Shown here: in pieces, positions 1-64,000 of the stretch
How positions within the stretch are numbered: the first letter of the stretch is position 1
Layout of the letters: the number at the start of each line of letters is the position of its first letter
Assembly: GCA_050287785.1 (NCBI GenBank)
Contig: JBNKCO010000018.1
Span: forward strand, 73,149 to 137,148
Source: Bacteroidales bacterium
GTDB lineage: Bacteria; Bacteroidota; Bacteroidia; Bacteroidales; UBA10428
Reading direction: 5' to 3'
Length of the DNA: 64,000 nt
The notes under the pieces: generated by a model
The model's database searches: none
Told to the model about the DNA's origin: nothing
Seen by the model: only the letters and a program-made list of their open reading frames with translations
Program-made: the position numbers and the translations under genes

Positions 1-206
1 ATTGGCTGGTGGTAGCTGAAGCGATACAAACAATTTTAAGAAGAGAAGGATACCCAAACCCTTACGAAGCTTTACGTGATTTAACCAGAACAAACAAAAA
101 AATTGGCAACAACGAAATAGCCGAGTTTATTGACTCACTTGATATTGACAAAAAGATCAAAGAAGAAATTAAACAAATTACACCTTTTAATTACACAGGA
201 ATTTAA
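1..206 (+). CDS. purB: adenylosuccinate lyase, C-terminal fragment (gene starts upstream of window)
   Basis: Frame open to window edge; tail REGYPNPYEALRDLTRTN..FIDSL..ITPFNYTGI matches the conserved C-terminal segment of PurB. Confidence 0.7.
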   Translation, partial: WLVVAEAIQTILRREGYPNPYEALRDLTRTNKKIGNNEIAEFIDSLDIDKKIKEEIKQITPFNYTGI

Positions 207-208
207 TT

Positions 209-2056
209 ATGCGTGATGCTTTTAAGATTTTTCTCAGATTTTTTACAAAGCTAAAAAGTTATTTAATTGCGAATTTCGTTTTTAATACTCTTGGAGCACT
301 TTTCGGAGCATTTTCTTTTATTTCCCTAATTCCGGTGCTAAAAATTATATTAAACACAGATAGCGACAAGCTTTATGTAAAAAGAGAGATTGCTTTCTCA
401 ATTATCCCTTGGGAAATGCCCAGCTACGAAGACTTTATGAATAATATCTATGCTTGGTTAGCTGGTCTTATTGAGACTAATGGTTCATTACACGCATTGG
501 TTGCAGTTGGTGTGGTTGGCATTACACTTGTTTTATTTAAAACAGGATTCATTTTCATGGGGTCTTTTACAATGGTAAAGATTTTAAACCATACTGTGAA
601 AGACATGAGAGATAATATATTTATGAAGGTATTAACCCTGCCAATAGGATTCTTCAATGAGGAACGTAAAGGTGACATTATCTCACGGGCAACTACAGAC
701 ATAAAAGAAATTGAACTAGCTATTCAAGCAGCAATAGATATGCTATTTAAAAACCCTATGGTTATCATTATTAATGTGATAATAATGGTATTTATGAGCT
801 GGGAACTTACAATTTTTGTATTCGTAATGTTTCCAATTGCCGGGGGGATTATTGGATATATTGGTAAATCGCTTAGAGGTAAATCGCTAAAAGGCCAACA
901 GAAAGCAGGTGAAATACTTTCAACCTTTGAGGAAACATTAGGTGGACTCAGAATTATAAAAGGATTCAATGCAGAAAAAAGAATGTTTTCTAAACAAACA
1001 CAAGAGAACGAGGAGTACCGGCATATAATGGATGGCTTAATGTGGCGAAATTCTTTGGCCAGTCCTTTGAGTGAATTCCTGGGTACCATTGTTATTGTAA
1101 CAGTAATGTGGTATGGAGGAAGATTAATTTTAGGACACAATAGCCCCATAGATGCTCCACAATTTTTAGTATACCTAATATTCTTCTATAGCATTATCAA
1201 TCCGTCAAAAGCTTTCTCTACAGCGTATTATCGAATTCAAAAAGGTTTAGGATCTTTAGATAGAATTGATGAAGTTCTGAATACAGAATCAAATATTATT
1301 CTAAAGGAAAATGCAGATCCAATCAATGGATTTGAGAATGAGATTGAATACAATAAGGTTTGGTTCAAATATCAGGAAGACTTTGTGCTAAGTGACGTTA
1401 ACATTACAGTAAAGAAGGGACAGACGGTTGCACTGGTTGGACAATCGGGCTCAGGGAAATCAACTATGATAGACCTTATGCCTAGATTTTATGATGTTAT
1501 AAAAGGAAGCATTAAAATAGATGGAAAAGATATTCGCGACCTTGATATATACGATTTAAGGCATTTATTGGGAATTGTAAATCAAGAACCAATTTTGTTT
1601 AACGATACCATATACAACAACATTGCATTTGGATTAAATTCTACAACACCCAAAGATGTAGAACAAGCAGCCAAAATTGCCAATGCTCACGATTTTATTA
1701 TGGAAACCGAGAATGGTTACCAAACAAATATTGGCGACAGGGGCAACCGGCTATCAGGAGGCCAGCGTCAAAGAATATCCATTGCAAGAGCTATTCTGAC
1801 TAATCCTCCAATTATGATTTTAGATGAAGCAACTTCTGCACTTGATACCGAATCGGAAAGACTTGTACAAGATGCTATTAACAAGTTAATGAAAGACCGT
1901 ACCAGTATTGTTATTGCTCATAGATTATCGACCATTAGAAATGCTGATGTAATACATGTTTTAAAGTATGGGAAGATTATTGAAAGTGGAAATTACGAAG
2001 AATTACTTGCCCTGAATGGTGAGTTTAAAAAGCTTCACGATATTCAATTCAATTAG
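209..2056 (+). CDS. ABC exporter, fused permease/ATPase (MsbA/ABCB-like)
   Basis: 615 aa; N-terminal multi-TM domain; Walker A GQSGSGKST, signature LSGGQRQR, Walker B IMILDEATSALD. Confidence 0.9.
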   Translation: MRDAFKIFLRFFTKLKSYLIANFVFNTLGALFGAFSFISLIPVLKIILNTDSDKLYVKREIAFSIIPWEMPSYEDFMNNIYAWLAGLIETNGSLHALVAVGVVGITLVLFKTGFIFMGSFTMVKILNHTVKDMRDNIFMKVLTLPIGFFNEERKGDIISRATTDIKEIELAIQAAIDMLFKNPMVIIINVIIMVFMSWELTIFVFVMFPIAGGIIGYIGKSLRGKSLKGQQKAGEILSTFEETLGGLRIIKGFNAEKRMFSKQTQENEEYRHIMDGLMWRNSLASPLSEFLGTIVIVTVMWYGGRLILGHNSPIDAPQFLVYLIFFYSIINPSKAFSTAYYRIQKGLGSLDRIDEVLNTESNIILKENADPINGFENEIEYNKVWFKYQEDFVLSDVNITVKKGQTVALVGQSGSGKSTMIDLMPRFYDVIKGSIKIDGKDIRDLDIYDLRHLLGIVNQEPILFNDTIYNNIAFGLNSTTPKDVEQAAKIANAHDFIMETENGYQTNIGDRGNRLSGGQRQRISIARAILTNPPIMILDEATSALDTESERLVQDAINKLMKDRTSIVIAHRLSTIRNADVIHVLKYGKIIESGNYEELLALNGEFKKLHDIQFN

Positions 2057-2270
2057 AAAAAAGATAGGGTTTGTTTTAAAAATTAATTATCAGCAAAAAC
2101 TCATAGGAACAATGCAATTCTCTAAAATTATCCCAAGTAAGAAAATATAATCATATTAACTTATTGCCCTTGGAATCATATAAAAAAGTCACTTCGCAAT
2201 TAACTTTAATATACTGATTCTTCAAGGACGTAATAAATTATAAAACTCTTATTTCCTGTTATCTGTTTTT

Positions 2271-5200
2271 TTATTGTTTTAACAGCTTTCCGGTATATAC
2301 TTTATCCTCAGAAATAATCTGAACGAGGAAAAATTCATTCTTGTAATTGCTCAGATCTATTTCTTTTTTACTACCTGATAATACCGGTATTTCAAAATCT
2401 TTAATGATTCTTCCTCCCATATCTCTAATAACTACTCTTACATCTGTATTTATTTCTTCTGAATACTCAAAAGTTACTATACCTGAAGTCGGATTCGGAT
2501 AATACAACCATCTGTTTTCACTGTATGTATGATTAAGGCTGCTGCATTTTTTATAAGTAACTGCAATTGAGTCTATAGCTTTACATCCGTTTTGAGTAAC
2601 TGCAACCTGATATACGGAAGTACCATAACCTATGTCAGTTGTATCTCCGATCATGCTTTGTCCTGTCGATCCATCAGACCATAAATAGGAATCGAAACCC
2701 GAGCCTGCATCGATCAAATAACTTTCATCACATACCAGTATATCAGTACCAAGATTTATTTCAGGTGTTTCTTTAACCAAAATGGTAATAGTATCAACAT
2801 CAGTGCAGCCACTTAGATCTCCGGTAATAAAATAAACTGTAGTTGAATCAGGCCCGGCATAAAATTCACCAGAACCGGCAACAGTGGTTCCTTGTGTTGG
2901 AGACCAACTATAGCTGTCTGCTCCTGTCATCTGAATAAAAGATGTATCGCCCTGGCAAATGCTGTTCTCACTCACAGTTACGGTAATATCCGGAACAAAG
3001 GATTCTACAATACTAAAAGTTTTTGCAAGAATACACTTGCCATCATCCACATTAACACTATAGTTTTTGGCAGAAAGTCCTGAAGCATAGGCGCCAGTGT
3101 AGCTGACAACCGAACTATCCCAAGTGTAGGTGTAAGTACCGGAGCCTCCTGTAGCAACAACAGTTGCGGTTCCATTAGCCTCTGCACAGTCAGTATTCGT
3201 TGTATTAATTATAGCAGATGGAGTTTCGTTAATTACAACCTGCACCGTATCACTGTTTTCACATCCATTTGTGTCAGTAACAGAAAGTGAATAGGTTCCG
3301 GAACTTGCTACGGTTAGCTGTGAAGTACTTTCACCTGTAGCCCATCTGTAGGCAGGATAACTTTGCCCCGAAAGATCTTCAAGATTTGTACTGTCACAGG
3401 CTGTAATATCCGGCCCTAGTGTGATAACCGGTGGTTCATGAACCGTGTAAACAAAAAGACTATCGAACATATACTCACAACTAGTAGAAATTTGTGTGGT
3501 GAGAATATTAAAGACCGTAGTAGACGTTATAGTGCCGACAGGCAAGGATATTGTTCCACCTGTTCCAGTTACAGCAGCACCTATAAATGAGTTATCACTA
3601 TTGTTACGCAGCTGATATTCAACTCCAGTTTGTGAATTTTCTATTACAATATCGGCACTACCTGATTCCTCACAAGCCTCATCAATTGTAAGTTTAGCTG
3701 TTAAGATCTGCTCCTCATAGAGGGTTTGTATTTCATTTGGCAACAATTCCCAACTGTAGATTTTCACTTCATCAATAAAACCATTGAAATGATTACTTGA
3801 AGGAATATTGCTATATCCTGGTAAGATTGTATCGTAGGCAAACCTCCAGTAACCGTTATAATCACCTCCATTGGTTATTGCAGGATCAGAATCAACCAGC
3901 ATTCCATCAATGAAAAGCTTGGTTCCTGCCGATGACAAACATGCAGCTACATGATGCCAGTTATTATTATTAAATGCAGCTATGCTGGAAATAGTTTGTG
4001 GACTCCCATTGTTCACACCAAAATGAAGTCGGCCATCATCACTCATATAAACCTGCCTGTCACTATTCGTACTAGCATTCATACTAGCATCACCAAATCC
4101 GGCTAGTCTTCCTCCTACAATTGTTGAAGTTTTAAACCAGAACGACAAGGTAAACTCATCAGGATCAGTAAATCGTTTCCCTGTAGCGACATAACCGTCT
4201 ATACCGTCAAAATAAAAGGATTCATAGAATTCATCAAAACGATTATATTCAACAGTTACACCAAGAGTAGGCCAATTCCAGTTATTATTGCCTGAAAGGT
4301 CAGTATTTGAGCCATCAAATTCAAAGTACGAGACTAAGCCTGTATCAGGTACAGGCAATGCTTCTTCCAGTTTGGTTGCCAATGGATTTGCTGTTACTTC
4401 AATTGGATTAGAGCTTATTGTACAGGATATATTTGTGACTTGTGCAGTATAAGTACCTGATTCTGTTGCAGTATATATACTTGAAGTTGCACCGGAAACA
4501 GGTTCTCCGTTCAATGCCCAATTGATCGAATACCCTGCAAGCGTATATAAATCCAGATCTACAGAATTACCAGAACAGAAAATAGTATCTCCCAAAGCAC
4601 TGATATGTGCGGTATCAGGTTCAGGACTATAGGTAACCTCCAGATGGTCAGAGGTTGTAGTACATCCGTTTTCGGTAACTTCTGCCCAATACTCCCCATC
4701 CTCAGTAGGAGAATATGTACTCCAGGTTGCACCTTCAATTTCAGTGCCGTTCTTATACCATTGGTACTTACTCATACCCCAGTCAATTTGTAAACTTGGA
4801 GAACCAGATCCAATGCATCTGTCCAGCTCACCGAAGTGGTTTATATTCACAGATGGACAGGAATCTGGCATTGTAACCATCAGAGAATAATTGCCTTCCA
4901 CACCAGCTTGACCATCGGTTATAAAATAGTAGTCCATTCCACCAACCACAGGCAAAGTTTGGCTTGTAAGTGTATCTTCCAAGCCCCAAATAGCCATACT
5001 ATAAGTGCAGGTGTTTTCATTACATGTAGGTAATACCAGAACAAGCATATCTCCACTTACTCTCTCTGAAAATTCTATATTGGCCAAACCCGAATAAGGA
5101 GCTGTTATTTTATGGATAACCTCCTTCCCTTCCAGCATAAATGCACAGGAATAATCCTCAATATTTGCAGCTCCATAGGTATTTGTATTCCCGAAGTATC

Positions 5201-7127
5201 TTTCACCAGAAGTAAGTGAAACTGCAGAAGAACAATCCATAATACCTGCCACAGGGACATTAACACTAGCAAACGTAGTATTCAGACTTTCATCCGATTC
5301 ATCTACAACGGAATCTGCATCAACTTTATAAATAATATTATATCCACCTGGGCTAATACCACCTGGCATAGTCACGATTTTGGAAACATATTTAGACTCG
5401 CCCGCTAGTGTTGGTGAAATTTCTGTGCTGTCAATTAGAAAATCACTTCCATCAATAATATTATCAGTAGACAAATAGTATTTGATCTCATTGCTTCCAG
5501 CAGTAGTGTTGCCTATATTTTTAACTTCACAATCTAAATGAACATTGGGTTGAAAAGATTCAACATAATAAGGAGATACATTAGCTGACTCGAAAATCAG
5601 GTCAGCATCAATAGTCGGACAATTTACTGTGACAGTATAATCTCCCTCTGCACCATTTGTGCCATCAAGCACAAGGTAATATGTACCCGGAATGGAATTA
5701 TCATAGACTAAATTACCACTAGAATAGGTAAGAAGGCTATCCTTATTTGAATCGTTCAACAAGTAAATTCCAAAATTTGCAGTTGAACTGACTACTACTG
5801 AAATTCGTCCTGGCATGGAGGTTGTGAATGTATGTACCACCTCCGGTCCGGTTGCATCGTAGTAGCTATTGCCATAACGGTTTACTATATTTGTTGCAGT
5901 AAAGGTTGAACCAGAATAAGGAGTACCACAGCTTAAAGCAATAGCTCCGCTACAATCAAGGCCAGGAAAAGAATCTGGTGGTTCTATTCCAACTGTAGCC
6001 TCCTGTGAGTTGGTGTAATTACCAGATCCCGGTGTAAGATCATCCAGATAAAAATAACCGTTATAGCTTCCTCCCCATCCCCAGTTAAAATGGAAATAGT
6101 CGGTTCCCTGATGTCCATCAAGCACGAATGCGTGTCCACCCGATCCTGTTCCCTTATACATAACAGGTCTTCCTGCATTACATTCCTTTAACATTAGCTT
6201 GGCCCAACTGGTATCGGCATAACTTGATTTACTGGTATATACTGCATTTGACGAATAATTAAAATATTTGATCAACGCATTGGTTGCTGATGATACATAA
6301 GAACCAGAACCTGTTGGACTGTAATTCATTCTCACAGAAACACCACAATGAAAAAGCAACTGTTCCACATCTGCATCGTATGCACCATTTGGCACAGGCA
6401 TACTCGCCCAATCGTATGTAGTAGCTCCAAAATCGGCAGATATCAGTCCATATGTATTTGAAGTCCATGAGTAACTTCCTATACCTGTAACCGGATAATT
6501 ATGATACTTCATTACCATGGCCATGGATGTTGCAACACAACCAGCATAAACATGTCCACAAGCCCCTGATGCATCTTCAGGACATGCTGCGTTATATCCA
6601 CATCCTTGATTCCAGTTTGTAGTAAGCAAAGGACTTACATTTAAAAGAGCATATGAATCCAATGTACTATTTATACTAAACAAGGAAGGTTCTGACTGAT
6701 ATTCTTCCCATTGCTTATGCTTAGAAATACCAGCTACATCAGGAATAGATTTCAGTGTTTTTATTTCTTCTGCCCTTGACTCCATCCATGCCAGAAATTC
6801 TGGTGGTGCATCTTCGTCAAGATTAAAGTTACTTTCGAAAGAATAAGCTATAACCGGTATTGTACGGTCATCGCCAGAAACAATAACATACCCCTTGTCA
6901 TTAGAAATATTATATACATGATACACAGCCGAACCGTTTCTTTTTTCGCTGTATTTATACGACAATGAAATACTTTTAGAAGAAAGAGATTTTCTGGTAT
7001 TAGATCTTTCACTAAGAAAATTTTCCGCTACTTTTTTGGCTATCAACGAGTCTACATCTCCGGCCTGTAGTTTTAATGCAATAAAAAGAAATAGTAATAA
7101 AGCATTTAATTTGATAGTAGTTTTCAT
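2271..7127 (-). CDS. secreted multidomain cysteine protease, peptidase C10 (streptopain-like) with LamG, SprB/Ig-like repeats and T9SS C-terminal sorting domain
   Basis: 1618 aa; signal peptide; inhibitor-like propeptide; C10 core (TTNWNQGCGYN, catalytic Cys in YAGCVATSMAMVM, His in GSGGHAFVLDGH, NWGWGGSYNGYFY); LamG_3-like block (FTLSFWFK..WHHVAAC..FIDEVKIY); SprB-type repeat (CAEANGTATVVATGGSGTYTYTWD); C-terminal YPNPTSGIVTFEY.. beta-sandwich tail. Confidence 0.85.
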   Translation of the reverse strand: MKTTIKLNALLLFLFIALKLQAGDVDSLIAKKVAENFLSERSNTRKSLSSKSISLSYKYSEKRNGSAVYHVYNISNDKGYVIVSGDDRTIPVIAYSFESNFNLDEDAPPEFLAWMESRAEEIKTLKSIPDVAGISKHKQWEEYQSEPSLFSINSTLDSYALLNVSPLLTTNWNQGCGYNAACPEDASGACGHVYAGCVATSMAMVMKYHNYPVTGIGSYSWTSNTYGLISADFGATTYDWASMPVPNGAYDADVEQLLFHCGVSVRMNYSPTGSGSYVSSATNALIKYFNYSSNAVYTSKSSYADTSWAKLMLKECNAGRPVMYKGTGSGGHAFVLDGHQGTDYFHFNWGWGGSYNGYFYLDDLTPGSGNYTNSQEATVGIEPPDSFPGLDCSGAIALSCGTPYSGSTFTATNIVNRYGNSYYDATGPEVVHTFTTSMPGRISVVVSSTANFGIYLLNDSNKDSLLTYSSGNLVYDNSIPGTYYLVLDGTNGAEGDYTVTVNCPTIDADLIFESANVSPYYVESFQPNVHLDCEVKNIGNTTAGSNEIKYYLSTDNIIDGSDFLIDSTEISPTLAGESKYVSKIVTMPGGISPGGYNIIYKVDADSVVDESDESLNTTFASVNVPVAGIMDCSSAVSLTSGERYFGNTNTYGAANIEDYSCAFMLEGKEVIHKITAPYSGLANIEFSERVSGDMLVLVLPTCNENTCTYSMAIWGLEDTLTSQTLPVVGGMDYYFITDGQAGVEGNYSLMVTMPDSCPSVNINHFGELDRCIGSGSPSLQIDWGMSKYQWYKNGTEIEGATWSTYSPTEDGEYWAEVTENGCTTTSDHLEVTYSPEPDTAHISALGDTIFCSGNSVDLDLYTLAGYSINWALNGEPVSGATSSIYTATESGTYTAQVTNISCTISSNPIEVTANPLATKLEEALPVPDTGLVSYFEFDGSNTDLSGNNNWNWPTLGVTVEYNRFDEFYESFYFDGIDGYVATGKRFTDPDEFTLSFWFKTSTIVGGRLAGFGDASMNASTNSDRQVYMSDDGRLHFGVNNGSPQTISSIAAFNNNNWHHVAACLSSAGTKLFIDGMLVDSDPAITNGGDYNGYWRFAYDTILPGYSNIPSSNHFNGFIDEVKIYSWELLPNEIQTLYEEQILTAKLTIDEACEESGSADIVIENSQTGVEYQLRNNSDNSFIGAAVTGTGGTISLPVGTITSTTVFNILTTQISTSCEYMFDSLFVYTVHEPPVITLGPDITACDSTNLEDLSGQSYPAYRWATGESTSQLTVASSGTYSLSVTDTNGCENSDTVQVVINETPSAIINTTNTDCAEANGTATVVATGGSGTYTYTWDSSVVSYTGAYASGLSAKNYSVNVDDGKCILAKTFSIVESFVPDITVTVSENSICQGDTSFIQMTGADSYSWSPTQGTTVAGSGEFYAGPDSTTVYFITGDLSGCTDVDTITILVKETPEINLGTDILVCDESYLIDAGSGFDSYLWSDGSTGQSMIGDTTDIGYGTSVYQVAVTQNGCKAIDSIAVTYKKCSSLNHTYSENRWLYYPNPTSGIVTFEYSEEINTDVRVVIRDMGGRIIKDFEIPVLSGSKKEIDLSNYKNEFFLVQIISEDKVYTGKLLKQ

Positions 7128-7783
7128 AGTTGGTTTGAGTATTTAAATTACCTACCCTAACTTAGGACGGTTATCGTAATAATTAAGATACTTTTTTTTT
7201 ATACTGCAAAAACAACAAATAGGTTTTATTTTTTTTGTAAATTCTTGTTTATGTGTTTATTACAAAACAAATCAGCTAATCTAAACCTAACATTTTCAAT
7301 TGCTGTAACAAAGGCATAATACGCTAGATCTTTAGCTACTTCGCGGTCAGAAATGTATCTATAACAAATACCTATCAGTTTTCCAATTTATGTTACATTT
7401 TTGAACTTATGACATACACCAACCTGTTCTAAAAGAAGAATAAGCAAAAGTATTTAATGCCTTATAGTGGGGCTACCCGATTGACGGTATGTTGTTATTT
7501 TATCAATACCATTTTGTCTTTATTGCGTATGTGTAATTTATCAGGATATATAATTATTTCATCTCTTTTCATTGAAATCATTGTTGTTACATGATCTATG
7601 TTAGAACCAAAACAAGAAAATTCAGGTTCTGATGTCTCTGGAACTGTCATAATAGAACATTATAAACTATTTGTATCTGATTTTTATATGCCGCAATGTT
7701 CTCAAAGAATAGTAGACAATTGCGTTACACTTGTCTGATAATCCGCACAATAATTCTTGAAAATAATCATCTTTTCTTATTCT

Positions 7784-8560
7784 TTACAAATTAACTAATC
7801 CTATCCATTTTTTTATTTGATTTTGATAGCTTCTGCCAGATATAAGTTTTGTATTATTTGTGTCATTTAGTAGAATAGAATAGCGGGAGTTAAAATAGGT
7901 CTGAACCTCTTTTACAAATTGAGTATTAAGAATAAGCGACCGATGAATTCGAAGAAAGTATTCAGGTAATTTCTGTTCTAACTGAACAAGTGAAAGTTCG
8001 GAGACTTTTTCTTCCCCTTTTTTATTATACAGACTTACATATTTATCACTTGCCTTAAAATATGTTATATCCTCGAGTTTAACAAACACTAGTTTATTTC
8101 CATTTCGGATTGTAATAGATGACATCAGTTTATGGCTAGAGTTATTTGATAAATTCTTTAAAAGAGCCATAATTCTTTTTGTGTCAAAATCCTGCTTAAA
8201 AAAGTTGAGTTTAGCTATAGTTTGTTCGAGCCTATCTAGTTTCACAGGTTTTAAAAGGTAATCGATACTGTTGGTTTCAAATGCTTTAAAAGAGTATTGG
8301 TCATACGCCGTACAAAACACGATAATTGGAATTTTATCTAAGTGCTGAAGCATTTCAAAACCATTCATACCAGGCATTTGGACGTCTAAGAAGATTAAAT
8401 CAGGATTAAGGTTTGTAATTAAATCAATGGCACTTTTGCCATTCTTTGCTTGACCAATTACCTGAATTGTATCAGGGAAATGTTTGAACAAATCAATTAA
8501 GCGCTGAATGGCTGGTTGTTCATCATCAATAATAATTGTTTTGTATGAGATTGAATCCAT
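7784..8560 (-). CDS. LytTR-family response regulator
   Basis: Receiver domain (IIIDDE, FLDVQMPGMNG, LLKP) plus C-terminal LytTR domain (FLRIHRSLILN); 10 nt downstream of the kinase gene. Confidence 0.9.
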   Translation of the reverse strand: MDSISYKTIIIDDEQPAIQRLIDLFKHFPDTIQVIGQAKNGKSAIDLITNLNPDLIFLDVQMPGMNGFEMLQHLDKIPIIVFCTAYDQYSFKAFETNSIDYLLKPVKLDRLEQTIAKLNFFKQDFDTKRIMALLKNLSNNSSHKLMSSITIRNGNKLVFVKLEDITYFKASDKYVSLYNKKGEEKVSELSLVQLEQKLPEYFLRIHRSLILNTQFVKEVQTYFNSRYSILLNDTNNTKLISGRSYQNQIKKWIGLVNL

Positions 8561-8570
8561 AACTTTCTAT

Positions 8571-10391
8571 TTAATATTTGATGATTACGTATATCATTTT
8601 TTGGGGCTCATTCTGCCAATTTACTTCAGCCTTATTACCGTAACTTAAGTTTAACAAATCGTAAAGACTTTGCAAGCCATACCCACCAACTAATCCTTCT
8701 TCAAAGTCAGGGCCATTATCAGCAACTTCAATGATAATACCTTCGGAATTTTTATAAATATTTAATGATACTTCTCCATTTCCTTCAATTTTTGAGATAC
8801 CGTGCTTTATTGCATTCTCAATCAATGGTTGTAAAATAAATCTAGGTATAAGTTGATATTCAAGTTCTTTTGCTACCTCTATATTAAAACTCATTCGTTC
8901 ACCAAATCGTATTTGCTCAATTTCAAGATAGGTTCGTACCATGTCAACTTCATCTTCGATACTACTCATTAATTCACTATCTCGATTAATGCTGTAACGG
9001 TACAAATCAGAAAGTGATAGAGTCATCTTTTCGGCTATTTCTGGATTGCTATAAATAAGTCCAGCAATTGAATTTAATGAGTTATAAAGAAAATGTGGAT
9101 TTACACGTGCGTGAAGTGATTGCGCTTCTGCTCTGGCTTTTAATTCTTTTAATGCACTTAATTCAACATCTTTTTCTCGAATAAGTGAATCTGTTATACC
9201 CTTAAGAAACAATAAGGTACCTCTACCTATTGCTAATGCTAATCCAATCAAACAAAAATTAATGAATTTATCGGGTCCAGTTCCAGCAGCAATATTAAGA
9301 AATCCAAAAAAACCGATAAAAAGAATCAACAATAAAAACACCTTCAATACCAATTGCCAAGAAAATGAGTAGGTTGGTTTTACAATATACTTTTCAAGAA
9401 AGAACAGGATTGTTGATAATCCTAAAGCAATTATTATTGTTGAAGCACCAGCATTCTTAATAAATAGAATTAAATCATCGTTTGTTGCAAAAGCCTTATA
9501 TATAGTACCAACAAGCACAAAAGAAATTGCTACTAAAAAACCAGATACAAGATAACCCAGAAACTTATATTTATAATTGCGATTAAAGAAAAACTTATAA
9601 GACAGAATAAAAATAACCAACGCACAGATTATTGCAAAAATGTATCCTCTTAATTCCATATAAGCATTCTTTTGCTTTGCGTAATATGATTGAGAATAAT
9701 GCTCACTCATAAATAATTTAAATTGTTTATGAAAGTCGTTTGAATAAAACTTTTTAATTAGAAATTTATCTGCATCATTAAAGACAGTATTTGCAGGGGC
9801 ATAATCAAAGCTATTAAATACAGCATTATCTACAAATGTTTTTACCTCTTTTGCTTCACCTACAAAGGTGCATAAGGATCTTAGTATTATATATTCAATC
9901 GTCTGTTTTCGTTCTATATCTGAAGTAGCTTGATTTAACTTATAAGTAAACATTGGTGTAGAAATATACTTTCCAGATTTTTCTGTTTTTTCCGCAGTAT
10001 TAAATTGATTTTCATTAATTCTATTTGAACCATTTGTTTGTTTGTTTTGAGGAGCCATAGATGAATTGTTAAATTCAATTAAAATTGTCAATCCTTTTAA
10101 ATTAAGATTGTCTTTAGGCCAATAATCTATTTTTCTATTCGGAATTAATTGACGCAATGTATGAAACAGGTTATTTACAATTATGCTATCCTGGTTTGAT
10201 GCGCCATCTAATTTAACTAAAATATCTCCTTCAAGAGGTGTAGAAATTAGGTGATGACCATTATATAGGCGTTCTTTAATAAATTCCCAGTAGATTCTTT
10301 CTTTTGTTGATACATTAGTTGTATCAATAGAAAATAAAGATTGTGTTAAAAGAAAACCGATGACGGTAAGAAGAAATAATTTCGTTTTCAT
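8571..10391 (-). CDS. sensor histidine kinase, LytS/YehU (PF06580) type with large N-terminal extracytoplasmic domain
   Basis: 606 aa; signal/TM, ~240-aa exo-domain, about 6 TM helices, H-box VNPHFLYNSLNSI, ATPase boxes LIENAIKHG / DNGPDF / GYGLQS. Confidence 0.85.
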   Translation of the reverse strand: MKTKLFLLTVIGFLLTQSLFSIDTTNVSTKERIYWEFIKERLYNGHHLISTPLEGDILVKLDGASNQDSIIVNNLFHTLRQLIPNRKIDYWPKDNLNLKGLTILIEFNNSSMAPQNKQTNGSNRINENQFNTAEKTEKSGKYISTPMFTYKLNQATSDIERKQTIEYIILRSLCTFVGEAKEVKTFVDNAVFNSFDYAPANTVFNDADKFLIKKFYSNDFHKQFKLFMSEHYSQSYYAKQKNAYMELRGYIFAIICALVIFILSYKFFFNRNYKYKFLGYLVSGFLVAISFVLVGTIYKAFATNDDLILFIKNAGASTIIIALGLSTILFFLEKYIVKPTYSFSWQLVLKVFLLLILFIGFFGFLNIAAGTGPDKFINFCLIGLALAIGRGTLLFLKGITDSLIREKDVELSALKELKARAEAQSLHARVNPHFLYNSLNSIAGLIYSNPEIAEKMTLSLSDLYRYSINRDSELMSSIEDEVDMVRTYLEIEQIRFGERMSFNIEVAKELEYQLIPRFILQPLIENAIKHGISKIEGNGEVSLNIYKNSEGIIIEVADNGPDFEEGLVGGYGLQSLYDLLNLSYGNKAEVNWQNEPQKMIYVIIKY

Positions 10392-11127
10392 ATATGTAAA
10401 ATTAAGAAGTTTATTTATGGTACAAATGAACTTCTTAAATAAGAAAAAAGTAAGATCTTTCCGACAAACTGCTAATTGACGCGACCAACTGCAAACAACT
10501 AATTTCTTTATTGACTCAGTAATTCTATGAAAAATTTTAAGCTAGTCTGGTCGGCATGTTGGTTAAAGGCTATAGTTTACAAAAACTTTAGCCATTATAA
10601 TGATACCAGTAAACCGAATCCTCTACTTTTCAATAAGTACAAGATTCATATTGAAATGTGGCATTTGAACTAAAGAACAAAAATCCTGAAATTTCCATCC
10701 AATATTCTTACAAATAAAACATAAGTAACCCTTCTTCAATCCAATAGGTTTTAGCAATCAGCTTATCCTGTTAGACAAGGCATATGACAGGAACCAGTGA
10801 CCGCCTCAGGGAAAAATAAAGCCCTGAAACCTGAGAAGCTTTCTTGCGTATAACAGAAGTAAAAAATGGACCCTAGATTAGATTTCAGTCCAGCTAATTG
10901 AGTGGCAGAGCTACACACTAAGGACGAGAAATATTACTCGTTTGCCACGTTTACTAACATAAACACTAAAATCAATAAAATTGCCAGAACACTTCTCTTT
11001 TATCAAATTACTTAGCTTTCTTGTTGATTTTGTGCTATTCAATTTGCATTACTAAATGTATACTTGTAATCTGATTACTAATATAATTTGAATTATATAT
11101 CGCTTAATTAATTATTGAATTACCTTA

Positions 11128-14100
11128 ATGAATATTATGAGACGAACAATTACCTTTTTGTTGATTACTGGAATAATTTCCTTCAACAATGTAATACAAG
11201 CCCAAACCGATCCGGGTACGGCGAATTTGGTTCACCAATGGACCTTCGACGACGGCACTGCCAACGATGGTATAGCTACCGATCCTGTGAACGGCACCTT
11301 GGAAGGAGGGGCTACTATTGTTAACTATGCACTAAAACTTAATAGCCAAGGAGATTATGTATCTTTCTCGGGACCAGACATGGCAATAAATACTTATGCT
11401 ACTGTTACACAAGAAATATGGTACACTTCAGTGGCTGGAGCAAATTCCGGTTATACTATGTTATCCTATTTCGGAAAATCCAATGGATATAATTATATTT
11501 CTACTTCAACGGCCAGAGGCGATGATATAAGCTATACAGCAATTACCGATGGCACATACAATAGTGAGGTTGGTGCTGCAGGCCCCGAATACGATGATGG
11601 ATTATTGCACCACATGGTATCGATAGTTAGTACCGATTCGGTAATTCTTTACCTCGATGGTGAATTGATCGCGAAAACAAAGCACAGCATCCCTTTTTCA
11701 AGTGTTAATAATGCATTGGCTTTTTTAGGAAAAAGTGGTTATACTGCCGACCCTACCTGGATTGGTACTATATCGATGTTTAGTATTTACAACAAAAAGT
11801 TAAATGCCGATGAAGTGAAGTACTTGTTTGAGTTAGGGCCTGAACAAGCACCGATAATTTTTACATCTGCAACCGCAATTAACTTCGACGACATTATTAC
11901 AACCTCCTCTTTTACGGTATCAGGTTTAAATTTAAGCGATCCAATTACCATAACAGCTCCTCCAGGACTAACTATTTCAGAAACCGAATTAGCTGCAGAT
12001 ACTACAAATGCAATTATAAATGTAACTTACGATGGTGTTACAGCCGTGGATAGTGCAATAATTCTGGTGAGTGGCGGTGTGGAAGTGGAACTACCGGTAA
12101 AATCGGTAACAAACGACTGTTATTCACCATTATATGCTGATTTAACCAATTTAAACGACGATCCTTACGTTAGTTCCCTCAATAATTTTGATGGTTGGGG
12201 AGTGCGTAGCATCAATACAAATCCAGATTTTGTGTATTGTGGTGCTTCTAGTGGGAACGTTTCTGATGGGTCGCTAGATATACCTCTTACCGGCTTATTA
12301 TTACCAAGCACTCAGTACCGGGTAAAAGCAAAAGTGTATGCTGTTGGAGGATCATTCCAGGTTGGTGTATTAGGATGGTCATCGGGTAGTGGCGATTATA
12401 TCCACTTGATTAAAACAACCGATTCATGGCAAGATGTTGATTTTATATTCACCACCGGATCTAGTTTAGGGGCACCACCGCATCGAGTATTTTTTAATAG
12501 CGTAGGTCTTACCGGAAAATCTGGTTATATCGATAATTGGGAGGTTTTTGCAGTACCTAATATATATACTTCTGCTTCTTCTTTAAACTTTATTACACCT
12601 TCATTGGAAACAGTAACCATAAGAGGCGTTAATTTAACAGACGATATTACCCTTACTGCTCCATCTGGTTTTACCTTATCATCAACCACTTTAACACCCA
12701 ATGCAAACGGAGAAGAAATTACCGTAACTTATGAAGGAGCATCAACAACAGATGGTTATATTTATTTAACCAGCGGATCGATAACCGATAGTCTGTACGT
12801 GAGCGGATCTATTGACCCAACATTCATTACCTCTGTTGATAGATTAGTTGTCGACGAAATTTCTGATAGTAACAGTTTCATGGTGTCTGGTTATAATTTA
12901 ACCAGTAACGTAACTCTTACAGCACCCGATGGCATTACCCTTTCTGAATATAACTTACCGTCAACGGTAATGGATAAAATTATAACGGTAAAATACGACG
13001 GAGTAGCTAATTCATCCGGGGTAATTAAATTAACCAGTGGAACCTATACTTTCGATCTGAATCTTCAGGCTCAACTGAATGAAGATTGTTTTACACTGTT
13101 GTACACCGACCGGGAAAACCTTATCACAGATCCCACCTGTAATTCATTCACTGCTGAAGGAGAAGGAACTAGAATGATTAATTCTGATCCGGCCTTTGTT
13201 TATTGTGGTGCCCGGAGCGCACAAGTTGTAACTTCTGGTTCGATCGAAAGGAACTTAACAGGTGTGCTTAAACCTAATACATCCTATCGTATGCGTGCTA
13301 AACTTTATAAGAAGAGCCCGGCACAGGATGGAAATATGGGGCATATTACCTATACACTAGCTTTAGATAGCGCAGCAAATCCAACGAATTATAATCTTAT
13401 AAAAACCGCCATGGACAGTGCGTGTTACTATTACAACAAATACACTCCTTTTATTAATAATATCTATGTGTATTATAATGCTGGAATTCCAACAGCACAG
13501 GCTGGTTATCTTAGTAGCATTGGCTTTGGACCTAATACAAGGTATATGTGGGTTGGTACTGCCATGCACGAAATGGCTCATTACTTTGGTTCTGGAACTA
13601 CCTCCGATTGGCAAGAAAAAATGGTTGGTGGGAAATGGACCGGAAGTGTAGCTAATGAATTGATAAAAGAAATTACAAATGGATCCACTGAGACTGTTTC
13701 TGGAGATAATAATTCCAGTCCGGTACATTATTGGCCATATGGTATCAACCAGAAAGAAGAAATAACCAATCTAGGATCAGAAGCTACTCAGGTAAAAGCG
13801 TTGTCTGATATGGCAAGATTGGTAAAAGCTATGTTGGTTGACGATACTGGTTTACCTACCAATAATCCTGCAGTTGGTTTGGGTGTTTTTGGTTGGGACG
13901 ATTCTAACAATGATATTTATAAAGAAGTGTATATTTCGAACTCGTGGCAAGATATAGATATTACATTTACCACTGGTGCAAATCTGGATACAAAACAAGG
14001 CGTCTTTTTTAACGGAGGTACTGGGTATATTGATAACTGGGAGTTGTATGACCTTTCTGAGATCACAGGCATCAATAATACAGTAACCAATATTGCTTCC

Positions 14101-14316
14101 ATAGAGGTTTATCCAACAATTACAGCCGGAGATGTAACCATCAATTTTAAAGATGAACCAGGTACATTTCAAGTATATTCTATAACTGGTATAAAACTCA
14201 TGGAACAAACTACAGCTGTTTATAGACAGGGAATTTATCTTCAGTCAAAAGGAATTTATTTGATTAAATTGAAGACTCATAACAACGAAAAGTTGGTGAA
14301 AATAGTTGTTCAATAA
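11128..14316 (+). CDS. secreted LamG / repeated Ig-like + beta-sandwich protein with embedded HExxH module and T9SS C-terminal domain
   Basis: 1062 aa; signal peptide; LamG_3-like N-domain (LVHQWTFDDGTANDG..LLHHMV..SIYNKKLNADEV); three Ig-like repeats (SGLNLSDPITITAPPGLT / RGVNLTDDITLTAPSGFT / SGYNLTSNVTLTAPDGIT); two paralogous jelly-roll-like domains ending GYIDNWE[VL]; HEMAH at 13567-13581; tail VYPTITAGDVTINF..KIVVQ. Confidence 0.85.
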   Translation: MNIMRRTITFLLITGIISFNNVIQAQTDPGTANLVHQWTFDDGTANDGIATDPVNGTLEGGATIVNYALKLNSQGDYVSFSGPDMAINTYATVTQEIWYTSVAGANSGYTMLSYFGKSNGYNYISTSTARGDDISYTAITDGTYNSEVGAAGPEYDDGLLHHMVSIVSTDSVILYLDGELIAKTKHSIPFSSVNNALAFLGKSGYTADPTWIGTISMFSIYNKKLNADEVKYLFELGPEQAPIIFTSATAINFDDIITTSSFTVSGLNLSDPITITAPPGLTISETELAADTTNAIINVTYDGVTAVDSAIILVSGGVEVELPVKSVTNDCYSPLYADLTNLNDDPYVSSLNNFDGWGVRSINTNPDFVYCGASSGNVSDGSLDIPLTGLLLPSTQYRVKAKVYAVGGSFQVGVLGWSSGSGDYIHLIKTTDSWQDVDFIFTTGSSLGAPPHRVFFNSVGLTGKSGYIDNWEVFAVPNIYTSASSLNFITPSLETVTIRGVNLTDDITLTAPSGFTLSSTTLTPNANGEEITVTYEGASTTDGYIYLTSGSITDSLYVSGSIDPTFITSVDRLVVDEISDSNSFMVSGYNLTSNVTLTAPDGITLSEYNLPSTVMDKIITVKYDGVANSSGVIKLTSGTYTFDLNLQAQLNEDCFTLLYTDRENLITDPTCNSFTAEGEGTRMINSDPAFVYCGARSAQVVTSGSIERNLTGVLKPNTSYRMRAKLYKKSPAQDGNMGHITYTLALDSAANPTNYNLIKTAMDSACYYYNKYTPFINNIYVYYNAGIPTAQAGYLSSIGFGPNTRYMWVGTAMHEMAHYFGSGTTSDWQEKMVGGKWTGSVANELIKEITNGSTETVSGDNNSSPVHYWPYGINQKEEITNLGSEATQVKALSDMARLVKAMLVDDTGLPTNNPAVGLGVFGWDDSNNDIYKEVYISNSWQDIDITFTTGANLDTKQGVFFNGGTGYIDNWELYDLSEITGINNTVTNIASIEVYPTITAGDVTINFKDEPGTFQVYSITGIKLMEQTTAVYRQGIYLQSKGIYLIKLKTHNNEKLVKIVVQ

Positions 14317-14354
14317 TTTATAGAAGAACAAGTTTTTTGTTTTTCTACTTTAGT

Positions 14355-14417
14355 ATAAAACAAAAAAAACCCGCAAGTAAAGTACTTGCGGGTTTTTATT
14401 TTTTCAAAAATTTTGGC
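14355..14417. repeat. left copy of 63/64-nt imperfect direct repeat (candidate att site)
   Basis: Aligns end to end with 35963-36026 (identical hairpin core, few mismatches, one 1-nt indel); ends in ttttggc then diverges. Confidence 0.8.
14362..14404 (+). terminator. rho-independent terminator after the 1062-aa gene (bidirectional shape)
   Basis: A-tract, 10-bp stem cccgcaagta / tacttgcggg (14370-14379 / 14383-14392), 3-nt loop, T-tract. Confidence 0.8.
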
Positions 14418-14437
14418 AAATAATTAACATAAGGATA

Positions 14438-14468
14438 AACCACACTTAAACCACACTTAAACCACTCT
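14438..14468. repeat. tandem 11-mer aaccacactta x2 plus partial third unit
   Basis: aaccacactta aaccacactta aaccactct read directly, 20 nt inside the left direct repeat. Confidence 0.7.
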
Positions 14469-14833
14469 CAAACAATCAATTATATTAAGTTAGAAATTTT
14501 CATCATTCCAACTGATTCAATAATTAATTCATTGATTTTGTTATTAACAATGAATTGAGTTCCAAAATAACAGGAATAACTGAGGATGAAGAACTCCAAA
14601 TCACCATTAATTACGAAACTGCATACAGCAAAACTATTCTCGAAATGATTGAATATAAGGAATCCCTTTATCAAGAAGATGATTAGGTACAGACAAAATT
14701 GCGTGCATCGGACTACTCTCTCTGTCCAGTGTACGTCTAAATATTTAAAATAAGCCTACATAAATACTATCAAAACAAAAGCGCCAATATTATTTCTCCA
14801 TTTGTGCAATTCGCTAATTACAATAAACACTTA

Positions 14834-16171
14834 TCACTCGATAAATTCCCCTAAATAATATAGTCTCAAAAGATCCTTTTTGAGAAGAGTTTCATATCTC
14901 AAAAGTATATGCGCATTTTCGATTTCATTGAATTGTTTTTTATAAGACAAAACGGTAAATATATTGTCTTTTCCATTTGAATATAATTGCATCCGATTAC
15001 TCAGAATTGTTCTAATACTTAATAACTCTTGCTCTGCTAATGTGAGCTGTTCATTTGTATACTTTGCTTCAAAAAACTGATTCTTTAGTGAGTTTATAAT
15101 AATCATGTATTCTGATTCGATAGTATTTTCATGTTTTCGAATATCGTTTTCACTCAATAAAATCTGTGTTTTTATTTCCCTATTATTAAAAATTGGAATT
15201 GTTAATCGCAAACCAGCAAAACCAGAATAGGAATTCTGAAGAAACGACTCCCAATTACCTCCCTCTGCCCAAGGCTGAAAGCTTGAGTATCCGACTGTCA
15301 AGGAATAGTCAAGACTCAAAGTAGGTAAATTTTTGGCTCGAATAATTTGATGATTCCCTTTCAGATAAGATTGATGCAAATTTAAAATTTTGAGATATGG
15401 ATTATTCTCAACTGATACCTTTTCGAAAATATTATAGTTTTTTAATATGGTATCTGACTCTGTTTTAATACTCTCATAAAAAGTATAATCAAGGTCTAAA
15501 CTATCTTTTGTTTGAAGTGTGTTATTCAGTTTAATAATAGCTAGATCGTAATTTTTCTGCGCAATAAGGAGACTTTTTCTTTCTTGGATTAGTTGTAGTT
15601 TTGATTCTTCGACATCATTCTGCATGATTTTACCTAACTCAAACAATTTTTCTGTATAAGTTAATATACTATCAGCTATATCAAGTTGCTTTCTATTCGC
15701 TACTAATTGTTCATGGCTAAACAAAACTGTAAAGAAGCTTTCAATCACCTTACCTGTGATATCAAACATTGAATACTCTGCTTCAGATAATTCTCTATTC
15801 AAAGATATATTCGCAAGCTTTACTTTCTTCCAGTTATTAAACCAATTGAAAAGCATCGTGTTTCCGTTCAAGGAAAATGTACTGGAATAATTCTCCAAAA
15901 CCGGGGAATGTATTTCATTATGATTAATATTATGTGTAAAGGATGCATTTATTGAAGGAATAAATCCTAATTCAGCATTGCTAACACTATATTCCGCATT
16001 TTGAATTTCAACATCGGCATTTTTCAACTCTACCCTATTTTCTAATGCAATATCGATGCAATCAGATAGTTTAAGTTTTTGCTGTCCCAGCAATATTGGC
16101 TTTATAAGAAAGCTAAGGAGTATACTAATAATTGCGATAGTATGTGCCCTGGGTTTGGTATTTATTTGCAT
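14834..16171 (-). CDS. TolC-like outer-membrane efflux protein (OEP family)
   Basis: 445 aa; signal sequence; two coiled-coil/beta repeat halves typical of outer-membrane factors; 6 nt downstream of the C39 ABC exporter. Confidence 0.8.
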   Translation of the reverse strand: MQINTKPRAHTIAIISILLSFLIKPILLGQQKLKLSDCIDIALENRVELKNADVEIQNAEYSVSNAELGFIPSINASFTHNINHNEIHSPVLENYSSTFSLNGNTMLFNWFNNWKKVKLANISLNRELSEAEYSMFDITGKVIESFFTVLFSHEQLVANRKQLDIADSILTYTEKLFELGKIMQNDVEESKLQLIQERKSLLIAQKNYDLAIIKLNNTLQTKDSLDLDYTFYESIKTESDTILKNYNIFEKVSVENNPYLKILNLHQSYLKGNHQIIRAKNLPTLSLDYSLTVGYSSFQPWAEGGNWESFLQNSYSGFAGLRLTIPIFNNREIKTQILLSENDIRKHENTIESEYMIIINSLKNQFFEAKYTNEQLTLAEQELLSIRTILSNRMQLYSNGKDNIFTVLSYKKQFNEIENAHILLRYETLLKKDLLRLYYLGEFIE

Positions 16172-16177
16172 ATGATA

Positions 16178-18367
16178 TTAGTTTTTTGAGAGTTCTTCTT
16201 TAAAATGTATCTCATTATACATCTGGCTGTAAAGATTATCTGTTTTCATCAAGGTTTCTTTAGCACCTGAAATTTCAATAGTATTATTCTGAAGGATGTA
16301 GATTTTATCTGCTTTGTTTGCAATTTTCAGTTGATGGGTAACCAAAATTATCCCACATTTTTCTCTAAACTTGTTTAACACAGACAATGCAAAATTCTCT
16401 GTATTCCTATCCATTGCAGAAGTAGGTTCGTCGAGCAATAACAATGATGGCTTTTTAGTTAGAGCTCTACATAAACTAATCAATTGTTTTTGCCCGCCAG
16501 AAATATTAATTCCTTCTTCACCCAACATTGTGGAATAACTTTGAGGAAACAAAGAGAAATATTTATCAAATTCATGCTTTTGACAAAATTCAATGCACCT
16601 ATTTACTTCATTTTCATCTCCGCCCATGCATAAATTATCCATTAATGTTCCATTGAATATGGAAGCCTCCTGGGGTACTACACCTAGAATGTGGCGGTAA
16701 TCTGGTGGAAATACATTGTCTAGGTTACTGTTATTTAAAAATGTTTTACCACTTTCTGGTTTATAGAACCCTTGCAATATATTTAGCAATGTAGTTTTTC
16801 CGCCTCCACTCTCACCTAGAATAGCAACAACTTCACCTTTACTCAGAGATAAGTTTATATTTGATAGTATTTGTTTCCTTCCCGGAAAACGATAACTAAC
16901 GTTTTCTAATTCAAGGCTTTTGAAGGATATATCAATTGTAGTTCGTTCTTCCTGAATATTATATTCCGGATTAATAGTTGCAAATTCATACATTCTGTTG
17001 AAAGCTACTTTTGCTCCTTGTAGAGTAATATTTGCAAAGGCCAAAGAAGCTATTGCTGGAAATAAAGAGCCTGTTATACCTAAAACAGCCATTAGTGTTC
17101 CTGTTGACATACTAGTAGACACAACTAACCATGAACCTAGGCCCAAGACACCAATTGTTATAATTACCCCAACTATATCAGCAAGAGCCTGAATGCTTAT
17201 GCCTAGTTTACCTAGGTGAAATATTTTATCCTGAAAATGGCCGTAAATTAGCTGATTAATATTTGTAAAAATATTCTCTTTGTTTTGTGTTTTGATTGAA
17301 CTAACACATTCCATTGTATTAATATAATTGCTTGTTTTATGGGAGTTTGCTGACATTACTTCTTGTTGGGCATTTACAATATTCTTATGGTATTTAAATG
17401 ATATAAATGCAAATATTGGTAAGCTTGAAATTACAATAGTCCCAATAATTCCGGAATAAACGAATAATACAACCAAACCTACTACTACTAAAAGAAAATT
17501 CATCAGCAATTCCATAACAACCTGAGTAATTGCAATCTGTATTCTGGAGGTATCGTCCATACGTGCAACAAGTTCTCCTACTCTTCTGTTATCAAAAAAT
17601 GATTTAGGTAGGAATAAAAGGCTGCTATAAAAACTGCCAATTAACCTGATATTAAAACCTTTACTTTGAGTAATTCCAAAGAATCCGGTAAGGTACGATA
17701 AACCACTGCGGGCGATTAGAAGTGTTAATAGTAATATTGTACCAAGAATAATTTTTTCGTAATCTTTTTCTGGTAGAATAACATCAATTAACTTTTGGGA
17801 ATAAATAGCCATGCCAAGACCAAGAGCAGATACCATAAGGCTTAAAATGAATATGATACCAAGCAAACTTTTATCCTCTTCTATTATTTGCTTAAACCAT
17901 TTTATTTTATTCTTTTTTTCTTTTTGAACTTTCTCGAAACTACTATTGGGTGTTAATTTTAAAAGAGCTTTTGAGCGCCAGATAGCTTCTAATTCCTGCT
18001 CTGTATATTTAACAATGCCCTTTGCCGGATCTCCAATAATAAATTTCCCTGAATTAAAACGATAGCAAACAACATAATGCTGCATACTGTTATCTAAGAT
18101 AACGTGAAGAATAACAGGCGTTTCATTTTTTTTCAACCATTCAATTCCTACCTCAAGCCCTTCTGCATTAAAACCACATTTTTGCGAACTCTGATATAAA
18201 CCTAAAATAGTTGTGCCTTGTTTAGAAGTACCGCTTAACTCTCTGAGTTGTTCAAGACTTTTTCTGCCACCGTTATAATTAATAACCGATAACAAACAAG
18301 CTACTCCACAGTCTGACTGATCTTGTTGAACAACAAATGTTTTAGATAGACTTTTCTTTTCTTTCAT
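16178..18367 (-). CDS. peptidase C39-containing ABC transporter (PCAT, bacteriocin processing/export)
   Basis: 729 aa; N-terminal C39 domain (QQDQSDCGVACLLSVINYNGG, later HYVVCY); 6-TM domain; Walker A GESGGGKTT, signature ISGGQKQ, Walker B LLLLDEPTS. Confidence 0.9.
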   Translation of the reverse strand: MKEKKSLSKTFVVQQDQSDCGVACLLSVINYNGGRKSLEQLRELSGTSKQGTTILGLYQSSQKCGFNAEGLEVGIEWLKKNETPVILHVILDNSMQHYVVCYRFNSGKFIIGDPAKGIVKYTEQELEAIWRSKALLKLTPNSSFEKVQKEKKNKIKWFKQIIEEDKSLLGIIFILSLMVSALGLGMAIYSQKLIDVILPEKDYEKIILGTILLLTLLIARSGLSYLTGFFGITQSKGFNIRLIGSFYSSLLFLPKSFFDNRRVGELVARMDDTSRIQIAITQVVMELLMNFLLVVVGLVVLFVYSGIIGTIVISSLPIFAFISFKYHKNIVNAQQEVMSANSHKTSNYINTMECVSSIKTQNKENIFTNINQLIYGHFQDKIFHLGKLGISIQALADIVGVIITIGVLGLGSWLVVSTSMSTGTLMAVLGITGSLFPAIASLAFANITLQGAKVAFNRMYEFATINPEYNIQEERTTIDISFKSLELENVSYRFPGRKQILSNINLSLSKGEVVAILGESGGGKTTLLNILQGFYKPESGKTFLNNSNLDNVFPPDYRHILGVVPQEASIFNGTLMDNLCMGGDENEVNRCIEFCQKHEFDKYFSLFPQSYSTMLGEEGINISGGQKQLISLCRALTKKPSLLLLDEPTSAMDRNTENFALSVLNKFREKCGIILVTHQLKIANKADKIYILQNNTIEISGAKETLMKTDNLYSQMYNEIHFKEELSKN

Positions 18368-18742
18368 TTTGGACTAGTCTTTTAAAATAAAAACTTCGGT
18401 GCTTTTTTATATGTGATAGATTGTGATTGTATTGGTAAAATATTAAATATCGCAAAAACAAAATCCGCATTCATCACTACTCTTATACAGTCTTTAAAAA
18501 CTAGCCTTTTCCCCATTAGAAGACAACCAATATAGAGGCAACAGGTAGCGAAAATTGATTTCACAAAAAGAATCAGAATATTACTAATGTAACCTAGCCA
18601 TCCAGAAAGTTAAAATGGCATGTGAACTAGATATCACTCCATACCTCAATAAGGGTTTAGTGAAAATTAAGGCATAAGTATTCCGATTCTGAAAAGATCA
18701 ATGGGATTCTTCAAAACAATAATTACTATGTTTGCAATTAAT

Positions 18743-19246
18743 TTAACTTAACAATGAAGCTATTTTTAAATCAATCATTTTTCTTAAATACGAATGATAG
18801 AATGTTCCCCATAAAGGTTTATCTTGAAAGTACGTTATATCATTTTTATCGGTTTCAATAACAACTGGAATTTCAAAAGCGGCCCAATGTTTATTTGAAA
18901 GCTTTGAGCAAAACTGTTTTGCGTCTTCATTAGCTGTGTTTCCAATTAAAACAGCAATTGAAACAACTCCTGAATGCAAACCTCTGGGTAAGCCTTTCTT
19001 ATTTTTTAAAGCATATTTATAAACACTTTGAGAATAATGTTCAATTTCTTCAGGTGAAATAATTGCATTTTTAGAAATCCCAACACTAATAAATATATTT
19101 AGTTGAGTGGCGAACCAAACTAACTTAAACTTATTAAATTGTGCTATAATGCTTTCTGCATTGTAGTCAAATTTATATTTGGAATGGAAAATATTACTGC
19201 CTATAGATTCCATTTCAAAGCGTTTTAATAATTCTGTTTTACTCAT
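18743..19246 (-). CDS. hypothetical protein (167 aa), unknown function
   Basis: Long ORF co-directional with the bacteriocin run; no motif recognised. Confidence 0.55.
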   Translation of the reverse strand: MSKTELLKRFEMESIGSNIFHSKYKFDYNAESIIAQFNKFKLVWFATQLNIFISVGISKNAIISPEEIEHYSQSVYKYALKNKKGLPRGLHSGVVSIAVLIGNTANEDAKQFCSKLSNKHWAAFEIPVVIETDKNDITYFQDKPLWGTFYHSYLRKMIDLKIASLLS

Positions 19247-19846
19247 AATTCCACTTTTTTCTTAAATATTGTACTGTGTCTTAAGCTCTATATTATTCAA
19301 GCTCTTTTGTAAACTAAAATTATAGAGGCTTAATTGTTGATAGCAAGCAGGATACTCCATAGTCAGATTGGTCTTTCTGCCTTATAAAAGGATTGTTTTG
19401 ATTCATTTTCGAGAAAGATTGGAAATAAGTATCCTAAAATATAACACAGAACAATAAGATGTATAACTTACATTGAGTTAGGTTTTTACTGATATTTTGC
19501 CTTTAAGTAGGTCAGTTATCCGAGATCTCTATAATTTCAGGGAAACACACACTATCAAGTGGAGATGATCAATTTTTATATTCATTTCTATTATTTGACA
19601 ATGTATCCACTCCAATTAGGGCTATCCATGGAAAATAAATCCTTTAAGAGTTTTTTTATTACTCAAGATCTAATATTTATGTGTTTAAACTATATAAAGA
19701 GAAAACCGATAAATGACATGACTTAATTTCTTAAAATTGCTCATTTTTCAAGATAACATATTAAGGTTTTGCCTACTAAACATTACCACCACCAGAGGAC
19801 ATGGTTTTAACGACTATAATAAATTAAGATAGATTGTCGTCATTAT

Positions 19847-20053
19847 TTAGTGAAGCTTATCAACTAACTTTTTTTCCTTGATGCCCTCAACTATTAAAGT
19901 CAATCCAGCTAGGAGAAATGCAGTCCACCCAATCCAATCAATAATCCTAATATCAAGTTCGTTAACAAATCTATCTATCACATAAATAATAAGGATAGCA
20001 AATAGTACTATCCCAAAATAAATTTTTGTGTTTGGTTTTAATATTCTTTTCAT
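19847..20053 (-). CDS. small two-TM membrane protein (candidate immunity/accessory)
   Basis: 68 aa with two hydrophobic helices (IYFGIVLFAILIIYVI; WTAFLLAGLTLIV). Confidence 0.5.
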   Translation of the reverse strand: MKRILKPNTKIYFGIVLFAILIIYVIDRFVNELDIRIIDWIGWTAFLLAGLTLIVEGIKEKKLVDKLH

Positions 20054-20121
20054 AACAATAGGTTTATATAGTTAAAAATAATACTTTTCTTATCAAAATA
20101 CTCGTCGGTATTATACCAAGA

Positions 20122-20649
20122 TTACAAACATGTGTTTTGTTTCGTTAAACTTTCTATTATCTGGTCGTTAAGCTTGAATTCGTACTTATTGACCAACTGT
20201 CCTTTATAGAAAATGTATGTACTGGGAGTATGTCTTATTTTAAAATAAGTATTACCCACCTCTTCTACTGAATAAGATAATATCTTTAATTGTTTATCAA
20301 CAAAGGGGAAGTCTTCTTTGAATTCAATAAGTTTTTGTAAATCTTGTTCAGAAACAAGTAAAATCTGAAATTTATCCAATAATTTATTACTAGAAGATAT
20401 TAATTGAATTTCATCCCAACACAGATAACAGTCAGTATTAAAGAAAACTATCATAAGGTTTTCTCTGTTTATAGAATCAGAATTATACTCTTCACCCGAA
20501 AGGTTCATAAATGAAAACTTAGGTAGATTAGCTATTCCTTTTAAATCCTCGCGTTTTTTCAAAACTATATTCGCAACAAAAAAAAGCAGAATACAAATGA
20601 TAATAAAATAGGACGTATTTATAATTGTACGAGATTTACCAGAAATCAT
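20122..20649 (-). CDS. membrane-anchored thioredoxin-fold thiol-disulfide oxidoreductase (TlpA/redoxin-like)
   Basis: 175 aa; N-terminal TM anchor (YFIIICILLFFVANIV); redox motif FFNTDCYLCWDE (CxxC); 4 nt from the upstream gene. Confidence 0.75.
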   Translation of the reverse strand: MISGKSRTIINTSYFIIICILLFFVANIVLKKREDLKGIANLPKFSFMNLSGEEYNSDSINRENLMIVFFNTDCYLCWDEIQLISSSNKLLDKFQILLVSEQDLQKLIEFKEDFPFVDKQLKILSYSVEEVGNTYFKIRHTPSTYIFYKGQLVNKYEFKLNDQIIESLTKQNTCL

Positions 20650-20653
20650 AATA

Positions 20654-21295
20654 TCATAAAGTTAGAAATAATAAAGTAATCATTAAAAGGAATAGAATCA
20701 TAAAGGCACCATATCCAAACAATCCTATTTTTAGACTGTCAACAAGTTTAAGGTTTTTGTTTTTCTTATATAGAAACCACGATATTAATAAACCATAAAG
20801 CACCTCAAACACATTTATTTTTGACATTGCAAAATACAACCAATTATAGGTTTCTGCTACATTAGGAAAAACCCCTATTAAAGAAAACAATGTTGTTGGA
20901 TTTATGTCACCTCCATAATTGAGTAATAGAACAATATTCATTATACCAGACACTAACATGATAGACTCTGATAACAAGACTATTCTTATCCCGTCATAAG
21001 TAGTGATGGAAATATTCCTTAGTAACCCTGTTGTACGAATTGCTGTAAGTACAAAGACAATTTTTAAAAGAAAAAAAACAACAACTTCAAGATATATTAA
21101 CCAAGTAAATTTCTGTTGCAAGGAAAACATTTTTTTTATTGCTTCTGTATTAATGTACCCCTCTTTTGAAAAAAGATTAACATAAAAATCATAGTCCATT
21201 ACTTTATTAAGTAGCAAATACGACAGTATCAATTTAATCAAAAGTATTATCAGAAGAATTTGAGCATTACTAATAACAAAGGTGTGTATTTTCAT
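20654..21295 (-). CDS. polytopic membrane protein (about 5-6 TM), candidate bacteriocin immunity
   Basis: 213 aa, hydrophobic helices throughout; first gene downstream of the bacteriocin precursor. Confidence 0.65.
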   Translation of the reverse strand: MKIHTFVISNAQILLIILLIKLILSYLLLNKVMDYDFYVNLFSKEGYINTEAIKKMFSLQQKFTWLIYLEVVVFFLLKIVFVLTAIRTTGLLRNISITTYDGIRIVLLSESIMLVSGIMNIVLLLNYGGDINPTTLFSLIGVFPNVAETYNWLYFAMSKINVFEVLYGLLISWFLYKKNKNLKLVDSLKIGLFGYGAFMILFLLMITLLFLTL

Positions 21296-21337
21296 TTACT
21301 AAAGCTTTTTTAACTCATATTAATGTATCAATGTAAA

Positions 21338-21361
21338 TGCCTGTGCAATATAATACAGGCA
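21338..21361 (-). terminator. weak hairpin between bacteriocin gene and downstream genes (possible attenuating terminator)
   Basis: 7-bp stem tgcctgt / acaggca with 10-nt loop; only a T-poor tail on the minus strand. Confidence 0.3.
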
Positions 21362-21386
21362 CTTACAATAAAGTATATCTAATTAC

Positions 21387-21590
21387 TTAAAAACCACATG
21401 CTTCTCCCATTGCAATAGCGCCATAACTTGATGCTACAAAGCCCCCAGCACAAGCCAAACCTACAGAAGCAGCGCAGGTAGCAGCTGATATTACAACTAC
21501 TCCAGCATATAAGCCAATCATAATACCACATTTCCAACTGCCACCTTCAAGGTTTTCCATTTGTTCTAAACTTAAACTTTTCGTTTTCAT
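21387..21590 (-). CDS. double-glycine-leader class II (Blp-like) bacteriocin precursor, 4-Cys glycine/alanine-rich core
   Basis: MKTKSLSLEQMENLEGG / SWKCGIMIGLYAGVVVISAATCAASVGLACAGGFVASSYGAIAMGEACGF. The leader fits LSxxELxxIxGG. I prefer the ATG at 21590 over the track start at 21614. Confidence 0.85.
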   Translation of the reverse strand: MKTKSLSLEQMENLEGGSWKCGIMIGLYAGVVVISAATCAASVGLACAGGFVASSYGAIAMGEACGF

Positions 21591-21689
21591 AATTTTAATT
21601 TTTAAATTAGACATTAAGTTGAATTAATGTCCCCGTTGGCGCCTAACAGAGACAAAGCTTTATTTTGGATTTAACAAAACTCAAATAAA

Positions 21690-22157
21690 TTACTGTCCTA
21701 GAGGATTATTGTCCACATATCCATTCTTCCTAAGATATTGTTGAATGGCCATGTTTAAGCCCATACCCCATTGTTGTCCTAACACCATACTTTCTTGCGA
21801 AATAGCCGGAGTTTTTTCAGCTAATTTTTTGCCAGTTTCCGATTGATAGAAAGCGATAATTGCTTTTATATCTTCATGAGTAAAATGTTTTTGATAAATT
21901 GGAATTAGTTTCTTGCTAAACGATGTAACTTGCTCATCGAACACCTCTGTTTTAATTTCTGACCACGCCTTATCAGGTACATCTGGCATTGTTGCTTTTA
22001 GTTGCGCTACCATCTGATCGAAAATCATGTCATAGCTTTTTAACGACCCATTAAGTTTCTGCATTTTAGCAACATCTTTTGCAAACTGATCATCTTGCCC
22101 TATTAGGTTGGATGAGAACATTATTGCTACTATGGCAAATTGAAAAAACAACTTCAT
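21690..22157 (-). CDS. DUF2059-like periplasmic protein
   Basis: Signal peptide; IPIYQKHFTHEDIKAIIAFYQSETGKKLAEKTPAISQESMVLGQQWG resembles the DUF2059 signature. Confidence 0.7.
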   Translation of the reverse strand: MKLFFQFAIVAIMFSSNLIGQDDQFAKDVAKMQKLNGSLKSYDMIFDQMVAQLKATMPDVPDKAWSEIKTEVFDEQVTSFSKKLIPIYQKHFTHEDIKAIIAFYQSETGKKLAEKTPAISQESMVLGQQWGMGLNMAIQQYLRKNGYVDNNPLGQ

Positions 22158-22215
22158 AATGATTTAATTGTAAGGTTAATATTAACAGTATCAAAAATAT
22201 AAATGTAGAGTGCCA

Positions 22216-22455
22216 CTATAAAGCACTCGTAAAAAAAGACTCAAAAAAATTGAATTCATTCTTAAGAATATATGTGTTTTTGCATTTGCAAAACTCAATT
22301 TCTGCACCAAGGCTTCTTAGCTCATCCAGGTAACGAAATAAAGTTCGCCTTGAAATTTGCATTCTTGTTGCAAGCTCCTCTGATGTTCCTCTATTTTCCC
22401 TCTTTATAAATTCGACAAGCTGTGCCATCTTTAGTATGTAATTTTGGTTGCTCAT
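22216..22455 (-). CDS. small HTH (HTH_11/DeoR-N-like) transcriptional regulator
   Basis: 79 aa; TSEELATRMQISRRTLFRYLDELRSLG helix-turn-helix; alternative start at 22428. Confidence 0.65.
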   Translation of the reverse strand: MSNQNYILKMAQLVEFIKRENRGTSEELATRMQISRRTLFRYLDELRSLGAEIEFCKCKNTYILKNEFNFFESFFTSAL

Positions 22456-22460
22456 ACTGA

Positions 22461-23543
22461 TTATTTTAAGTCTGTGTCGGGAATTTTAACTTGATTGCCT
22501 AATTCCAAACCTTCAAGTATTTCTGTTTTAACGCCATCTGATATTCCGGCAATCATTGCTTTCTTAATGTATTTGTTCTCAACATCGTGCACATAAACAA
22601 AAGCACTGTCTTCTTCATAAGATATGTATTTTTCTTCTAAACATAAAACACTATCCTTCTCTGCAATTGTAATAATAGCAACTGCATTTATTCCTCCGTA
22701 AAGTTTTTGGTCGCAGTTTATTATAGCTGCCTCAACTGGAAATTTAACTATCCCATTTTTATCTATTCCTTTCGGATATATTTTATCTATCTTCCCTTTA
22801 ATCTTAACTCCTTCAGTAAAAACAGTCTCGATAAATAATTCCTGTTCTTTATAAATTTTATTCAAATCCCTTTCCTGTATTTCTCCAAAGAATTTCAATG
22901 AATTCATATTAGCTATAACAGCAATAGTTGTTCCTTCGTTAAAGTTGTTTTGCTTGATTACAGGGGAACCCGGTTTTGCAAACAATGTCAAAATTGTACC
23001 AGAGGCAGATGCATATATAATATTTGATAATTCCTTGTCCGAAGTAATAACTCCCTTTGTTGCCATTAGGAGTTTTTTTCTTGCACTTTCGAATTGTTCT
23101 ATTGTTTCTTTATATTTTGCATCAACACTTTCAAATTCTGCTTTTGAGCTCAGCCCTGCTTCGCACAAACTCCTTTCTCGTTCATAGTTTATCTTAGCCG
23201 TATTTTTCTGAATTTCAAAAAGACTAACTGCCGATTTTAGGCTTTCAACATCCATGGGTTCTGTTAGATTTCTAATTTCTGCAATCTTTTGCCCCTCTTC
23301 AACTACTTGGCCAACTTCAACAAAAACCTTTTCAACAATACCATTTATTTTTGATTTAACCTTTATCTCCTCTGCAGGCATTATTTTCCCATTTATCCTC
23401 CTGTCAATTTTTATTGATTCTATTGTGGGGTTGCCTATTAGATAATTAGATGTCACGTCTTTGCGATTGATCTCTTTGAAAACAATCATGCCAATAACTC
23501 CAACAAAGAATACCAGTAGCAATATATTTAAGAGTTTTTTCAT
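22461..23543 (-). CDS. efflux periplasmic adaptor (MFP, HlyD/MacA-like)
   Basis: 360 aa; N-terminal TM anchor; lipoyl-like hairpin (INGIVEKVFVEVGQVVEEGQKIAEI), coiled coil, beta-barrel. Confidence 0.85.
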   Translation of the reverse strand: MKKLLNILLLVFFVGVIGMIVFKEINRKDVTSNYLIGNPTIESIKIDRRINGKIMPAEEIKVKSKINGIVEKVFVEVGQVVEEGQKIAEIRNLTEPMDVESLKSAVSLFEIQKNTAKINYERERSLCEAGLSSKAEFESVDAKYKETIEQFESARKKLLMATKGVITSDKELSNIIYASASGTILTLFAKPGSPVIKQNNFNEGTTIAVIANMNSLKFFGEIQERDLNKIYKEQELFIETVFTEGVKIKGKIDKIYPKGIDKNGIVKFPVEAAIINCDQKLYGGINAVAIITIAEKDSVLCLEEKYISYEEDSAFVYVHDVENKYIKKAMIAGISDGVKTEILEGLELGNQVKIPDTDLK

Positions 23544-23672
23544 TATTTATTAGATTTAGTCTCAAGATGTGAGACATTAGACATGAGACTATCTGAATTC
23601 ATTATTTTAAATTTTTAATTCTCCATTATTCATTATAAATTACAAATTCTTCTCTCTTAACTCTTCACCCTA

Positions 23673-24926
23673 TCATAAACTCCTCATCGCTACAACCGGT
23701 TTAATTTTCGCAGCCTTAAAGGCCGGAAGAAATCCTGCTACAAGTCCTGAAAATAATAATATCGTAATAGCAAGAACTATGTATTTTGGCTCAAGTGCAG
23801 TATGTGTAAAAAATCGATCATCACCTGTGCTTTTTGAAACCATAAGGTTTATTAACTTTAGAAATCCTGTACCAATCACCAATCCTAATATTCCAGACAA
23901 AATAGTTAGAATAACAGATTCAAAGAGAAACTCTTTTAGAACCACAACAGAGGATGCTCCAACTGCTTTTTTTATCCCGATCTCACGAGTTCGCTCTTTT
24001 ACAATAATGTACATAACATTACTTACTCCAATCATTCCACTTAGTAACAAACAGCAACCAACGAAAACAAAAAAAATGTTTAAGCCATTAAAAAGTTTTG
24101 AAAAGCTCGACATTTGTTCTTCATAGTTCACTACATATAAAGCTTTATTATTATTACTATCGAAATGATACTTTTTTGCTAATAATGATGTTATTTTCTC
24201 GGCATACCATTTTGTGTTTCCATCTGCTACAGTAATACCGAAAGACTTAAATTCATGAATAGGCTTGATAACTTCTGAAAAGCTTGTGTAAGGAATGAAT
24301 ATACAGTTTTGTTCATTCATCGACATTAGCGACTTATTATCCATAATTCCAACTACTAGAAAGTCTGTTCCGTTAACAGAAATGTTTTTATTAATTGGGT
24401 TGGAATTGCTGAAGAACTGTTTAACAATTCGGTCTCCGATTATGCAAATATTTCGGCCTTCATGGATATCGCGCTTATTGATTCTTCGTCCTTGTTTAAC
24501 TTTAAGGTTTTTTAATTTAAAGCTTTGTGTATTTATACCCTTTATTGTGAAATGTCCTCGTTCAGAATTATGTATTACAACTGTTCCGGAATTCTGAATT
24601 TCTGGAGATATTGCAATAATATTTGGAATACTTTTTTTTATTACTTCCAAATCAAAGAATTTAAAAGTAATATCTTTTCCTGAATCGCGCATTGAAATAT
24701 TTTCATCAGATTCTCCGCCGTAAAACATGATGGTTTTTTGAGTAAATCCTTTAAATAATCTATATACTCCTTCCTGCACTCCTCCACTAATCCCTAAGAG
24801 AACAATTAGAATAAAGATTCCCCAAGCAATTCCAAAAGAAGTTAGCAGGGTTCTTAATTTGTGAGCTTTAAGATTACTGTATATTTCTTTAACTAATTCA
24901 TAATATTTCTGAAAAGGCACTTTCAT
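23673..24926 (-). CDS. MacB-type ABC permease (MacB periplasmic core domain + FtsX)
   Basis: 417 aa; N-terminal KLRTLLTSFGIAWGIF helix, large periplasmic loop, three C-terminal TM helices, EIGIKKAVGAS motif. Confidence 0.85.
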   Translation of the reverse strand: MKVPFQKYYELVKEIYSNLKAHKLRTLLTSFGIAWGIFILIVLLGISGGVQEGVYRLFKGFTQKTIMFYGGESDENISMRDSGKDITFKFFDLEVIKKSIPNIIAISPEIQNSGTVVIHNSERGHFTIKGINTQSFKLKNLKVKQGRRINKRDIHEGRNICIIGDRIVKQFFSNSNPINKNISVNGTDFLVVGIMDNKSLMSMNEQNCIFIPYTSFSEVIKPIHEFKSFGITVADGNTKWYAEKITSLLAKKYHFDSNNNKALYVVNYEEQMSSFSKLFNGLNIFFVFVGCCLLLSGMIGVSNVMYIIVKERTREIGIKKAVGASSVVVLKEFLFESVILTILSGILGLVIGTGFLKLINLMVSKSTGDDRFFTHTALEPKYIVLAITILLFSGLVAGFLPAFKAAKIKPVVAMRSL

Positions 24927-25632
24927 AAAAGGGCTGAGATTGGATTAGGGTTTTATCATTGACTATTCTGCCATCAACTAAATTAATTATTCGATTTGTT
25001 TGGGCTGCAATATTATTATCGTGTGTAACTAATATAATTGTTTTTCCTTCTGAGTTGATATCTTCTAATACAAGCATTATTTCTTCCGATGTTTTTGAAT
25101 CTAAAGCACCTGTTGGTTCGTCGGCCAAAATAATTTTTGGATCAGTTATTAAAGCTCTTGCAATTGCAACTCTTTGTTTTTGTCCTCCTGAAAGTTCATC
25201 AGGCAAATGTTTTGCTCTATCTGACAAACCCAATTTATCGAGAAAAAACATTGCTTTCTCTAATCTTATCCTATTTGAGAAATTCTGATAATATAAGGGA
25301 AGAGCAACATTTTCAATAGCTGTCCGATGTGAAAGAAGATTAAATGATTGGAAAATAAAACCGAGTGTTGTACTTCTTAATAAAGCTTGTTCACTATCGG
25401 TTAAATTTTTAGTTGATTTACCATTCAGAAAATATTCTCCGGAATCGTATTCATCAAGTATACCAATAATGTTTAGCAAAGTAGATTTTCCACAACCAGA
25501 TGGGCCCATTATAGAAATATACTCACCTTGTTTAATACTTAAACAAAGTTTATCTAACGCCACAACTGTATTTGAATGCGTTGAATAGTCTTTCCTTAAT
25601 TCTTTTATTTCTATTAACTTATTTTGAGACAT
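24898..25632 (-). CDS. ABC ATP-binding protein (MacB/LolD-type)
   Basis: Walker A GPSGCGKST, signature LSGGQKQRVAIARAL, Walker B ILADEPTGALD. ATG at 25632 preferred over the TTG at 25644. Overlaps the permease by 29 nt. Confidence 0.9.
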   Translation of the reverse strand: MSQNKLIEIKELRKDYSTHSNTVVALDKLCLSIKQGEYISIMGPSGCGKSTLLNIIGILDEYDSGEYFLNGKSTKNLTDSEQALLRSTTLGFIFQSFNLLSHRTAIENVALPLYYQNFSNRIRLEKAMFFLDKLGLSDRAKHLPDELSGGQKQRVAIARALITDPKIILADEPTGALDSKTSEEIMLVLEDINSEGKTIILVTHDNNIAAQTNRIINLVDGRIVNDKTLIQSQPFYESAFSEIL

Positions 25633-26068
25633 TCCTTTTAACAATCAATTGAAAAAACATATTTTAATTAAAGGGTTGAAAATGATTATAATCCTATATT
25701 TTACATTGTAATGATACAACCGAAAAGATAACAATGAAAATATTTTATGCTAATGCGGCTAATCTCTATTCCAATGAAGAAACCTGCACCACTATTGAAA
25801 AATAAGAAAACTTGTTTTAGTGTAAATGCGCACAAAGTGAACCAATAAATTGACTTTGTATTCAATGCCTTATATAGTCGGCTTAGCATGCAAGGTATGA
25901 CTAATTATATTCTGTCTATAAGCTTCACTAACTTCGTTGCACTCTACTTGAAATCCAGTCATTCCGATGCACGTTCGGGACTCCTGAACCCCAGGTCTCT
26001 CGCGCCTCGTTATTGATGCTTACAGAACAGACTTTTGGAAAAATGCAGACTTTATGGACAAACTCTAA

Positions 26069-26158
26069 TTAGTCTTGTTCTTTGTATTTAAACTCAGGAT
26101 GCCCAAATTGCCAAAGCAGAAAAGAAAAACTATCGGCATTTTCAGAAAACCAGGAATA
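26069..26158 (-). pseudogene. C-terminal remnant of a prolyl-oligopeptidase paralog
   Basis: Minus-strand translation YSWFSENADSFSFLLWQFGHPEFKYKEQD* closely matches the tail of the 30497-31339 paralog (RFSESADSFSFLFWQFAHPEFTLKY); an in-frame TGA lies just upstream and there is no start. Confidence 0.75.
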
Positions 26159-26178
26159 TCAGTTTAACATAACAAACA

Positions 26179-28380
26179 CTAATGAAATGCTTTTTCTTTT
26201 AGAGAATACTTGAGATGACCGGTCTGCCAAAATGCAAAAGAATATACATTTGCCAATTGTTCATAATATATTGATTTAGTATCATTCAAGCCATGCCCGG
26301 ATTTATAATTCACCGAGAATATAATCGGTTTGTCTGAAATGTTATTGGCTTGAAGTTTGGCAGCAAATTTCCCGGGTTGCCATGCAATTACACGTGGATC
26401 ATTCATGCCAGTTGTAATTAAAGTAGCCGGATAGTCCGTATTCATCTTTATATGAAGATAAGCATCCATCTCAATAAGAGCCATACACTCTGTAGAATCT
26501 TTTATTGTTCCAAACTCTTTGGCATTATTAGGGCCATTAGGGGTTTCTTCATTTCTAAGTGGATTCATCATTCCAACTTCTGCAATAGCCACAGCAAACA
26601 AGTCTGGCCTTTCTGTTAAAGCACGTCCAATAAGTATTCCTCCTGCACTCCCTCCCCTGATTACTGTTTTATTTTTAGATGTGTACCCCTCTTTAATCAT
26701 AAATTCAGTACAGGCTATAAGATCTTTCCATGTATTTGGCTTGGTTATCTTTTTACCCTCTTGATACCAATTGTCTCCTTTTTCTCCTCCTCCCCTTACA
26801 TGAGCTATACACAAAATACCTCCTTCTTCTACCCAGGTTAACCATTTTGGATTAAAGTAAGGTCTGATGGAATGTCCATAGGAACCATATCCATAGATCA
26901 TTGTCGGATGTTGTCCATTTAATGAAATATTCTTTTTATGTATCACAGATAGTGGAACTTTTTCTCCATCATACGAGGAAACAAGCAGCTCTTTTAATAC
27001 AAAATCATCAAACTCTGGGAAAAATGTTTTTGGTTCAAGATTTTCTTCAATAAATGTGTTTTTAGTAAAATTGTATTGATATCGGTTATAATCATTTATC
27101 CAGCCTATGGTTGATACCCATAATTCTGGATAATTGGTACCTTTATTAAAAATATTTATCCTACCTGATGGATTTGGTAAGACTATCTCATTTTCTTTTC
27201 CATCGTTTAAACTATATAGTTTGCCTTCAACACCATTTTTAGTACTTGTATAATAAAGGCAGTTAGAGGTTTGTTTTATATCTCTGATAACTTCGTCATG
27301 TTTTTCGTCTACCAGTACGGTCGCATTTTTTATATCAGGATCTCTTAACAAAGAACTCAACACTTGAAAGTTTGAAGAATTAAGTGCTGACAAACATATA
27401 AAAGTAGTATCCTCAAATATTATTTTTTCTACCTTATCCGCTTTCTTATGTAGAGGTTGCCATTCAAGATTTCCCTTTTGAATATTTTTAAGCAGTCCAT
27501 AATATCCATCATGGTATGCTGTAGCTCCACCAATATTTACATATAAATATTGATCTTCCTCTGACTGACACATAACAATAGGAAAATCTTCTGACCTCAA
27601 GTTAAGCTCAGGATGAGTCTCTCTACTTAATAAAACATTTAGTTTTTTGGGATCATCTCCTATTTTATAGAAAACAGACATCGTGTTTTTTAAAAAATTT
27701 TCTGAAGTATGATCTATTTCAGGTAAATGCACATACAAAATACCACTATTATCCGGAAGCCAACTTATCCCACCAATTCCTGTTGGCCAACAATGATCGA
27801 TAATTTGTGGCAATACTTTCCTGTTTCTCATATCTATAAAGATTATCTCTGAAACTTCTTCACCATTATGCGACAATGATACAGCTATATAGTCACCATT
27901 CCAACTTGGTTTAATATAATTAATAACATAGGTATTACCTGTCTCTATCTTGAAATTTTTGGGATCAAATAATAGTTCATCTTTGCTACTGAAACTCTCT
28001 CGATAAAACAAACGAGCTACATCCTCATCAGCTCCCTGCTTTAAAAAGAAATACTGATCGTTTCCTGTTACATATACCTTCCAGACTTCAAACGATACAC
28101 GTTGGTCATACATCTTCATTTTTTCTATCAATTCTGCTTTGCCAGTAATATTCCAAAAAATTCTTTTTGCAAATTCAGATTCTTCTTTAAACCATTTTTG
28201 TACAAGAGTATCTTTTAAGTTTTCAATATTTCTATAATCATCCTGAATAGTTTTACCAAAATACTTTTCTGAAACAATTTGCATTGGTGCTTCCGGATAA
28301 TCAAAACGTGATGAATTTATTTTCTCAGACTGATTACATCCAATTAATAAGATCAAAAGAAGTGGGCTTAGTTTTTTCAT
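26179..28380 (-). CDS. prolyl oligopeptidase (peptidase S9A), lipoprotein
   Basis: 733 aa; lipobox LLIGC; propeller region; catalytic domain with GGSAGG nucleophile elbow, NDPRV Asp, SGHG His. Confidence 0.9.
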   Translation of the reverse strand: MKKLSPLLLILLIGCNQSEKINSSRFDYPEAPMQIVSEKYFGKTIQDDYRNIENLKDTLVQKWFKEESEFAKRIFWNITGKAELIEKMKMYDQRVSFEVWKVYVTGNDQYFFLKQGADEDVARLFYRESFSSKDELLFDPKNFKIETGNTYVINYIKPSWNGDYIAVSLSHNGEEVSEIIFIDMRNRKVLPQIIDHCWPTGIGGISWLPDNSGILYVHLPEIDHTSENFLKNTMSVFYKIGDDPKKLNVLLSRETHPELNLRSEDFPIVMCQSEEDQYLYVNIGGATAYHDGYYGLLKNIQKGNLEWQPLHKKADKVEKIIFEDTTFICLSALNSSNFQVLSSLLRDPDIKNATVLVDEKHDEVIRDIKQTSNCLYYTSTKNGVEGKLYSLNDGKENEIVLPNPSGRINIFNKGTNYPELWVSTIGWINDYNRYQYNFTKNTFIEENLEPKTFFPEFDDFVLKELLVSSYDGEKVPLSVIHKKNISLNGQHPTMIYGYGSYGHSIRPYFNPKWLTWVEEGGILCIAHVRGGGEKGDNWYQEGKKITKPNTWKDLIACTEFMIKEGYTSKNKTVIRGGSAGGILIGRALTERPDLFAVAIAEVGMMNPLRNEETPNGPNNAKEFGTIKDSTECMALIEMDAYLHIKMNTDYPATLITTGMNDPRVIAWQPGKFAAKLQANNISDKPIIFSVNYKSGHGLNDTKSIYYEQLANVYSFAFWQTGHLKYSLKEKAFH

Positions 28381-28574
28381 ATTGTTGCCTTATTAGTAAA
28401 AATACTTTTATGGGTTTTAACCAGTAAAATAATTTTATGTAGAGTATTGCTGTTTATAAAATATTAAATAATCAGAATGTTGAACATAAATATATCATTA
28501 TATGTGCTTGAAAGTGTAATTACAGAATAAGCAAATTAGTATTTGCCCTACAACAAACTAATCTAGAAATCAAA

Positions 28575-29297
28575 CTAAGAAATATTCAATGCCTTAAGCA
28601 CCCCTTTTTTATAAGTTATTCCTATTGGGATATTTACTTTTTTATTCTTCCTTTCAATTAATATCTCACTACCTCTAACCGATTCTATTTTATCAATTGC
28701 CATTATATAAGACTTATGAATTCTAATAAAAATATCTTTTGGCAATATCTCCATTATGGAATTCATTGATTTATAAATAATATGCTTATTTTCTTCCATC
28801 ACAATTATAATATAATTCCTAGCAGCTTCAATGTATAGAATATCGTTAAAATCAATTTTAACCTTTTTCCCATCTACATCGGCAAAAAAGAAATTATGAA
28901 TTGGTTCTGCAGTTCTCTGTTTGTCCAGATCATTTAAAATTCGATCTACCGATTTTTTAAATCTTTTAAATGTTACTGGTTTCAATATATAATCAGATAC
29001 TCCCAACTCGTAACCGCTTAAAGTATAATCAATGTGCCCGGTTGTTAAAACTACATGCGGAATATTATGGCCCCACCTTTCTTTCATATTCTCAATTAAA
29101 TCAATTCCAGTAAATTCGGGCATTTGTATATCCAAAAACATTATATCTGGCTTATTGCTATCTAAAAAAGCAAGTACATCAATAGACTTGGTGCTTGCAT
29201 ACATTAATGCTAGCTGTGGTATTTTATTTATATGGTCTTTAATAAGGTTAATTGCCTCTTCCTGGTCATCGACAACTATGCAATTGTATTGTTTCAT
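28575..29297 (-). CDS. LytTR-family response regulator
   Basis: Receiver (IVVDDQE, FLDIQMPEFTG, ILKPV) plus LytTR domain (FIRIHKSYIMA). Confidence 0.9.
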   Translation of the reverse strand: MKQYNCIVVDDQEEAINLIKDHINKIPQLALMYASTKSIDVLAFLDSNKPDIMFLDIQMPEFTGIDLIENMKERWGHNIPHVVLTTGHIDYTLSGYELGVSDYILKPVTFKRFKKSVDRILNDLDKQRTAEPIHNFFFADVDGKKVKIDFNDILYIEAARNYIIIVMEENKHIIYKSMNSIMEILPKDIFIRIHKSYIMAIDKIESVRGSEILIERKNKKVNIPIGITYKKGVLKALNIS

Positions 29298-29316
29298 TGT
29301 TTTTTTTGTGAATTTC

Positions 29317-30357
29317 TTAACTATTAATCCTCAGTATACTATAATACATATTTTCTTTTTCTTCAGTAATCAACTCATAATTTTCGCTATAATGCAGATT
29401 AAGTATTTGCCTTGCGTTTTCAAGGCCTATACCAGAGCTTACTACATTTTTATTTTTATTTATCATGTTCTTCACATAAAACTCTATTTGATTTTCAGTA
29501 ATTACCAACTTGATTTCAATTGGATTTTCCTTTGTGCTATAAACTCCATGTTTAAAGGCATTTTCCACAAAGGTTATCAAAACTCTGGGATATATAGTAA
29601 TGCCATCCAAATTACCCTTGGTTACAATATCCACAAACACATCTTTGTTGAGTATTTTACGTAAACTAATATAATTGCTTAAGTATCTAATTTCATCCTT
29701 TAACTGAACGGTAACTTCAGGAGCATAGCTGGTATAATAACGTAACATGTCAGAATATTTCTCAATCGCTCTAGCAGTTTCTTTCGAGCATTGATTAGCG
29801 ATACTATAAATATGGTTTAAGAAATTAAACGTAACATGTGGATTAAACTGATTTTTAAAAAAAAACAGTTCCTTTTTTAAAAGGGCGGTGTCTTTTTCAT
29901 TCTGTAATCTAATTTTTTGCATTTTAAGTTTCCTAAAATAATAGGAAAAAGCAACAAGGCAAATTATAAAAAACCATGTAGAATAAATCCTAAAAAACCT
30001 TTGACTTGGAAATAAAAGTTGAGGTTTAATTTTTAAAATGGTAACATCATAGATAAAATAGGAATTCAAGTAACCAATAAAATAATAAACAAGTAATTGA
30101 ACAATAAAAAAGGTGAAAAACAACAGTTTCCCTTTAGGCCAAAATTTTGGTAAAGTGAACATTATCAATCCATAAAAAGCGACTAAATGATTAACATAAA
30201 GTATAGAGTTAAATATTATCTTCCCTGGATATATTTCTTTAATTTGAGCTGTATTATATAAATATACAATTAGCACAATCCAAATAGCAAAATGACTGAT
30301 GATATTCTTATTGAATTGATTTGTCACCTTATTTTTATAGACTAAAATCTTTCGCAT
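29317..30357 (-). CDS. membrane histidine kinase (PF06580 type) without a large sensory exo-domain
   Basis: 346 aa; about 5 N-terminal TM helices; H-box FNPHVTFNFLNHIYS; FVENAFKHG; SGIGLENARQIL. Confidence 0.85.
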   Translation of the reverse strand: MRKILVYKNKVTNQFNKNIISHFAIWIVLIVYLYNTAQIKEIYPGKIIFNSILYVNHLVAFYGLIMFTLPKFWPKGKLLFFTFFIVQLLVYYFIGYLNSYFIYDVTILKIKPQLLFPSQRFFRIYSTWFFIICLVAFSYYFRKLKMQKIRLQNEKDTALLKKELFFFKNQFNPHVTFNFLNHIYSIANQCSKETARAIEKYSDMLRYYTSYAPEVTVQLKDEIRYLSNYISLRKILNKDVFVDIVTKGNLDGITIYPRVLITFVENAFKHGVYSTKENPIEIKLVITENQIEFYVKNMINKNKNVVSSGIGLENARQILNLHYSENYELITEEKENMYYSILRINS

Positions 30358-30496
30358 ATTCTTATTTTAAAATAGCCTTTTTACTTTATGATCATATTCA
30401 TTTTCCATACATTAATAACTATTTATGAAAACTTTTCAGCAACTAAATATCTATGTGTCCAATATAAGAGATTAAAAAAAACATAACAACCTTAAC

Positions 30497-31339
30497 TTAG
30501 TCTTCAATATTTTCAGGGATTTTATTTTTCGGGTATTTTAATGTAAATTCAGGATGAGCGAACTGCCAGAATAAAAATGAAAAGCTGTCTGCACTTTCGG
30601 AAAACCTAGAATGTCCTTTATCAGATATGTTAAACAATATAATATTATTCTTAGAATTCAAACTTTGCAGGCGAGCAACTGTTTTACCTGTTTGCCATGG
30701 TGAAACGCGAGGATCATTCAACCCTGCAGAAAAAAGAATTGAAGGATAATTCACACCCGTTTTTATATGGTGATAAACATCCATATTATATATATATATT
30801 GAAACTCCAATAAATGCGACAAAATTAGCATCATAGGAAGGTTCATAATAATCAATCCTATATTCTACACTGTCGGCCATGTTTATGCTGTCTAAATTAA
30901 ACAACTCTTTAAGTGCGTCAGCAATAGAAGGCATGTAGTTTAAAGTATAAGCCTTTGTTGCATAAGAATACCTGGCGAAAAATAAATCTTCTCCAACTGC
31001 TCTAGGCAAGTCTGACCAATAGGTGCGTTGATTATTTAAATTGTTAATCTCTTCTTTGATAGAATCTCTACTAGTTATATTATACATTACAGAGTCATAA
31101 AATGCCCTTTGTCCTGCGTACCAAGTTTTAACTAATGCATCTTCTAAGTTTTCAATATTACGGTAAGGATCAATTACTTCCATTCCAAAATAGTTATCTA
31201 TAGCCGTATCAGGAGCTATTATTGGATAATTCCAGGTTGCTTGTTCCAATGGAACTTCTTGAGGATACGAAATAAGAATAATAAAACATGATAGGATAGA
31301 CAGGGTTGATTTCATTATGTTATTATGCAATATGGTCAT
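30497..31339 (-). pseudogene. prolyl oligopeptidase paralog with large in-frame internal deletion (no nucleophile, no propeller)
   Basis: N-terminal ~190 aa (DPYRNIENLEDALVKTWY..) and C-terminal ~95 aa (NMDVYHHIK..GLNDPRV..KGHS..FLFWQFAHPEF) align to residues ~1-170 and ~638-733 of the intact POP. The junction IYIY is encoded by (TA)6 at 30787-30799. Confidence 0.8.
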
Positions 31340-31375
31340 TTGTTTATATTATTACAGCTATTCGTTTACGTAGAT

Positions 31376-32389
31376 CTACCATATTATGGTTAACGTGCTG
31401 GTGTAAAATTCATTTAATTGTTTAATATCTATTTTGTACTTTCCTTTATAATGCATTTCCAGGATTTGTTTCAAATTGTCTTCACCTAAGCCAGCTAAAA
31501 TTGGTTTCTTATGTCTGGTTATTTTGTTTTTTACCGAAAAATCAAGTCTCTCTTTGCTAGCTTTCATGTTTATTTCAATAGGATATTCCTTGTTGTTTAA
31601 CTGCTCACGTATAAAGACATTCTCAACAAATGTCACTAAAAGTCGTGGTAAAATCGATTTATTCTTAGCCTTATTCTCGTAGTTAAAAACTACATACAAT
31701 TCTGAACTTAGCGCTTTTTGCAACTCAACAAAATTATCTAGATACTCAATCTCATGTTCCAGTGGAACACTTTCATTAAGATTAGTTCTTAATGAATATT
31801 CCAGCATATCAGAAAACACTTCTATCGAGTTTGTTGCTTTTTCAGAATATTTGTTCAAATGGCTGTAGCAAAAGTTTAAAAAATTAAAGGTTAAATGGGT
31901 GTTAAACTGTCCTTTAAGAAAATCAAGTTCGTTATTAATCAATACTTCTTCTTTTTGTTTTTGCAGGGCGAGTTTGTATATATTCAATTTGTTCAAATAA
32001 AACACAAATGCACAGGAACCTATAATAGAAAGTTGAAGAATTGCATCAATAATAAAAACTGTTACAGGTTTTCCATAAAGCTTGCTAGTACCACCAAGTT
32101 TTGGAACTATATACATCACCCTCACATATTTAATCAAAACAAATACAATAAAAACAGTACACAAACTCATAAAAAAAACTAAAAATTGTTTTGTATAGAG
32201 TTTTGGGAAAATATTTAAGGCCAGGGCATAGTATAAAAATATATAATTCCCAAATCCTACAGCACCACCAATTATATTTACTCTAACATCTCCGGGAATT
32301 GGATCAATTAGCATTATAAATGCAATAATTAGTACCCAACTGAAAAAGTGTTTCTTTAATTCTTTATTAGGTAGAGTAAAAGGATTCAT
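31376..32389 (-). CDS. membrane histidine kinase (PF06580 type), paralog of 29317-30357, no adjacent response regulator
   Basis: 337 aa; about 5 TM helices; H-box FNTHLTFNFLNFCYS; FVENVFI and AGLGEDN boxes are somewhat degenerate. Confidence 0.8.
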   Translation of the reverse strand: MNPFTLPNKELKKHFFSWVLIIAFIMLIDPIPGDVRVNIIGGAVGFGNYIFLYYALALNIFPKLYTKQFLVFFMSLCTVFIVFVLIKYVRVMYIVPKLGGTSKLYGKPVTVFIIDAILQLSIIGSCAFVFYLNKLNIYKLALQKQKEEVLINNELDFLKGQFNTHLTFNFLNFCYSHLNKYSEKATNSIEVFSDMLEYSLRTNLNESVPLEHEIEYLDNFVELQKALSSELYVVFNYENKAKNKSILPRLLVTFVENVFIREQLNNKEYPIEINMKASKERLDFSVKNKITRHKKPILAGLGEDNLKQILEMHYKGKYKIDIKQLNEFYTSTLTIIW

Positions 32390-32835
32390 AAAAACATATT
32401 TATCCGAAAGATAATTTTATTATTAGGGATATTATTAATTCTTATTCATACTTTGTTTTTTTTTGGACAAACATAAGAATTACTTATATGAATTTAGAAT
32501 AGGTAGACAAGTAAATATTACAAAAACATATGACTTTGTATGCTAACACTTAAGGTTTTCTAAACATGATAAAAAAAGGTAAAGCTTAGCTGATAATTAA
32601 TTTTTTAACCAAAACATTAAATACTAAAGGCACAATATACCAAATCAATAGATAAAAACTAAATGAGCTGATATAAATGAATAATAATTATACTAAATGC
32701 CAATTATTTAATATAAATTATCTATTGAGTTGTTTGAAATGGCTTTTTGACTTCACAAGTAAAAACATTAGAAATGAAATTAGTTATGAATTTAATTATG
32801 TTTGTACACACAAACCTTATTATAAAATTTCAAAT

Positions 32836-32995
32836 ATAAAAAAGACAAAAGAACTTCAACTTAAAAAACAGGTAATACAACATTTGACTAAAAATGAACA
32901 ACTCTTTATATAGAGGTGGTGGTGACACTGGGTATGGTAATAGTGATCTTACTGATAATCCATCTCAGATAGGTGGTACCGGCACAAAACACTAA
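32836..32995 (+). pseudogene. GG-leader precursor-peptide gene, apparently inactivated (ATA in place of ATG, +1 frameshift before the GG site)
   Basis: Frame 1 reads (ATA)KKTKELQLKKQVIQHLTKNEQLFI*. Frame 2 reads ..LYRGGGDTGYGNSDLTDNPSQIGGTGTKH* (ATG at 32894, stop 32993-32995). Lies just upstream of lanB. Confidence 0.5.
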
Positions 32996-33085
32996 TGTAA
33001 ATCAGTTTTAGAATACAAGGTGAATTCTTACATAAACCTTGTATTCTTACTTATTTAATTTTAATATCTCACTCTAAAGAATTAA

Positions 33086-35382
33086 ATGCCCTTTAAAATT
33101 CATCCGAAATTAATATTACGCTCTCCAAGTTTCCATTTTAAAGGATTAAAAACATAAAGAAATACATTAAACAGTTAAATATATCTTATAAAGAAAATAG
33201 AATTTTACAGACTGACCTGGTAAAAGAAGCCAAAACCTCTAAACTCAACCAGGGAATTCAAAAAACTCTGAAAAACGGTATTAACGCTTTACTGTATTTC
33301 ACACAAAAACCGATAAAATATAACTTAGAAAAGTTTAAAGAATCGTTTGTTAAAAGATACGAATTGAAAGAGGTACCCTTACTAAATGCCCTTGATACAG
33401 AAACCGGACTTGGCTACCCCATTGTCATTATTGGCAGCAAAACACCTCTAATTGAAAATATTGCTTTTACGCTTCATGAAACAAATAGTATTGCTTTTAA
33501 TGAAAGAGATAAGATTTGTCTGGAGATATTACAAAAGGCTCACTTGTTTAATGATTATTCTGTAGACATTAAAGATTTTATTTCGAACAAACCTAAACCA
33601 AATTGGGATAGTCTACCTCCTTCGTTTTCAGCAATGTTCAGAGTAACTAATTTTGAGAAAAATGAAATTTTTCTGGAATCGGTAGGGGGGAGCAGTGCGA
33701 TAAATCTTTTAGGCAGATTTGCACATACCGACAAGCAGATACACGAAATAATATCGAAAATAGCTAATGAAGAGCAAAAAAATAACCCTGATGTTATTTT
33801 TGCTGAGATAGCTCACAATCCGGAGAATCGTACGGGAAATATTATCTCACACCCTGCTTTTAGAGATTATGAAATCCCAATTGTATCTTCATCTAACCCA
33901 AATGTTAAGCATTCAATTGCATTGTGTGATCTTTTATTATCAGTAAGAAACAACAGGATTATTCTAAGGTCGAAAAAGTTAGACAAAGAAATAATTCCTC
34001 GATTAAGCAATGCACATAATTTTCCCAAGAGTGAACTACCTATATATAGGTTTCTGTGCGATCTTCAAACACAAAATAACAATTCATCACTTTCATTCAA
34101 TTGGGGAAGTCTATCAGACAATTTTCTGTTTCTTCCTAGAATAACACATGATAATACAATTCTCAGTCTTGCTACCTGGAAATTGCCAAAAAGCGAACTA
34201 CTCATCTTAACAAAGAATAAGAATGCTTATTTGCTTTTGCCTGAATTTCTAAAGAAATGGAAGATTCCAAATCAAGTAGTAATTGCTGACAGAGATAACG
34301 AGCTATTTATTGATTTTAGTAATGATTTATCTGTTGAAGTTTTTTTAGACGTAATAAGAAAAAAAGAAAGCATTGTTTTAAAAGAATTTCTTTTCGATGA
34401 AAATACTCCTATTGTCGATGAGAATGGGAAAAGATATACTAATCAGTTTATAGCCTCTTTCGTAAAAGATGAAGCTGTTTACAAGAGGAAATCTTTTTCC
34501 CATGAATCGAATATTGAAGTTAAGCGTGAATTTACGCCAGGTTCTAAGTGGGTATATTTAAAATACTATTGTGGAACAAATACAGCTGACAACCTGTTAA
34601 GCGATATTATTAAGCCAATAGCTGATAAATTCCTAAAAGAACAAATTATTGATAAATGGTTTTTTATACGTTATCGCGATGAAGATGAACACTTAAGGGT
34701 AAGATTCCACATAACTAACACAAAGTATCTCTCCGAGGTAATGCAAACAAACTCAGGATACACACAGAAATATATCGACCAAGGTCTTATCTGGAAAGTA
34801 CAAACCGACACTTATATTAGAGAAATAGAGCGGTATGGTGCTGCAACAATGGAATTAAGCGAACAGCTTTTCTTTTATGATAGCGAAGCTATTTCAATAT
34901 TTCTATCATCAATTGATGAAACTACTGATACAAACATACGATGGCTATGGGGAATAAAAGCCATAGACACTCTAATGAATTGCTTTGGCTTAGAGCTGGA
35001 AGATAAAAAGAAATTAATGGAGCAATTAAAAATTGCATTTGCAAATGAGTTTAAGTTAGAAAAACCATCCAAGCTTCAAGTTGATAAGAATTATCGAAAA
35101 TACTCTAAGCAGATATGTTCTGCATTAGATAATAATTTGGAGGAAAATCCCTTGTATTCTTACCTGAATATTATTGAAGATTATCAAATTAATATCTTGA
35201 AAATTGCACCGAATATAATTTTAAGAACGTCTAACTCTTCTGATTTATGGAGTTATCTCAAAAGCTATATTCATATGCATATTAATAGGTTGCTAAAAAG
35301 CTCTCAACGCCTAAATGAAATGGTTATTTACGATTACATTTATAGGTACTATCGTTCTCTTATGGCCAGGGGAAATAAATAA
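33086..35382 (+). pseudogene. lanthipeptide dehydratase (LanB-like), 5'-truncated and frameshifted
   Basis: MPFKIHPKLILRSPSFHFKGLKT* (33086-33157) is in a different frame from the 33142-35382 ORF. That ORF has FKESFVKRYELKEVPLLNALDTETGLGYP, which lies ~380 aa into NisB but ~90 aa in here. C-terminal elimination domain present (WVYLKYYCG..WFFIRYRDEDEHLRVRF..ERYG). Confidence 0.7.
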
Positions 35383-35401
35383 AACATCACATAAAAAAAT
35401 G

Positions 35402-35437
35402 GGTGCTATCAAACCAATGATAGCACCAGACATTTTT
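35402..35437 (+). terminator. hairpin terminator after lanB
   Basis: 10-bp stem ggtgctatca / tgatagcacc, 6-nt loop, downstream attttt. Confidence 0.5.
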
Positions 35438-35962
35438 GTGAACCAACCTAAATACTCCCTAATTTTTGTAAATTGTTTTAACGGCACTGAGTATCCCAAA
35501 ATTTATTTCAATTCTCATTCCTTTAATTTCAACCATAACATTTTGTAACTTTTTCATTGGATATAGCATAACTTTAAAAAATTACCTCTATAGATGTTTA
35601 TTCGCTTAATGTTTAAATAGGATTGAAAAATCACTTTTGGTATTAGAGATTTCATTTGTATTGGTTTATTAACACTTCAAGAATATAATCTTTGCTTGAA
35701 AAAATAAAATCTATTATCCCAATTGAATGAATCTATATTCAAATGTAAAAATGAGCCTTACATCTAAAATTTGTGTTTAGAAAATTAACCTCGGTGTAAG
35801 CGACAATAAAATGAAACAATCTAAATTATTTGTTAAGAATTAATCTATCAGATAAAGATTAATACATCTACTATCATATTATGTAACTAATTGTATATTC
35901 TCAATGTGAACGCACATATATCCTGACAAATCAGACTTTCAGAACTTCAAGCTTACTCATTA

Positions 35963-36026
35963 ATAAAACACAAAAAACCCGCAAGTAAAGTACTTGCGGG
36001 TTTTTATTTTCTCCTAAAATTTTGGC
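35963..36026. repeat. right copy of 63/64-nt imperfect direct repeat (candidate att site) overlapping the last 4 nt of tRNA-Ser
   Basis: Aligns with 14355-14417; its last 4 nt (tggc) are the discriminator + CCA of the tRNA on the minus strand. Confidence 0.8.
35971..36006 (-). terminator. terminator hairpin immediately 3' of tRNA-Ser
   Basis: Same stem cccgcaagta / tacttgcggg (35978-35987 / 35991-36000), flanked by A- and T-tracts. Confidence 0.75.
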
Positions 36027-36110
36027 GGAGAAAGAGGGATTCGAACCCCCGGTGCGTTGCCGCACAATGGTTTTCAAGACCACCGCATTCGACCACTCTG
36101 CCATTTCTCC
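36023..36110 (-). tRNA. tRNA-Ser (anticodon UGA), type II with long variable arm, CCA encoded
   Basis: Hand-folded: acceptor GGAGAAA/TTTCTCC, anticodon arm GTGGT-CTTGAAA-ACCAT, variable arm TGTGCGGCAACGCACCGG, T-arm GGGGG-TTCGAAT-CCCTC, G-CCA end. Confidence 0.9.
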
Positions 36111-36429
36111 GGCGGCAAAAGTAAAACATTTTTTAATACCCGCAATACAATCACTTCAAAAAAAAATATTTATTTACAGCTTTCAATCTTACATAGCTAG
36201 ATATCAAGTATTAAGATGACTGATTTTTCTGCACAAACAAAAACAGAAATTTTTTATTGTATTCATGAGGCTAAAAAAAGTGCCACTAAATCCAACAAAA
36301 CACCAGCAAAACTGAACCTCTCGTTCATATTTTAGTCCGTTTAAAAAACAATACCTGTAAAAATTTACCCTTTTCTAAAAATAAAAACGCCAAAAGTCTT
36401 ATCTCTCTAGCGAAAAAGTAGCTTTGAAA

Positions 36430-36460
36430 TTTGCAAGAGTAAACAAATACTCTATATTTG
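36430..36460 (+). promoter_or_regulatory. Bacteroidota-type promoter for the HU gene
   Basis: -33 TTTG (36430-36433), 19-nt spacer, -7 TATATTTG (36453-36460) matching TAnnTTTG. Confidence 0.45.
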
Positions 36461-36512
36461 TATACACATTTACTACTGTGAAAAATATTTACTAACCCAA
36501 AATTTGTTTAAC

Positions 36513-36785
36513 ATGAACAAGGCAGAATTAATTGATGCAATCGCTGGTAATGCAGGTTTAACTAAAGCAGATGCTAAAAAAGCTTTGGATGCTTTCATAG
36601 AATCTACTACTGAATCGCTAAAAAAGGGTGACCGTGTTGCTCTTGTTGGTTTTGGTTCATTTTCAGTTGCGGAAAGAAGTGCTAGAACTGGCAGAAACCC
36701 ACAAACTGGTAAAGAAATTAAAATTGCAGCTAAAAATGTTGTAAAATTTAAAGCTGGACAAGAACTTGCTGATGCCGTAAAATAA
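36513..36785 (+). CDS. hup: DNA-binding protein HU
   Basis: [48 protein letters not shown] is the canonical HU/IHF fold sequence. Confidence 0.95.
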
Positions 36786-36805
36786 GCATTAATGAATTTT
36801 ATTAC

Positions 36806-36837
36806 AAGGGAGCTATGAATCATTGCTCCCTTTTTTG
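36806..36837 (+). terminator. rho-independent terminator after the HU gene
   Basis: Stem aagggagc / gctccctt followed by ttttttg. It overlaps the track's TTG start at 36823, which argues for the ATG at 36853. Confidence 0.6.
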
Positions 36838-36852
36838 TTTGTTAAAGTTGTC

Positions 36853-37524
36853 ATGAATAAAGATCTTATAGCCTTTCTGGAAGAATTTATTACTGAAAGA
36901 AGAAAAAACCTTTTTCATAAAATAATAGAGTCAAGAACACGATATTTAACTGTAGTGCTTGAAGACATATATCAGTCACAAAACGCAAGTGCTGTATTGC
37001 GTACCTGCGACTGTTTTGGAATTCAAGATGTTCATGTTATTGAAAACCGAAATGAATATACACTAAATCCAGAAGTTACCCTTGGTTCAGATAAATGGTT
37101 AAACCTGAATATATATAATTCAGAAGGAAGCAACACTGTTAATACGCTTGAGAAACTAAAAAATGATGGTTATAGAATAGTGGCCACAACGCCTCATACA
37201 GACGATGTCAATCTTGAGGATTTCGACCTCTCCAAAGGAAAAACAGCCTTACTCTTTGGAACTGAATTAAAAGGATTATCGAAAGAAGCTTTATCCCATG
37301 CCGATGAATATCTTAAAATTCCAATGCAAGGATTCACTGAAAGCTTTAATATTTCTGTCTCTGCAGCCATTATTCTACATCAATTAAGCTCTAAATTGAG
37401 AGCCTCAGATATTAAATGGAATCTTACCGATGATGAAAGAAGTGAAGTTTTATTTCAATGGTTAAAGAATACTATTAAAGACCCGCAAGGCCTTATAGAT
37501 AAATACAATGCGAAAACTAATTAA
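36853..37524 (+). CDS. SpoU/TrmH-family RNA 2'-O-methyltransferase
   Basis: VVLEDIYQSQNASAVLRTCDCFG.., LLFGTELKGLS, IPMQGFTESFNISVSAAI are SpoU motifs. Confidence 0.85.
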   Translation: MNKDLIAFLEEFITERRKNLFHKIIESRTRYLTVVLEDIYQSQNASAVLRTCDCFGIQDVHVIENRNEYTLNPEVTLGSDKWLNLNIYNSEGSNTVNTLEKLKNDGYRIVATTPHTDDVNLEDFDLSKGKTALLFGTELKGLSKEALSHADEYLKIPMQGFTESFNISVSAAIILHQLSSKLRASDIKWNLTDDERSEVLFQWLKNTIKDPQGLIDKYNAKTN

Positions 37525-37633
37525 AAAATAGCATACCAATTCAAAAATATCCTTCGTCTTATTTTCAAAATTTTTATATATTTGGCTAATTGTTTGATGA
37601 ATATTTCATTTTAATTGACGAACCCTTTTTAGT

Positions 37634-38335
37634 ATGAATTGTATAATCATCGATGACGATTTAATGTCCAGAAGAGTGCTAGAAGAATTTGTTGGACGTA
37701 CAGAACAACTTAATCTACTGAACTCCTATGAGAATGCTGTTGATGCAATAAACGCATTTAACACAGGTGAAGATGTTGATCTTATTTTTTTGGACATTGA
37801 AATGCCTGAAATGAGTGGAATTGATTTTTTAGAGACATTGCAAAATCCTCCCCAAATTATTATTGTTTCTTCAAAAGAAAAGTATGCACTAGATGCATTT
37901 AACTACGATGTTACAGACTATTTATTGAAACCGGTCTCTTATAGTCGATTCTTTAAAGCCATTAACAAGGCTAATGTTCGATTTAAAAATAAGGTTGACT
38001 CTAAAGAAGATGAAATATTTATTAAAAAGAACTCTGCTCTTGTAAGACTAAAATATGACGAGATTCTTTGGGTTGAGGCTCTTGAAAATTACGTAATATT
38101 CACTACCTATTCCGATAAGTATACTATTCATTTTACAATGAAAGCTATTGAGCAGAAGTTGCCTTCAACGATGTTTACTAGGGTACACCGCTCGTTTATT
38201 GTAAATACCAGAAGTATCAATCTTATAGAGGATAACTCTGTTATCATTAAAACAAAAGAGGGAAGTAAAACAATTCCTATTGGTAAATCATACAAAGACA
38301 AGCTAATGGGTGATATTAACCTCATGATAAAATAA
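37634..38335 (+). CDS. LytTR-family response regulator (orphan)
   Basis: Receiver (IIIDDD, FLDIEMPEMSG, LLKPV) plus LytTR domain (FTRVHRSFIVN); no kinase adjacent. Confidence 0.9.
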   Translation: MNCIIIDDDLMSRRVLEEFVGRTEQLNLLNSYENAVDAINAFNTGEDVDLIFLDIEMPEMSGIDFLETLQNPPQIIIVSSKEKYALDAFNYDVTDYLLKPVSYSRFFKAINKANVRFKNKVDSKEDEIFIKKNSALVRLKYDEILWVEALENYVIFTTYSDKYTIHFTMKAIEQKLPSTMFTRVHRSFIVNTRSINLIEDNSVIIKTKEGSKTIPIGKSYKDKLMGDINLMIK

Positions 38336-38374
38336 ATCCTCTTCCTTCAGAGTTATTATTTATAAAATAGATTT

Positions 38375-39208
38375 ATGCGAATCAGAATTCTGGCTTTACT
38401 AGGCTTGGGATTATTTATGGTTGTACAGCAAAGTATAGCCCAGAAAATCGACACTAGCTTCTTCCCGAAGAAAGAACAAATGCTTATTGAAACCTATAAC
38501 TCTATTCTTTCATCAAAAGGAGCAGAACATCAAAAGGCTGAACTTGTATTTCAGGATTCTTTACTAAATGTTTTAAAAACCAACGGAGCTTTCGATTATA
38601 AATTCGACTCCTTAAAGCGAATAGGCAGAATAACTTCTGACGACAAGAAGCTTGTGATATTTACCTGGAACATCCCTCATGGAATGTTCCACAATTATTA
38701 TGGTATTATTCAATACTATTCTAAAAAAGAAAAAAAAGTATTTACCTATTCGCTCAAGGAAGACCCAGGTATACTAAGTCGTTCTCGACAAGCACAGGCT
38801 AACATTAGTGATTGGCCAGGTGCTTTATATTATAAAATTGTAACATCAAAATATAAAGGTCAGGTTTATTACACCGTACTAGGTTACAATTTTAACAATC
38901 TGCTATCCAATTATAAGTTGATAGAAGTAATAGCTTTCGATGAACATAACTACCCATATTTCCCTCAACGAAAATTTATGTTCAAAGGGAAAGTGCAAAA
39001 CCGGATAATCCTTGAATTTGCGGAGCAAGCAAATGTTTCACTTGATTACGATAAACATAAAAAAATGATTGTATTTGATCATTTATCTCCTGCCCGCCCC
39101 TCTCTTGAAGGTCAGTTTCAATTTTACGGACCAGATTTTTCTTTTGATGGATTACTTTTTGAAGACGGTATTTGGATGCACAAGTCAGATATTGACATTA
39201 GCAACTGA
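38375..39208 (+). CDS. secreted hypothetical protein
   Basis: 277 aa with signal peptide (LALLGLGLFMVVQQSIAQ); no motif recognised. Confidence 0.7.
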   Translation: MRIRILALLGLGLFMVVQQSIAQKIDTSFFPKKEQMLIETYNSILSSKGAEHQKAELVFQDSLLNVLKTNGAFDYKFDSLKRIGRITSDDKKLVIFTWNIPHGMFHNYYGIIQYYSKKEKKVFTYSLKEDPGILSRSRQAQANISDWPGALYYKIVTSKYKGQVYYTVLGYNFNNLLSNYKLIEVIAFDEHNYPYFPQRKFMFKGKVQNRIILEFAEQANVSLDYDKHKKMIVFDHLSPARPSLEGQFQFYGPDFSFDGLLFEDGIWMHKSDIDISN

Positions 39209-39323
39209 TATTTTTTCAGGTTTTTTACTTCATTCTCATAAAAACATGACTGATTGTCACCTTATTCTACTTGGCACAAGGTTTGACTGTTGCCATTCAG
39301 AATAACAAAAAATACGTTTACAA

Positions 39324-41369
39324 ATGGAGAAAGGTAAAATAGGAGTAACAACGGAAAACATATTTCCGATAATTAAAAAATTCCTTTATAGCGATCATGA
39401 GATATTTCTACGCGAACTTGTTTCCAACGCAGTAGATGCAACGCAGAAACTAAAAACTTTATCGAATACCGGTGAATTTAAGGGTGAACTTGGCGATCTA
39501 ACAATTAGAATTAGTGCCGATGCCAAGAAAAAAACTCTTACTATTTCCGACAGTGGAATAGGAATGACTGAAGAGGAGGTTAAAAAATACATTAACCAAA
39601 TTGCCTTGTCCAGTGCAGAAGATTTTGTAGAAAAATATAAAGATAAGGCTAGTGCAATAATTGGTCATTTTGGATTAGGATTCTATTCTTCTTTCATGGT
39701 ATCGGAGAAAGTTGAAGTGATAACAAAATCGTATAAAGATGATTCAAAAGCAGTAAAATGGAGCTGCGATGGTACACCTGAATATGATATTGAAGAAATT
39801 AAAAAAGAAACCAGGGGTACTGATATCATTCTTCATATTGATGATGAGTCGAAAGAATTCTTGGCTGATAACAAGATAAATGAGCTTCTGAACAAATACT
39901 GCAAATTCTTACCTGTTGAAATCGCTTTTGGTAAAGAGAAAGAATGGAAGGATGGTAAAGAAGTTGAATTGGACAAGGATAAAATTATTAATAATCCAAA
40001 TCCAATCTGGACAAAAAAACCTGTTGACTTAAAGGATGAAGACTATGGAAAGTTCTATAAAGATCTTTATCCAATGTCTGAAGACCCTTTGTTCAATATA
40101 CATTTAAATGTTGATTACCCATTTAACTTAACTGGTGTTCTTTATTTCCCCAAAATTAAGGACAACTTAGATATTCAAAGAAATAAAATTCAACTATACA
40201 GCAACCAGGTGTTTGTAACCGATTCGGTTGAAGGTATTGTGCCTGAGTTTTTGACATTACTACATGGAGTAATAGATTCTCCAGATATTCCATTGAACGT
40301 TTCTCGTTCATACTTACAAAGCGACTCTAATGTAAAGAAAATTTCAAGTCACATTACGAAAAAAGTTGCCGATAGATTATTGGATATTTTTAAGAATGAC
40401 CGAGAGCAATTTGAAGCAAAATGGGATAACCTTAAACTATTCATTACTTATGGAATGATTTCCGAGGAGAAGTTTTATGACAAAGCAGAGAAATTTGCTC
40501 TTTTCAAAAACACTGATGGAAAGTATTTCACATTTGAAGAGTATCAGAAACTAATTAAAGAAAATCAGACTGATAAAAACAAAAGCCTGATATACTTATA
40601 TTCAACAGATAAAGAAGGTCAGTATAGCTTTATTGATGCAGCCAAAGCAAAAGGTTATGATGTTATTCTTATGGACGGTCATCTAGACACTCATTATTTG
40701 AATCATTTGGAGCAAAAATTTAAAGATGCCCGATTTGTAAGAGTTGATGCCGAAGTTATCGATAAGCTAATTGAGAAAGATGAAAACAAAGAAGTTAAGC
40801 TTACTTCTGAACAACAAGGGAACCTGTCACCTGTATTTAGAAGCCAGTTACCCGAAACTGCTAACTTCATTATCATGTACGAAGGTTTAACTGAAACTGA
40901 TAGTCCGGTTATTATAACACAATCGGAATTTATGCGTCGAATGAAAGATATGTCAGCCTTGGGTGGTGGCATGAATTTTTATGGAGAATTACCGGACAGT
41001 TACAATCTCGCAATTAATGGTAATCATCCACTGGTTCTTAAAATAAATGAAGAATTAGAAAAGAAAGTTGGCGAGGAGATAGGTAAGATCAATGAGAAAA
41101 TAAAGCCTATTGAAAAAAACAAAGCCGACCTTGAAGCAGCTAATAAGGACAAGAAAGAAGAAGAGATAACTCAGGAAGAAAAAGATCGTATTGAAAAACT
41201 TGACAAGAAAATAAGTCAGCTCAGAGCGAAAAAAGAAGAATCTCTGACTAAGTTTGGTAAGGATAACGCACGTGTTAAACAACTAATTGACCTTGCTTTA
41301 CTTGCCAACAACATGCTCAAAGGTGAAGAACTATCTAAGTTTGTAAAAAGAAGTATTGAACTACTTTAA
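39324..41369 (+). CDS. htpG: molecular chaperone HtpG (Hsp90)
   Basis: KFLYSDHEIFLRELVSNAVDA, DSGIGMT, GHFGLGFYS, LNVSRSYLQ are Hsp90 signatures. Confidence 0.95.
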   Translation: MEKGKIGVTTENIFPIIKKFLYSDHEIFLRELVSNAVDATQKLKTLSNTGEFKGELGDLTIRISADAKKKTLTISDSGIGMTEEEVKKYINQIALSSAEDFVEKYKDKASAIIGHFGLGFYSSFMVSEKVEVITKSYKDDSKAVKWSCDGTPEYDIEEIKKETRGTDIILHIDDESKEFLADNKINELLNKYCKFLPVEIAFGKEKEWKDGKEVELDKDKIINNPNPIWTKKPVDLKDEDYGKFYKDLYPMSEDPLFNIHLNVDYPFNLTGVLYFPKIKDNLDIQRNKIQLYSNQVFVTDSVEGIVPEFLTLLHGVIDSPDIPLNVSRSYLQSDSNVKKISSHITKKVADRLLDIFKNDREQFEAKWDNLKLFITYGMISEEKFYDKAEKFALFKNTDGKYFTFEEYQKLIKENQTDKNKSLIYLYSTDKEGQYSFIDAAKAKGYDVILMDGHLDTHYLNHLEQKFKDARFVRVDAEVIDKLIEKDENKEVKLTSEQQGNLSPVFRSQLPETANFIIMYEGLTETDSPVIITQSEFMRRMKDMSALGGGMNFYGELPDSYNLAINGNHPLVLKINEELEKKVGEEIGKINEKIKPIEKNKADLEAANKDKKEEEITQEEKDRIEKLDKKISQLRAKKEESLTKFGKDNARVKQLIDLALLANNMLKGEELSKFVKRSIELL

Positions 41370-41419
41370 GGATTTGAATAGAATTCTTGAAAATAAATAA
41401 ATATTATCTTTTAAATTAA

Positions 41420-41456
41420 AACTGCCCTGTCTATTTTTGACAGGGCAGTTTTTTAT
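41420..41456 (+). terminator. rho-independent terminator after htpG
   Basis: 10-bp stem ctgccctgtc / gacagggcag, 7-nt loop, ttttttatt tail. Confidence 0.85.
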
Positions 41457-41548
41457 TAATCCTGATAGATATCATAATAAATAAAATTCTGCTAAATTTG
41501 GATTTTATTGATGCAAATATACAAACACAACTATAACAATTTTAAAGA

Positions 41549-42742
41549 ATGGAACAAGTAGCAGCTCGCATTACAGCAATGGCACCTTCAGCCACAATGG
41601 CCATGAATCAGGCCACTAGAGAACTGAAAGCAAAAGGTGTTGATGTTATTAATCTTAGTGTTGGAGAACCTGATTTTAACACTCCCGACCATATTAAAAC
41701 TGCCGTAAAGAAAGCGGTTGATGATAATTTTTCTTTCTATCCACCAGCAACAGGAATTCCTGAACTTCGCGAAGCTGTTTCTCTGAAGTTTAAAAGAGAA
41801 AACAATCTTGATTATTCTCCTGACCAAATTATTGTTTCAGCCGGAGCTAAAAACTCGCTGGCCAATGTAATTCTGGCTCTTATCGATAAAGACGATGAGG
41901 TTATTGTTCCATCGCCATATTGGGTAACTTATGTTGAATTAGTTACTCTTGCTGAAGGTAAGAATGTTATTATTCGTGGTGGGTTCGAGAATGATTTTAA
42001 AGTTACTCCTGAACAAATAGAAGCAGCTATAACACCAAAAACTAAAGCACTATTATTATGCTCCCCTTCAAATCCTACAGGAAGCGTTTATTCAAAGGAG
42101 GAATTAGAAGCTATTGCAAAAGTTATTGAAAAACATCCTAGAGTATTTGTTATAACCGACGAGATATACGAACATATAAATTTTATCGGCAAACATGAGA
42201 GTATTGCTCAGTTTGATTCTATTAAAGATAGAGTTGTTGTTATTAATGGGGTTTCTAAAGCTTATGCAATGACTGGGTATAGAATTGGCTATATTGGCGC
42301 TCCTGTATGGCTTGCAAAAGCTGTTGCAAAGTTACAGGGACAATTACTTACAGGTCCGGCTACTATTGCACAAAAAGCTGCTGCTGCTGCCCTTAACGAA
42401 GACCAAACTTGCGTAAAAGATATGAAAGTTGCCTTCGAACGCAGAAAAGAACTGGTATACGGACTAATTAAAGAAATGCCAGGTGTTGAAATTAATAATC
42501 CTGATGGAGCCTTTTATGTGTTCCCAAAAATCAGTAGCTATTTCGGAAAATCATACAATGGCAAAAAAATTGAATCATCAAACGACTTAGCTCTTTTCTT
42601 ATTGTACGAAGGTCATATTGGCACTGTACCAGGTGAAGCTTTTGGCGAACCGGAATGTATTCGTATTTCCTTTGCTACATCAGATGAGAACCTAACCGTG
42701 GCAATGAAAAGAATGAAAGAAGCTTTAGCGAAATTAAGCTAG
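41549..42742 (+). CDS. class I pyridoxal-phosphate aminotransferase (aspartate aminotransferase-like)
   Basis: INLSVGEPDFNTP, SPSNPTG, PLP-lysine context NGVSKAYAMTGYRIGY. Confidence 0.9.
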   Translation: MEQVAARITAMAPSATMAMNQATRELKAKGVDVINLSVGEPDFNTPDHIKTAVKKAVDDNFSFYPPATGIPELREAVSLKFKRENNLDYSPDQIIVSAGAKNSLANVILALIDKDDEVIVPSPYWVTYVELVTLAEGKNVIIRGGFENDFKVTPEQIEAAITPKTKALLLCSPSNPTGSVYSKEELEAIAKVIEKHPRVFVITDEIYEHINFIGKHESIAQFDSIKDRVVVINGVSKAYAMTGYRIGYIGAPVWLAKAVAKLQGQLLTGPATIAQKAAAAALNEDQTCVKDMKVAFERRKELVYGLIKEMPGVEINNPDGAFYVFPKISSYFGKSYNGKKIESSNDLALFLLYEGHIGTVPGEAFGEPECIRISFATSDENLTVAMKRMKEALAKLS

Positions 42743-42765
42743 TTCAAAAATAAACATATAACATA

Positions 42766-42795
42766 GAAAAAGCCTGGCAATGCCAGGCTTTTTCT
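42766..42795. terminator. bidirectional terminator between convergent aminotransferase and mgsA genes
   Basis: aaaaagcctgg caatg ccaggcttttt: 7-bp GC-rich stem with A- and T-tracts on either side. Confidence 0.8.
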
Positions 42796-42824
42796 ATTGC
42801 TTAATTTTATCTTCAAGTTTTTAG

Positions 42825-43292
42825 CTAAACTTTTCGAGTAATATAGCTTGAGTAATCCTTTAATATCGGTTTATAATCTTCTTGCATTAAATTAGAAGAA
42901 ATCAAGAAATCAGCAGTTGATCGATTACAAGCTGTGGGCACATTATACAGAGCAGTAATTCGCAATAATGCTTTCACATCAACATCATGAGGCTGAGGCT
43001 GCATTGGATCCCAAAGAAAAATTAACATATCTACTTTCCCTTCTGATATTAGTGCACCAAGCTGTTGGTCACCACCAAGCGGACCACTCTTTAATTTTGT
43101 CATTCTCAACTTAGAATGTTGATTAATCTGTAGCTTTTCAAGAAGTGCTTCTTCAACCAATCTACCAGTTGTTCCAGTACAAATCAGTTCGTGTTTTACT
43201 AACTCAACATGATTCCAACTAGTCCATTCAATTAAGTCCTTCTTCCTATTATCGTGGGCCACCAGGCCAATTCGTTTAATATTTTCCTTCAT
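42825..43292 (-). CDS. mgsA: methylglyoxal synthase
   Basis: IGLVAHDNRKKDL, LICTGTTG, SGPLGGDQQLGA, LIFLWDP, PHDVDVKALLR. Confidence 0.9.
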   Translation of the reverse strand: MKENIKRIGLVAHDNRKKDLIEWTSWNHVELVKHELICTGTTGRLVEEALLEKLQINQHSKLRMTKLKSGPLGGDQQLGALISEGKVDMLIFLWDPMQPQPHDVDVKALLRITALYNVPTACNRSTADFLISSNLMQEDYKPILKDYSSYITRKV

Positions 43293-43295
43293 ATT

Positions 43296-44432
43296 TTATG
43301 GTGTGTTTTTAAAATTAATTTGCTCCTCGTATTTCTTAAATAAAATATCTATAATTTTTAATCTTTCAATAGCTGCTTCTTTCTTACGAACCTCATAATC
43401 TTCCTTTGATTCGCCTTTTTGTTTTTGCTTGAAAAGAGGATTTGAATCAAGCTTTGCATTTAACTGATCGTTAAAATATGTTTTAACAGCAATAACTTTC
43501 CCCGATTCATATAAAAAAACTCTTCCATCTTTTCCTCCGGTTGCAACCATACTCCCATCAGAACTTGCTTTAACAACATTTACCGGACCTTCGTGTGAAA
43601 TATAACTATATAGCTTATTTCCTGTACTAACCTCGTAGATTATAGCTACACCGTCGAAAGAAGCTGTATAAAGAAAGTAACCATCAGGTGAAAAATCAAT
43701 ATCCATAATTGCAGCATCGTGACCAGTATATGTTTTTACAACTTTTCCTGTTTCTATATCCCAAAGTCTTACCGTTTTATCGCCCGATGCTGATGCAAAA
43801 TATCTTGCATTTGGATGGAATTCCACATCGTATATATTATCTGAATGACGCTCTAATGAATATAATATTTCTCCTGTTTTTGCATTCCAAACTTTCACAG
43901 TCTGATCTCTCGATCCTGTTACAATATATTTTTCATCGAGACTAAAAGCTACAGGCAATACACTTTTTTCATGCCCTTCTAAAATAATATCTGTTTGCGT
44001 AGAAGCTACATCCCAAATTCGAATTTTCTTATCATAAGAGCCACCCGTAATTTTATTTCTCTCGGGTGCGAAATCGATTGACCAGAAATATGTTGTGTTT
44101 CCTTCGTATAATGCTAAGGTATTATTATTCAAATCAATTAACCTAATGTCATTGCCTGCTGTTATAAACAATTGTTTATTACCAAAAAAATGAATTGCTT
44201 TTACTGGAAAATAAAGTGATTTATGTTCATGCAATACACTTCCATCTGCTGTATTATAAATAAATAAAGAATTATCATCGCCACCTGTTGCTAATAAATT
44301 ATTCGATTGATTAAATGACAGCCCCTTAACTTCAGACTTATGATCTTTAAATGTATGTAACAAGTAATCATCACTCTGAGCATTAATTGCATTGATAGAA
44401 AACAATAAAATCAAAAAGGTTAGCTGCTTCAT
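43296..44432 (-). CDS. secreted WD40-repeat protein
   Basis: Signal peptide; repeated GH..V..v.FSpDg..l.tgS.D.t..vW units. Confidence 0.8.
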   Translation of the reverse strand: MKQLTFLILLFSINAINAQSDDYLLHTFKDHKSEVKGLSFNQSNNLLATGGDDNSLFIYNTADGSVLHEHKSLYFPVKAIHFFGNKQLFITAGNDIRLIDLNNNTLALYEGNTTYFWSIDFAPERNKITGGSYDKKIRIWDVASTQTDIILEGHEKSVLPVAFSLDEKYIVTGSRDQTVKVWNAKTGEILYSLERHSDNIYDVEFHPNARYFASASGDKTVRLWDIETGKVVKTYTGHDAAIMDIDFSPDGYFLYTASFDGVAIIYEVSTGNKLYSYISHEGPVNVVKASSDGSMVATGGKDGRVFLYESGKVIAVKTYFNDQLNAKLDSNPLFKQKQKGESKEDYEVRKKEAAIERLKIIDILFKKYEEQINFKNTP

Positions 44433-44440
44433 AAATTACT

Positions 44441-45283
44441 TTATTTTGTAGTTTCTATCGGATATTTAAGTCCTTTATACGATTCAAGATAAGCTTTTAC
44501 AGACCCAATCAGGATTTTTGCTTCTACCAAAACAGGAACTTTGTTTTTATCGTCGGTAACCCAAACAATTAAATCCTCACCACCTTTAAAAATAGTCCCT
44601 TCAACTAATAAGGCTGAAAACTTAACACAATTATATTTGTTCCCTTTTCGGTCTTCTATCTCTTCTTTCCCTAAGTAGCGAATATATAAATAAAAGATTT
44701 CGTTATCAATTATAGAAATTACCGGTACAGAATCATTTTCTTGCATATCTGAAAAATCTATGCTTCTAAAAAAGTAGATTAATGAAAGTACATCCAGTGT
44801 ACAATCCTGTATTTCAAGAGTATCAGCAGAAAGATCTTTTTTTGAATTTTCTGTAAATGTAAAGGCCTTATTATTTTCCCAGTCGAAGAAATATTTGTTA
44901 TCAACTTCATAACCGCCTTCGTAGTTTTGCCTGTGAAACCATAGGGGCTGAAATTCATCTTTCTGAAGATAAGCCTGATATCTATCTCTGACTTTATACA
45001 ACCAATCGTAAGATTTATGGCTTGAACCACGAGCATCAAAATGAAAAACTTCCTGATTATTATATACTGCTGGTTTTACAGCGAACTGAACCCATCCTGC
45101 ATTCAACCAGATAAAACCCCAGTTGTAATAGACCGAATAATTAATTTCTTCACCCTCGGTAAAAGGAGGATTTAATTCCTGACATTGCGAGAAAGAGAAT
45201 TGAGCAATGAAACAAAAAAACAATATAAAGAAATACCTAAACAAAGTTTTGTTTTTAAAATTACTCAACACTTCTCTATTCAA
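44441..45283 (-). CDS. DUF3108-like protein
   Basis: 280 aa; N-terminal hydrophobic segment; GEEINYSVYYNWGFIWLNAGWVQF resembles DUF3108 (recognition only). Confidence 0.55.
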   Translation of the reverse strand: MNREVLSNFKNKTLFRYFFILFFCFIAQFSFSQCQELNPPFTEGEEINYSVYYNWGFIWLNAGWVQFAVKPAVYNNQEVFHFDARGSSHKSYDWLYKVRDRYQAYLQKDEFQPLWFHRQNYEGGYEVDNKYFFDWENNKAFTFTENSKKDLSADTLEIQDCTLDVLSLIYFFRSIDFSDMQENDSVPVISIIDNEIFYLYIRYLGKEEIEDRKGNKYNCVKFSALLVEGTIFKGGEDLIVWVTDDKNKVPVLVEAKILIGSVKAYLESYKGLKYPIETTK

Positions 45284-45793
45284 CTACTTTTTATCAATTA
45301 ATTTTCTGTAGATCTCAACATTCTCGATATCAAATACTGCAAAAACTAATTTTTCAAGATATTCTGAAGTCTTAATAAAATTATTAACCGAATTAATTGC
45401 GACCTCAGCTGCCTTATCTTTTGGATATCCGTATATACCTGTACTGATATTTGGGAATGCTATTGACTTCATTTTAAACTCTTCGGCAATTCGCAGACAA
45501 TTTGTATAACAACTGCTTAGCAACTTTTCTTCATTGTTATTTCCTCCATGCCAAACAGGCCCAACTGTATGAATAACCCATTTAGCTAGCAGGTTATAGC
45601 CACTTGTTAGTTTAGCTTCTCCTGAGGGGCATCCCTCGAGTGTTTTACATTCCTCGAGCAAACCCGGACCAGCAGCATTGTGGATAGCACCATCTACCCC
45701 ACCACCACCTAGAAGTGTACTATTCGCAGCATTTACAATTGCTTCTACATCTAATTGGGTAATATCACATTGAATTAATTCTATTGAAACCAT
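45284..45793 (-). CDS. macro-domain protein (O-acetyl-ADP-ribose deacetylase, YmdB-like)
   Basis: GDITQLDVEAIVNAANSTLLGGGGVDGAIH, SIAFPNISTGIYGYP. Confidence 0.85.
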   Translation of the reverse strand: MVSIELIQCDITQLDVEAIVNAANSTLLGGGGVDGAIHNAAGPGLLEECKTLEGCPSGEAKLTSGYNLLAKWVIHTVGPVWHGGNNNEEKLLSSCYTNCLRIAEEFKMKSIAFPNISTGIYGYPKDKAAEVAINSVNNFIKTSEYLEKLVFAVFDIENVEIYRKLIDKK

Positions 45794-45806
45794 TATAAAT
45801 AGGGTT

Positions 45807-48260
45807 TTAGCGTAATTCAGCTTTAAAATCTCTAATCAAGCGTTCGGTAATCTTTCCTATTATACGGTCAATTTCTTTATCGGTTAGGGTTTTTGTTTCA
45901 TCCTGGATATAAAATCCTACAGCATAAGATTTTTTTCCCTCTGGAACTCCCTTTCCTTTATAGTAATCAAACAGATTTACCCGTTTAAGCATATTCTTTC
46001 CTGTTTGTCGGGCCGCAGACTCTATTTCTGCAAATTCAACAGTTTCATCTAATAATAAGGCTAAATCTCTTCGAACTATCGGGAACTTCGGAATTTCCTT
46101 AAACCTCACTTCGCTATTGAGTCTTTTAACAAGCTCATCCCAACGAATTTCTGCAAAAACAACTTCTTTGTCAATATCGAATTTCTTAAGTATAGCAGGG
46201 TGAACAGAAGCTATTTCAAAAAGTTCAGTGTTTTTATCTTTAAACACTAAACCTCCGGAATACACATCATCTTTAGCCTCTAAACCAGAAACCGATAATC
46301 TTTCAGGATCTATACCTAATTTCTCAAGTAAATTCTCGCAATAGGCTTTTAATCGAAAAAATCCTGCTTTTTTATCTTCTTCCTGCCAAGTTGAATCTAC
46401 AATATTTCCAGTAAAGAATAGTCCAAACCTACGTTCCTCGGAATAACCAGCCAATGGATAGTTTGCATTATCTTTTCCTGTGGCTTTGTAACAGCGACCA
46501 TACTCAAACAATTGTAAGTTTGAATTCTGTCTGTTAACATTATATTGAATGGCCTCTAAACCATTAAACAATAATGTCTGGCGCAATATTCCCAAATCGG
46601 AGCTTAACGGATTAATTATTTCAACAGAATTACTATCTGACCAGGTTTTCAAATCGGCATAATAACCAACTTTGGTCAACGAATTCGACATTATTTCATT
46701 AAATCCATTGGCAGCAAAATAGTCTGATACCTGGTTAACCAACTGCTCATTATCAGGCTTATTTTTTGGAGAAAGGCTTGCATTTATACGCTCAGAAAAC
46801 TCAACATTATTGTATCCGTAAATCCTGAGAATTTCTTCAATAACATCGGCCTCCCTTGTAACATCAACTCGGTAGGGAGGAACTGTAATATCGAGCACAT
46901 CGTTATTTTCCTTAACCACCTTAATATCGAGAGATGTAAGTATTTTTTTTATTAATTGACGATCTAATCGTTTCCCTATCAAACGATCGATATGTGCATA
47001 AGAAACCTGAAATTCGAACTCCTGTATTGGTTCAGGGTATATATCAGTTATTTCAGATGTAATTTCTCCTCCAGCCAACTCTTCAATTAGCATGGCAGCT
47101 CTTTTAAGTGCATAAACTGTTATGTCAGGATCAACACCTCGCTCGAAACGGAAAGACGAGTCGGTACTTAAACCATGACGTTTTGCCGTTTTACGCACGC
47201 TTACAGGATCGAAATACGCTGATTCCAGAAAAATATTCTTGGTGCTTTCAGAAACACCTGAATGAATTCCACCAAATACACCCGCAATACATGCTCCATC
47301 TTCGGAATCACAAATCATTAAATCTTGCTCCGATAAGCTTCTTTCAACCTCATCAAGTGTGGTAAACTTTGTCCCTTCCTTCATTTTGCGAACAACAATC
47401 TGGTTCCCTTTCAGCTTATCGGCATCGAAAGCATGAAGTGGCTGCCCAAGTTCATGTAGTACGAAGTTTGTAATATCCACTACATTATTAATAGGCCCCA
47501 AACCAATGGCAGATATCTTTTCCTGCAACCATTTAGGCGAAGACTGAATATTTACATTTTTAATTGTTAAACCTGTATATCTTTTGCAAGCTTCTTTGTC
47601 TTCCAGCTTAACATCTACTTTAAAACTATTGTTCCCAGCCTTAAAACCCGACACATCTGGTTTGGTTAATTCAACAGCACTATCCTGACTAAAATAGGCT
47701 GCTAAATCGCGTGCCACTCCATAATGCGAACCTGCATCAATTCTATTAGGAGTTAAACCAATTTCAAATATCGTATCTGTTTTAAGCTTGAAATAATCAG
47801 CAGCTGGAGTTCCAATTTTAGCATCATTTTCAAGAACCATTATTCCGTGGTGACTATCGCCCATGCCAATTTCATCTTCGGCACAAATCATTCCTTCTGA
47901 TGGCTCTCCGCGAAGTTTTGTCTTTTTAATTGAAAAGCTTTTGTCGCCCATGTAGAGCTCTGCTCCTTCTGTTGCAACAATAACCTTCTGCCCTGCTGAA
48001 ACATTTGGAGCACCACAAACTATATTTAAAGGATCGCCAAAACCTACATTTACAGTGGTAACGCTTAATTTATCTGCATTGGGATGTTTTCCACAGGTTA
48101 ACACCTCTCCCACAAAAAACTTTTTGAGTCCGCCTTTTACTTCCTCATGAGTTTCTATTCCTTCAACCTCAAGGCCTATATCTGTTAGTATTTGTCCAAG
48201 TTTTTCGGGATCGAGATCTGTCTTAATGTAATCTTTTAGCCAGTTGTATGAAATCTTCAT
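45807..48260 (-). CDS. pheT: phenylalanine--tRNA ligase beta subunit
   Basis: MKISYNWLKDYI start (ATG at 48260 preferred over 48278); tRNA-binding, B3/4, B5 and FDX-ACB regions recognisable. Confidence 0.9.
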   Translation of the reverse strand: MKISYNWLKDYIKTDLDPEKLGQILTDIGLEVEGIETHEEVKGGLKKFFVGEVLTCGKHPNADKLSVTTVNVGFGDPLNIVCGAPNVSAGQKVIVATEGAELYMGDKSFSIKKTKLRGEPSEGMICAEDEIGMGDSHHGIMVLENDAKIGTPAADYFKLKTDTIFEIGLTPNRIDAGSHYGVARDLAAYFSQDSAVELTKPDVSGFKAGNNSFKVDVKLEDKEACKRYTGLTIKNVNIQSSPKWLQEKISAIGLGPINNVVDITNFVLHELGQPLHAFDADKLKGNQIVVRKMKEGTKFTTLDEVERSLSEQDLMICDSEDGACIAGVFGGIHSGVSESTKNIFLESAYFDPVSVRKTAKRHGLSTDSSFRFERGVDPDITVYALKRAAMLIEELAGGEITSEITDIYPEPIQEFEFQVSYAHIDRLIGKRLDRQLIKKILTSLDIKVVKENNDVLDITVPPYRVDVTREADVIEEILRIYGYNNVEFSERINASLSPKNKPDNEQLVNQVSDYFAANGFNEIMSNSLTKVGYYADLKTWSDSNSVEIINPLSSDLGILRQTLLFNGLEAIQYNVNRQNSNLQLFEYGRCYKATGKDNANYPLAGYSEERRFGLFFTGNIVDSTWQEEDKKAGFFRLKAYCENLLEKLGIDPERLSVSGLEAKDDVYSGGLVFKDKNTELFEIASVHPAILKKFDIDKEVVFAEIRWDELVKRLNSEVRFKEIPKFPIVRRDLALLLDETVEFAEIESAARQTGKNMLKRVNLFDYYKGKGVPEGKKSYAVGFYIQDETKTLTDKEIDRIIGKITERLIRDFKAELR

Positions 48261-48477
48261 GTGATATTCCTTAATCAATTATACGATAGTTGACAAAAAT
48301 AGTGTTTTTTGAACGATGAGAAACACTAGCGAAAATAAAATTGTAAGGAAATGCTTTTCAAATGATTAATTCTATTTATTCAGTACAATAGCTAACTAAA
48401 AAATAACAACCACAATTTCTAGTAAAATCAATTAATCAAAAAAAACGAAGAAGCTGTTTGAAGTTTATAATTTAAAA

Positions 48478-49746
48478 CTATTTCTTCCGCTTTTTTAATG
48501 GGATTTTCTTACGATATGTAAGCACCCGCCACAGCCACTCCAAGGGGCCGTAATTAAAATGCTTTAACCATTGTGGTGAGATAATTAATATAAGTACCCA
48601 AATAGTTAAAACAATACCAAACTGAAATATTCTTTCAACCTTTCCAAATAACGAAAAACCATGTCCATAAAATATTAATCCAGCTATAACAGACATAAAA
48701 ATATAACTCGAAAATGCCATTTTACCAACCGCAGACAACACTCTTTTAAAAGCAATATACTTAACCGATTTTGCTATAAGCATAACTATTCCAATATAAC
48801 CCAAAGAAACAGCAATGCTTCCCAAGTAATTTGGAATTACACCAAAAAACATTGAATATTCCATTTTCCAGTTATGAGCATAGTTTTGCCAAACGCCAAC
48901 AATACTTAACAGATAGCCAACAGATAATCCGACAGCAACCATTCTCACATAATACACATGTGATTTTCTTGCAAGAATAACACCACTTTTAGAAAGAGCC
49001 ATACCAACTAACATCATTGACACTACTCTCCAAAATACATTCAAAAAGAATAAAAATGGTTGCATAAAAACAGCCATTGGTATGCGATATTCCATTTGTT
49101 CAACAAAGCTACCTCGCATCACACTTAATTCTTTATTAATAAATTCTGTTGATGGCAGCCATGTATTCATTGCTTGGAAATAGGATTCTTCCGGCCAATA
49201 TGGAATTGAAAATCCACTCATAAGATTTGTCAGAACGGGAACAAGAAAGAAAAATGAGGCCAAAATAATCAACCCTTCGGGCTTCATTTTCCGGAACAAA
49301 TATACGAAGAACCCACAAAGGCTATATGCTACAAGAAAATCGCCATGCCAGATAAAATATGCATCAACAACCCCAAAAACTAATAGCCAGAAATTACGGA
49401 AATAATGAACTTTACCCGGGTGCCTTCCTTGCCTTTTCTTTCTTGTATAAAGCAATATTATTCCTGCACCAAATAATATTGAGAAAATGTTCATGAATTT
49501 TTCGCTTGCAAAGACATAACTAATAATCCACACCCATTTATTTATGCCTGTAAAATCGCCCCAAGCTGTAGGATTAATATTGGCAGCACCAATCATTGAA
49601 AAGCTTTGGATATTCACAATGAGTATGCCAAGTACAGCAATTCCCCTAAGGATGTCTATTGATATAATTCTTTCAGCTGGCAGGGTTGCTGGAGATTGTT
49701 GGATATTGGAATGCATAACTGTTAAGGATTTAGGCATAAAACGCAT
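48478..49746 (-). CDS. DUF418/YeiB-like polytopic membrane protein
   Basis: ERIISIDILRGIAVLGILIVNI opening motif, many TM helices, GPLEWLWR near the C-terminus; start ambiguous (Met1/4/11). Confidence 0.75.
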   Translation of the reverse strand: MRFMPKSLTVMHSNIQQSPATLPAERIISIDILRGIAVLGILIVNIQSFSMIGAANINPTAWGDFTGINKWVWIISYVFASEKFMNIFSILFGAGIILLYTRKKRQGRHPGKVHYFRNFWLLVFGVVDAYFIWHGDFLVAYSLCGFFVYLFRKMKPEGLIILASFFFLVPVLTNLMSGFSIPYWPEESYFQAMNTWLPSTEFINKELSVMRGSFVEQMEYRIPMAVFMQPFLFFLNVFWRVVSMMLVGMALSKSGVILARKSHVYYVRMVAVGLSVGYLLSIVGVWQNYAHNWKMEYSMFFGVIPNYLGSIAVSLGYIGIVMLIAKSVKYIAFKRVLSAVGKMAFSSYIFMSVIAGLIFYGHGFSLFGKVERIFQFGIVLTIWVLILIISPQWLKHFNYGPLEWLWRVLTYRKKIPLKKRKK

Positions 49747-49929
49747 TTTAAAATTAGAACTTATCGTAAAGAATTTTGCTTTGTAATTAAAAAGTTATTA
49801 ATACTACAATGGTTTTTATTTTCAAACGTCTAAAGGGTATCTGAGTAATCGTTTTTTTTGAGCTACGACTCCTTCCAAATACTTTAAAAACTTTCATTCA
49901 AATCGCCCACGCGAAAACACTTAAACAAC

Positions 49930-49937
49930 TATATTTG
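49930..49937 (+). promoter_or_regulatory. -7 promoter box upstream of surE
   Basis: TATATTTG matches TAnnTTTG, 25 nt upstream of the ATG at 49962; no clear -33 TTTG seen. Confidence 0.35.
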
Positions 49938-49961
49938 TATCTTACTTCAGGGCAAAAGAGA

Positions 49962-50732
49962 ATGGAAAAAGAGAAGTTGATATTAGTTACCAATGATGAT
50001 GGTTACCAGGCAAAAGGTTTTAAGTCTCTTATTGAGGCTGTGCGCCCACTTGGAAAAATAATTGCTATTGCTCCACTTGAGCCACAATCGGGTATGTCAC
50101 ATGCAATAACCGTCAAGCATCCTTTGCGAATAAAAACATTAAATAAAGAACCCGGGCTTACAATTTACGGTGTAAATGGCACTCCGGTTGATTGTGTCAA
50201 GCTGGCCATAAACCAAATTTTAGATATTAAACCAGATATGCTGGTTTCGGGAATTAATCATGGCAGTAATTCTTCAACAAGCATACTATATTCAGGTACT
50301 ATGGGTGCTGCACTAGAAGGTAGTATTCACCATATTCCTTCAATTGGTTTTTCACTTCTAAGTTATGATCACGATGCTGATTTTTCTGCATCAATACAAT
50401 ACGCTCGACAAATTACCAAAATGGTTTTAAAAGATTCACTTCCTACAAACATTTGCCTAAATGTAAACTTCCCTAATGCTTCGAAAGATGAAATTAAAGG
50501 AATAAAATCCTGTAGACAAACCATGGGGTTCTGGCGTGAAGAGTTTGATCAGCGTAAAGATCCTGTTGGTAATGAATATTTCTGGCTTACCGGAAGTTAC
50601 CACAATATTGAACCCGAAGCTGAAGACACCGACGAATGGGCATTGAAGAATAATTTTATTTCAATTGTGCCTGTTCAAACCGATCTCACCAGGTACGAAT
50701 CTCTTAATCAAATTAGCAAATGGAATTTCTAA
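49962..50732 (+). CDS. surE: 5'/3'-nucleotidase SurE
   Basis: ILVTNDDGYQAKG, SGINHGSN, YSGTMGAA. The track's TTG start at 49935 sits inside the promoter box, so the ATG at 49962 is preferred. Confidence 0.9.
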   Translation: MEKEKLILVTNDDGYQAKGFKSLIEAVRPLGKIIAIAPLEPQSGMSHAITVKHPLRIKTLNKEPGLTIYGVNGTPVDCVKLAINQILDIKPDMLVSGINHGSNSSTSILYSGTMGAALEGSIHHIPSIGFSLLSYDHDADFSASIQYARQITKMVLKDSLPTNICLNVNFPNASKDEIKGIKSCRQTMGFWREEFDQRKDPVGNEYFWLTGSYHNIEPEAEDTDEWALKNNFISIVPVQTDLTRYESLNQISKWNF

Positions 50733-51040
50733 ATAAACTTCGCAAACGAGATAATTTTTGGATTGGCTTAATTATTGGCATCGCACTTCCTTTTTTATTA
50801 TATCCATTAATTCGCCCACTAAATCCAGAAAATTTCAATTTCATAGATATTGAATATAAAAAAACGGTTATGAAGATGTTGCCTATGCTTCTTAGTCGAT
50901 GTGTATTTCCTAATGCACTTTTATTTTTTCTTTTCCTATGGGGAAATTTTGAAAAAACTGCTAAGGGAGTACTTTATTCAACCGTTGGAATTGTTGCAAT
51001 CCTTGGTATTATGCATGTTATTTTTAAATTCATATCATGA
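50720..51040 (+). CDS. small membrane protein
   Basis: 106 aa, three hydrophobic helices; translationally coupled (13-nt overlap with surE, ATGA overlap with lpxB). Confidence 0.6.
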   Translation: MEFLNKLRKRDNFWIGLIIGIALPFLLYPLIRPLNPENFNFIDIEYKKTVMKMLPMLLSRCVFPNALLFFLFLWGNFEKTAKGVLYSTVGIVAILGIMHVIFKFIS

Positions 51041-52173
51041 AATATTACATAATAGCCGGAGAACCTTCCGGTGACTTGCATGCTGCTAACCTAATGAAGG
51101 AATTAGTTATTCTGGATAAAAAGTCGGAATTCAGGTTTTGGGGCGGGGACCTTATGCAGGAAGTTGGCGGAACAATGGTTAAGCATTACAGCGAAACTGC
51201 TTTTATGGGAGTATTTGAAGTGGTAGCAAACCTTAAGACCATAAAGAATAATTTTAAAGTTTGTAAATCCGACATTCTTGAATATAATCCAGATGTTGTA
51301 ATTCTTGTTGACTATCCGGGTTTCAACCTGAGAATGGCAGAATTTGCACATAAGCATAAATTCAAAGTATACTACTATATTTCTCCTAAGCTATGGGCCT
51401 GGAATACAAAACGAGTAAAAAAGGTAAAGAAATATGTTGATCAAATGTTTTCAATTTTGCCCTTTGAGACTAAGTTTTATGAACAATATAATGTTACCGT
51501 AAATTATATTGGGAACCCAATAATGGACTCAATTGCTCAGAAACATAATAAGGATGAGCTTTTTGAAGATTTTACCAAACGAAACAAACTTAACAATAAA
51601 CCTATTATTGGCATACTGGCTGGTAGCCGGAAACAAGAGCTGGAAAGAATTCTTCCAGATATGCTTTTAATGATTGATAAATTTCCTGAACACCAATTTG
51701 TAATTGCAGGTGCTCCTTCCTTTACTGTAAAAGATTACGAGCCATTTATCTCTGGTTATGATGTAAAAGTTCTTTTCGATGAAACATACTCAATTCTTCA
51801 CCATGCAAAAGTTGCTATGGTAACATCGGGGACAGCAACACTTGAAGCAGGATTATTAAATTGTCCGCAAGTAGTCTGCTACAAAATGTGGGGAGGTGCA
51901 TTTACAGATTTTATGGGTAAAAAGGTTTTTATGAAAGTAAAGTTTATCTCTCTTGTTAATCTCATACTCGAAAAAGAAAGTGTTTTAGAGCTTTTCCAAA
52001 AAACATTTAGTCTGAAAGCACTTGAGGAAGAACTTTCTTTGTTATTAACCGATGATTCAAGAAGAAAGCAACTCTTTGCCGACTATGATGAACTGAGAAA
52101 AAGAACCGGCAAAGCTGGTTCTTCTAAACGAGCAGCAGAAATAATGATTAACACTTTAACTTCTGATAAATAG
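51037..52173 (+). CDS. lpxB: lipid-A-disaccharide synthase
   Basis: YYIIAGEPSGDLHAANLMKEL, ISPKLWAW, TSGTATLE. Confidence 0.9.
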   Translation: MKYYIIAGEPSGDLHAANLMKELVILDKKSEFRFWGGDLMQEVGGTMVKHYSETAFMGVFEVVANLKTIKNNFKVCKSDILEYNPDVVILVDYPGFNLRMAEFAHKHKFKVYYYISPKLWAWNTKRVKKVKKYVDQMFSILPFETKFYEQYNVTVNYIGNPIMDSIAQKHNKDELFEDFTKRNKLNNKPIIGILAGSRKQELERILPDMLLMIDKFPEHQFVIAGAPSFTVKDYEPFISGYDVKVLFDETYSILHHAKVAMVTSGTATLEAGLLNCPQVVCYKMWGGAFTDFMGKKVFMKVKFISLVNLILEKESVLELFQKTFSLKALEEELSLLLTDDSRRKQLFADYDELRKRTGKAGSSKRAAEIMINTLTSDK

Positions 52174-53310
52174 ATGAAAACTGTATTCACATACTTCCTT
52201 CTGTTATTGGCTTTTTCTTCTGGTGCACAAACAATGCAATTCGGATTGTTTAACAGTAAAAACGTTAATGCTTTCACAGTATCTATTCGTAGTGGAAAAT
52301 ACTTGTTAGTATGCGATGGCGAGAAATATGGCGAATACAAAAAAAATAACATATTCTTTGTAAGCAGACAAGGCAATAAAATAGAAATTCGGGACAAAAA
52401 AAACACAATTGGGATATTTAAAGAAGTAAAACTTTCGCACCTTACTTCTGATGCTATCTTCACATTAAAAGGAGTAAACCCAACAACAGTATCGCACGAA
52501 TACGAGGAGTCTATCAACTTTAATGTACTGAATAATAAATTGCAAGCCAAAAACTATATCGACCTTGAAAAATACATTGCCGGAGTTATTGAGGCAGAAG
52601 GAGGAATAGATGCTCCTTTGGAATACTACAAAGCTCAGGCAGTTTTAATCAGAACTTATACAATAAAGAATATTTATAAGCATGCCGAAGAAGGTTTTAA
52701 CCTCTGCGATGAAGTACATTGCCAGGCCTATCACGGAAGAAGTGTAAGAAATGAGGAAATCTATACAGCTACTAAAGCAACTGCCGGACTTGTTTTAATG
52801 GATACCGACTCTGTACTCGTAATGTCGCCTTTCCACTCAAGTTGTGGCGGAGAAACCTGCTCGGCAGGAATATACTGGCAGTCGGATCTCCCCTACCTAA
52901 AAAGCGTTAAGGATCCATTCTGTGTTGGTATGCGCAATTACAATTGGGAAAAGGAAATTCCAATAATGGATTGGTTTGCCTTTCTTAAAACAAAGGGAAT
53001 ATCAGATCCAAACAATTACACTAACTACAAAAGCATGCACCGGCAAAAGTATTACATCAACAACCCGCATCAGGTGACTTTTAGACAAATCAGGGAGAAA
53101 TTTGGTTTGCGTTCATCGTTTTTTTCTATTTCCCGTAAAGGCTCAAAAATTGTTTTTTCCGGGCATGGCTATGGGCACGGCATAGGTATGTGTCAAATTG
53201 GAGCTATGGAAATGGCTAAAGTTGGATTTACATATATTGATATTGTTCACTTTTATTTTCAAGATATATACATTACCGATTACAGAGAAATGGAATTGCA
53301 CAGATATTGA
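52174..53310 (+). CDS. SpoIID/LytB-domain protein
   Basis: LEKYIAGVIEAEGG, YKAQAVLIRTY, C..VHCQAYHG, SSCGGET. Confidence 0.85.
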   Translation: MKTVFTYFLLLLAFSSGAQTMQFGLFNSKNVNAFTVSIRSGKYLLVCDGEKYGEYKKNNIFFVSRQGNKIEIRDKKNTIGIFKEVKLSHLTSDAIFTLKGVNPTTVSHEYEESINFNVLNNKLQAKNYIDLEKYIAGVIEAEGGIDAPLEYYKAQAVLIRTYTIKNIYKHAEEGFNLCDEVHCQAYHGRSVRNEEIYTATKATAGLVLMDTDSVLVMSPFHSSCGGETCSAGIYWQSDLPYLKSVKDPFCVGMRNYNWEKEIPIMDWFAFLKTKGISDPNNYTNYKSMHRQKYYINNPHQVTFRQIREKFGLRSSFFSISRKGSKIVFSGHGYGHGIGMCQIGAMEMAKVGFTYIDIVHFYFQDIYITDYREMELHRY

Positions 53311-53398
53311 ATATCAAAATCTTGTCAATTTCCGGGGAATTGCTCAAAAAGATAAAAGTGGACTACTTTCTATTAAAGAAATAGAGTACTTTTGCAAT

Positions 53399-53926
53399 AT
53401 GCCTGATTACACTGAGAAACTAAAATCGTTTAATAACATTAAGCTTATTGATGTTGTAAAAAACTATAAGCAATACAATTATGACGAATCGTTAAGAAAA
53501 ATTGCCCTGGATATTCTAAACGAAAGAGGCGTTAGTGAGGAAGACCTGAAACTTTCAGGCAACTTTGAAAACTCCGAATTCAAGAATGCCGAAGGTCTCT
53601 ATCGAAATTTCAGGAAGTATTCAAGAACAGCTTTCATATGTTATCTACTCATCTTTGGATTCGAAATATTAGGAAACTTCCTTGATACTGATTATGCAAC
53701 CTTGACTAAAATTCTATTGATATGCTCTTTTACAGCATTACTATTATACTTTGTGTTTCTTATAAAATCAATTCTTACTGAAAGAAATTTTTATAATTCT
53801 ATTGGCAAAAAGCAGGGACTTAGCACAGTTTTAATCTATATATTTATTGGAATGCCGTTTTACTTCCTAATGTATTTTTATTTTAATAAGCACTTGATGA
53901 AGGATGAAATGATGATGATAAGGTAA
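53399..53926 (+). CDS. hypothetical membrane protein (start uncertain)
   Basis: The track ORF begins at 53198 inside SpoIID; the first ATG past the SpoIID stop is 53399; three C-terminal TM helices. Confidence 0.5.
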   Translation: MPDYTEKLKSFNNIKLIDVVKNYKQYNYDESLRKIALDILNERGVSEEDLKLSGNFENSEFKNAEGLYRNFRKYSRTAFICYLLIFGFEILGNFLDTDYATLTKILLICSFTALLLYFVFLIKSILTERNFYNSIGKKQGLSTVLIYIFIGMPFYFLMYFYFNKHLMKDEMMMIR

Positions 53927-54110
53927 CTTGAACTGGGTGAGGTATAAAAAAATAAATACCTCTCTGTATTCCTTTTAAGTTACTATGCTAGATTAGTTTT
54001 ATTATTGTTTGCTATTGTACCAGTATCTGCAATTTGACTTATTATTCCCTTTGATCATGAAATCGCTTTGCTTTTTTCTCTTTTCAACTGCGATTTTAGC
54101 GAACAATCAA

Positions 54111-54563
54111 TTATTTTTTTTTATCGTATTCTTCCTTCAGGTAGCTAATTGGAACCATAAACAAAAACCCGTAGTTTTTCTTTCCCTTATGATGATCGTC
54201 GTGTGCACGAACAATTGCCTTAAAGTACCAACTTTTGGCTTTCCCAAACATTATAATTCTTCGATGGTAGAAAACATCATGAAATAGAAAATATGCAAGC
54301 CCATATAGTGCAATTCCTGCACCTAATGCCACCATGTAGGTATTTCCCAGTAAAAGACCAAAGTAAATTAGTAAAAAGCTAGGTATTGCAAATATCACTG
54401 CAAAAATATCATTCCTCTCAAAAAGCTTTTTCTTTGGTGAGTGGTGGTCTTTATGAAGCACCCATAAAAATCCATGCATTACATATTTATGAGTAAACCA
54501 AGCTGTAAACTCCATAAACAAAAACCCAAATAAAACAGTTAGTGCTAAAAGAAAATATAACAT
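54111..54563 (-). CDS. crtZ: beta-carotene hydroxylase-like (fatty acid hydroxylase superfamily)
   Basis: 150 aa; histidine boxes HKYVMHG, HKDHH, HDVFYHRR, AHDDHH in the order and spacing of CrtZ. Confidence 0.65.
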   Translation of the reverse strand: MLYFLLALTVLFGFLFMEFTAWFTHKYVMHGFLWVLHKDHHSPKKKLFERNDIFAVIFAIPSFLLIYFGLLLGNTYMVALGAGIALYGLAYFLFHDVFYHRRIIMFGKAKSWYFKAIVRAHDDHHKGKKNYGFLFMVPISYLKEEYDKKK

Positions 54564-54639
54564 TAAAGTTTGTTTCTAATACTAACAATTCTCTTGCTAA
54601 ATAGTTTGGATTTGTTTGTATAAGCGCATGTTGGATATC

Positions 54640-55473
54640 CTACTCAAGCAATAAAATACTTTCGTCGGTGATATTTACTAATTTACGTTTATACAAATTA
54701 CCTATTGCTTTTTTAAAGTTCTTTTTGCTTATTCCAAATACATTACTGATTTCTTCAGGCGAACTTTTGTCGGTAAGTTCTAATCTGCCATTATTATTTC
54801 TCAGGTAATTAAGAATTGTTTCAGAAGTATCATCGATTTGTTGATAGCCAGGCTTGTAAAGTGATAGATCTATCTTCTCATCTTCTCTTATTTTTTTAAT
54901 ATATGCGAAAATACGCTGACCAATGGTTAGAGGCGTAAATAATTCGTTAGCATAAAGCATTCCCCAATGCGCATCTTCAATTATTGCCCTATAGCCAAGG
55001 TCTGTTTTATTCGCAATTAGCAATTCAACCTTCTGCTCTTCAACATATTCAACAGGTAAGTTATCTACAAATTTATCGAGTTTAGAAGATGCAGCTATTC
55101 GCTTGCTTTCAATATCAAAGTATAAATAAACAACATAAGATTCGCCTTCTTGCATTCTGGTTTTTTGCTCGCGAAAAGGCACAAATAAGTCTTTCATTAA
55201 ACCCCAATCTAAAAATGCACCGACAGATGTTACAGCTTTTACTTTTAGAAAAGCAAACTCATCAACAGTAGCAAAAGGCTCTTCAGTAGTAGCGATTATT
55301 CTGTCTTCTGAATCAAGATATATGAATACATCTAATATATCACCCTCTTCAGTGTTTTCTGGAACATATCTTGTTGGCAAAAGAATTTCGCCTTGCCCGC
55401 CTCCATCTAAATAAATTCCAAAATCGACTTTCTTAACAACCTCAAGCGAATTATATTTACCTATTTCTGCCAT
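54640..55473 (-). CDS. S1-domain RNA-binding protein (CvfB/YitL family)
   Basis: IGKYNSLEVVKKVDFGIYLDGG..GEILLP, repeated S1-like units, C-terminal winged-helix-like segment. Confidence 0.75.
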   Translation of the reverse strand: MAEIGKYNSLEVVKKVDFGIYLDGGGQGEILLPTRYVPENTEEGDILDVFIYLDSEDRIIATTEEPFATVDEFAFLKVKAVTSVGAFLDWGLMKDLFVPFREQKTRMQEGESYVVYLYFDIESKRIAASSKLDKFVDNLPVEYVEEQKVELLIANKTDLGYRAIIEDAHWGMLYANELFTPLTIGQRIFAYIKKIREDEKIDLSLYKPGYQQIDDTSETILNYLRNNNGRLELTDKSSPEEISNVFGISKKNFKKAIGNLYKRKLVNITDESILLLE

Positions 55474-55981
55474 TTCTCATTTCTTAAAATATTTGCTAAG
55501 GTAAACAGAAGCTTTCAAATATAATTCAGTAATTAGATAATTTCATTAAATGAACTTCTACACTGCAAGCGAACTGATTATTGTTAAAGTAATTTCTGTA
55601 ATTGCTCAGGAACGTTTTACATAAAACAAAACTTCCGGTAAGTAAAAAGAAAATTACTCTTAAGCACATAAAATTTCTAGAATGTCGATTATAATATTAC
55701 CCAACTAGCCTGATTAATTTTCCTAAAAACACAAATAAATTAAAATTATTTATATATTGTATATACGTTATGCAATATTGATTGATTTTGTAAATTATTA
55801 AATTTCAAAATTCAAGCTATTGGGTTGCATTAATGCTGATTTGAGTATACTCTATTCTGAATTTAATAAAACTAAACCAACCTAGCCCTACATGTAGAAT
55901 CTGGGAAGTGGAACTCATTAACTAAAGAAACAAAATGAGTTCCAACTGGATAAATAATACTCACTTTTAAAACAACCTATT

Positions 55982-58042
55982 ATGAAAAAAAGATCATTAC
56001 TATTATTATTCCTGCTAATTTTTTCTTTAGCTATCACCAGCGCCCAAAACAGAGGCGACCTGATTAACGTGAATCTCATAGCCTCATGGACACCTGATGA
56101 TCAGAAAAACTATGTGTTAGAACAACTAGGAACAGAACTCCCAATCGACGAAGGCCTAGTCAATGCCATTCTAGAGGTTTTAGCTAATTATGTTCACTCG
56201 TATAACATTAACATATACAAAGTAAGATACTGGACAGAAGATCTGGCGGGAAATGCTGTACAGGCAACTGGTGCTATGACAATACCACAAAGCGATCACG
56301 GCAAAACGATGATCCTTTTTGGCAGAGGACACGTCTATGATGAAAGCGATGTATTCTCCAATCTTAGGTCAGGCGGTGGCAGTAATTTATTTGCCACGTT
56401 ATACAGTATGATTGACTTTATTGTTATGGTTCCTGACTATATTGGATGTGGAGATGGTGAGGGACGTGAAAAAGGGTTCAATCACAATGAGGGAGCCAAT
56501 GCTATGGTAGATATGTACCGGGCAGGTTTGCAAGTAACAGATCAACTCTCTGTGAAAAGAAACGAACAAGTCTTTGTGGGTGGATATTCACAAGGAGGAG
56601 GAAACGCCATGGCTACTATAAGATACCTACAAGAAACAGGTTTAATATGGGATGAACTTCCAGTGCACAGTGCTATTTTTGGTGGTGGCCCATATGATTT
56701 TAGCAATACTACTTTAAATTATTCTTTATCTATAGATGAAAATATAGATCCTGAATACTACTTTATTTTTTGCCGAGGTGCAGATGATGCTGGCTTTGAC
56801 ATTTATGATGATCCACACAATTATATTACCCCTGAGTATTGGGATGAATGGGACTATTATATCGCAAATGATGCCATCAGAAAAGAAAATATCCCAACAC
56901 AATGGAAGACCTTGTTTTTACCTGAAGCTCTTGAGAATATGTCTCAGCCTGGCAGCCAGCTTTTTGAATATGCTAAAACCCTGGATGTATATGACTGGCG
57001 TAATCACATCTCCATTTTAATGACATATGGTACTGCAGATACGGAAGTACCTCATGAAAACACCCTAATCGCGCAAGAGGCTATTCGTAATCAAGTACCC
57101 ATAGAGAACTTTTGGGAGAAATGGCTAGTGAATACAACGAATTTTGGTGAAGTTGATCATAGGACTGCCGGGGCTTATACTCTACTAGCATCTTTAGTGG
57201 AATTTGGACTTCATCGCGACGCTCACAATATTGCCAATCCTTTTAATTATTTCAAGGATGCTGATCAAAGTAAAGACATTCCTCAACCTTTATTTAGGTC
57301 AAATTTGAGTGCCATAACTCCTCAGATTACCCTAAATTCAGGGCTAAAATCCAGTGCATCGAGCAAAATATCAGATGTAAAAGCTTTTCCAATAACAGTA
57401 AAAGGTCTAGGTAAAGAGATTAATTTTACAGGAAATGTTTTGGACATGACTGCTGTTGAGCCTGGTTTTTACGCAATAGAAGCCACGGTAAATGGCGAAA
57501 GAAAAATGGAATTGTACAATCGCAAGAATTATGAGCTGATCACAGAAGACGATAATATTGACGGATATTTCCCGTTGCAGCAAAAAGATGGAATATGGAA
57601 CCTGGATTTAAGTTATCTGGAAAATGCAACCCAGGTAACTATTTTCGATCAAGATAAGAAATCTGTGAACTCATATTCTGCATTAGGTGAGAAAGAAGTA
57701 TCTTTTCCCGGGCTAAATAAGGGGATTTATACTGTTGAGGTGTTGACTAACAAGACTGCTTTTTATATAGAACTGAAAAACACAGCCGACATCATCGATA
57801 ATAACACTATTACATACTTACAGAATACAAATGAACTGCTTGTATCTCTCGAAAGTGAAGCGGCAAAAATAAAAACCATTGAGGTAATTAATATTAAAGG
57901 CCAGTTAGTACAAACAATATCTAAGGTTGAAGAAAGTTCTGTCAAAACTGATATTGAGTTACAACCAGGCATTTATATTGTCAAGGCTTCTTTGTCTGAT
58001 GATTCTTTTATAACCAGGAAAATTGTTGTAAAAGGTCTGTAA
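55982..58042 (+). CDS. secreted alpha/beta-hydrolase (lipase-like) with T9SS C-terminal domain
   Basis: Signal peptide; nucleophile elbow GGYSQGGG; C-terminal beta-sandwich tail (IEVINIKGQLV..GIYIVKA..KIVVKGL). Confidence 0.75.
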   Translation: MKKRSLLLLFLLIFSLAITSAQNRGDLINVNLIASWTPDDQKNYVLEQLGTELPIDEGLVNAILEVLANYVHSYNINIYKVRYWTEDLAGNAVQATGAMTIPQSDHGKTMILFGRGHVYDESDVFSNLRSGGGSNLFATLYSMIDFIVMVPDYIGCGDGEGREKGFNHNEGANAMVDMYRAGLQVTDQLSVKRNEQVFVGGYSQGGGNAMATIRYLQETGLIWDELPVHSAIFGGGPYDFSNTTLNYSLSIDENIDPEYYFIFCRGADDAGFDIYDDPHNYITPEYWDEWDYYIANDAIRKENIPTQWKTLFLPEALENMSQPGSQLFEYAKTLDVYDWRNHISILMTYGTADTEVPHENTLIAQEAIRNQVPIENFWEKWLVNTTNFGEVDHRTAGAYTLLASLVEFGLHRDAHNIANPFNYFKDADQSKDIPQPLFRSNLSAITPQITLNSGLKSSASSKISDVKAFPITVKGLGKEINFTGNVLDMTAVEPGFYAIEATVNGERKMELYNRKNYELITEDDNIDGYFPLQQKDGIWNLDLSYLENATQVTIFDQDKKSVNSYSALGEKEVSFPGLNKGIYTVEVLTNKTAFYIELKNTADIIDNNTITYLQNTNELLVSLESEAAKIKTIEVINIKGQLVQTISKVEESSVKTDIELQPGIYIVKASLSDDSFITRKIVVKGL

Positions 58043-58054
58043 TTATTTTTAGAT

Positions 58055-58181
58055 GTGTCTGCAAGAACCGAGTATATAAACAAATTATGTTTATGAGCTT
58101 CCGCTAGTCGATTACGAGCTCTGTGAAACTATAACTCCCTATTCCGCAGTGATGTATAGCTTTAAGAGTTCTTGCAGACAC
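58055..58181. repeat. 127-bp unit bounded by a perfect 14-bp inverted repeat
   Basis: gtgtctgcaagaac (58055-58068) and gttcttgcagacac (58168-58181), extendable to about 18 bp with one bulge; lies between convergent genes. Confidence 0.7.
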
Positions 58182-58243
58182 TCTATGAATTTAAACAACA
58201 ATACATTCCGATGATATCAAGGTAAACTGCACAAAGATTTTCT

Positions 58244-60169
58244 TTATTTCTCTTCTTTTCTGTTGCTATATTGTTCCTTTACTTCTTCCCTAAGCGTAGC
58301 AGTATCCCAAGCACTATCAGACTCGTGAATAGATGCAGTTCTTTCAGCTTCAAACATTTCTTCGAGTTCTTTTGTATATCGCTGTGCTTGTTGGATATAT
58401 TTATCTTTATCTTCCAGCCAGTGAATATACATATCAGCAAGAATATCCTTATTATGTTTTTTAAAGGTCTGAGCTGCACGATACGATTGATAATTTGAAA
58501 ATCCTAATCTTTGCATAGCCAAAACGCCTAACTCAAGGGCTGAATCGAAGACCTCAACCTGCACATCGGTAATTTCTAAATTATAATATTCATACAAATG
58601 TTTTAGATCAACTGCTCGTGCTACAATTTTAAGGTTGGGATAAGTACGTTTTATGTATTTGGCAGTTTCCAGTGCTTTTTCTTTATCATCAATTGCCATA
58701 ATCAAAAGTTTGGCTTTGTCGGCTCCTGCTGATTTTAACAAATCGGGTCTGGAAGCATCGCCATAATATACTTTAAGACCAAATTTCCTTAGTATTTGTA
58801 TATTCTTTGGATTATTGTCAAGAACCGTTGCCTGAATTCCATTAGCAAAAAGTAATCGACCTATTACAACTCCAAATCTACCAAAGCCGGCAATAATTAC
58901 CTTGTTATCATTTTCCGCTATCTCATCGGACTTTGGTTCGTTCACCACTTTTTCGTACAAGGGTTGAATAACTTTTTCATTTATTATTAACAAAATAGGT
59001 GTTATGGCCATTGAAAGAGCCACTGATAAAACTAATAAACTGGACCACTCATCAGGAAATAGGTTCACCCCTTGAGAAAAACTTATAAGAACAAATGCAA
59101 ACTCACCTCCTTGAGCAAGAGTCATTGCTAATTGTGTTTCCTTTCCATTTCGTAGTTTAAAAAACCGCCCTAAAACAAACAATACCAGAAATTTAACAGA
59201 TATTAGTCCTAACAATATAACAAGTACCATTACCGGTTTTTGAAAGAGTAAATTAAAATCAATTCCGGCACCAACGGCTATAAAAAACAATCCCAGAAGT
59301 AGCCCTTTAAAGGGTTCAACATCGGCTTCCAATTCATGCCTATACTCACTATCAGCTAAAACTACCCCGGCTAAAAATGTTCCCAGAGCAGGTGATAATC
59401 CAACCTTATCCATTGCAAGTGCTATTGAAATAATAATAAGCAAAGCTGCAGCAGTGAATATTTCTCTAATTCCGGTAGCTGCAATAAAGCGGAAAATATA
59501 ACGTGCAATAAACCTACCCGCAACAATAATAAATAAAACAAGCCCGATAATTAACAGTAATTGTTGCAAGCCAGTTAATGCTAAAACATCTGTCTCGGCC
59601 ACAGTATGAACCTCTTCGCTAATTATATTATTTGGAACATTCTGATTTTTTGTAGCAAGCAAGGGTAATATTGCTAAAATTGGAATAACAGCAATATCCT
59701 GAAAAAGAAGAACGGAGAACGAAGCCTGTCCGGCAGTAGTTTTCAATAAATTCTTTTCTGCAAGTGTTTGCAGAACAATTGCGGTTGAAGACAAAGAAAG
59801 AATTAAACCAACACCTATCGATTGAGTTATTGAAAGTCCTATAAATAATGAAATCCCTCCTATTATAGTGGTGGTTAATAGAACCTGTAAGCCACCAAGT
59901 CCGAAAATAGATCTTCGTAGTTTCCAAAGAAGTGATGGTCTAAGCTCAAGACCTATAAGAAATAGCATAATAACTACTCCAAATTCTGCAATATGCATTA
60001 CATCATCCCCTTCCGTACCAATTAAACGCAATACATATGGCCCAATAACAATACCGGCCAATAAGTATCCTAATACCGACCCTAACCCTAGCTTCTTTGC
60101 AATTGGAACCGAAACTACGGCTGCCATCAAATAAATAAATGCTTGAGTAAAGAAATTTTCATTATGCAT
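58244..60169 (-). CDS. CPA2 K+/H+ antiporter, KefB/KefC-like with TrkA-N domain
   Basis: 641 aa; about 12 TM helices; Rossmann IIAGFGRFGVVIGRLL. Confidence 0.85.
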   Translation of the reverse strand: MHNENFFTQAFIYLMAAVVSVPIAKKLGLGSVLGYLLAGIVIGPYVLRLIGTEGDDVMHIAEFGVVIMLFLIGLELRPSLLWKLRRSIFGLGGLQVLLTTTIIGGISLFIGLSITQSIGVGLILSLSSTAIVLQTLAEKNLLKTTAGQASFSVLLFQDIAVIPILAILPLLATKNQNVPNNIISEEVHTVAETDVLALTGLQQLLLIIGLVLFIIVAGRFIARYIFRFIAATGIREIFTAAALLIIISIALAMDKVGLSPALGTFLAGVVLADSEYRHELEADVEPFKGLLLGLFFIAVGAGIDFNLLFQKPVMVLVILLGLISVKFLVLFVLGRFFKLRNGKETQLAMTLAQGGEFAFVLISFSQGVNLFPDEWSSLLVLSVALSMAITPILLIINEKVIQPLYEKVVNEPKSDEIAENDNKVIIAGFGRFGVVIGRLLFANGIQATVLDNNPKNIQILRKFGLKVYYGDASRPDLLKSAGADKAKLLIMAIDDKEKALETAKYIKRTYPNLKIVARAVDLKHLYEYYNLEITDVQVEVFDSALELGVLAMQRLGFSNYQSYRAAQTFKKHNKDILADMYIHWLEDKDKYIQQAQRYTKELEEMFEAERTASIHESDSAWDTATLREEVKEQYSNRKEEK

Positions 60170-60186
60170 AATCAGGTAGGTTTAAA

Positions 60187-60780
60187 TTAATTGATCAAGT
60201 CATTTAAATATTCAAGCTTTATAATTTCTTTTTCATCGAATAAGTTGTCCCTTAAAGCCAAAATTGTTCGCTTATAATCTTGGGCATAAGTTAATATCTC
60301 TTTTTCTTTCAACAAATGGGTTCCATGAACTACGTATGGGGGCAAATAATTCATTGAACAAAGATTAGCTGATTGACGATAAGGTAAAAGAAAATCTATA
60401 ATTGTGTGGCAATTACGGCCATCTTCACAATAGGCATTTTTACCTCCACCAGCTGTTACTACATTAAATATCGACTTACCAGCCAAAGCATTCCCTAGCT
60501 TGCCGTATGCAAAATTATGTTCAAGCACCAGATCCATCCATTCCTTAATTATTGCCGGGGCACTATACCAATAAAGCGGGTGGTGCCAAACAATAATATC
60601 ATGCTCCAGTAACAAGCTCTGTTCTTTTTTTACGTCAATCTGGAAATCGGGATATTCTTCATACAGCTCGTGCACAGTAACATTTTCTTCATTAATTACC
60701 TCATTTAGCAGATACCTGTTAACCTTTGATTTATGCTTTGCAGGATGCGCAAATAATATCAGTACATTATTTCTTTTCAT
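60187..60780 (-). CDS. flavodoxin-like NAD(P)H oxidoreductase, KefF/KefG-type ancillary protein
   Basis: VLILFAHPAKHKSKVNR, HPLYWYSAPAIIKEWMD; immediately upstream of the Kef antiporter. Confidence 0.8.
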   Translation of the reverse strand: MKRNNVLILFAHPAKHKSKVNRYLLNEVINEENVTVHELYEEYPDFQIDVKKEQSLLLEHDIIVWHHPLYWYSAPAIIKEWMDLVLEHNFAYGKLGNALAGKSIFNVVTAGGGKNAYCEDGRNCHTIIDFLLPYRQSANLCSMNYLPPYVVHGTHLLKEKEILTYAQDYKRTILALRDNLFDEKEIIKLEYLNDLIN

Positions 60781-61475
60781 AATTTCATAATTCCATAAAC
60801 ATTATTATGAATATAACACTTAGATATAAAAAGGGTTAAGCTATAATTAAAATAATCAATTTTGCGTAAAACAAATATTAATACTTGAAATTATTATTTG
60901 TGGAAATATCCTGAAACAATCCAAGATAAAAACGCACAACAATTTGTATTGCAAAATGCTAATTGAAAGATTCTTCGATTCAAACCTTTATTCTCAACGG
61001 GAGGAGCCCAAAACCAAGTATGCATGAAATATTGCTAATAAACAAAAATTATTGTAGCTTTCAGTAGCATGTCGTTTATTTAGAGAAACGTCTAAGCAAC
61101 GAGTTTTCTCAGAAAATCGAACTTTATCAAGGTATATGTAATTTGCAGCCAATCAACTAATAAAAAAATTAAAGATTTTGAACTCAGAATTTTAAAAAAT
61201 ATAGATGAAGTAAAAACCTAGGCAATGGAAAAGGGAAAACCGCAATCCAAGAGACTTTTTTTACGGTAAGCAATCCTTCGATACCCTGTCAGGAGCAAGA
61301 TATCGACTAACTGTCAGAATTTAATTGTATGAATTAACCTGAACATTCTGATGAAATAGTATGTAACTTCAGACTGCCACCATCTGCAAACCTATGAAAT
61401 CAATAACTTACAAAGAGGGTACAAAAACAATTGATTAAAATAAATCTGATTATAAACTTTTAAAAATTATAAATC

Positions 61476-62567
61476 ATGCCTACATCAGCTTTAGTAATTA
61501 CAGGAGCCGCTGCTCGCATTTCGCAAGAAACTGCTTTAATAGAGAATTTGTTATATGATAATGAAAATTTCAAACTAGAAAATGTACAGTTTATTTCAGG
61601 TGCAAGTTCGGGAGCTTTAAATACAGTTTTGTTTAATGCAATTATACATGCCGGTCACAATAAAGGTCAAGAGATACTCGAATGGTTTAAAAATGATATT
61701 CTTTTCCCATTAAAAACATCTGATGTATTTAAATTCGACACTTATAAATTACCCGGACATCCATTATCAATACAGCTCGCTCCATTAGATACATCACCAT
61801 TAAGAAAAACTCTTGAAGAAAGAATTGAAGGAGGATTGAACTACCATAAAATAAAAGACTTGCCAATAAATACATCCTTATCGGCAGTATTACCAGCAAT
61901 AATACCTTCATTACAATTAGTACCAAAAACCCGAAGATTTACAAATACAGATAATAAATTCAATGATTTTTATTTAACTGATGTTCTAATGGCTTCTACA
62001 GCGATACCTTTTATATTTCCCATGCAAATAATACGTAAATGCAAGCTATTAAACTCTCCCTTTTTTCAATATATCGATGGTGGAACGCTGAATGATAGAG
62101 TTCCATATATGGGATTTGTAGATTGGGTTAATCAAGATAAGGAAAACAGAAAAGTAGACAACTTATATATTGTTACTCGCCAACGCTCCGAAAGTGTTTT
62201 AAAAGATATTATTGAGAATATTAAAAATGATCTTAGTTTTTTACATTCAGAAATACATAAGTCAGATAAAAACGAAGTATACCAAATCCTCTCAGAACAA
62301 ACCGAAGAAGAAGGCTTTTGGGATAAACTACTTGAGATTATTAAACCCTATTCATTTAAAACAAGATTAGAAAAACTCAGAGATAAGTATAGTTACATAG
62401 CCGAAAATATTTACGTTTATCAACCCGATTTAGATAAAAATTATCCGTTTATATTATTTAATGAGCAAGAAGAGCAATACAATGCAACCAAAACATGGTG
62501 CGAAACTAACAATCCTGTTTTACTTGATGACTTTATAAATAGTTTAGAGGGAAAAGAGATGTTTTAG
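61476..62567 (+). CDS. patatin-like phospholipase
   Basis: Oxyanion region ITGAAARIS, nucleophile GASSGAL (GxSxG), catalytic Asp in IDGGTLND. Confidence 0.8.
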   Translation: MPTSALVITGAAARISQETALIENLLYDNENFKLENVQFISGASSGALNTVLFNAIIHAGHNKGQEILEWFKNDILFPLKTSDVFKFDTYKLPGHPLSIQLAPLDTSPLRKTLEERIEGGLNYHKIKDLPINTSLSAVLPAIIPSLQLVPKTRRFTNTDNKFNDFYLTDVLMASTAIPFIFPMQIIRKCKLLNSPFFQYIDGGTLNDRVPYMGFVDWVNQDKENRKVDNLYIVTRQRSESVLKDIIENIKNDLSFLHSEIHKSDKNEVYQILSEQTEEEGFWDKLLEIIKPYSFKTRLEKLRDKYSYIAENIYVYQPDLDKNYPFILFNEQEEQYNATKTWCETNNPVLLDDFINSLEGKEMF

Positions 62568-62721
62568 CAACAAGTCTGTTTAGGCTCTAACATTTATCAT
62601 ACCCAAGGCATTTAACTCGGTTTATGCATTTTGTCAGCTTATATTGCAGGTCGTCAGATAATGCTCGCAAAAAAATGAAAGTAGGTGTTTATTTACACCA
62701 TAAACTTTTAATTTTAAAGCG

Positions 62722-64000
62722 ATGAAAATAAAAATTACAACCTTATTTCTTACAGGGCTTTTTCTCTGCTTGCAGACAATAAAGGCTGATGATCTATTCT
62801 CTCACCTTGATAAGGAAACAGAAAAAAAGTATTGGGACTTTATGAGTGAACGCTTATTTGATCCTGATTCCAGAGTTTTTGCAACCTTTCCAAACACAAA
62901 TATAAATTTTGTGTTGGTAAATGCCACTAAACAAGATAGTTTAATTGTAATGAACTTAATGGATCAATTACAAGAACTAATTCCAAATAGAAGATTTCAA
63001 TTCTTATTAGGGGACACCAATGGATATTTAAAAAATTGGCCTGATTTATACCTTTATTTTTCTCAAAGAGATACACTAAATAATCCTCCATTTGAAACAG
63101 CCAATGAGTCATTTTTGAGTTTTAAGGATAATAATGGTAATATGCTTGAATACATTGGATATGCTCCATCTCCACCAACAGTGATTTTTACCCAGCGTAA
63201 TTTTCTTTTTTTTAACGATAGCACATCGTACTCTTTAAGGAAGCAATACATAGAGTTCACGATATTACGTTCAATGTGTTATTTTAACAATAAAGGTCCA
63301 TGGGCCACATCTATTAAAAATGCCATTTTCAATGACGAAAAATTCATTCCAACAAACACCGAATTTAGAGAGGTAGACAAATTTCTGATTCATAAATTAT
63401 ACTCAGAAAATCTGGAAAAAAAACACCGTAATTTTGTAATAAGTAATCATGGCTGGAAAACATATTATAAACCATACATTCAGAAAATAACTGAGAAAAT
63501 AACCTTCAAAGTAATTGCAATACTTCTAGGTGTTTTTCTTCTTATTTTTTCTTACAAAAGAATCTTTCTCCTTAAGTTTAGAAAGCCTTTCTTGGAATAT
63601 TTAGTCCCTGGCCTGGTTATGGCTGTAATATTATCATTGGTGTTGCTTTGTTATAATTTCCAAGATATACTATCATTACGGGATTCTGCAAGACCATGGA
63701 CTAGAATTGCTTTTGATATAGTTGTACCATTTAGTATGCTTATTGGTTCATTCGGAGCTATTGCATCGTTATTGTACGTTATTGAAAAGTTATTTTTGCT
63801 CACTCGGGTTAATATTACAAAACAATTGATTTTTAAGTTCTTTACATTACCTCTAATTTTATTGTTAATATCTGCAATAGTCTTTATTGCATCTGGATTT
63901 AAATTAGAAATGTTTTCTTTTTCTACCCATATATTAACGATTGGTATACCTATTGCAATTTTAAGGGGAATATTCCTTTACCTAAAAAACATTACTGAAT
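62722..64000 (+). CDS. sensor histidine kinase paralog of 8571-10391, N-terminal part (runs off window end)
   Basis: ATG at 62722, no stop to position 64000 (hand translated; absent from the ORF track). Signal peptide; exo-domain shares KKYWDFMSERL / DSLIVMNLMDQLQELIPNRR with the 606-aa kinase (RIYWEFIKERL / DSIIVNNLFHTLRQLIPNRK), then multiple TM helices. Confidence 0.75.
   Translation, partial: MKIKITTLFLTGLFLCLQTIKADDLFSHLDKETEKKYWDFMSERLFDPDSRVFATFPNTNINFVLVNATKQDSLIVMNLMDQLQELIPNRRFQFLLGDTNGYLKNWPDLYLYFSQRDTLNNPPFETANESFLSFKDNNGNMLEYIGYAPSPPTVIFTQRNFLFFNDSTSYSLRKQYIEFTILRSMCYFNNKGPWATSIKNAIFNDEKFIPTNTEFREVDKFLIHKLYSENLEKKHRNFVISNHGWKTYYKPYIQKITEKITFKVIAILLGVFLLIFSYKRIFLLKFRKPFLEYLVPGLVMAVILSLVLLCYNFQDILSLRDSARPWTRIAFDIVVPFSMLIGSFGAIASLLYVIEKLFLLTRVNITKQLIFKFFTLPLILLLISAIVFIASGFKLEMFSFSTHILTIGIPIAILRGIFLYLKNITE

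What the first reader, a model, noticed from the sequence alone, without database searches (positions are those of the whole stretch)
26069..32389. Duplicated and eroding [membrane histidine kinase - LytTR regulator - prolyl oligopeptidase] array wedged between two GG-leader peptide loci
Reading the minus strand from 32389 gives this order:
- HK (337 aa)
- internally deleted POP
- HK (346 aa)
- LytTR response regulator
- intact lipoprotein POP (733 aa)
- 29-codon POP tail

The two kinases are paralogs. Each has about 5 TM helices, no sizeable exo-domain and the H-box FN[PT]H[VL]TFNFLN. All three POP pieces are paralogs. So a kinase-(regulator)-POP unit was duplicated at least twice and then partly deleted.

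In Firmicutes, class II bacteriocin loci are switched on by a polytopic peptide-sensing kinase, a LytTR regulator and a GG-leader pheromone. POPs cleave only short peptides after proline and mature some RiPPs, such as the amatoxin macrocyclase and a class III lanthipeptide protease. A lipid-anchored POP linked to a peptide-receptor-like kinase pair next to GG peptides suggests a circuit that matures or quenches a peptide signal. The Cys-free core at 32.9 kb contains a single Pro (..DNP/SQ..). I cannot match this arrangement to a described regulatory system.
Basis: partly seen in the sequence, partly recalled or inferred. Interest (0 to 1): 0.7.

Follow-up and report, generated by a model that had tools for sequence, protein, structure and literature searches.

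The report
Eroded kinase–peptidase peptide-signalling cassette
This stretch is a half-decayed copy of a gene cassette found in several Flavobacteria-like bacteria, with two membrane sensor kinases, a LytTR regulator, an exported prolyl-oligopeptidase-family protease and a small exported peptide; I found no description of it, and it looks like a peptide cell-to-cell signalling circuit attached to antimicrobial-peptide genes.

Summary
On the minus strand lie HK1, an internally deleted POP, HK2, a LytTR regulator, an intact 733-aa lipoprotein POP and a 29-codon POP tail.

The evolutionary reading needs revising. HK1-POP-HK2-LytTR, with a divergently transcribed GG-leader peptide gene, is an old fixed cassette. 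All 8 closest HK2 homologs whose context I looked up (34-53% identity) sit in it (one is a single-kinase form). None of 39 generic PF06580-kinase loci of at least 8 kb has a POP (Fisher p=3e-9). The cassette lies beside a lone LanB, a C39-ABC exporter or a complete class I lanthipeptide cluster.

Its peptides carry a lanthipeptide-type leader and short, hydrophilic, Cys-free, Pro-enriched cores.

Two strains (L006, L007) share 98.6% identical flanks, 99% identical regulators and 95-100% identical kinase domains. Their peptide cores are unrelated, and HK1 (45%), POP (56%) and the HK2 membrane sensor (30-42%) diverge. This resembles agr/com pherotypes.

In the window the peptide gene, LanB and both cassette POPs are dead. 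The intact POP belongs to a different, sdhCAB-linked clade.

I found no published description. The peptidases lack the S1 tryptophan, so post-proline cleavage is not assured.

The parts
31376..32389 (-). HK1: polytopic PF06580 histidine kinase, 337 aa, first gene of the cassette operon. H-box intact. N-box altered (FVENVFIRE); G-box is GLGEDN.
   Evidence: (57% identical to L007 HK1, 42% to L013 HK1, 30-37% to the HK2s).
30497..31339 (-). Cassette POP1 remnant: an open 280-aa frame with an in-frame deletion of about 470 aa. It keeps the signal peptide, the first ~170 aa and the last ~90 aa (Asp and His). The Ser nucleophile is lost.
   Evidence: It aligns to L006_POP2 residues 1-168 (51% identity) and 638-725 (65% identity).
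29317..30357 (-). HK2: polytopic PF06580 histidine kinase, 346 aa, with canonical N-box FVENAFKHG and G-box GIGLEN.
   Evidence: (51-53% identical to the HK2s of L006, L007 and L013).
28575..29297 (-). Response regulator with receiver and LytTR DNA-binding domains, 240 aa, intact.
   Evidence: (70% identical to the L006/L007 regulators, 30-34% to unrelated LytTR regulators).
26179..28380 (-). POP-A: intact S9A lipoprotein peptidase, 733 aa, of the sdhCAB-linked clade. It occupies the position of the cassette's second POP.
   Evidence: the closest orthologs follow sdhCAB; catalytic triad intact.
26069..26158 (-). Last 29 codons plus stop of a cassette-clade POP (POP2 remnant).
   Evidence: sequence; 73% identical to the POP1 remnant's C-terminus, 67% to L007_POP1. 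(tblastn).
32466..32482 (-). Conserved promoter-like element TAATTCTTATGTTTGTC, about 80 bp upstream of HK1. It contains a Bacteroidota-type -7 box, TAnnTTTG.
   Evidence: one copy at the same position in the window, L006 and L007, with a degenerate copy in L013. The promoter consensus is from my own knowledge.
32836..32995 (+). Pseudogene of the cassette peptide. It has a lanthipeptide-type leader (LQLKKQVIQHL...RGGG) and a Cys-free core, DTGYGNSDLTDNPSQIGGTGTKH. The start codon is ATA and there is a +1 frameshift before RGGG.
   Evidence: Intact orthologs are in L013 and L006.
33086..35382 (+). LanB (lanthipeptide dehydratase) pseudogene. 23 N-terminal codons (33086-33157) are followed by residues ~276-1011 in another frame (33187-35382). 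About 250 aa are deleted. There is no LanC.
36023..36110 (-). tRNA-Ser (TGA), which bounds the island.
22461..25644 (-). MacB-type ABC ATPase, FtsX permease and HlyD-family adaptor, directly downstream of the array.
21387..21614 (-). GG-leader, Gly/Ala-rich, Cys-containing bacteriocin precursor, a possible regulated effector.
14834..18367 (-). C39-peptidase ABC exporter (16178-18367) and TolC-like outer-membrane factor (14834-16171). This is the likely exporter and GG-leader protease.

Best explanation
The array is a decayed copy of a conserved Bacteroidota cassette. In the cassette a small peptide gene is transcribed divergently from the operon HK1-POP-HK2-LytTR regulator, often followed by further POP genes.

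Most likely mechanism (inferred):
1. The precursor carries a class I lanthipeptide-type leader ending in GG.
2. Where a LanB is present, Ser and Thr residues may be dehydrated.
3. A C39-ABC / adaptor / outer-membrane exporter cleaves the leader and secretes the peptide.
4. The short hydrophilic core re-enters the periplasm.
5. The exported S9A peptidase trims it, either activating or inactivating it.
6. The membrane domains of the two kinases sense the product. HK2 is the competent kinase. HK1 is often degenerate in its ATP-binding motifs.
7. The kinases phosphorylate the LytTR regulator.
8. The regulator drives the divergent promoters and the neighbouring RiPP and bacteriocin genes.

In this window the sending half is dead: the peptide gene, LanB and both cassette POPs are inactivated. 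The receiving half (HK1, HK2, regulator) is intact, and a POP of the sdhCAB-linked clade has been inserted. This genome therefore probably cannot produce the signal. At best it listens.
For: Shown:
- The cassette surrounds all 8 closest HK2 homologs whose context I looked up (34-53% identity). Seven show HK1-POP-HK2; the eighth (L096) is a single-kinase form, peptide | HK-POP-RR-POP.
- None of 80 generic PF06580 kinase loci has a POP in the sequence held. Of these, 39 hold at least 8 kb. Fisher p=3e-9.
- HK1, HK2 and the regulator each group with the gene at the same position in other loci.
- Gene spacings range from overlapping to 67 nt in intact copies, which fits an operon.
- All nine peptides share the LxLxKx5L...GG leader with true LanAs. 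PMC7268733 describes this leader type. One peptide passes the NCBIfam lant_leader_L1a cut-off.
- The cores are 15-25 aa long and contain no Cys in 178 residues. They are hydrophilic (GRAVY -0.15 to -2.6) and contain 12.4% Pro against a 3.5% background.
- In L011 and L094/L095 a separate Cys-rich LanA plus LanC, LanB and a C39-ABC gene follow the regulator. The cassette peptide is therefore not the lantibiotic.
- All full-length cassette POPs keep the Ser/Asp/His triad and have a signal peptide or lipobox.
- L006 and L007 share 98.6% DNA identity over 5.9 kb up to the LanB start. Their regulators are 99% identical and HK2 residues ~130-337 are 95-100% identical.
- In the same pair, HK2 residues 1-120 are 30-42% identical, HK1 45% and POP1 56%. 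The peptide genes show no DNA similarity and the cores are unrelated.

Inferred:
- The roles of the signal, exporter, peptidase and kinases are inferred by analogy with ComCDE, BlpRH and agr.
- HK1's loss of kinase activity is inferred from loss of the N-box Asn in L008, L009 and L013 and of the G-box in 5 of 7 HK1 orthologs.

The window's lesions are shown.
Against: - There is no experimental data.
- I found no statistically supported LytTR-type direct repeats in the divergent promoter regions. L008 and L009 have 10-bp repeats spaced 21 bp apart, but k-mer recurrence does not exceed shuffles.
- One core of nine (L009) has no proline.
- The peptidases lack the S1 tryptophan that stacks on the P1 proline in characterised POPs. 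Their cleavage specificity is therefore unknown.
- The pherotype-like pattern rests on a single strain pair from one metagenome. One of those contigs has only 11x coverage.
- Parts of the cassette are broken in several genomes: HK1 in L006, LanB in L007 and L008, POP2 in L009. This could mean weak selection on the whole system.
- The kinases are not of the family known to sense peptide pheromones.
Confidence: 0.6

Rival explanations
1. Resistance or immunity module. The kinases sense envelope stress or incoming peptide antibiotics, including the cell's own product. The regulator induces the exported peptidase(s), and in the window also the neighbouring MacB-type ABC transporter, to degrade or expel them. 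This would resemble BceRS-AB or NSR-type proteolytic lantibiotic resistance.
For: - The POPs are exported or lipid-anchored and sit inside the kinase operon.
- Copy number rises to four in L006.
- A MacB/FtsX/HlyD transporter directly follows the array in the window.
- An S41 peptidase lies in the L094 lanthipeptide cluster.
Against: - The cassette always carries its own small leader-bearing peptide, which is acidic or neutral and very hydrophilic. It does not look like a membrane-active antibiotic.
- Hypervariability is confined to the peptide, HK1, the POP and the HK2 sensor, next to a 99% identical regulator. That is the pattern of signal-receptor pairs.
- The L008 and L009 loci hold no other bacteriocin gene within the sequence held.
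Confidence: 0.17
2. Biosynthetic protease or macrocyclase. The small peptide is the final natural product rather than a signal. The S9A enzyme performs its last maturation step, either trimming or head-to-tail cyclisation as in GmPOPB, PCY1 or OphP. The kinases respond to some other cue.
For: - By sequence, the cassette POP matches the PCY1 and GmPOPB macrocyclases as well as hydrolytic POPs.
- Proline is enriched in the cores.
- LanB is adjacent in four loci.
Against: - The position of proline within the cores is not conserved.
- The enzymes are exported, whereas known POP macrocyclases act inside the cell (my own knowledge).
- LanB has been lost in L008 and is absent from the L009 locus, while the cassette stays intact there.
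- This model does not explain why the kinase sensor domains co-vary with the peptide.
Confidence: 0.12
3. Chance adjacency of abundant gene families. PF06580/LytTR pairs are very common in Flavobacteriia, and POP-A simply lies nearby.
For: - The closest orthologs of POP-A (62-64% identity) follow sdhCAB and are not kinase-linked in L003 and L004.
- Unrelated PF06580/LytTR pairs happen to lie within 3 genes of the POP in L002 and L005.
Against: - For the cassette, 8 of 8 related loci have a POP against 0 of 39 control loci.
- Gene order and orthology are conserved.
- The two POP remnants in the window belong to the cassette clade.
- Chance adjacency could apply only to POP-A itself.
Confidence: 0.03

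Closest known systems
Three-component peptide-pheromone regulation of class II bacteriocins and competence in Firmicutes (PlnABCD, BlpC/BlpH/BlpR, ComC/ComD/ComE). The SepM protease matures the S. mutans signal CSP outside the cell.
   Same: - A GG-leader peptide exported by a C39-ABC transporter.
- A polytopic kinase with no large external domain.
- A LytTR regulator.
- Location beside bacteriocin or RiPP genes.
- Allelic variation of peptide plus sensor (pherotypes).
- An extracellular protease acting on the exported signal (SepM).
   Different: - The host is Gram-negative Bacteroidota, with an outer-membrane factor.
- The kinases are PF06580 (LytS/YehU type), not the AgrC/ComD/PlnB type.
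- There are two paralogous kinases, one often degenerate.
- The peptide gene is divergent rather than first in the operon.
- The leader is lanthipeptide-type, and a lone LanB is often adjacent.
- An S9A peptidase gene is built into the kinase operon.
The agr system of staphylococci, with its specificity groups
   Same: A sharp boundary separates a hypervariable block (signal gene, processing enzyme, kinase sensor domain) from a conserved block (kinase catalytic domain, LytTR regulator).
   Different: - There is no AgrB-type membrane protease and no thiolactone.
- The processing enzyme here is an exported S9A serine peptidase.
- The kinase family is different.
Autoinduction of class I lantibiotics by NisRK or SpaRK
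   Same: A two-component system sits beside LanB, LanC and LanT genes and probably controls them (L011, L094).
   Different: - NisK/NisR are a HisKA/OmpR-type pair and sense the lantibiotic itself.
- Here a separate Cys-free peptide with the same leader type appears to be the ligand, and the regulator is LytTR.
S9A peptidases in RiPP pathways: FlaP (class III flavipeptin), LanPB (PMC7268733), and the macrocyclases GmPOPB, PCY1 and OphP
   Same: - The S9A fold with a beta-propeller domain and a catalytic triad.
- The gene is encoded within a RiPP locus.
- The substrates are short peptides.
   Different: - The known enzymes act on leader or follower peptides inside the cell.
- These enzymes have signal peptides or lipoboxes, sit in a kinase operon and lack the S1 tryptophan.
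LytS/LytR and BtsS/BtsR (YehU/YehT) two-component systems
   Same: A PF06580 kinase paired with a LytTR regulator. The regulator's best NCBIfam match is BtsR, far below the cut-off.
   Different: - No 5TMR_LYT or GAF domains were detected.
- The ligands of those systems are small metabolites such as pyruvate, or membrane potential, not peptides.
- Those systems have no associated peptide, exporter or peptidase.

Membership tests
Peptide-pheromone three-component systems (ComCDE, PlnABCD, BlpRH type) | A GG-leader induction peptide encoded with the two-component system | tested here: met
   A leader-GG peptide gene lies next to HK1 in the window (as a pseudogene) and in all 9 related loci.
Peptide-pheromone three-component systems (ComCDE, PlnABCD, BlpRH type) | A kinase of the AgrC/ComD/PlnB family (HATPase_c_5 type) | tested here: not met
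   Pfam gives only PF06580 for both kinases. The only solved-structure match is a generic histidine kinase.
Peptide-pheromone three-component systems (ComCDE, PlnABCD, BlpRH type) | A LytTR response regulator | tested here: met
   PF00072 plus PF04397, E about 1e-17 each.
Peptide-pheromone three-component systems (ComCDE, PlnABCD, BlpRH type) | Paired direct repeats (about 9-10 bp, 21-22 bp apart) in the regulated promoters | tested here: inconclusive
   10-bp repeats at 21-bp spacing occur only in L008 and L009. Repeat counts do not exceed shuffles.
Peptide-pheromone three-component systems (ComCDE, PlnABCD, BlpRH type) | The peptide induces its own operon through the kinase | not testable with these tools
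   This needs reporter or RNA experiments.
Peptide-pheromone three-component systems (ComCDE, PlnABCD, BlpRH type) | Allelic co-variation of the peptide and the kinase sensor domain (pherotypes) | tested here: met
   L006 against L007: sensor domain 30-42% identical, kinase domain 95-100%, regulator 99%, cores unrelated. This is a single pair only.
Prolyl oligopeptidase (MEROPS S9A, post-proline cleaving) | N-terminal beta-propeller domain plus alpha/beta-hydrolase domain with a Ser-Asp-His triad | tested here: met
   PF02897 plus PF00326. The triad is conserved in POP-A and in all full-length cassette POPs. The best solved-structure matches are prolyl endopeptidases 2BKL and 3IUJ.
Prolyl oligopeptidase (MEROPS S9A, post-proline cleaving) | An S1 pocket tryptophan (porcine W595) that stacks on the P1 proline | tested here: not met
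   The aligned position is Asn, Ala, His, Gln or Gly in the cassette POPs. It is Asn in POP-A and Asn, Ser or His in the 61 POP-A homologs that could be read. The role of W595 is from my own knowledge.
Prolyl oligopeptidase (MEROPS S9A, post-proline cleaving) | Cleavage after proline in peptides shorter than about 30 residues | not testable with these tools
   The evidence is only indirect. The cores are 15-25 aa long and contain 12.4% Pro against a 3.5% background.
Class I lanthipeptide biosynthetic cluster | A full-length LanB dehydratase | tested here: not met
   The window's LanB lacks about 250 N-terminal residues and changes frame. LanB is intact in L006, L013, L011 and L094.
Class I lanthipeptide biosynthetic cluster | A LanC cyclase and Cys in the core peptide | tested here: not met
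   There is no LanC in the window, L006, L007 or L013. The nine cassette cores contain no Cys in 178 residues. LanC and Cys-rich LanAs occur only as separate genes in L011 and L094/L095.
Class I lanthipeptide biosynthetic cluster | A Bacteroidetes-type leader, LxLxKx5L ending in GG (PMC7268733) | tested here: met
   Alignment. L011a scores 35.1 bits on NCBIfam lant_leader_L1a, whose cut-off is 22.
LytS/BtsS-type sensor kinases | A 5TMR_LYT membrane domain and a GAF domain before PF06580 | tested here: not met
   No such Pfam hits at E<=0.01. The kinases have about four hydrophobic segments in 140 aa.

The most novel reading that the evidence does not exclude
Flavobacteria-like Bacteroidota have a dedicated peptide quorum-sensing system. 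The signal is a Cys-free peptide with a lanthipeptide leader, possibly dehydrated by LanB. It is secreted through a C39-ABC / outer-membrane exporter. An exported S9A peptidase of unusual specificity, encoded between two co-evolving sensor kinases (one a pseudokinase), trims it. The system exists as pherotypes that switch on lanthipeptide or bacteriocin clusters. Genomes such as this one have lost the sender functions and kept the receivers.
Probability: 0.4. Interest if true: 0.85.

Novelty: new variant of a known kind. Interest (0 to 1): 0.72.

Why it matters
- Peptide-based cell-to-cell signalling is considered mainly a Gram-positive trait. I know of no described peptide-pheromone circuit in Bacteroidota, and how their many lanthipeptide clusters are regulated is unknown.
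- A compact cassette with a candidate signal, processing enzyme, receptors and regulator would make that question directly testable with synthetic peptides and reporters.
- It would help activate silent RiPP clusters in Flavobacteriia.
- It would add a new role for S9A peptidases.
- It points to a class of leader-bearing, Cys-free peptides that lanthipeptide miners discard by design (PMC7268733 methods).
- Different parts are lost in different genomes. This would be a natural data set on sender/receiver loss ("cheating") in bacterial signalling.

Tried and rejected
- **POP fragment search.** It found only itself, so the fragment's clade had to be placed with loci found through HK2.
- **Metagenome scan with the HK2 alignment.** It returned only generic PF06580 kinases (27-41% identity). 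I used them as a negative control rather than as new cassette members.
- **LytTR operator search.** I tried direct repeats at 18-24 bp spacing, k-mer recurrence against shuffles, and a consensus scan. I found one conserved promoter-like element and no significant repeats.
- **Sigma-70 promoter and terminator scan.** Counts were at or below those in the shuffled controls. The tool does not model Bacteroidota promoters.
- **Rfam and tRNA scans.** Only tRNA-Ser was found.
- **Pfam on the short peptides.** No significant hit in this Pfam copy, although precomputed PF28317 hits are listed for L011 and L095.
- **Organism name by exact cluster look-up.** All proteins tested are unnamed singletons.
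- **Misassembly of POP paralogs.** Rejected. The paralogs are only 31-50% identical in protein, and a separately assembled contig in the Logan collection (run SRR36185847) shows the same structure.
- **Recent tandem duplication.** Rejected because each kinase is orthologous to the kinase at the same position in other genomes.

Full report
**1. Checking the observation**

The ORF list and Pfam scan confirm the stated gene order on the minus strand:

| Piece | Coordinates | Size | Evidence |
|---|---|---|---|
| HK1 | 31376-32389 | 337 aa | PF06580 |
| POP fragment | 30497-31339 | 280 aa | weak PF02897 and PF00326 hits |
| HK2 | 29317-30357 | 346 aa | PF06580 |
| LytTR regulator | 28575-29297 | 240 aa | Response_reg + LytTR |
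| POP-A | 26179-28380 | 733 aa | lipobox LLIGC, GGSAGG |
| POP tail | 26069-26158 | 29 codons | YSWFSENADSFSFLLWQFGHPEFKYKEQD* |

- HK1 and HK2 are 32% identical, E=1e-54. Both carry the quoted H-box.
- The POP fragment is an in-frame remnant. Its residues ~27-175 align to POP-A residues 17-166, and residues 186-268 align to POP-A residues 638-728.
- The fragment keeps Asp and His but has lost the Ser nucleophile.
- Each kinase has about four hydrophobic segments in its first 140 residues and no sizeable external domain (plus manual reading).
- The whole structure is also present in a separately assembled contig in the Logan collection, run SRR36185847.

**2. The surroundings are a decaying peptide island**

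On the plus strand, right of HK1, lies a peptide gene whose leader matches the Bacteroidetes class I lanthipeptide leader LxLxKx5L...GG, described in PMC7268733.
- In the window the ATG has become ATA.
- A 1-nt insertion separates the leader (…LTKNEQLFI*) from RGGG-DTGYGNSDLTDNPSQIGGTGTKH. The intact ortholog in L013 reads …INEKLFIRGGGDNPNSEQ….

The next gene is LanB.
- It retains 23 N-terminal codons (33086-33157).
- In another frame it retains residues ~276-1011 (33187-35382).
- About 250 residues are deleted.
- There is no LanC. A tRNA-Ser bounds the island.

Left of the array are:
- a MacB-type ABC transporter with its adaptor, and an HTH protein;
- a Cys-containing GG-leader bacteriocin at 21387-21614;
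- a C39-ABC exporter with an outer-membrane factor at 14834-18367.

**3. Is the kinase / regulator / POP adjacency conserved?**

*Starting from POP-A, the answer looked negative.* Its closest relatives (62-64% identity) are in Aquimarina-like genomes.
- They sit directly after sdhCAB (L002-L004).
- A 58% relative lies in a different context (L005).
- Only unrelated PF06580/LytTR pairs happen to be nearby, in L002 and L005.

All eight lie in the same arrangement, shown here as left flank | kinase operon:

| Locus | Arrangement |
|---|---|
| L006 | LanB, peptide \| HK1 (split) - POP - HK2 - RR - POP - POP - POP |
| L007 | LanB (frameshifted), peptide \| HK1 - POP - HK2 - RR - POP |
| L013 | LanB, peptide \| HK1 - POP - HK2 (contig ends) |
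| L008, L009 | adaptor - C39-ABC - OMF, peptide \| HK1 - POP - HK2 - RR |
| L011 | peptide \| HK1 - POP - HK2 - RR - LanA - esterase - LanC - monooxygenase - LanB - C39-ABC |
| L094/L095 | peptide \| HK1 - POP - HK2 - RR - LanA - S41 peptidase - LanC - LanB - C39-ABC - adaptor |
| L096 | peptide \| HK - POP - RR - POP (single-kinase variant) |

*Control.* The metagenome scan returned 80 generic PF06580 kinase loci, 39 of them holding at least 8 kb. None contains a POP. Eight of 8 against 0 of 39 gives Fisher p=3e-9.

**4. Orthology changes the evolutionary story**

- Window HK1 is closest to the HK1s of other loci (57% to L007, 42% to L013) and 30-37% identical to any HK2.
- Window HK2 is 51-53% identical to the HK2s of L006, L007 and L013.
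- The regulator is 70% identical to those of L006 and L007, but 30-34% to unrelated LytTR regulators.
- The two kinases are therefore ancient paralogs at fixed positions, not products of a duplication in this genome.
- The cassette POPs form their own clade, mostly 42-57% identical to one another (L011's is an outlier at 34-39%) and about 28-34% identical to the sdhCAB-linked clade.
- The window's fragment and tail belong to the cassette clade. The tail is 73% identical to the fragment's C-terminus and 67% to L007_POP1.
- The only intact POP, POP-A, belongs to the sdhCAB-linked clade. It stands where L006 and L007 carry their second cassette POP, about 20 nt upstream of that POP's surviving last 29 codons.
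- It therefore looks like a replacement.

**5. Properties of the cassette parts**

*Peptides*.
- All nine have the lanthipeptide-type leader and GG.
- The cores are 15-25 aa long and hydrophilic (GRAVY -0.15 to -2.6).
- They contain no Cys in 178 residues.
- Ser plus Thr make up 19%.
- Pro makes up 12.4% against a 3.5% background (binomial p=4e-7; p=6e-4 without the Pro-rich L008 core).
- L009 has no Pro.
- In L011 and L094/L095 the true LanAs downstream of the regulator are Cys-rich. The cassette peptide is therefore a separate entity that shares the leader.
- It could thus use the same LanB and exporter.
- L011a passes the NCBIfam lant_leader_L1a cut-off.
- RODEO-based lanthipeptide mining discards cores without Cys (PMC7268733, methods). 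That may explain why these peptides have gone unnoticed.

*Peptidases.*
- All full-length cassette POPs keep the Ser/Asp/His triad and have signal peptides or lipoboxes.
- Their best solved relatives are prolyl endopeptidases 2BKL and 3IUJ.
- The tryptophan that stacks on the P1 proline (porcine W595, the W in 'tWipeYg' of 2BKL; role from my own knowledge) is replaced in every cassette POP, by Asn, Ala, His, Gln or Gly.
- It is Asn in POP-A and Asn, Ser or His in 61 readable POP-A homologs.
- Post-proline specificity cannot be assumed.

*Kinases*.
- All HK2 orthologs keep the N-box [FL][VI]ENAFKHG and the G-box S(S/T)G(I/V)G.
- HK1 orthologs keep the H-box histidine.
- HK1 has lost the N-box Asn in L008, L009 and L013, and the G-box in five of seven loci. 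L094 HK1 is canonical.
- I infer that HK1 is often a pseudokinase or co-receptor.

**6. A pherotype-like pattern**

L006 and L007 are two strains from one metagenome.

| Region | Identity, L006 vs L007 |
|---|---|
| 5.9 kb of flank up to the LanB start codon | 98.6% (DNA) |
| Regulator | 99% |
| HK2 residues ~130-337 (kinase domain) | 95-100% |
| HK2 residues 1-120 (membrane sensor) | 30-42% |
| HK1 | 45% |
| POP1 | 56% |
| Peptide gene and intergenic region | no detectable DNA similarity |

- The two cores are NGQDTTSPEKTMIPPDDEGELKDKD and NDNSENTNDPETRDNGS.
- The POP copies are also reshuffled. L007 POP2 is a chimera of L006 POP2 (residues 1-40) and L006 POP1 (residues 41-399, about 100% identical).
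- A hypervariable block of signal gene, processing enzyme and sensor domain, next to a conserved kinase core and LytTR regulator, is the signature of agr specificity groups and com/blp pherotypes (my own knowledge).
- This is the strongest evidence here that the peptide is the ligand of these kinases and that the peptidase belongs to the specificity set.
- It rests on one pair, and one of the contigs has only 11x coverage.

**7. Proposed mechanism**

Shown: the conserved cassette, the properties of the peptide family, exported catalytically intact S9A enzymes, the link to LanB, C39-ABC and lanthipeptide clusters, and the hypervariable block.

Inferred:
1. The precursor is dehydrated where a LanB is present.
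2. The C39-ABC / adaptor / outer-membrane exporter cleaves it at GG and secretes it.
3. The small hydrophilic core reaches the periplasm.
4. The peptidase trims it, either to mature it (as SepM does for S. mutans CSP) or to quench it.
5. HK2, together with HK1, senses the product and phosphorylates the LytTR regulator.
6. The regulator activates the divergent promoters and the adjacent RiPP or bacteriocin genes.

A conserved promoter-like element with a Bacteroidota-type -7 box (TAnnTTTG) lies about 80 bp upstream of HK1 in the window, L006 and L007. I could not demonstrate LytTR-type direct repeats.

In this window the sender functions are all dead: the peptide gene, LanB and both cassette POPs. 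HK1, HK2 and the regulator are full-length. The locus is therefore either an orphan listening device, perhaps still controlling the GG-bacteriocin and exporter genes at 14.8-25.6 kb, or a cassette on its way to loss.

Different parts are eroded in other genomes:
- HK1 is split in L006.
- LanB is frameshifted in L007 and reduced to a C-terminal remnant in L008.
- In L009 a POP fragment lies next to a resolvase gene.

**8. Comparison with known systems and novelty**

- In function, the cassette most resembles the Firmicute three-component pheromone systems and agr.
- It fails the membership test for them on kinase family, since the kinases are PF06580.
- It also differs in operon layout, the twin kinases, the lanthipeptide-type leader with a lone LanB, the Gram-negative export route and the built-in S9A peptidase.
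- S9A peptidases are known in RiPP maturation: FlaP (PMC10885120), LanPB (PMC7268733), and the macrocyclases matched. Those are intracellular enzymes (my own knowledge).
- Ten full-text searches and the supplementary Pfam tables of PMC7268733 turned up no description of this arrangement. Subscription papers such as the Pedobacter lusitanus study could not be read.
- I rate it a new variant of a known kind.

**Verdict**

| Item | Rating |
|---|---|
| Observation | confirmed |
| Interest | 0.72 |

Noticed in passing
window 25930-26020: A G+C-rich patch of about 90 bp (…GAGACCTGGGGTTCAGGAGTCCCGAACG…) sits in a spacer that is otherwise about 30% GC, between the ABC ATPase gene and the POP tail. 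It has no Rfam match at E<=1 and no tRNA, and it is absent from the related loci.
   Followed up: partly
window 26179-28380; L002-L005; P0001-P0120: The widespread flavobacterial 'prolyl oligopeptidase' clade includes copies directly downstream of sdhCAB in Aquimarina-like genomes. It has Asn, Ser or His in place of the S1 tryptophan of characterised POPs. Its annotated specificity may be wrong.
   Followed up: partly
L006 7801-14067 and L007 7822-13062: POP paralogs are reshuffled between two strains that are otherwise 98.6% identical. L007 POP2 consists of the first 40 residues of L006 POP2 fused to L006 POP1 (residues 41-399, about 100% identical). This suggests recombination among POP copies.
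   Followed up: yes
L006 6786-7792; L007 3147-6210; L008 5613-5816; L009 11887-12754: Different cassette parts are broken in different genomes. HK1 is split in L006. LanB is frameshifted in L007 and reduced to a 67-aa C-terminal remnant in L008. In L009 a 72-aa POP fragment is followed by a resolvase gene.
   Followed up: partly
alignment A2; L094 6747-7772; L096 10001-11044: HK1 orthologs and the sole kinase of the single-kinase variant share a motif, (I/V)xPxL(G/N)G, in the loop between the third and fourth hydrophobic segments. HK2 loops are variable. This could be a contact site for the ligand or the peptidase.
   Followed up: no
window 21387-21614 (-) and 18743-21295: A GG-leader, Gly/Ala-rich bacteriocin precursor with five Cys residues is followed by a polytopic membrane protein, a thioredoxin-like protein and small membrane ORFs. 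These are likely immunity or maturation genes of a separate class II-like bacteriocin.
   Followed up: no
window 11128-14316 (+): A 1062-aa secreted protein whose C-terminus, by eye, resembles a T9SS sorting domain (not scanned against Pfam). This and the best POP-A matches in Aquimarina and Sinomicrobium point to Bacteroidota. Every window protein I looked up is an unnamed singleton at 90% clustering.
   Followed up: partly
window 29032-29664 (+): A 210-aa ORF lies antisense to the regulator/HK2 junction. It is probably a spurious frame in AT-rich DNA.
   Followed up: no

Follow-up and report, generated by a model that had tools for sequence, protein, structure and literature searches.

LanB dehydratases act by Glu-tRNA-dependent glutamylation followed by elimination. 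In the thiopeptide and goadsporin systems, Glu-tRNA-dependent LanBs yield Dha and Dhb outside thioether rings, and these LanBs are split and work alongside YcaO/azole or [4+2] cyclase enzymes; at the nisA-nisB junction, a hairpin stands between the precursor gene and the dehydratase gene downstream of it. The class I lanthipeptide precursors of Bacteroidota (pinensin-type; NF038153; PMC7268733) lie directly upstream of a full-length LanB and have leaders of the form LxLxKx5L...GG, as described for class I LanAs of Bacteroidetes (Walker et al. 2020, PMC7268733). The RODEO pipeline of that study discards Cys-free ORFs, so such peptides are uncatalogued there, and since mining pipelines drop Cys-free candidates by design (PMC7268733), their products are systematically missed. 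In Firmicutes, the GG pheromone circuits and those of class II bacteriocins (ComC/ComDE/ComAB, BlpC/BlpHR/BlpAB, PlnA) place a small GG peptide beside one or more kinases and a LytTR regulator, and a C39 ABC exporter is close by.

The DNA analysed here, referred to as the window, is a stretch of 64,000 nt, part of contig C18 in a Bacteroidales genome of 6.4 Mb and 34% GC. It points to a small cassette that recurs within one environmental Bacteroidales genus (three genomes: the window's own, G008 and G010), on a metagenome contig (L017) and in a Cyclobacteriaceae MAG (L059). In this cassette, a full-length lanthipeptide dehydratase is paired with a Cys-free GG-leader peptide, one or more exported prolyl oligopeptidases, two membrane kinases and a LytTR regulator. 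Like the Bacteroidota class I lanthipeptides, the cassette has the LxLxKx5L...GG leader directly upstream of LanB, three of the relatives score 25.8, 19.4 and 18.9 bits with NF038153 (cutoff 22), and in one of them (L017) a C39 exporter (PCAT) lies inside the cassette. On the other hand, its cores lack Cys and the genus lacks LanC, which leaves no lanthionine, and the cassette adds exported S9 prolyl oligopeptidases, two kinases and a LytTR regulator. It shares the order of precursor gene, hairpin and dehydratase gene with nisin, but has no FNLD box in the leader, no cyclase and no core Cys. Its LanB is a single protein of ~1016 aa with both Pfam domains, in contrast to the split LanBs of thiopeptide and goadsporin systems, and their YcaO/azole or [4+2] cyclase enzymes are missing. 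It resembles the Firmicutes circuits in its GG peptide beside kinases and a LytTR regulator, but a LanB dehydratase and prolyl oligopeptidases accompany the peptide, the kinases belong to the PF06580 (LytS/YehU-like) type and the host is a Gram-negative Bacteroidota. A literature search, with most subscription journals lying outside it, returned no account of LanC-less, Cys-free Bacteroidota LanB clusters with prolyl oligopeptidase and LytTR, and novelty is unproven.

In the window itself, positions 32836-32995 are very probably a pseudogene of a LanA-like RiPP precursor, and the biosynthetic half of the cassette has very probably decayed with it. Taken as such, the window copy is an ordinary pseudogene and the interest lies in the family. 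What is added to the sequence-only reading made earlier is mainly that the producing half of the cassette appears dead and that a core without Cys is normal for this clade. The features discussed below are collected in Table 1.

Table 1. Positions of cassette features and of related elements in the window.
Feature	Position	Strand	Basis
C39-peptidase ABC exporter (PCAT)	16178..18367	-	Pfam Peptidase_C39 + ABC_membrane + ABC_tran
Second S9 prolyl oligopeptidase, 733 aa, intact, lipoprotein signal	26179..28380	-	Pfam; N-terminus MKKLSPLLLILLIGC
LytTR response regulator, full length	28575-29297	-	Pfam; full-length alignment to G008 ortholog
Histidine kinase 2, full length	29317-30357	-	Pfam; full-length alignment to G008 ortholog
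S9 prolyl oligopeptidase remnant, in cluster, 280 aa	30497..31339	-	N- and C-terminal pieces joined in frame
Membrane histidine kinase 1, 337 aa, full length	31376..32389	-	Pfam His_kinase PF06580; full-length alignment to G010 kinases
Octamer TATGTTTG, fits Bacteroidota -7 box	32797..32804	+	~31 nt upstream of start position
Leader remnant ATA-KKTKELQLKKQVIQHLTKNEQLFI-TAG, frame 1	32836..32913	+	LxLxKx5L motif; leader HMM; G008 leader match
One-base insertion site ATATAG	32908..32913	+	Alignment to G008 and G010
Leader end (RGG), Cys-free core GDTGYGNSDLTDNPSQIGGTGTKH and TAA, frame 2	32914..32995	+	RGG aligned with G008/G010 RGG
Perfect 12-bp hairpin between peptide gene and lanB	33010..33047	+	Folding and shuffles
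LanB N-terminal remnant MPFKIHPKLILRSPSFHFKGLKT-stop, frame 2	33086..33157	+	First 20 residues resemble G008 LanB 1-20 (MKFQIHSQLILRTPNLHFQE)
Rest of LanB, frame 1	33166..35382	+	G008 residues ~269-1011 (tblastn)

The peptide gene is read in two frames. An ATA at 32836-32838 opens the leader in frame 1, which ends at a TAG at 32911-32913 (with the ATA position included, IKKTKELQLKKQVIQHLTKNEQLFI-TAG) and contains the LxLxKx5L motif exactly, as LQLKKQVIQHL. Frame 2 has its own ATG at 32894-32896, reads MNNSLYRGGGDTGYGNSDLTDNPSQIGGTGTKH and stops at a TAA at 32993-32995, so that the continuation after the shift is ..RGGG DTGYGNSDLTDNPSQIGGTGTKH-TAA; the core holds seven Ser/Thr, one Pro and no Cys. 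The ATA, both frames, their stops and the Cys-free core are thus all as the sequence-only reading had described them. Formally, the frame-1 ORF is open as far back as an ATG at 32677 (78 aa), but the part upstream of the leader is without relatives and is probably non-coding.

Comparison with relatives shows what the undamaged gene looks like. In G008, of the same genus, an ATG-started, single-frame ortholog (leader MRKEKKLQLKKQVIHQLTISEQLNFRGG, core NGQDTTSPEKTMIPPDDEGELKDKD) lies immediately upstream of an intact 1016-aa LanB (56% identical), and the window leader shares 18 of its 28 native residues with it (19 of 28 if M is substituted for the ATA-encoded I; BLASTP). Further members occupy the same cassette position in G010 (ISKHNSLILKKTLTRKLTNIDMASIRGG followed by DNLWKTKTTIETK), in L017 (MKHQKKKIQIEKMTVQKLTHSHLAKVWGG followed by NSNFQGGPITKPSVLKPTISG) and in L059 (MKKKKTLSLDKIVVQKLTESQLTKVLGG followed by DDAVGTKPLTPLNGGGGKAK). 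The LxLxKx5L...GG leader is present in the window, G008 and G010, with IxIxK at the corresponding place in L017 and LxLxD in L059. A leader HMM built from the four relatives, with the window excluded, was run over the complete set of 246,140 six-frame segments from the 6.4-Mb genome, and the frame-1 segment, which lies directly upstream of the genome's only LanB, ranked first (E = 0.0011, 22.6 bits); the leader match exceeds chance. The second-best match (contig C50, 16 aa) falls inside another protein's reading frame and was set aside as chance. That the resemblance arose by chance in AT-rich, Lys-rich intergenic DNA that was never a precursor gene, as scores under threshold with curated HMMs and the commonness of K/L-rich strings at 34% GC might suggest, is effectively refuted by the syntenic ortholog with its 18 of 28 shared native residues, by the first genome-wide rank of an independent leader HMM and by the conservation of both a promoter-type box and the place upstream of LanB.

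Curated models describe the peptides less well. Once repaired, the window peptide scores below threshold with every curated leader HMM: 12.3 bits with NF038153 (class I lanthipeptide leader, lant_leader_L1a; cutoff 22) and 13.4 bits with TIGR04149 (GG_sam_targ_CFB, rSAM-modified RiPP; cutoff 25). TIGR04149 had been proposed earlier as the model to scan with, but scores with it are only 13.4-13.8 bits and NF038153 fits better; TIGR01847, proposed alongside it, is absent from the reported matches in the NCBIfam scans, and no radical SAM family is among the Pfam matches of the ORFs at 26-42 kb. For the G010 peptide, the NF038153 scan reported no match, and the four other family peptides gave none with Pfam, Lant_leader_dom included. 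A protein homolog search with the G008 peptide returned that peptide alone, as gene calling seldom picks up short peptides.

Aligned at the DNA level, the window is one base longer than both G008 and G010 within ATATAG, the site reading TTTATATAGAGGTGG in the window, AATTT-TAGAGGAGG in G008 and AGTAT-TAGAGGTGG in G010. It is this extra base that brings the TAG into being and pushes everything after it in the gene into frame 2, and deleting any single base of 32905-32912 gives ..NEQLF(I/Y)RGG followed by the G-core in one frame; an RGG with I/Y at -4 is found in the window only once the inserted base is removed. The earlier proposal of a single-base indel near 32905 thus holds as to the kind of event, while the alignment places it a few bases downstream. 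Ancestrally, the gene would have encoded ~52 residues, (M)KKTKELQLKKQVIQHLTKNEQLF(I/Y)RGG followed by the core GDTGYGNSDLTDNPSQIGGTGTKH, until a one-base insertion immediately ahead of the RGG codons brought in the TAG and put the core out of frame. Measured against intact orthologs, the assembly sequence shows the marks of a pseudogene: a one-base insertion, a premature TAG, ATA for ATG, and deletions in both LanB and the S9 gene. The earlier reading of an inactivated GG-leader precursor upstream of lanB is borne out by the intact single-frame ortholog in G008, from which the window copy differs by one inserted base and the ATA.

The ATA stands at exactly the codon where G008 has ATG, as the earlier reading of an ATA in place of an expected ATG implies, but it may not be a lesion by itself, because G010 has ATA at the same codon next to intact enzymes. 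It is therefore conceivable, though we think it a minority possibility, that this lineage tolerates ATA as a weak initiator and that the gene was alive until the base insertion or the LanB deletion. The G010 codon precedes the end of the LKK motif by 11 codons, as in the window, the G010 peptide is in an open frame beside an intact LanB and S9, and NCBI table 11 includes ATA among the possible starts. At the same time, G008, L017 and L059 all have ATG, a change of G to A is the expected route of decay at 34% GC, and the G010 start is itself ambiguous: eight codons downstream there is an in-frame TTG, and 5 nt upstream an ATG that is out of frame, which means that the G010 copy may be damaged as well. 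Either translation in G010 starts at ATA or TTG, or its copy is damaged too. A tolerated ATA would change the sequence in which things happened, while the locus would be judged dead all the same. The out-of-frame ATG of G010 (L009 5450-5580) encodes MKYRNTIL-stop.

A sequencing or assembly error, in which case the peptide gene would really be continuous and only its ATA start unusual, is improbable. The extra base does sit in an AT-rich run (TTTATATAG) of a kind that some platforms miscall, and a search of contigs encoding the adjacent kinase found no independent assembly of the locus. However, ~745 bp are gone from lanB and ~1.2 kb from the S9 gene, which is beyond base-calling errors, and the other genes of the window are intact: 82% of it is covered by ORFs of 100 aa or more and neighbouring genes are full length, which argues against an assembly riddled with frameshifts in general. 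If the peptide gene were continuous, a LanB without its leader-binding region would still leave the pathway dead.

Far less probable still is a functional two-frame layout, whether by programmed +1 frameshifting at ATA-TAG or with the 33-aa frame-2 ORF as a short-leader peptide. A stop right after the shift site is superficially like the prfB-type +1 frameshift, and frame 2 does own an ATG, but the layout is not conserved (G008, L017 and L059 are single-frame, and G010 is single-frame at the site) and re-pairing from AUA to UAU is poor, for which reasons programmed frameshifting was rejected. The single-frame relatives, and the very existence of homologs of the leader frame, are the opposite of what had been named beforehand as evidence against a pseudogene. 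The 33-aa ORF from ATG 32894 is an accidental reading; its leader had rightly been called implausibly short, being the nine-residue MNNSLYRGG without the LxLxKx5L part that relatives keep, and the LanB that such a peptide would have to be served by is truncated.

LanB is damaged as well. The surviving first 20 residues in frame 2 (MPFKIHPKLILRSPSFHFKG..) and the frame-1 part, 54% identical to G008 LanB by tblastn, leave G008 residues ~21-268 (~250 residues, ~745 bp) unaccounted for, and in Pfam searches of the LanB ORF the match to Lant_dehydr_N covers only profile positions 322-648 of 649, with Lant_dehydr_C full. Pfam and tblastn coverage, together with the frame-2 remnant, therefore indicate a deletion of ~250 residues and a broken LanB frame. 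The frame-1 part is without an ATG start, its first listed start being a TTG at 33364 (ORF 33364-35382). Nearly all of the best 120 database LanB homologs are 1000-1150 aa long, the few shorter ones coming from short metagenome contigs, and a full-length LanB is adjacent to the peptide gene in G008, G010, L017 and L059, though not in the window. The leader-binding RRE of MadB comprises residues 161-225 (PMC12241602), which align to ~140-204 of G008 LanB, inside the deletion; by this alignment, the window LanB is predicted to have lost its RRE as well as being out of frame with its own start. This LanB occurs in only 3 of the 25 species of the genus. A locus search with the truncated window LanB as single query returned nothing, and an alignment used as query gave loci. 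The closest database LanB (P0002; L016/L058/L138, uncultured Bacteroidales, 47% identical) is preceded by a leader-like ORF, MTRKLRIEIKHLNQLFSTSWREWVRSVGG followed by NFCKIKKHIHYALQSANFKKK, with one Cys and a basic core, on a short contig without S9 or kinase.

The S9 prolyl oligopeptidase within the cluster is similarly reduced. By tblastn, only G008 S9 residues 7-244 and 639-728 are left, with partial Pfam matches; the signal peptide is kept and the central ~390 residues (~1.2 kb), which should hold the catalytic serine, are gone. The sensing genes have fared differently: kinase 1, divergent from the peptide gene, is whole, and kinase 2 and the LytTR regulator are full length with 52% and 70% identity to their G008 orthologs. 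The second S9, also syntenic in G008, is intact, and the synteny of the cassette with both G008 and G010 is complete. As to the order in which such a cassette erodes, the locus shows the peptide, the dehydratase and one peptidase lost and the sensors kept. Its producing half (peptide, LanB and one S9) appears dead throughout, with the kinases, the LytTR regulator and the second S9 at full length. In G008 (L008 8726-9732, +), the kinase beside the peptide gene is broken up into ORFs of 149 and 141 aa, its window ortholog being whole; the window genome and G008 have lost opposite halves of the cassette. The cassette is rare: among 80 LanB loci from metagenomes, not one has an S9 next to it. Its border differs between genomes: the window has a tRNA-Ser(TGA) at 36023-36110 (-), 640 bp downstream of the LanB remnant, and G008 LanB is followed instead by a 140-aa ORF, DUF3103 and a PIF1-like helicase.

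None of the five family members (window, G008, G010, L017 and L059) has a Cys in its core, and four of the five cores contain Pro. The Cys-free core is a trait of the family and not a product of decay. It had earlier been regarded as odd next to a LanB, yet here it is the normal state: a search for LanC (PF05147) gave no match in the whole genomes of the three LanB carriers of the genus (G000, G008 and G010), while three control genomes of the same order did give matches. As the intact copies never had Cys, the family product is other than a classical ring-containing lantibiotic. LanC absence is not universal for the cassette, because in L059 a true LanC lies 5 kb from the Cys-free peptide. 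The more distant LanBs of the order (35-39% identity) are found mostly in canonical clusters with LanC adjacent, often followed by PCAT. Many Bacteroidota LanB loci are without LanC within 7 kb, especially in Flavobacterium (L093, L097, L098, L100, L105, L111 and L112), and several of the precursors found there have one-Cys cores. In these Flavobacterium GG-leader precursors, the single Cys is near the core C-terminus (e.g. DAPDDPIDGTGNKGGNSSGDCR), and in F. davisii (L112) the precursor comes first, then the S9 peptidase and then LanB.

From the homology, lesions, synteny, Cys-free cores and missing LanC described above, and from what is known of the biochemistry of LanB, C39 exporters, S9 prolyl oligopeptidases and LytTR systems, we infer how the intact system might work in terms of chemistry, export route and signalling role. 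LanB would bind the leader and dehydrate core Ser/Thr to Dha/Dhb via the glutamyl-tRNA route, and thioether rings would not form, because there is neither Cys nor LanC. A C39 ABC exporter would cut after GG and secrete the peptide; the sole nearby candidate for GG-leader processing in the window, PCAT, is 15 kb away in a separate bacteriocin locus. One or more exported prolyl oligopeptidases may then trim the peptide after Pro, and the membrane kinases with the LytTR regulator may sense or regulate it. The cassette product would most likely be a linear, dehydrated, secreted peptide and possibly a signal. A peptide that undergoes dehydration only, or serves as a signal, as had been raised earlier, is compatible with the conserved kinase/LytTR/peptidase context.

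More speculatively, the intact relatives could represent an undescribed Bacteroidota RiPP family of dehydropeptide pheromones with class-I-type GG leaders, which a full-length LanB would dehydrate and nothing more, there being neither Cys nor a cyclase, and which would then be exported, trimmed by dedicated exported S9 prolyl oligopeptidases and sensed by a two-kinase/LytTR module. The copy in the window would then have died recently, its sensing half outliving the producing half; we consider this a tentative proposal with the balance against it. If it were true, the family would be a Gram-negative counterpart of the ComC/Blp circuits, and a sensing half that outlives its producing half would have the look of an eavesdropping ('cheater') strain. 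Should LanB dehydrate Cys-free cores, the products would be linear dehydropeptides, possibly signals.

Transcription signals of the window copy look preserved, judging by a conserved octamer and a strong hairpin. The Bacteroidota -7 promoter box has the consensus TAnnTTTG, by which TATGTTTG is a putative promoter element; aligned with the G008 ortholog, it is unchanged both in its letters and in its distance from the start position. The hairpin between the peptide gene and lanB folds at -18.4 kcal/mol (z = -5.3), with none of 200 shuffles folding as well, and is likely an attenuator or terminator by prediction; a simple terminator scan left it uncalled because it has no strong T run. LytTR operators typically have the geometry of two 9-bp direct repeats that start 21 bp apart. 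Upstream of the peptide gene, G008 (L057 ~6370-6410) has the 9-bp direct repeats CAGTGCAAT and CAGGGCAAT, separated by 12 nt, and L017 (~5555-5590) has GGAGGAATT and GGACGAATT, also separated by 12 nt; both pairs are thus 21 bp from start to start, with repeat sequences that differ between the loci. G010 has one copy of CAGTGCAAG upstream. The G008 repeat motif was not found upstream of the window copy, no LytTR-type repeat shared between the loci was found, and the window-wide repeat count (45, against 35 +/- 6 expected) is at chance level. Shared operator repeats therefore lend no support to the proposed sensing or regulation by the kinases and LytTR.

Elsewhere in the window, a separate 75-aa ORF at 21387-21614 (-) resembles a GG-leader class II bacteriocin (MSNLKIKIMKTKSLSLEQMENLEGG followed by SWKCG...), and has as its neighbours the PCAT, OEP, HlyD, a MacB/FtsX pump and a thioredoxin-fold protein.
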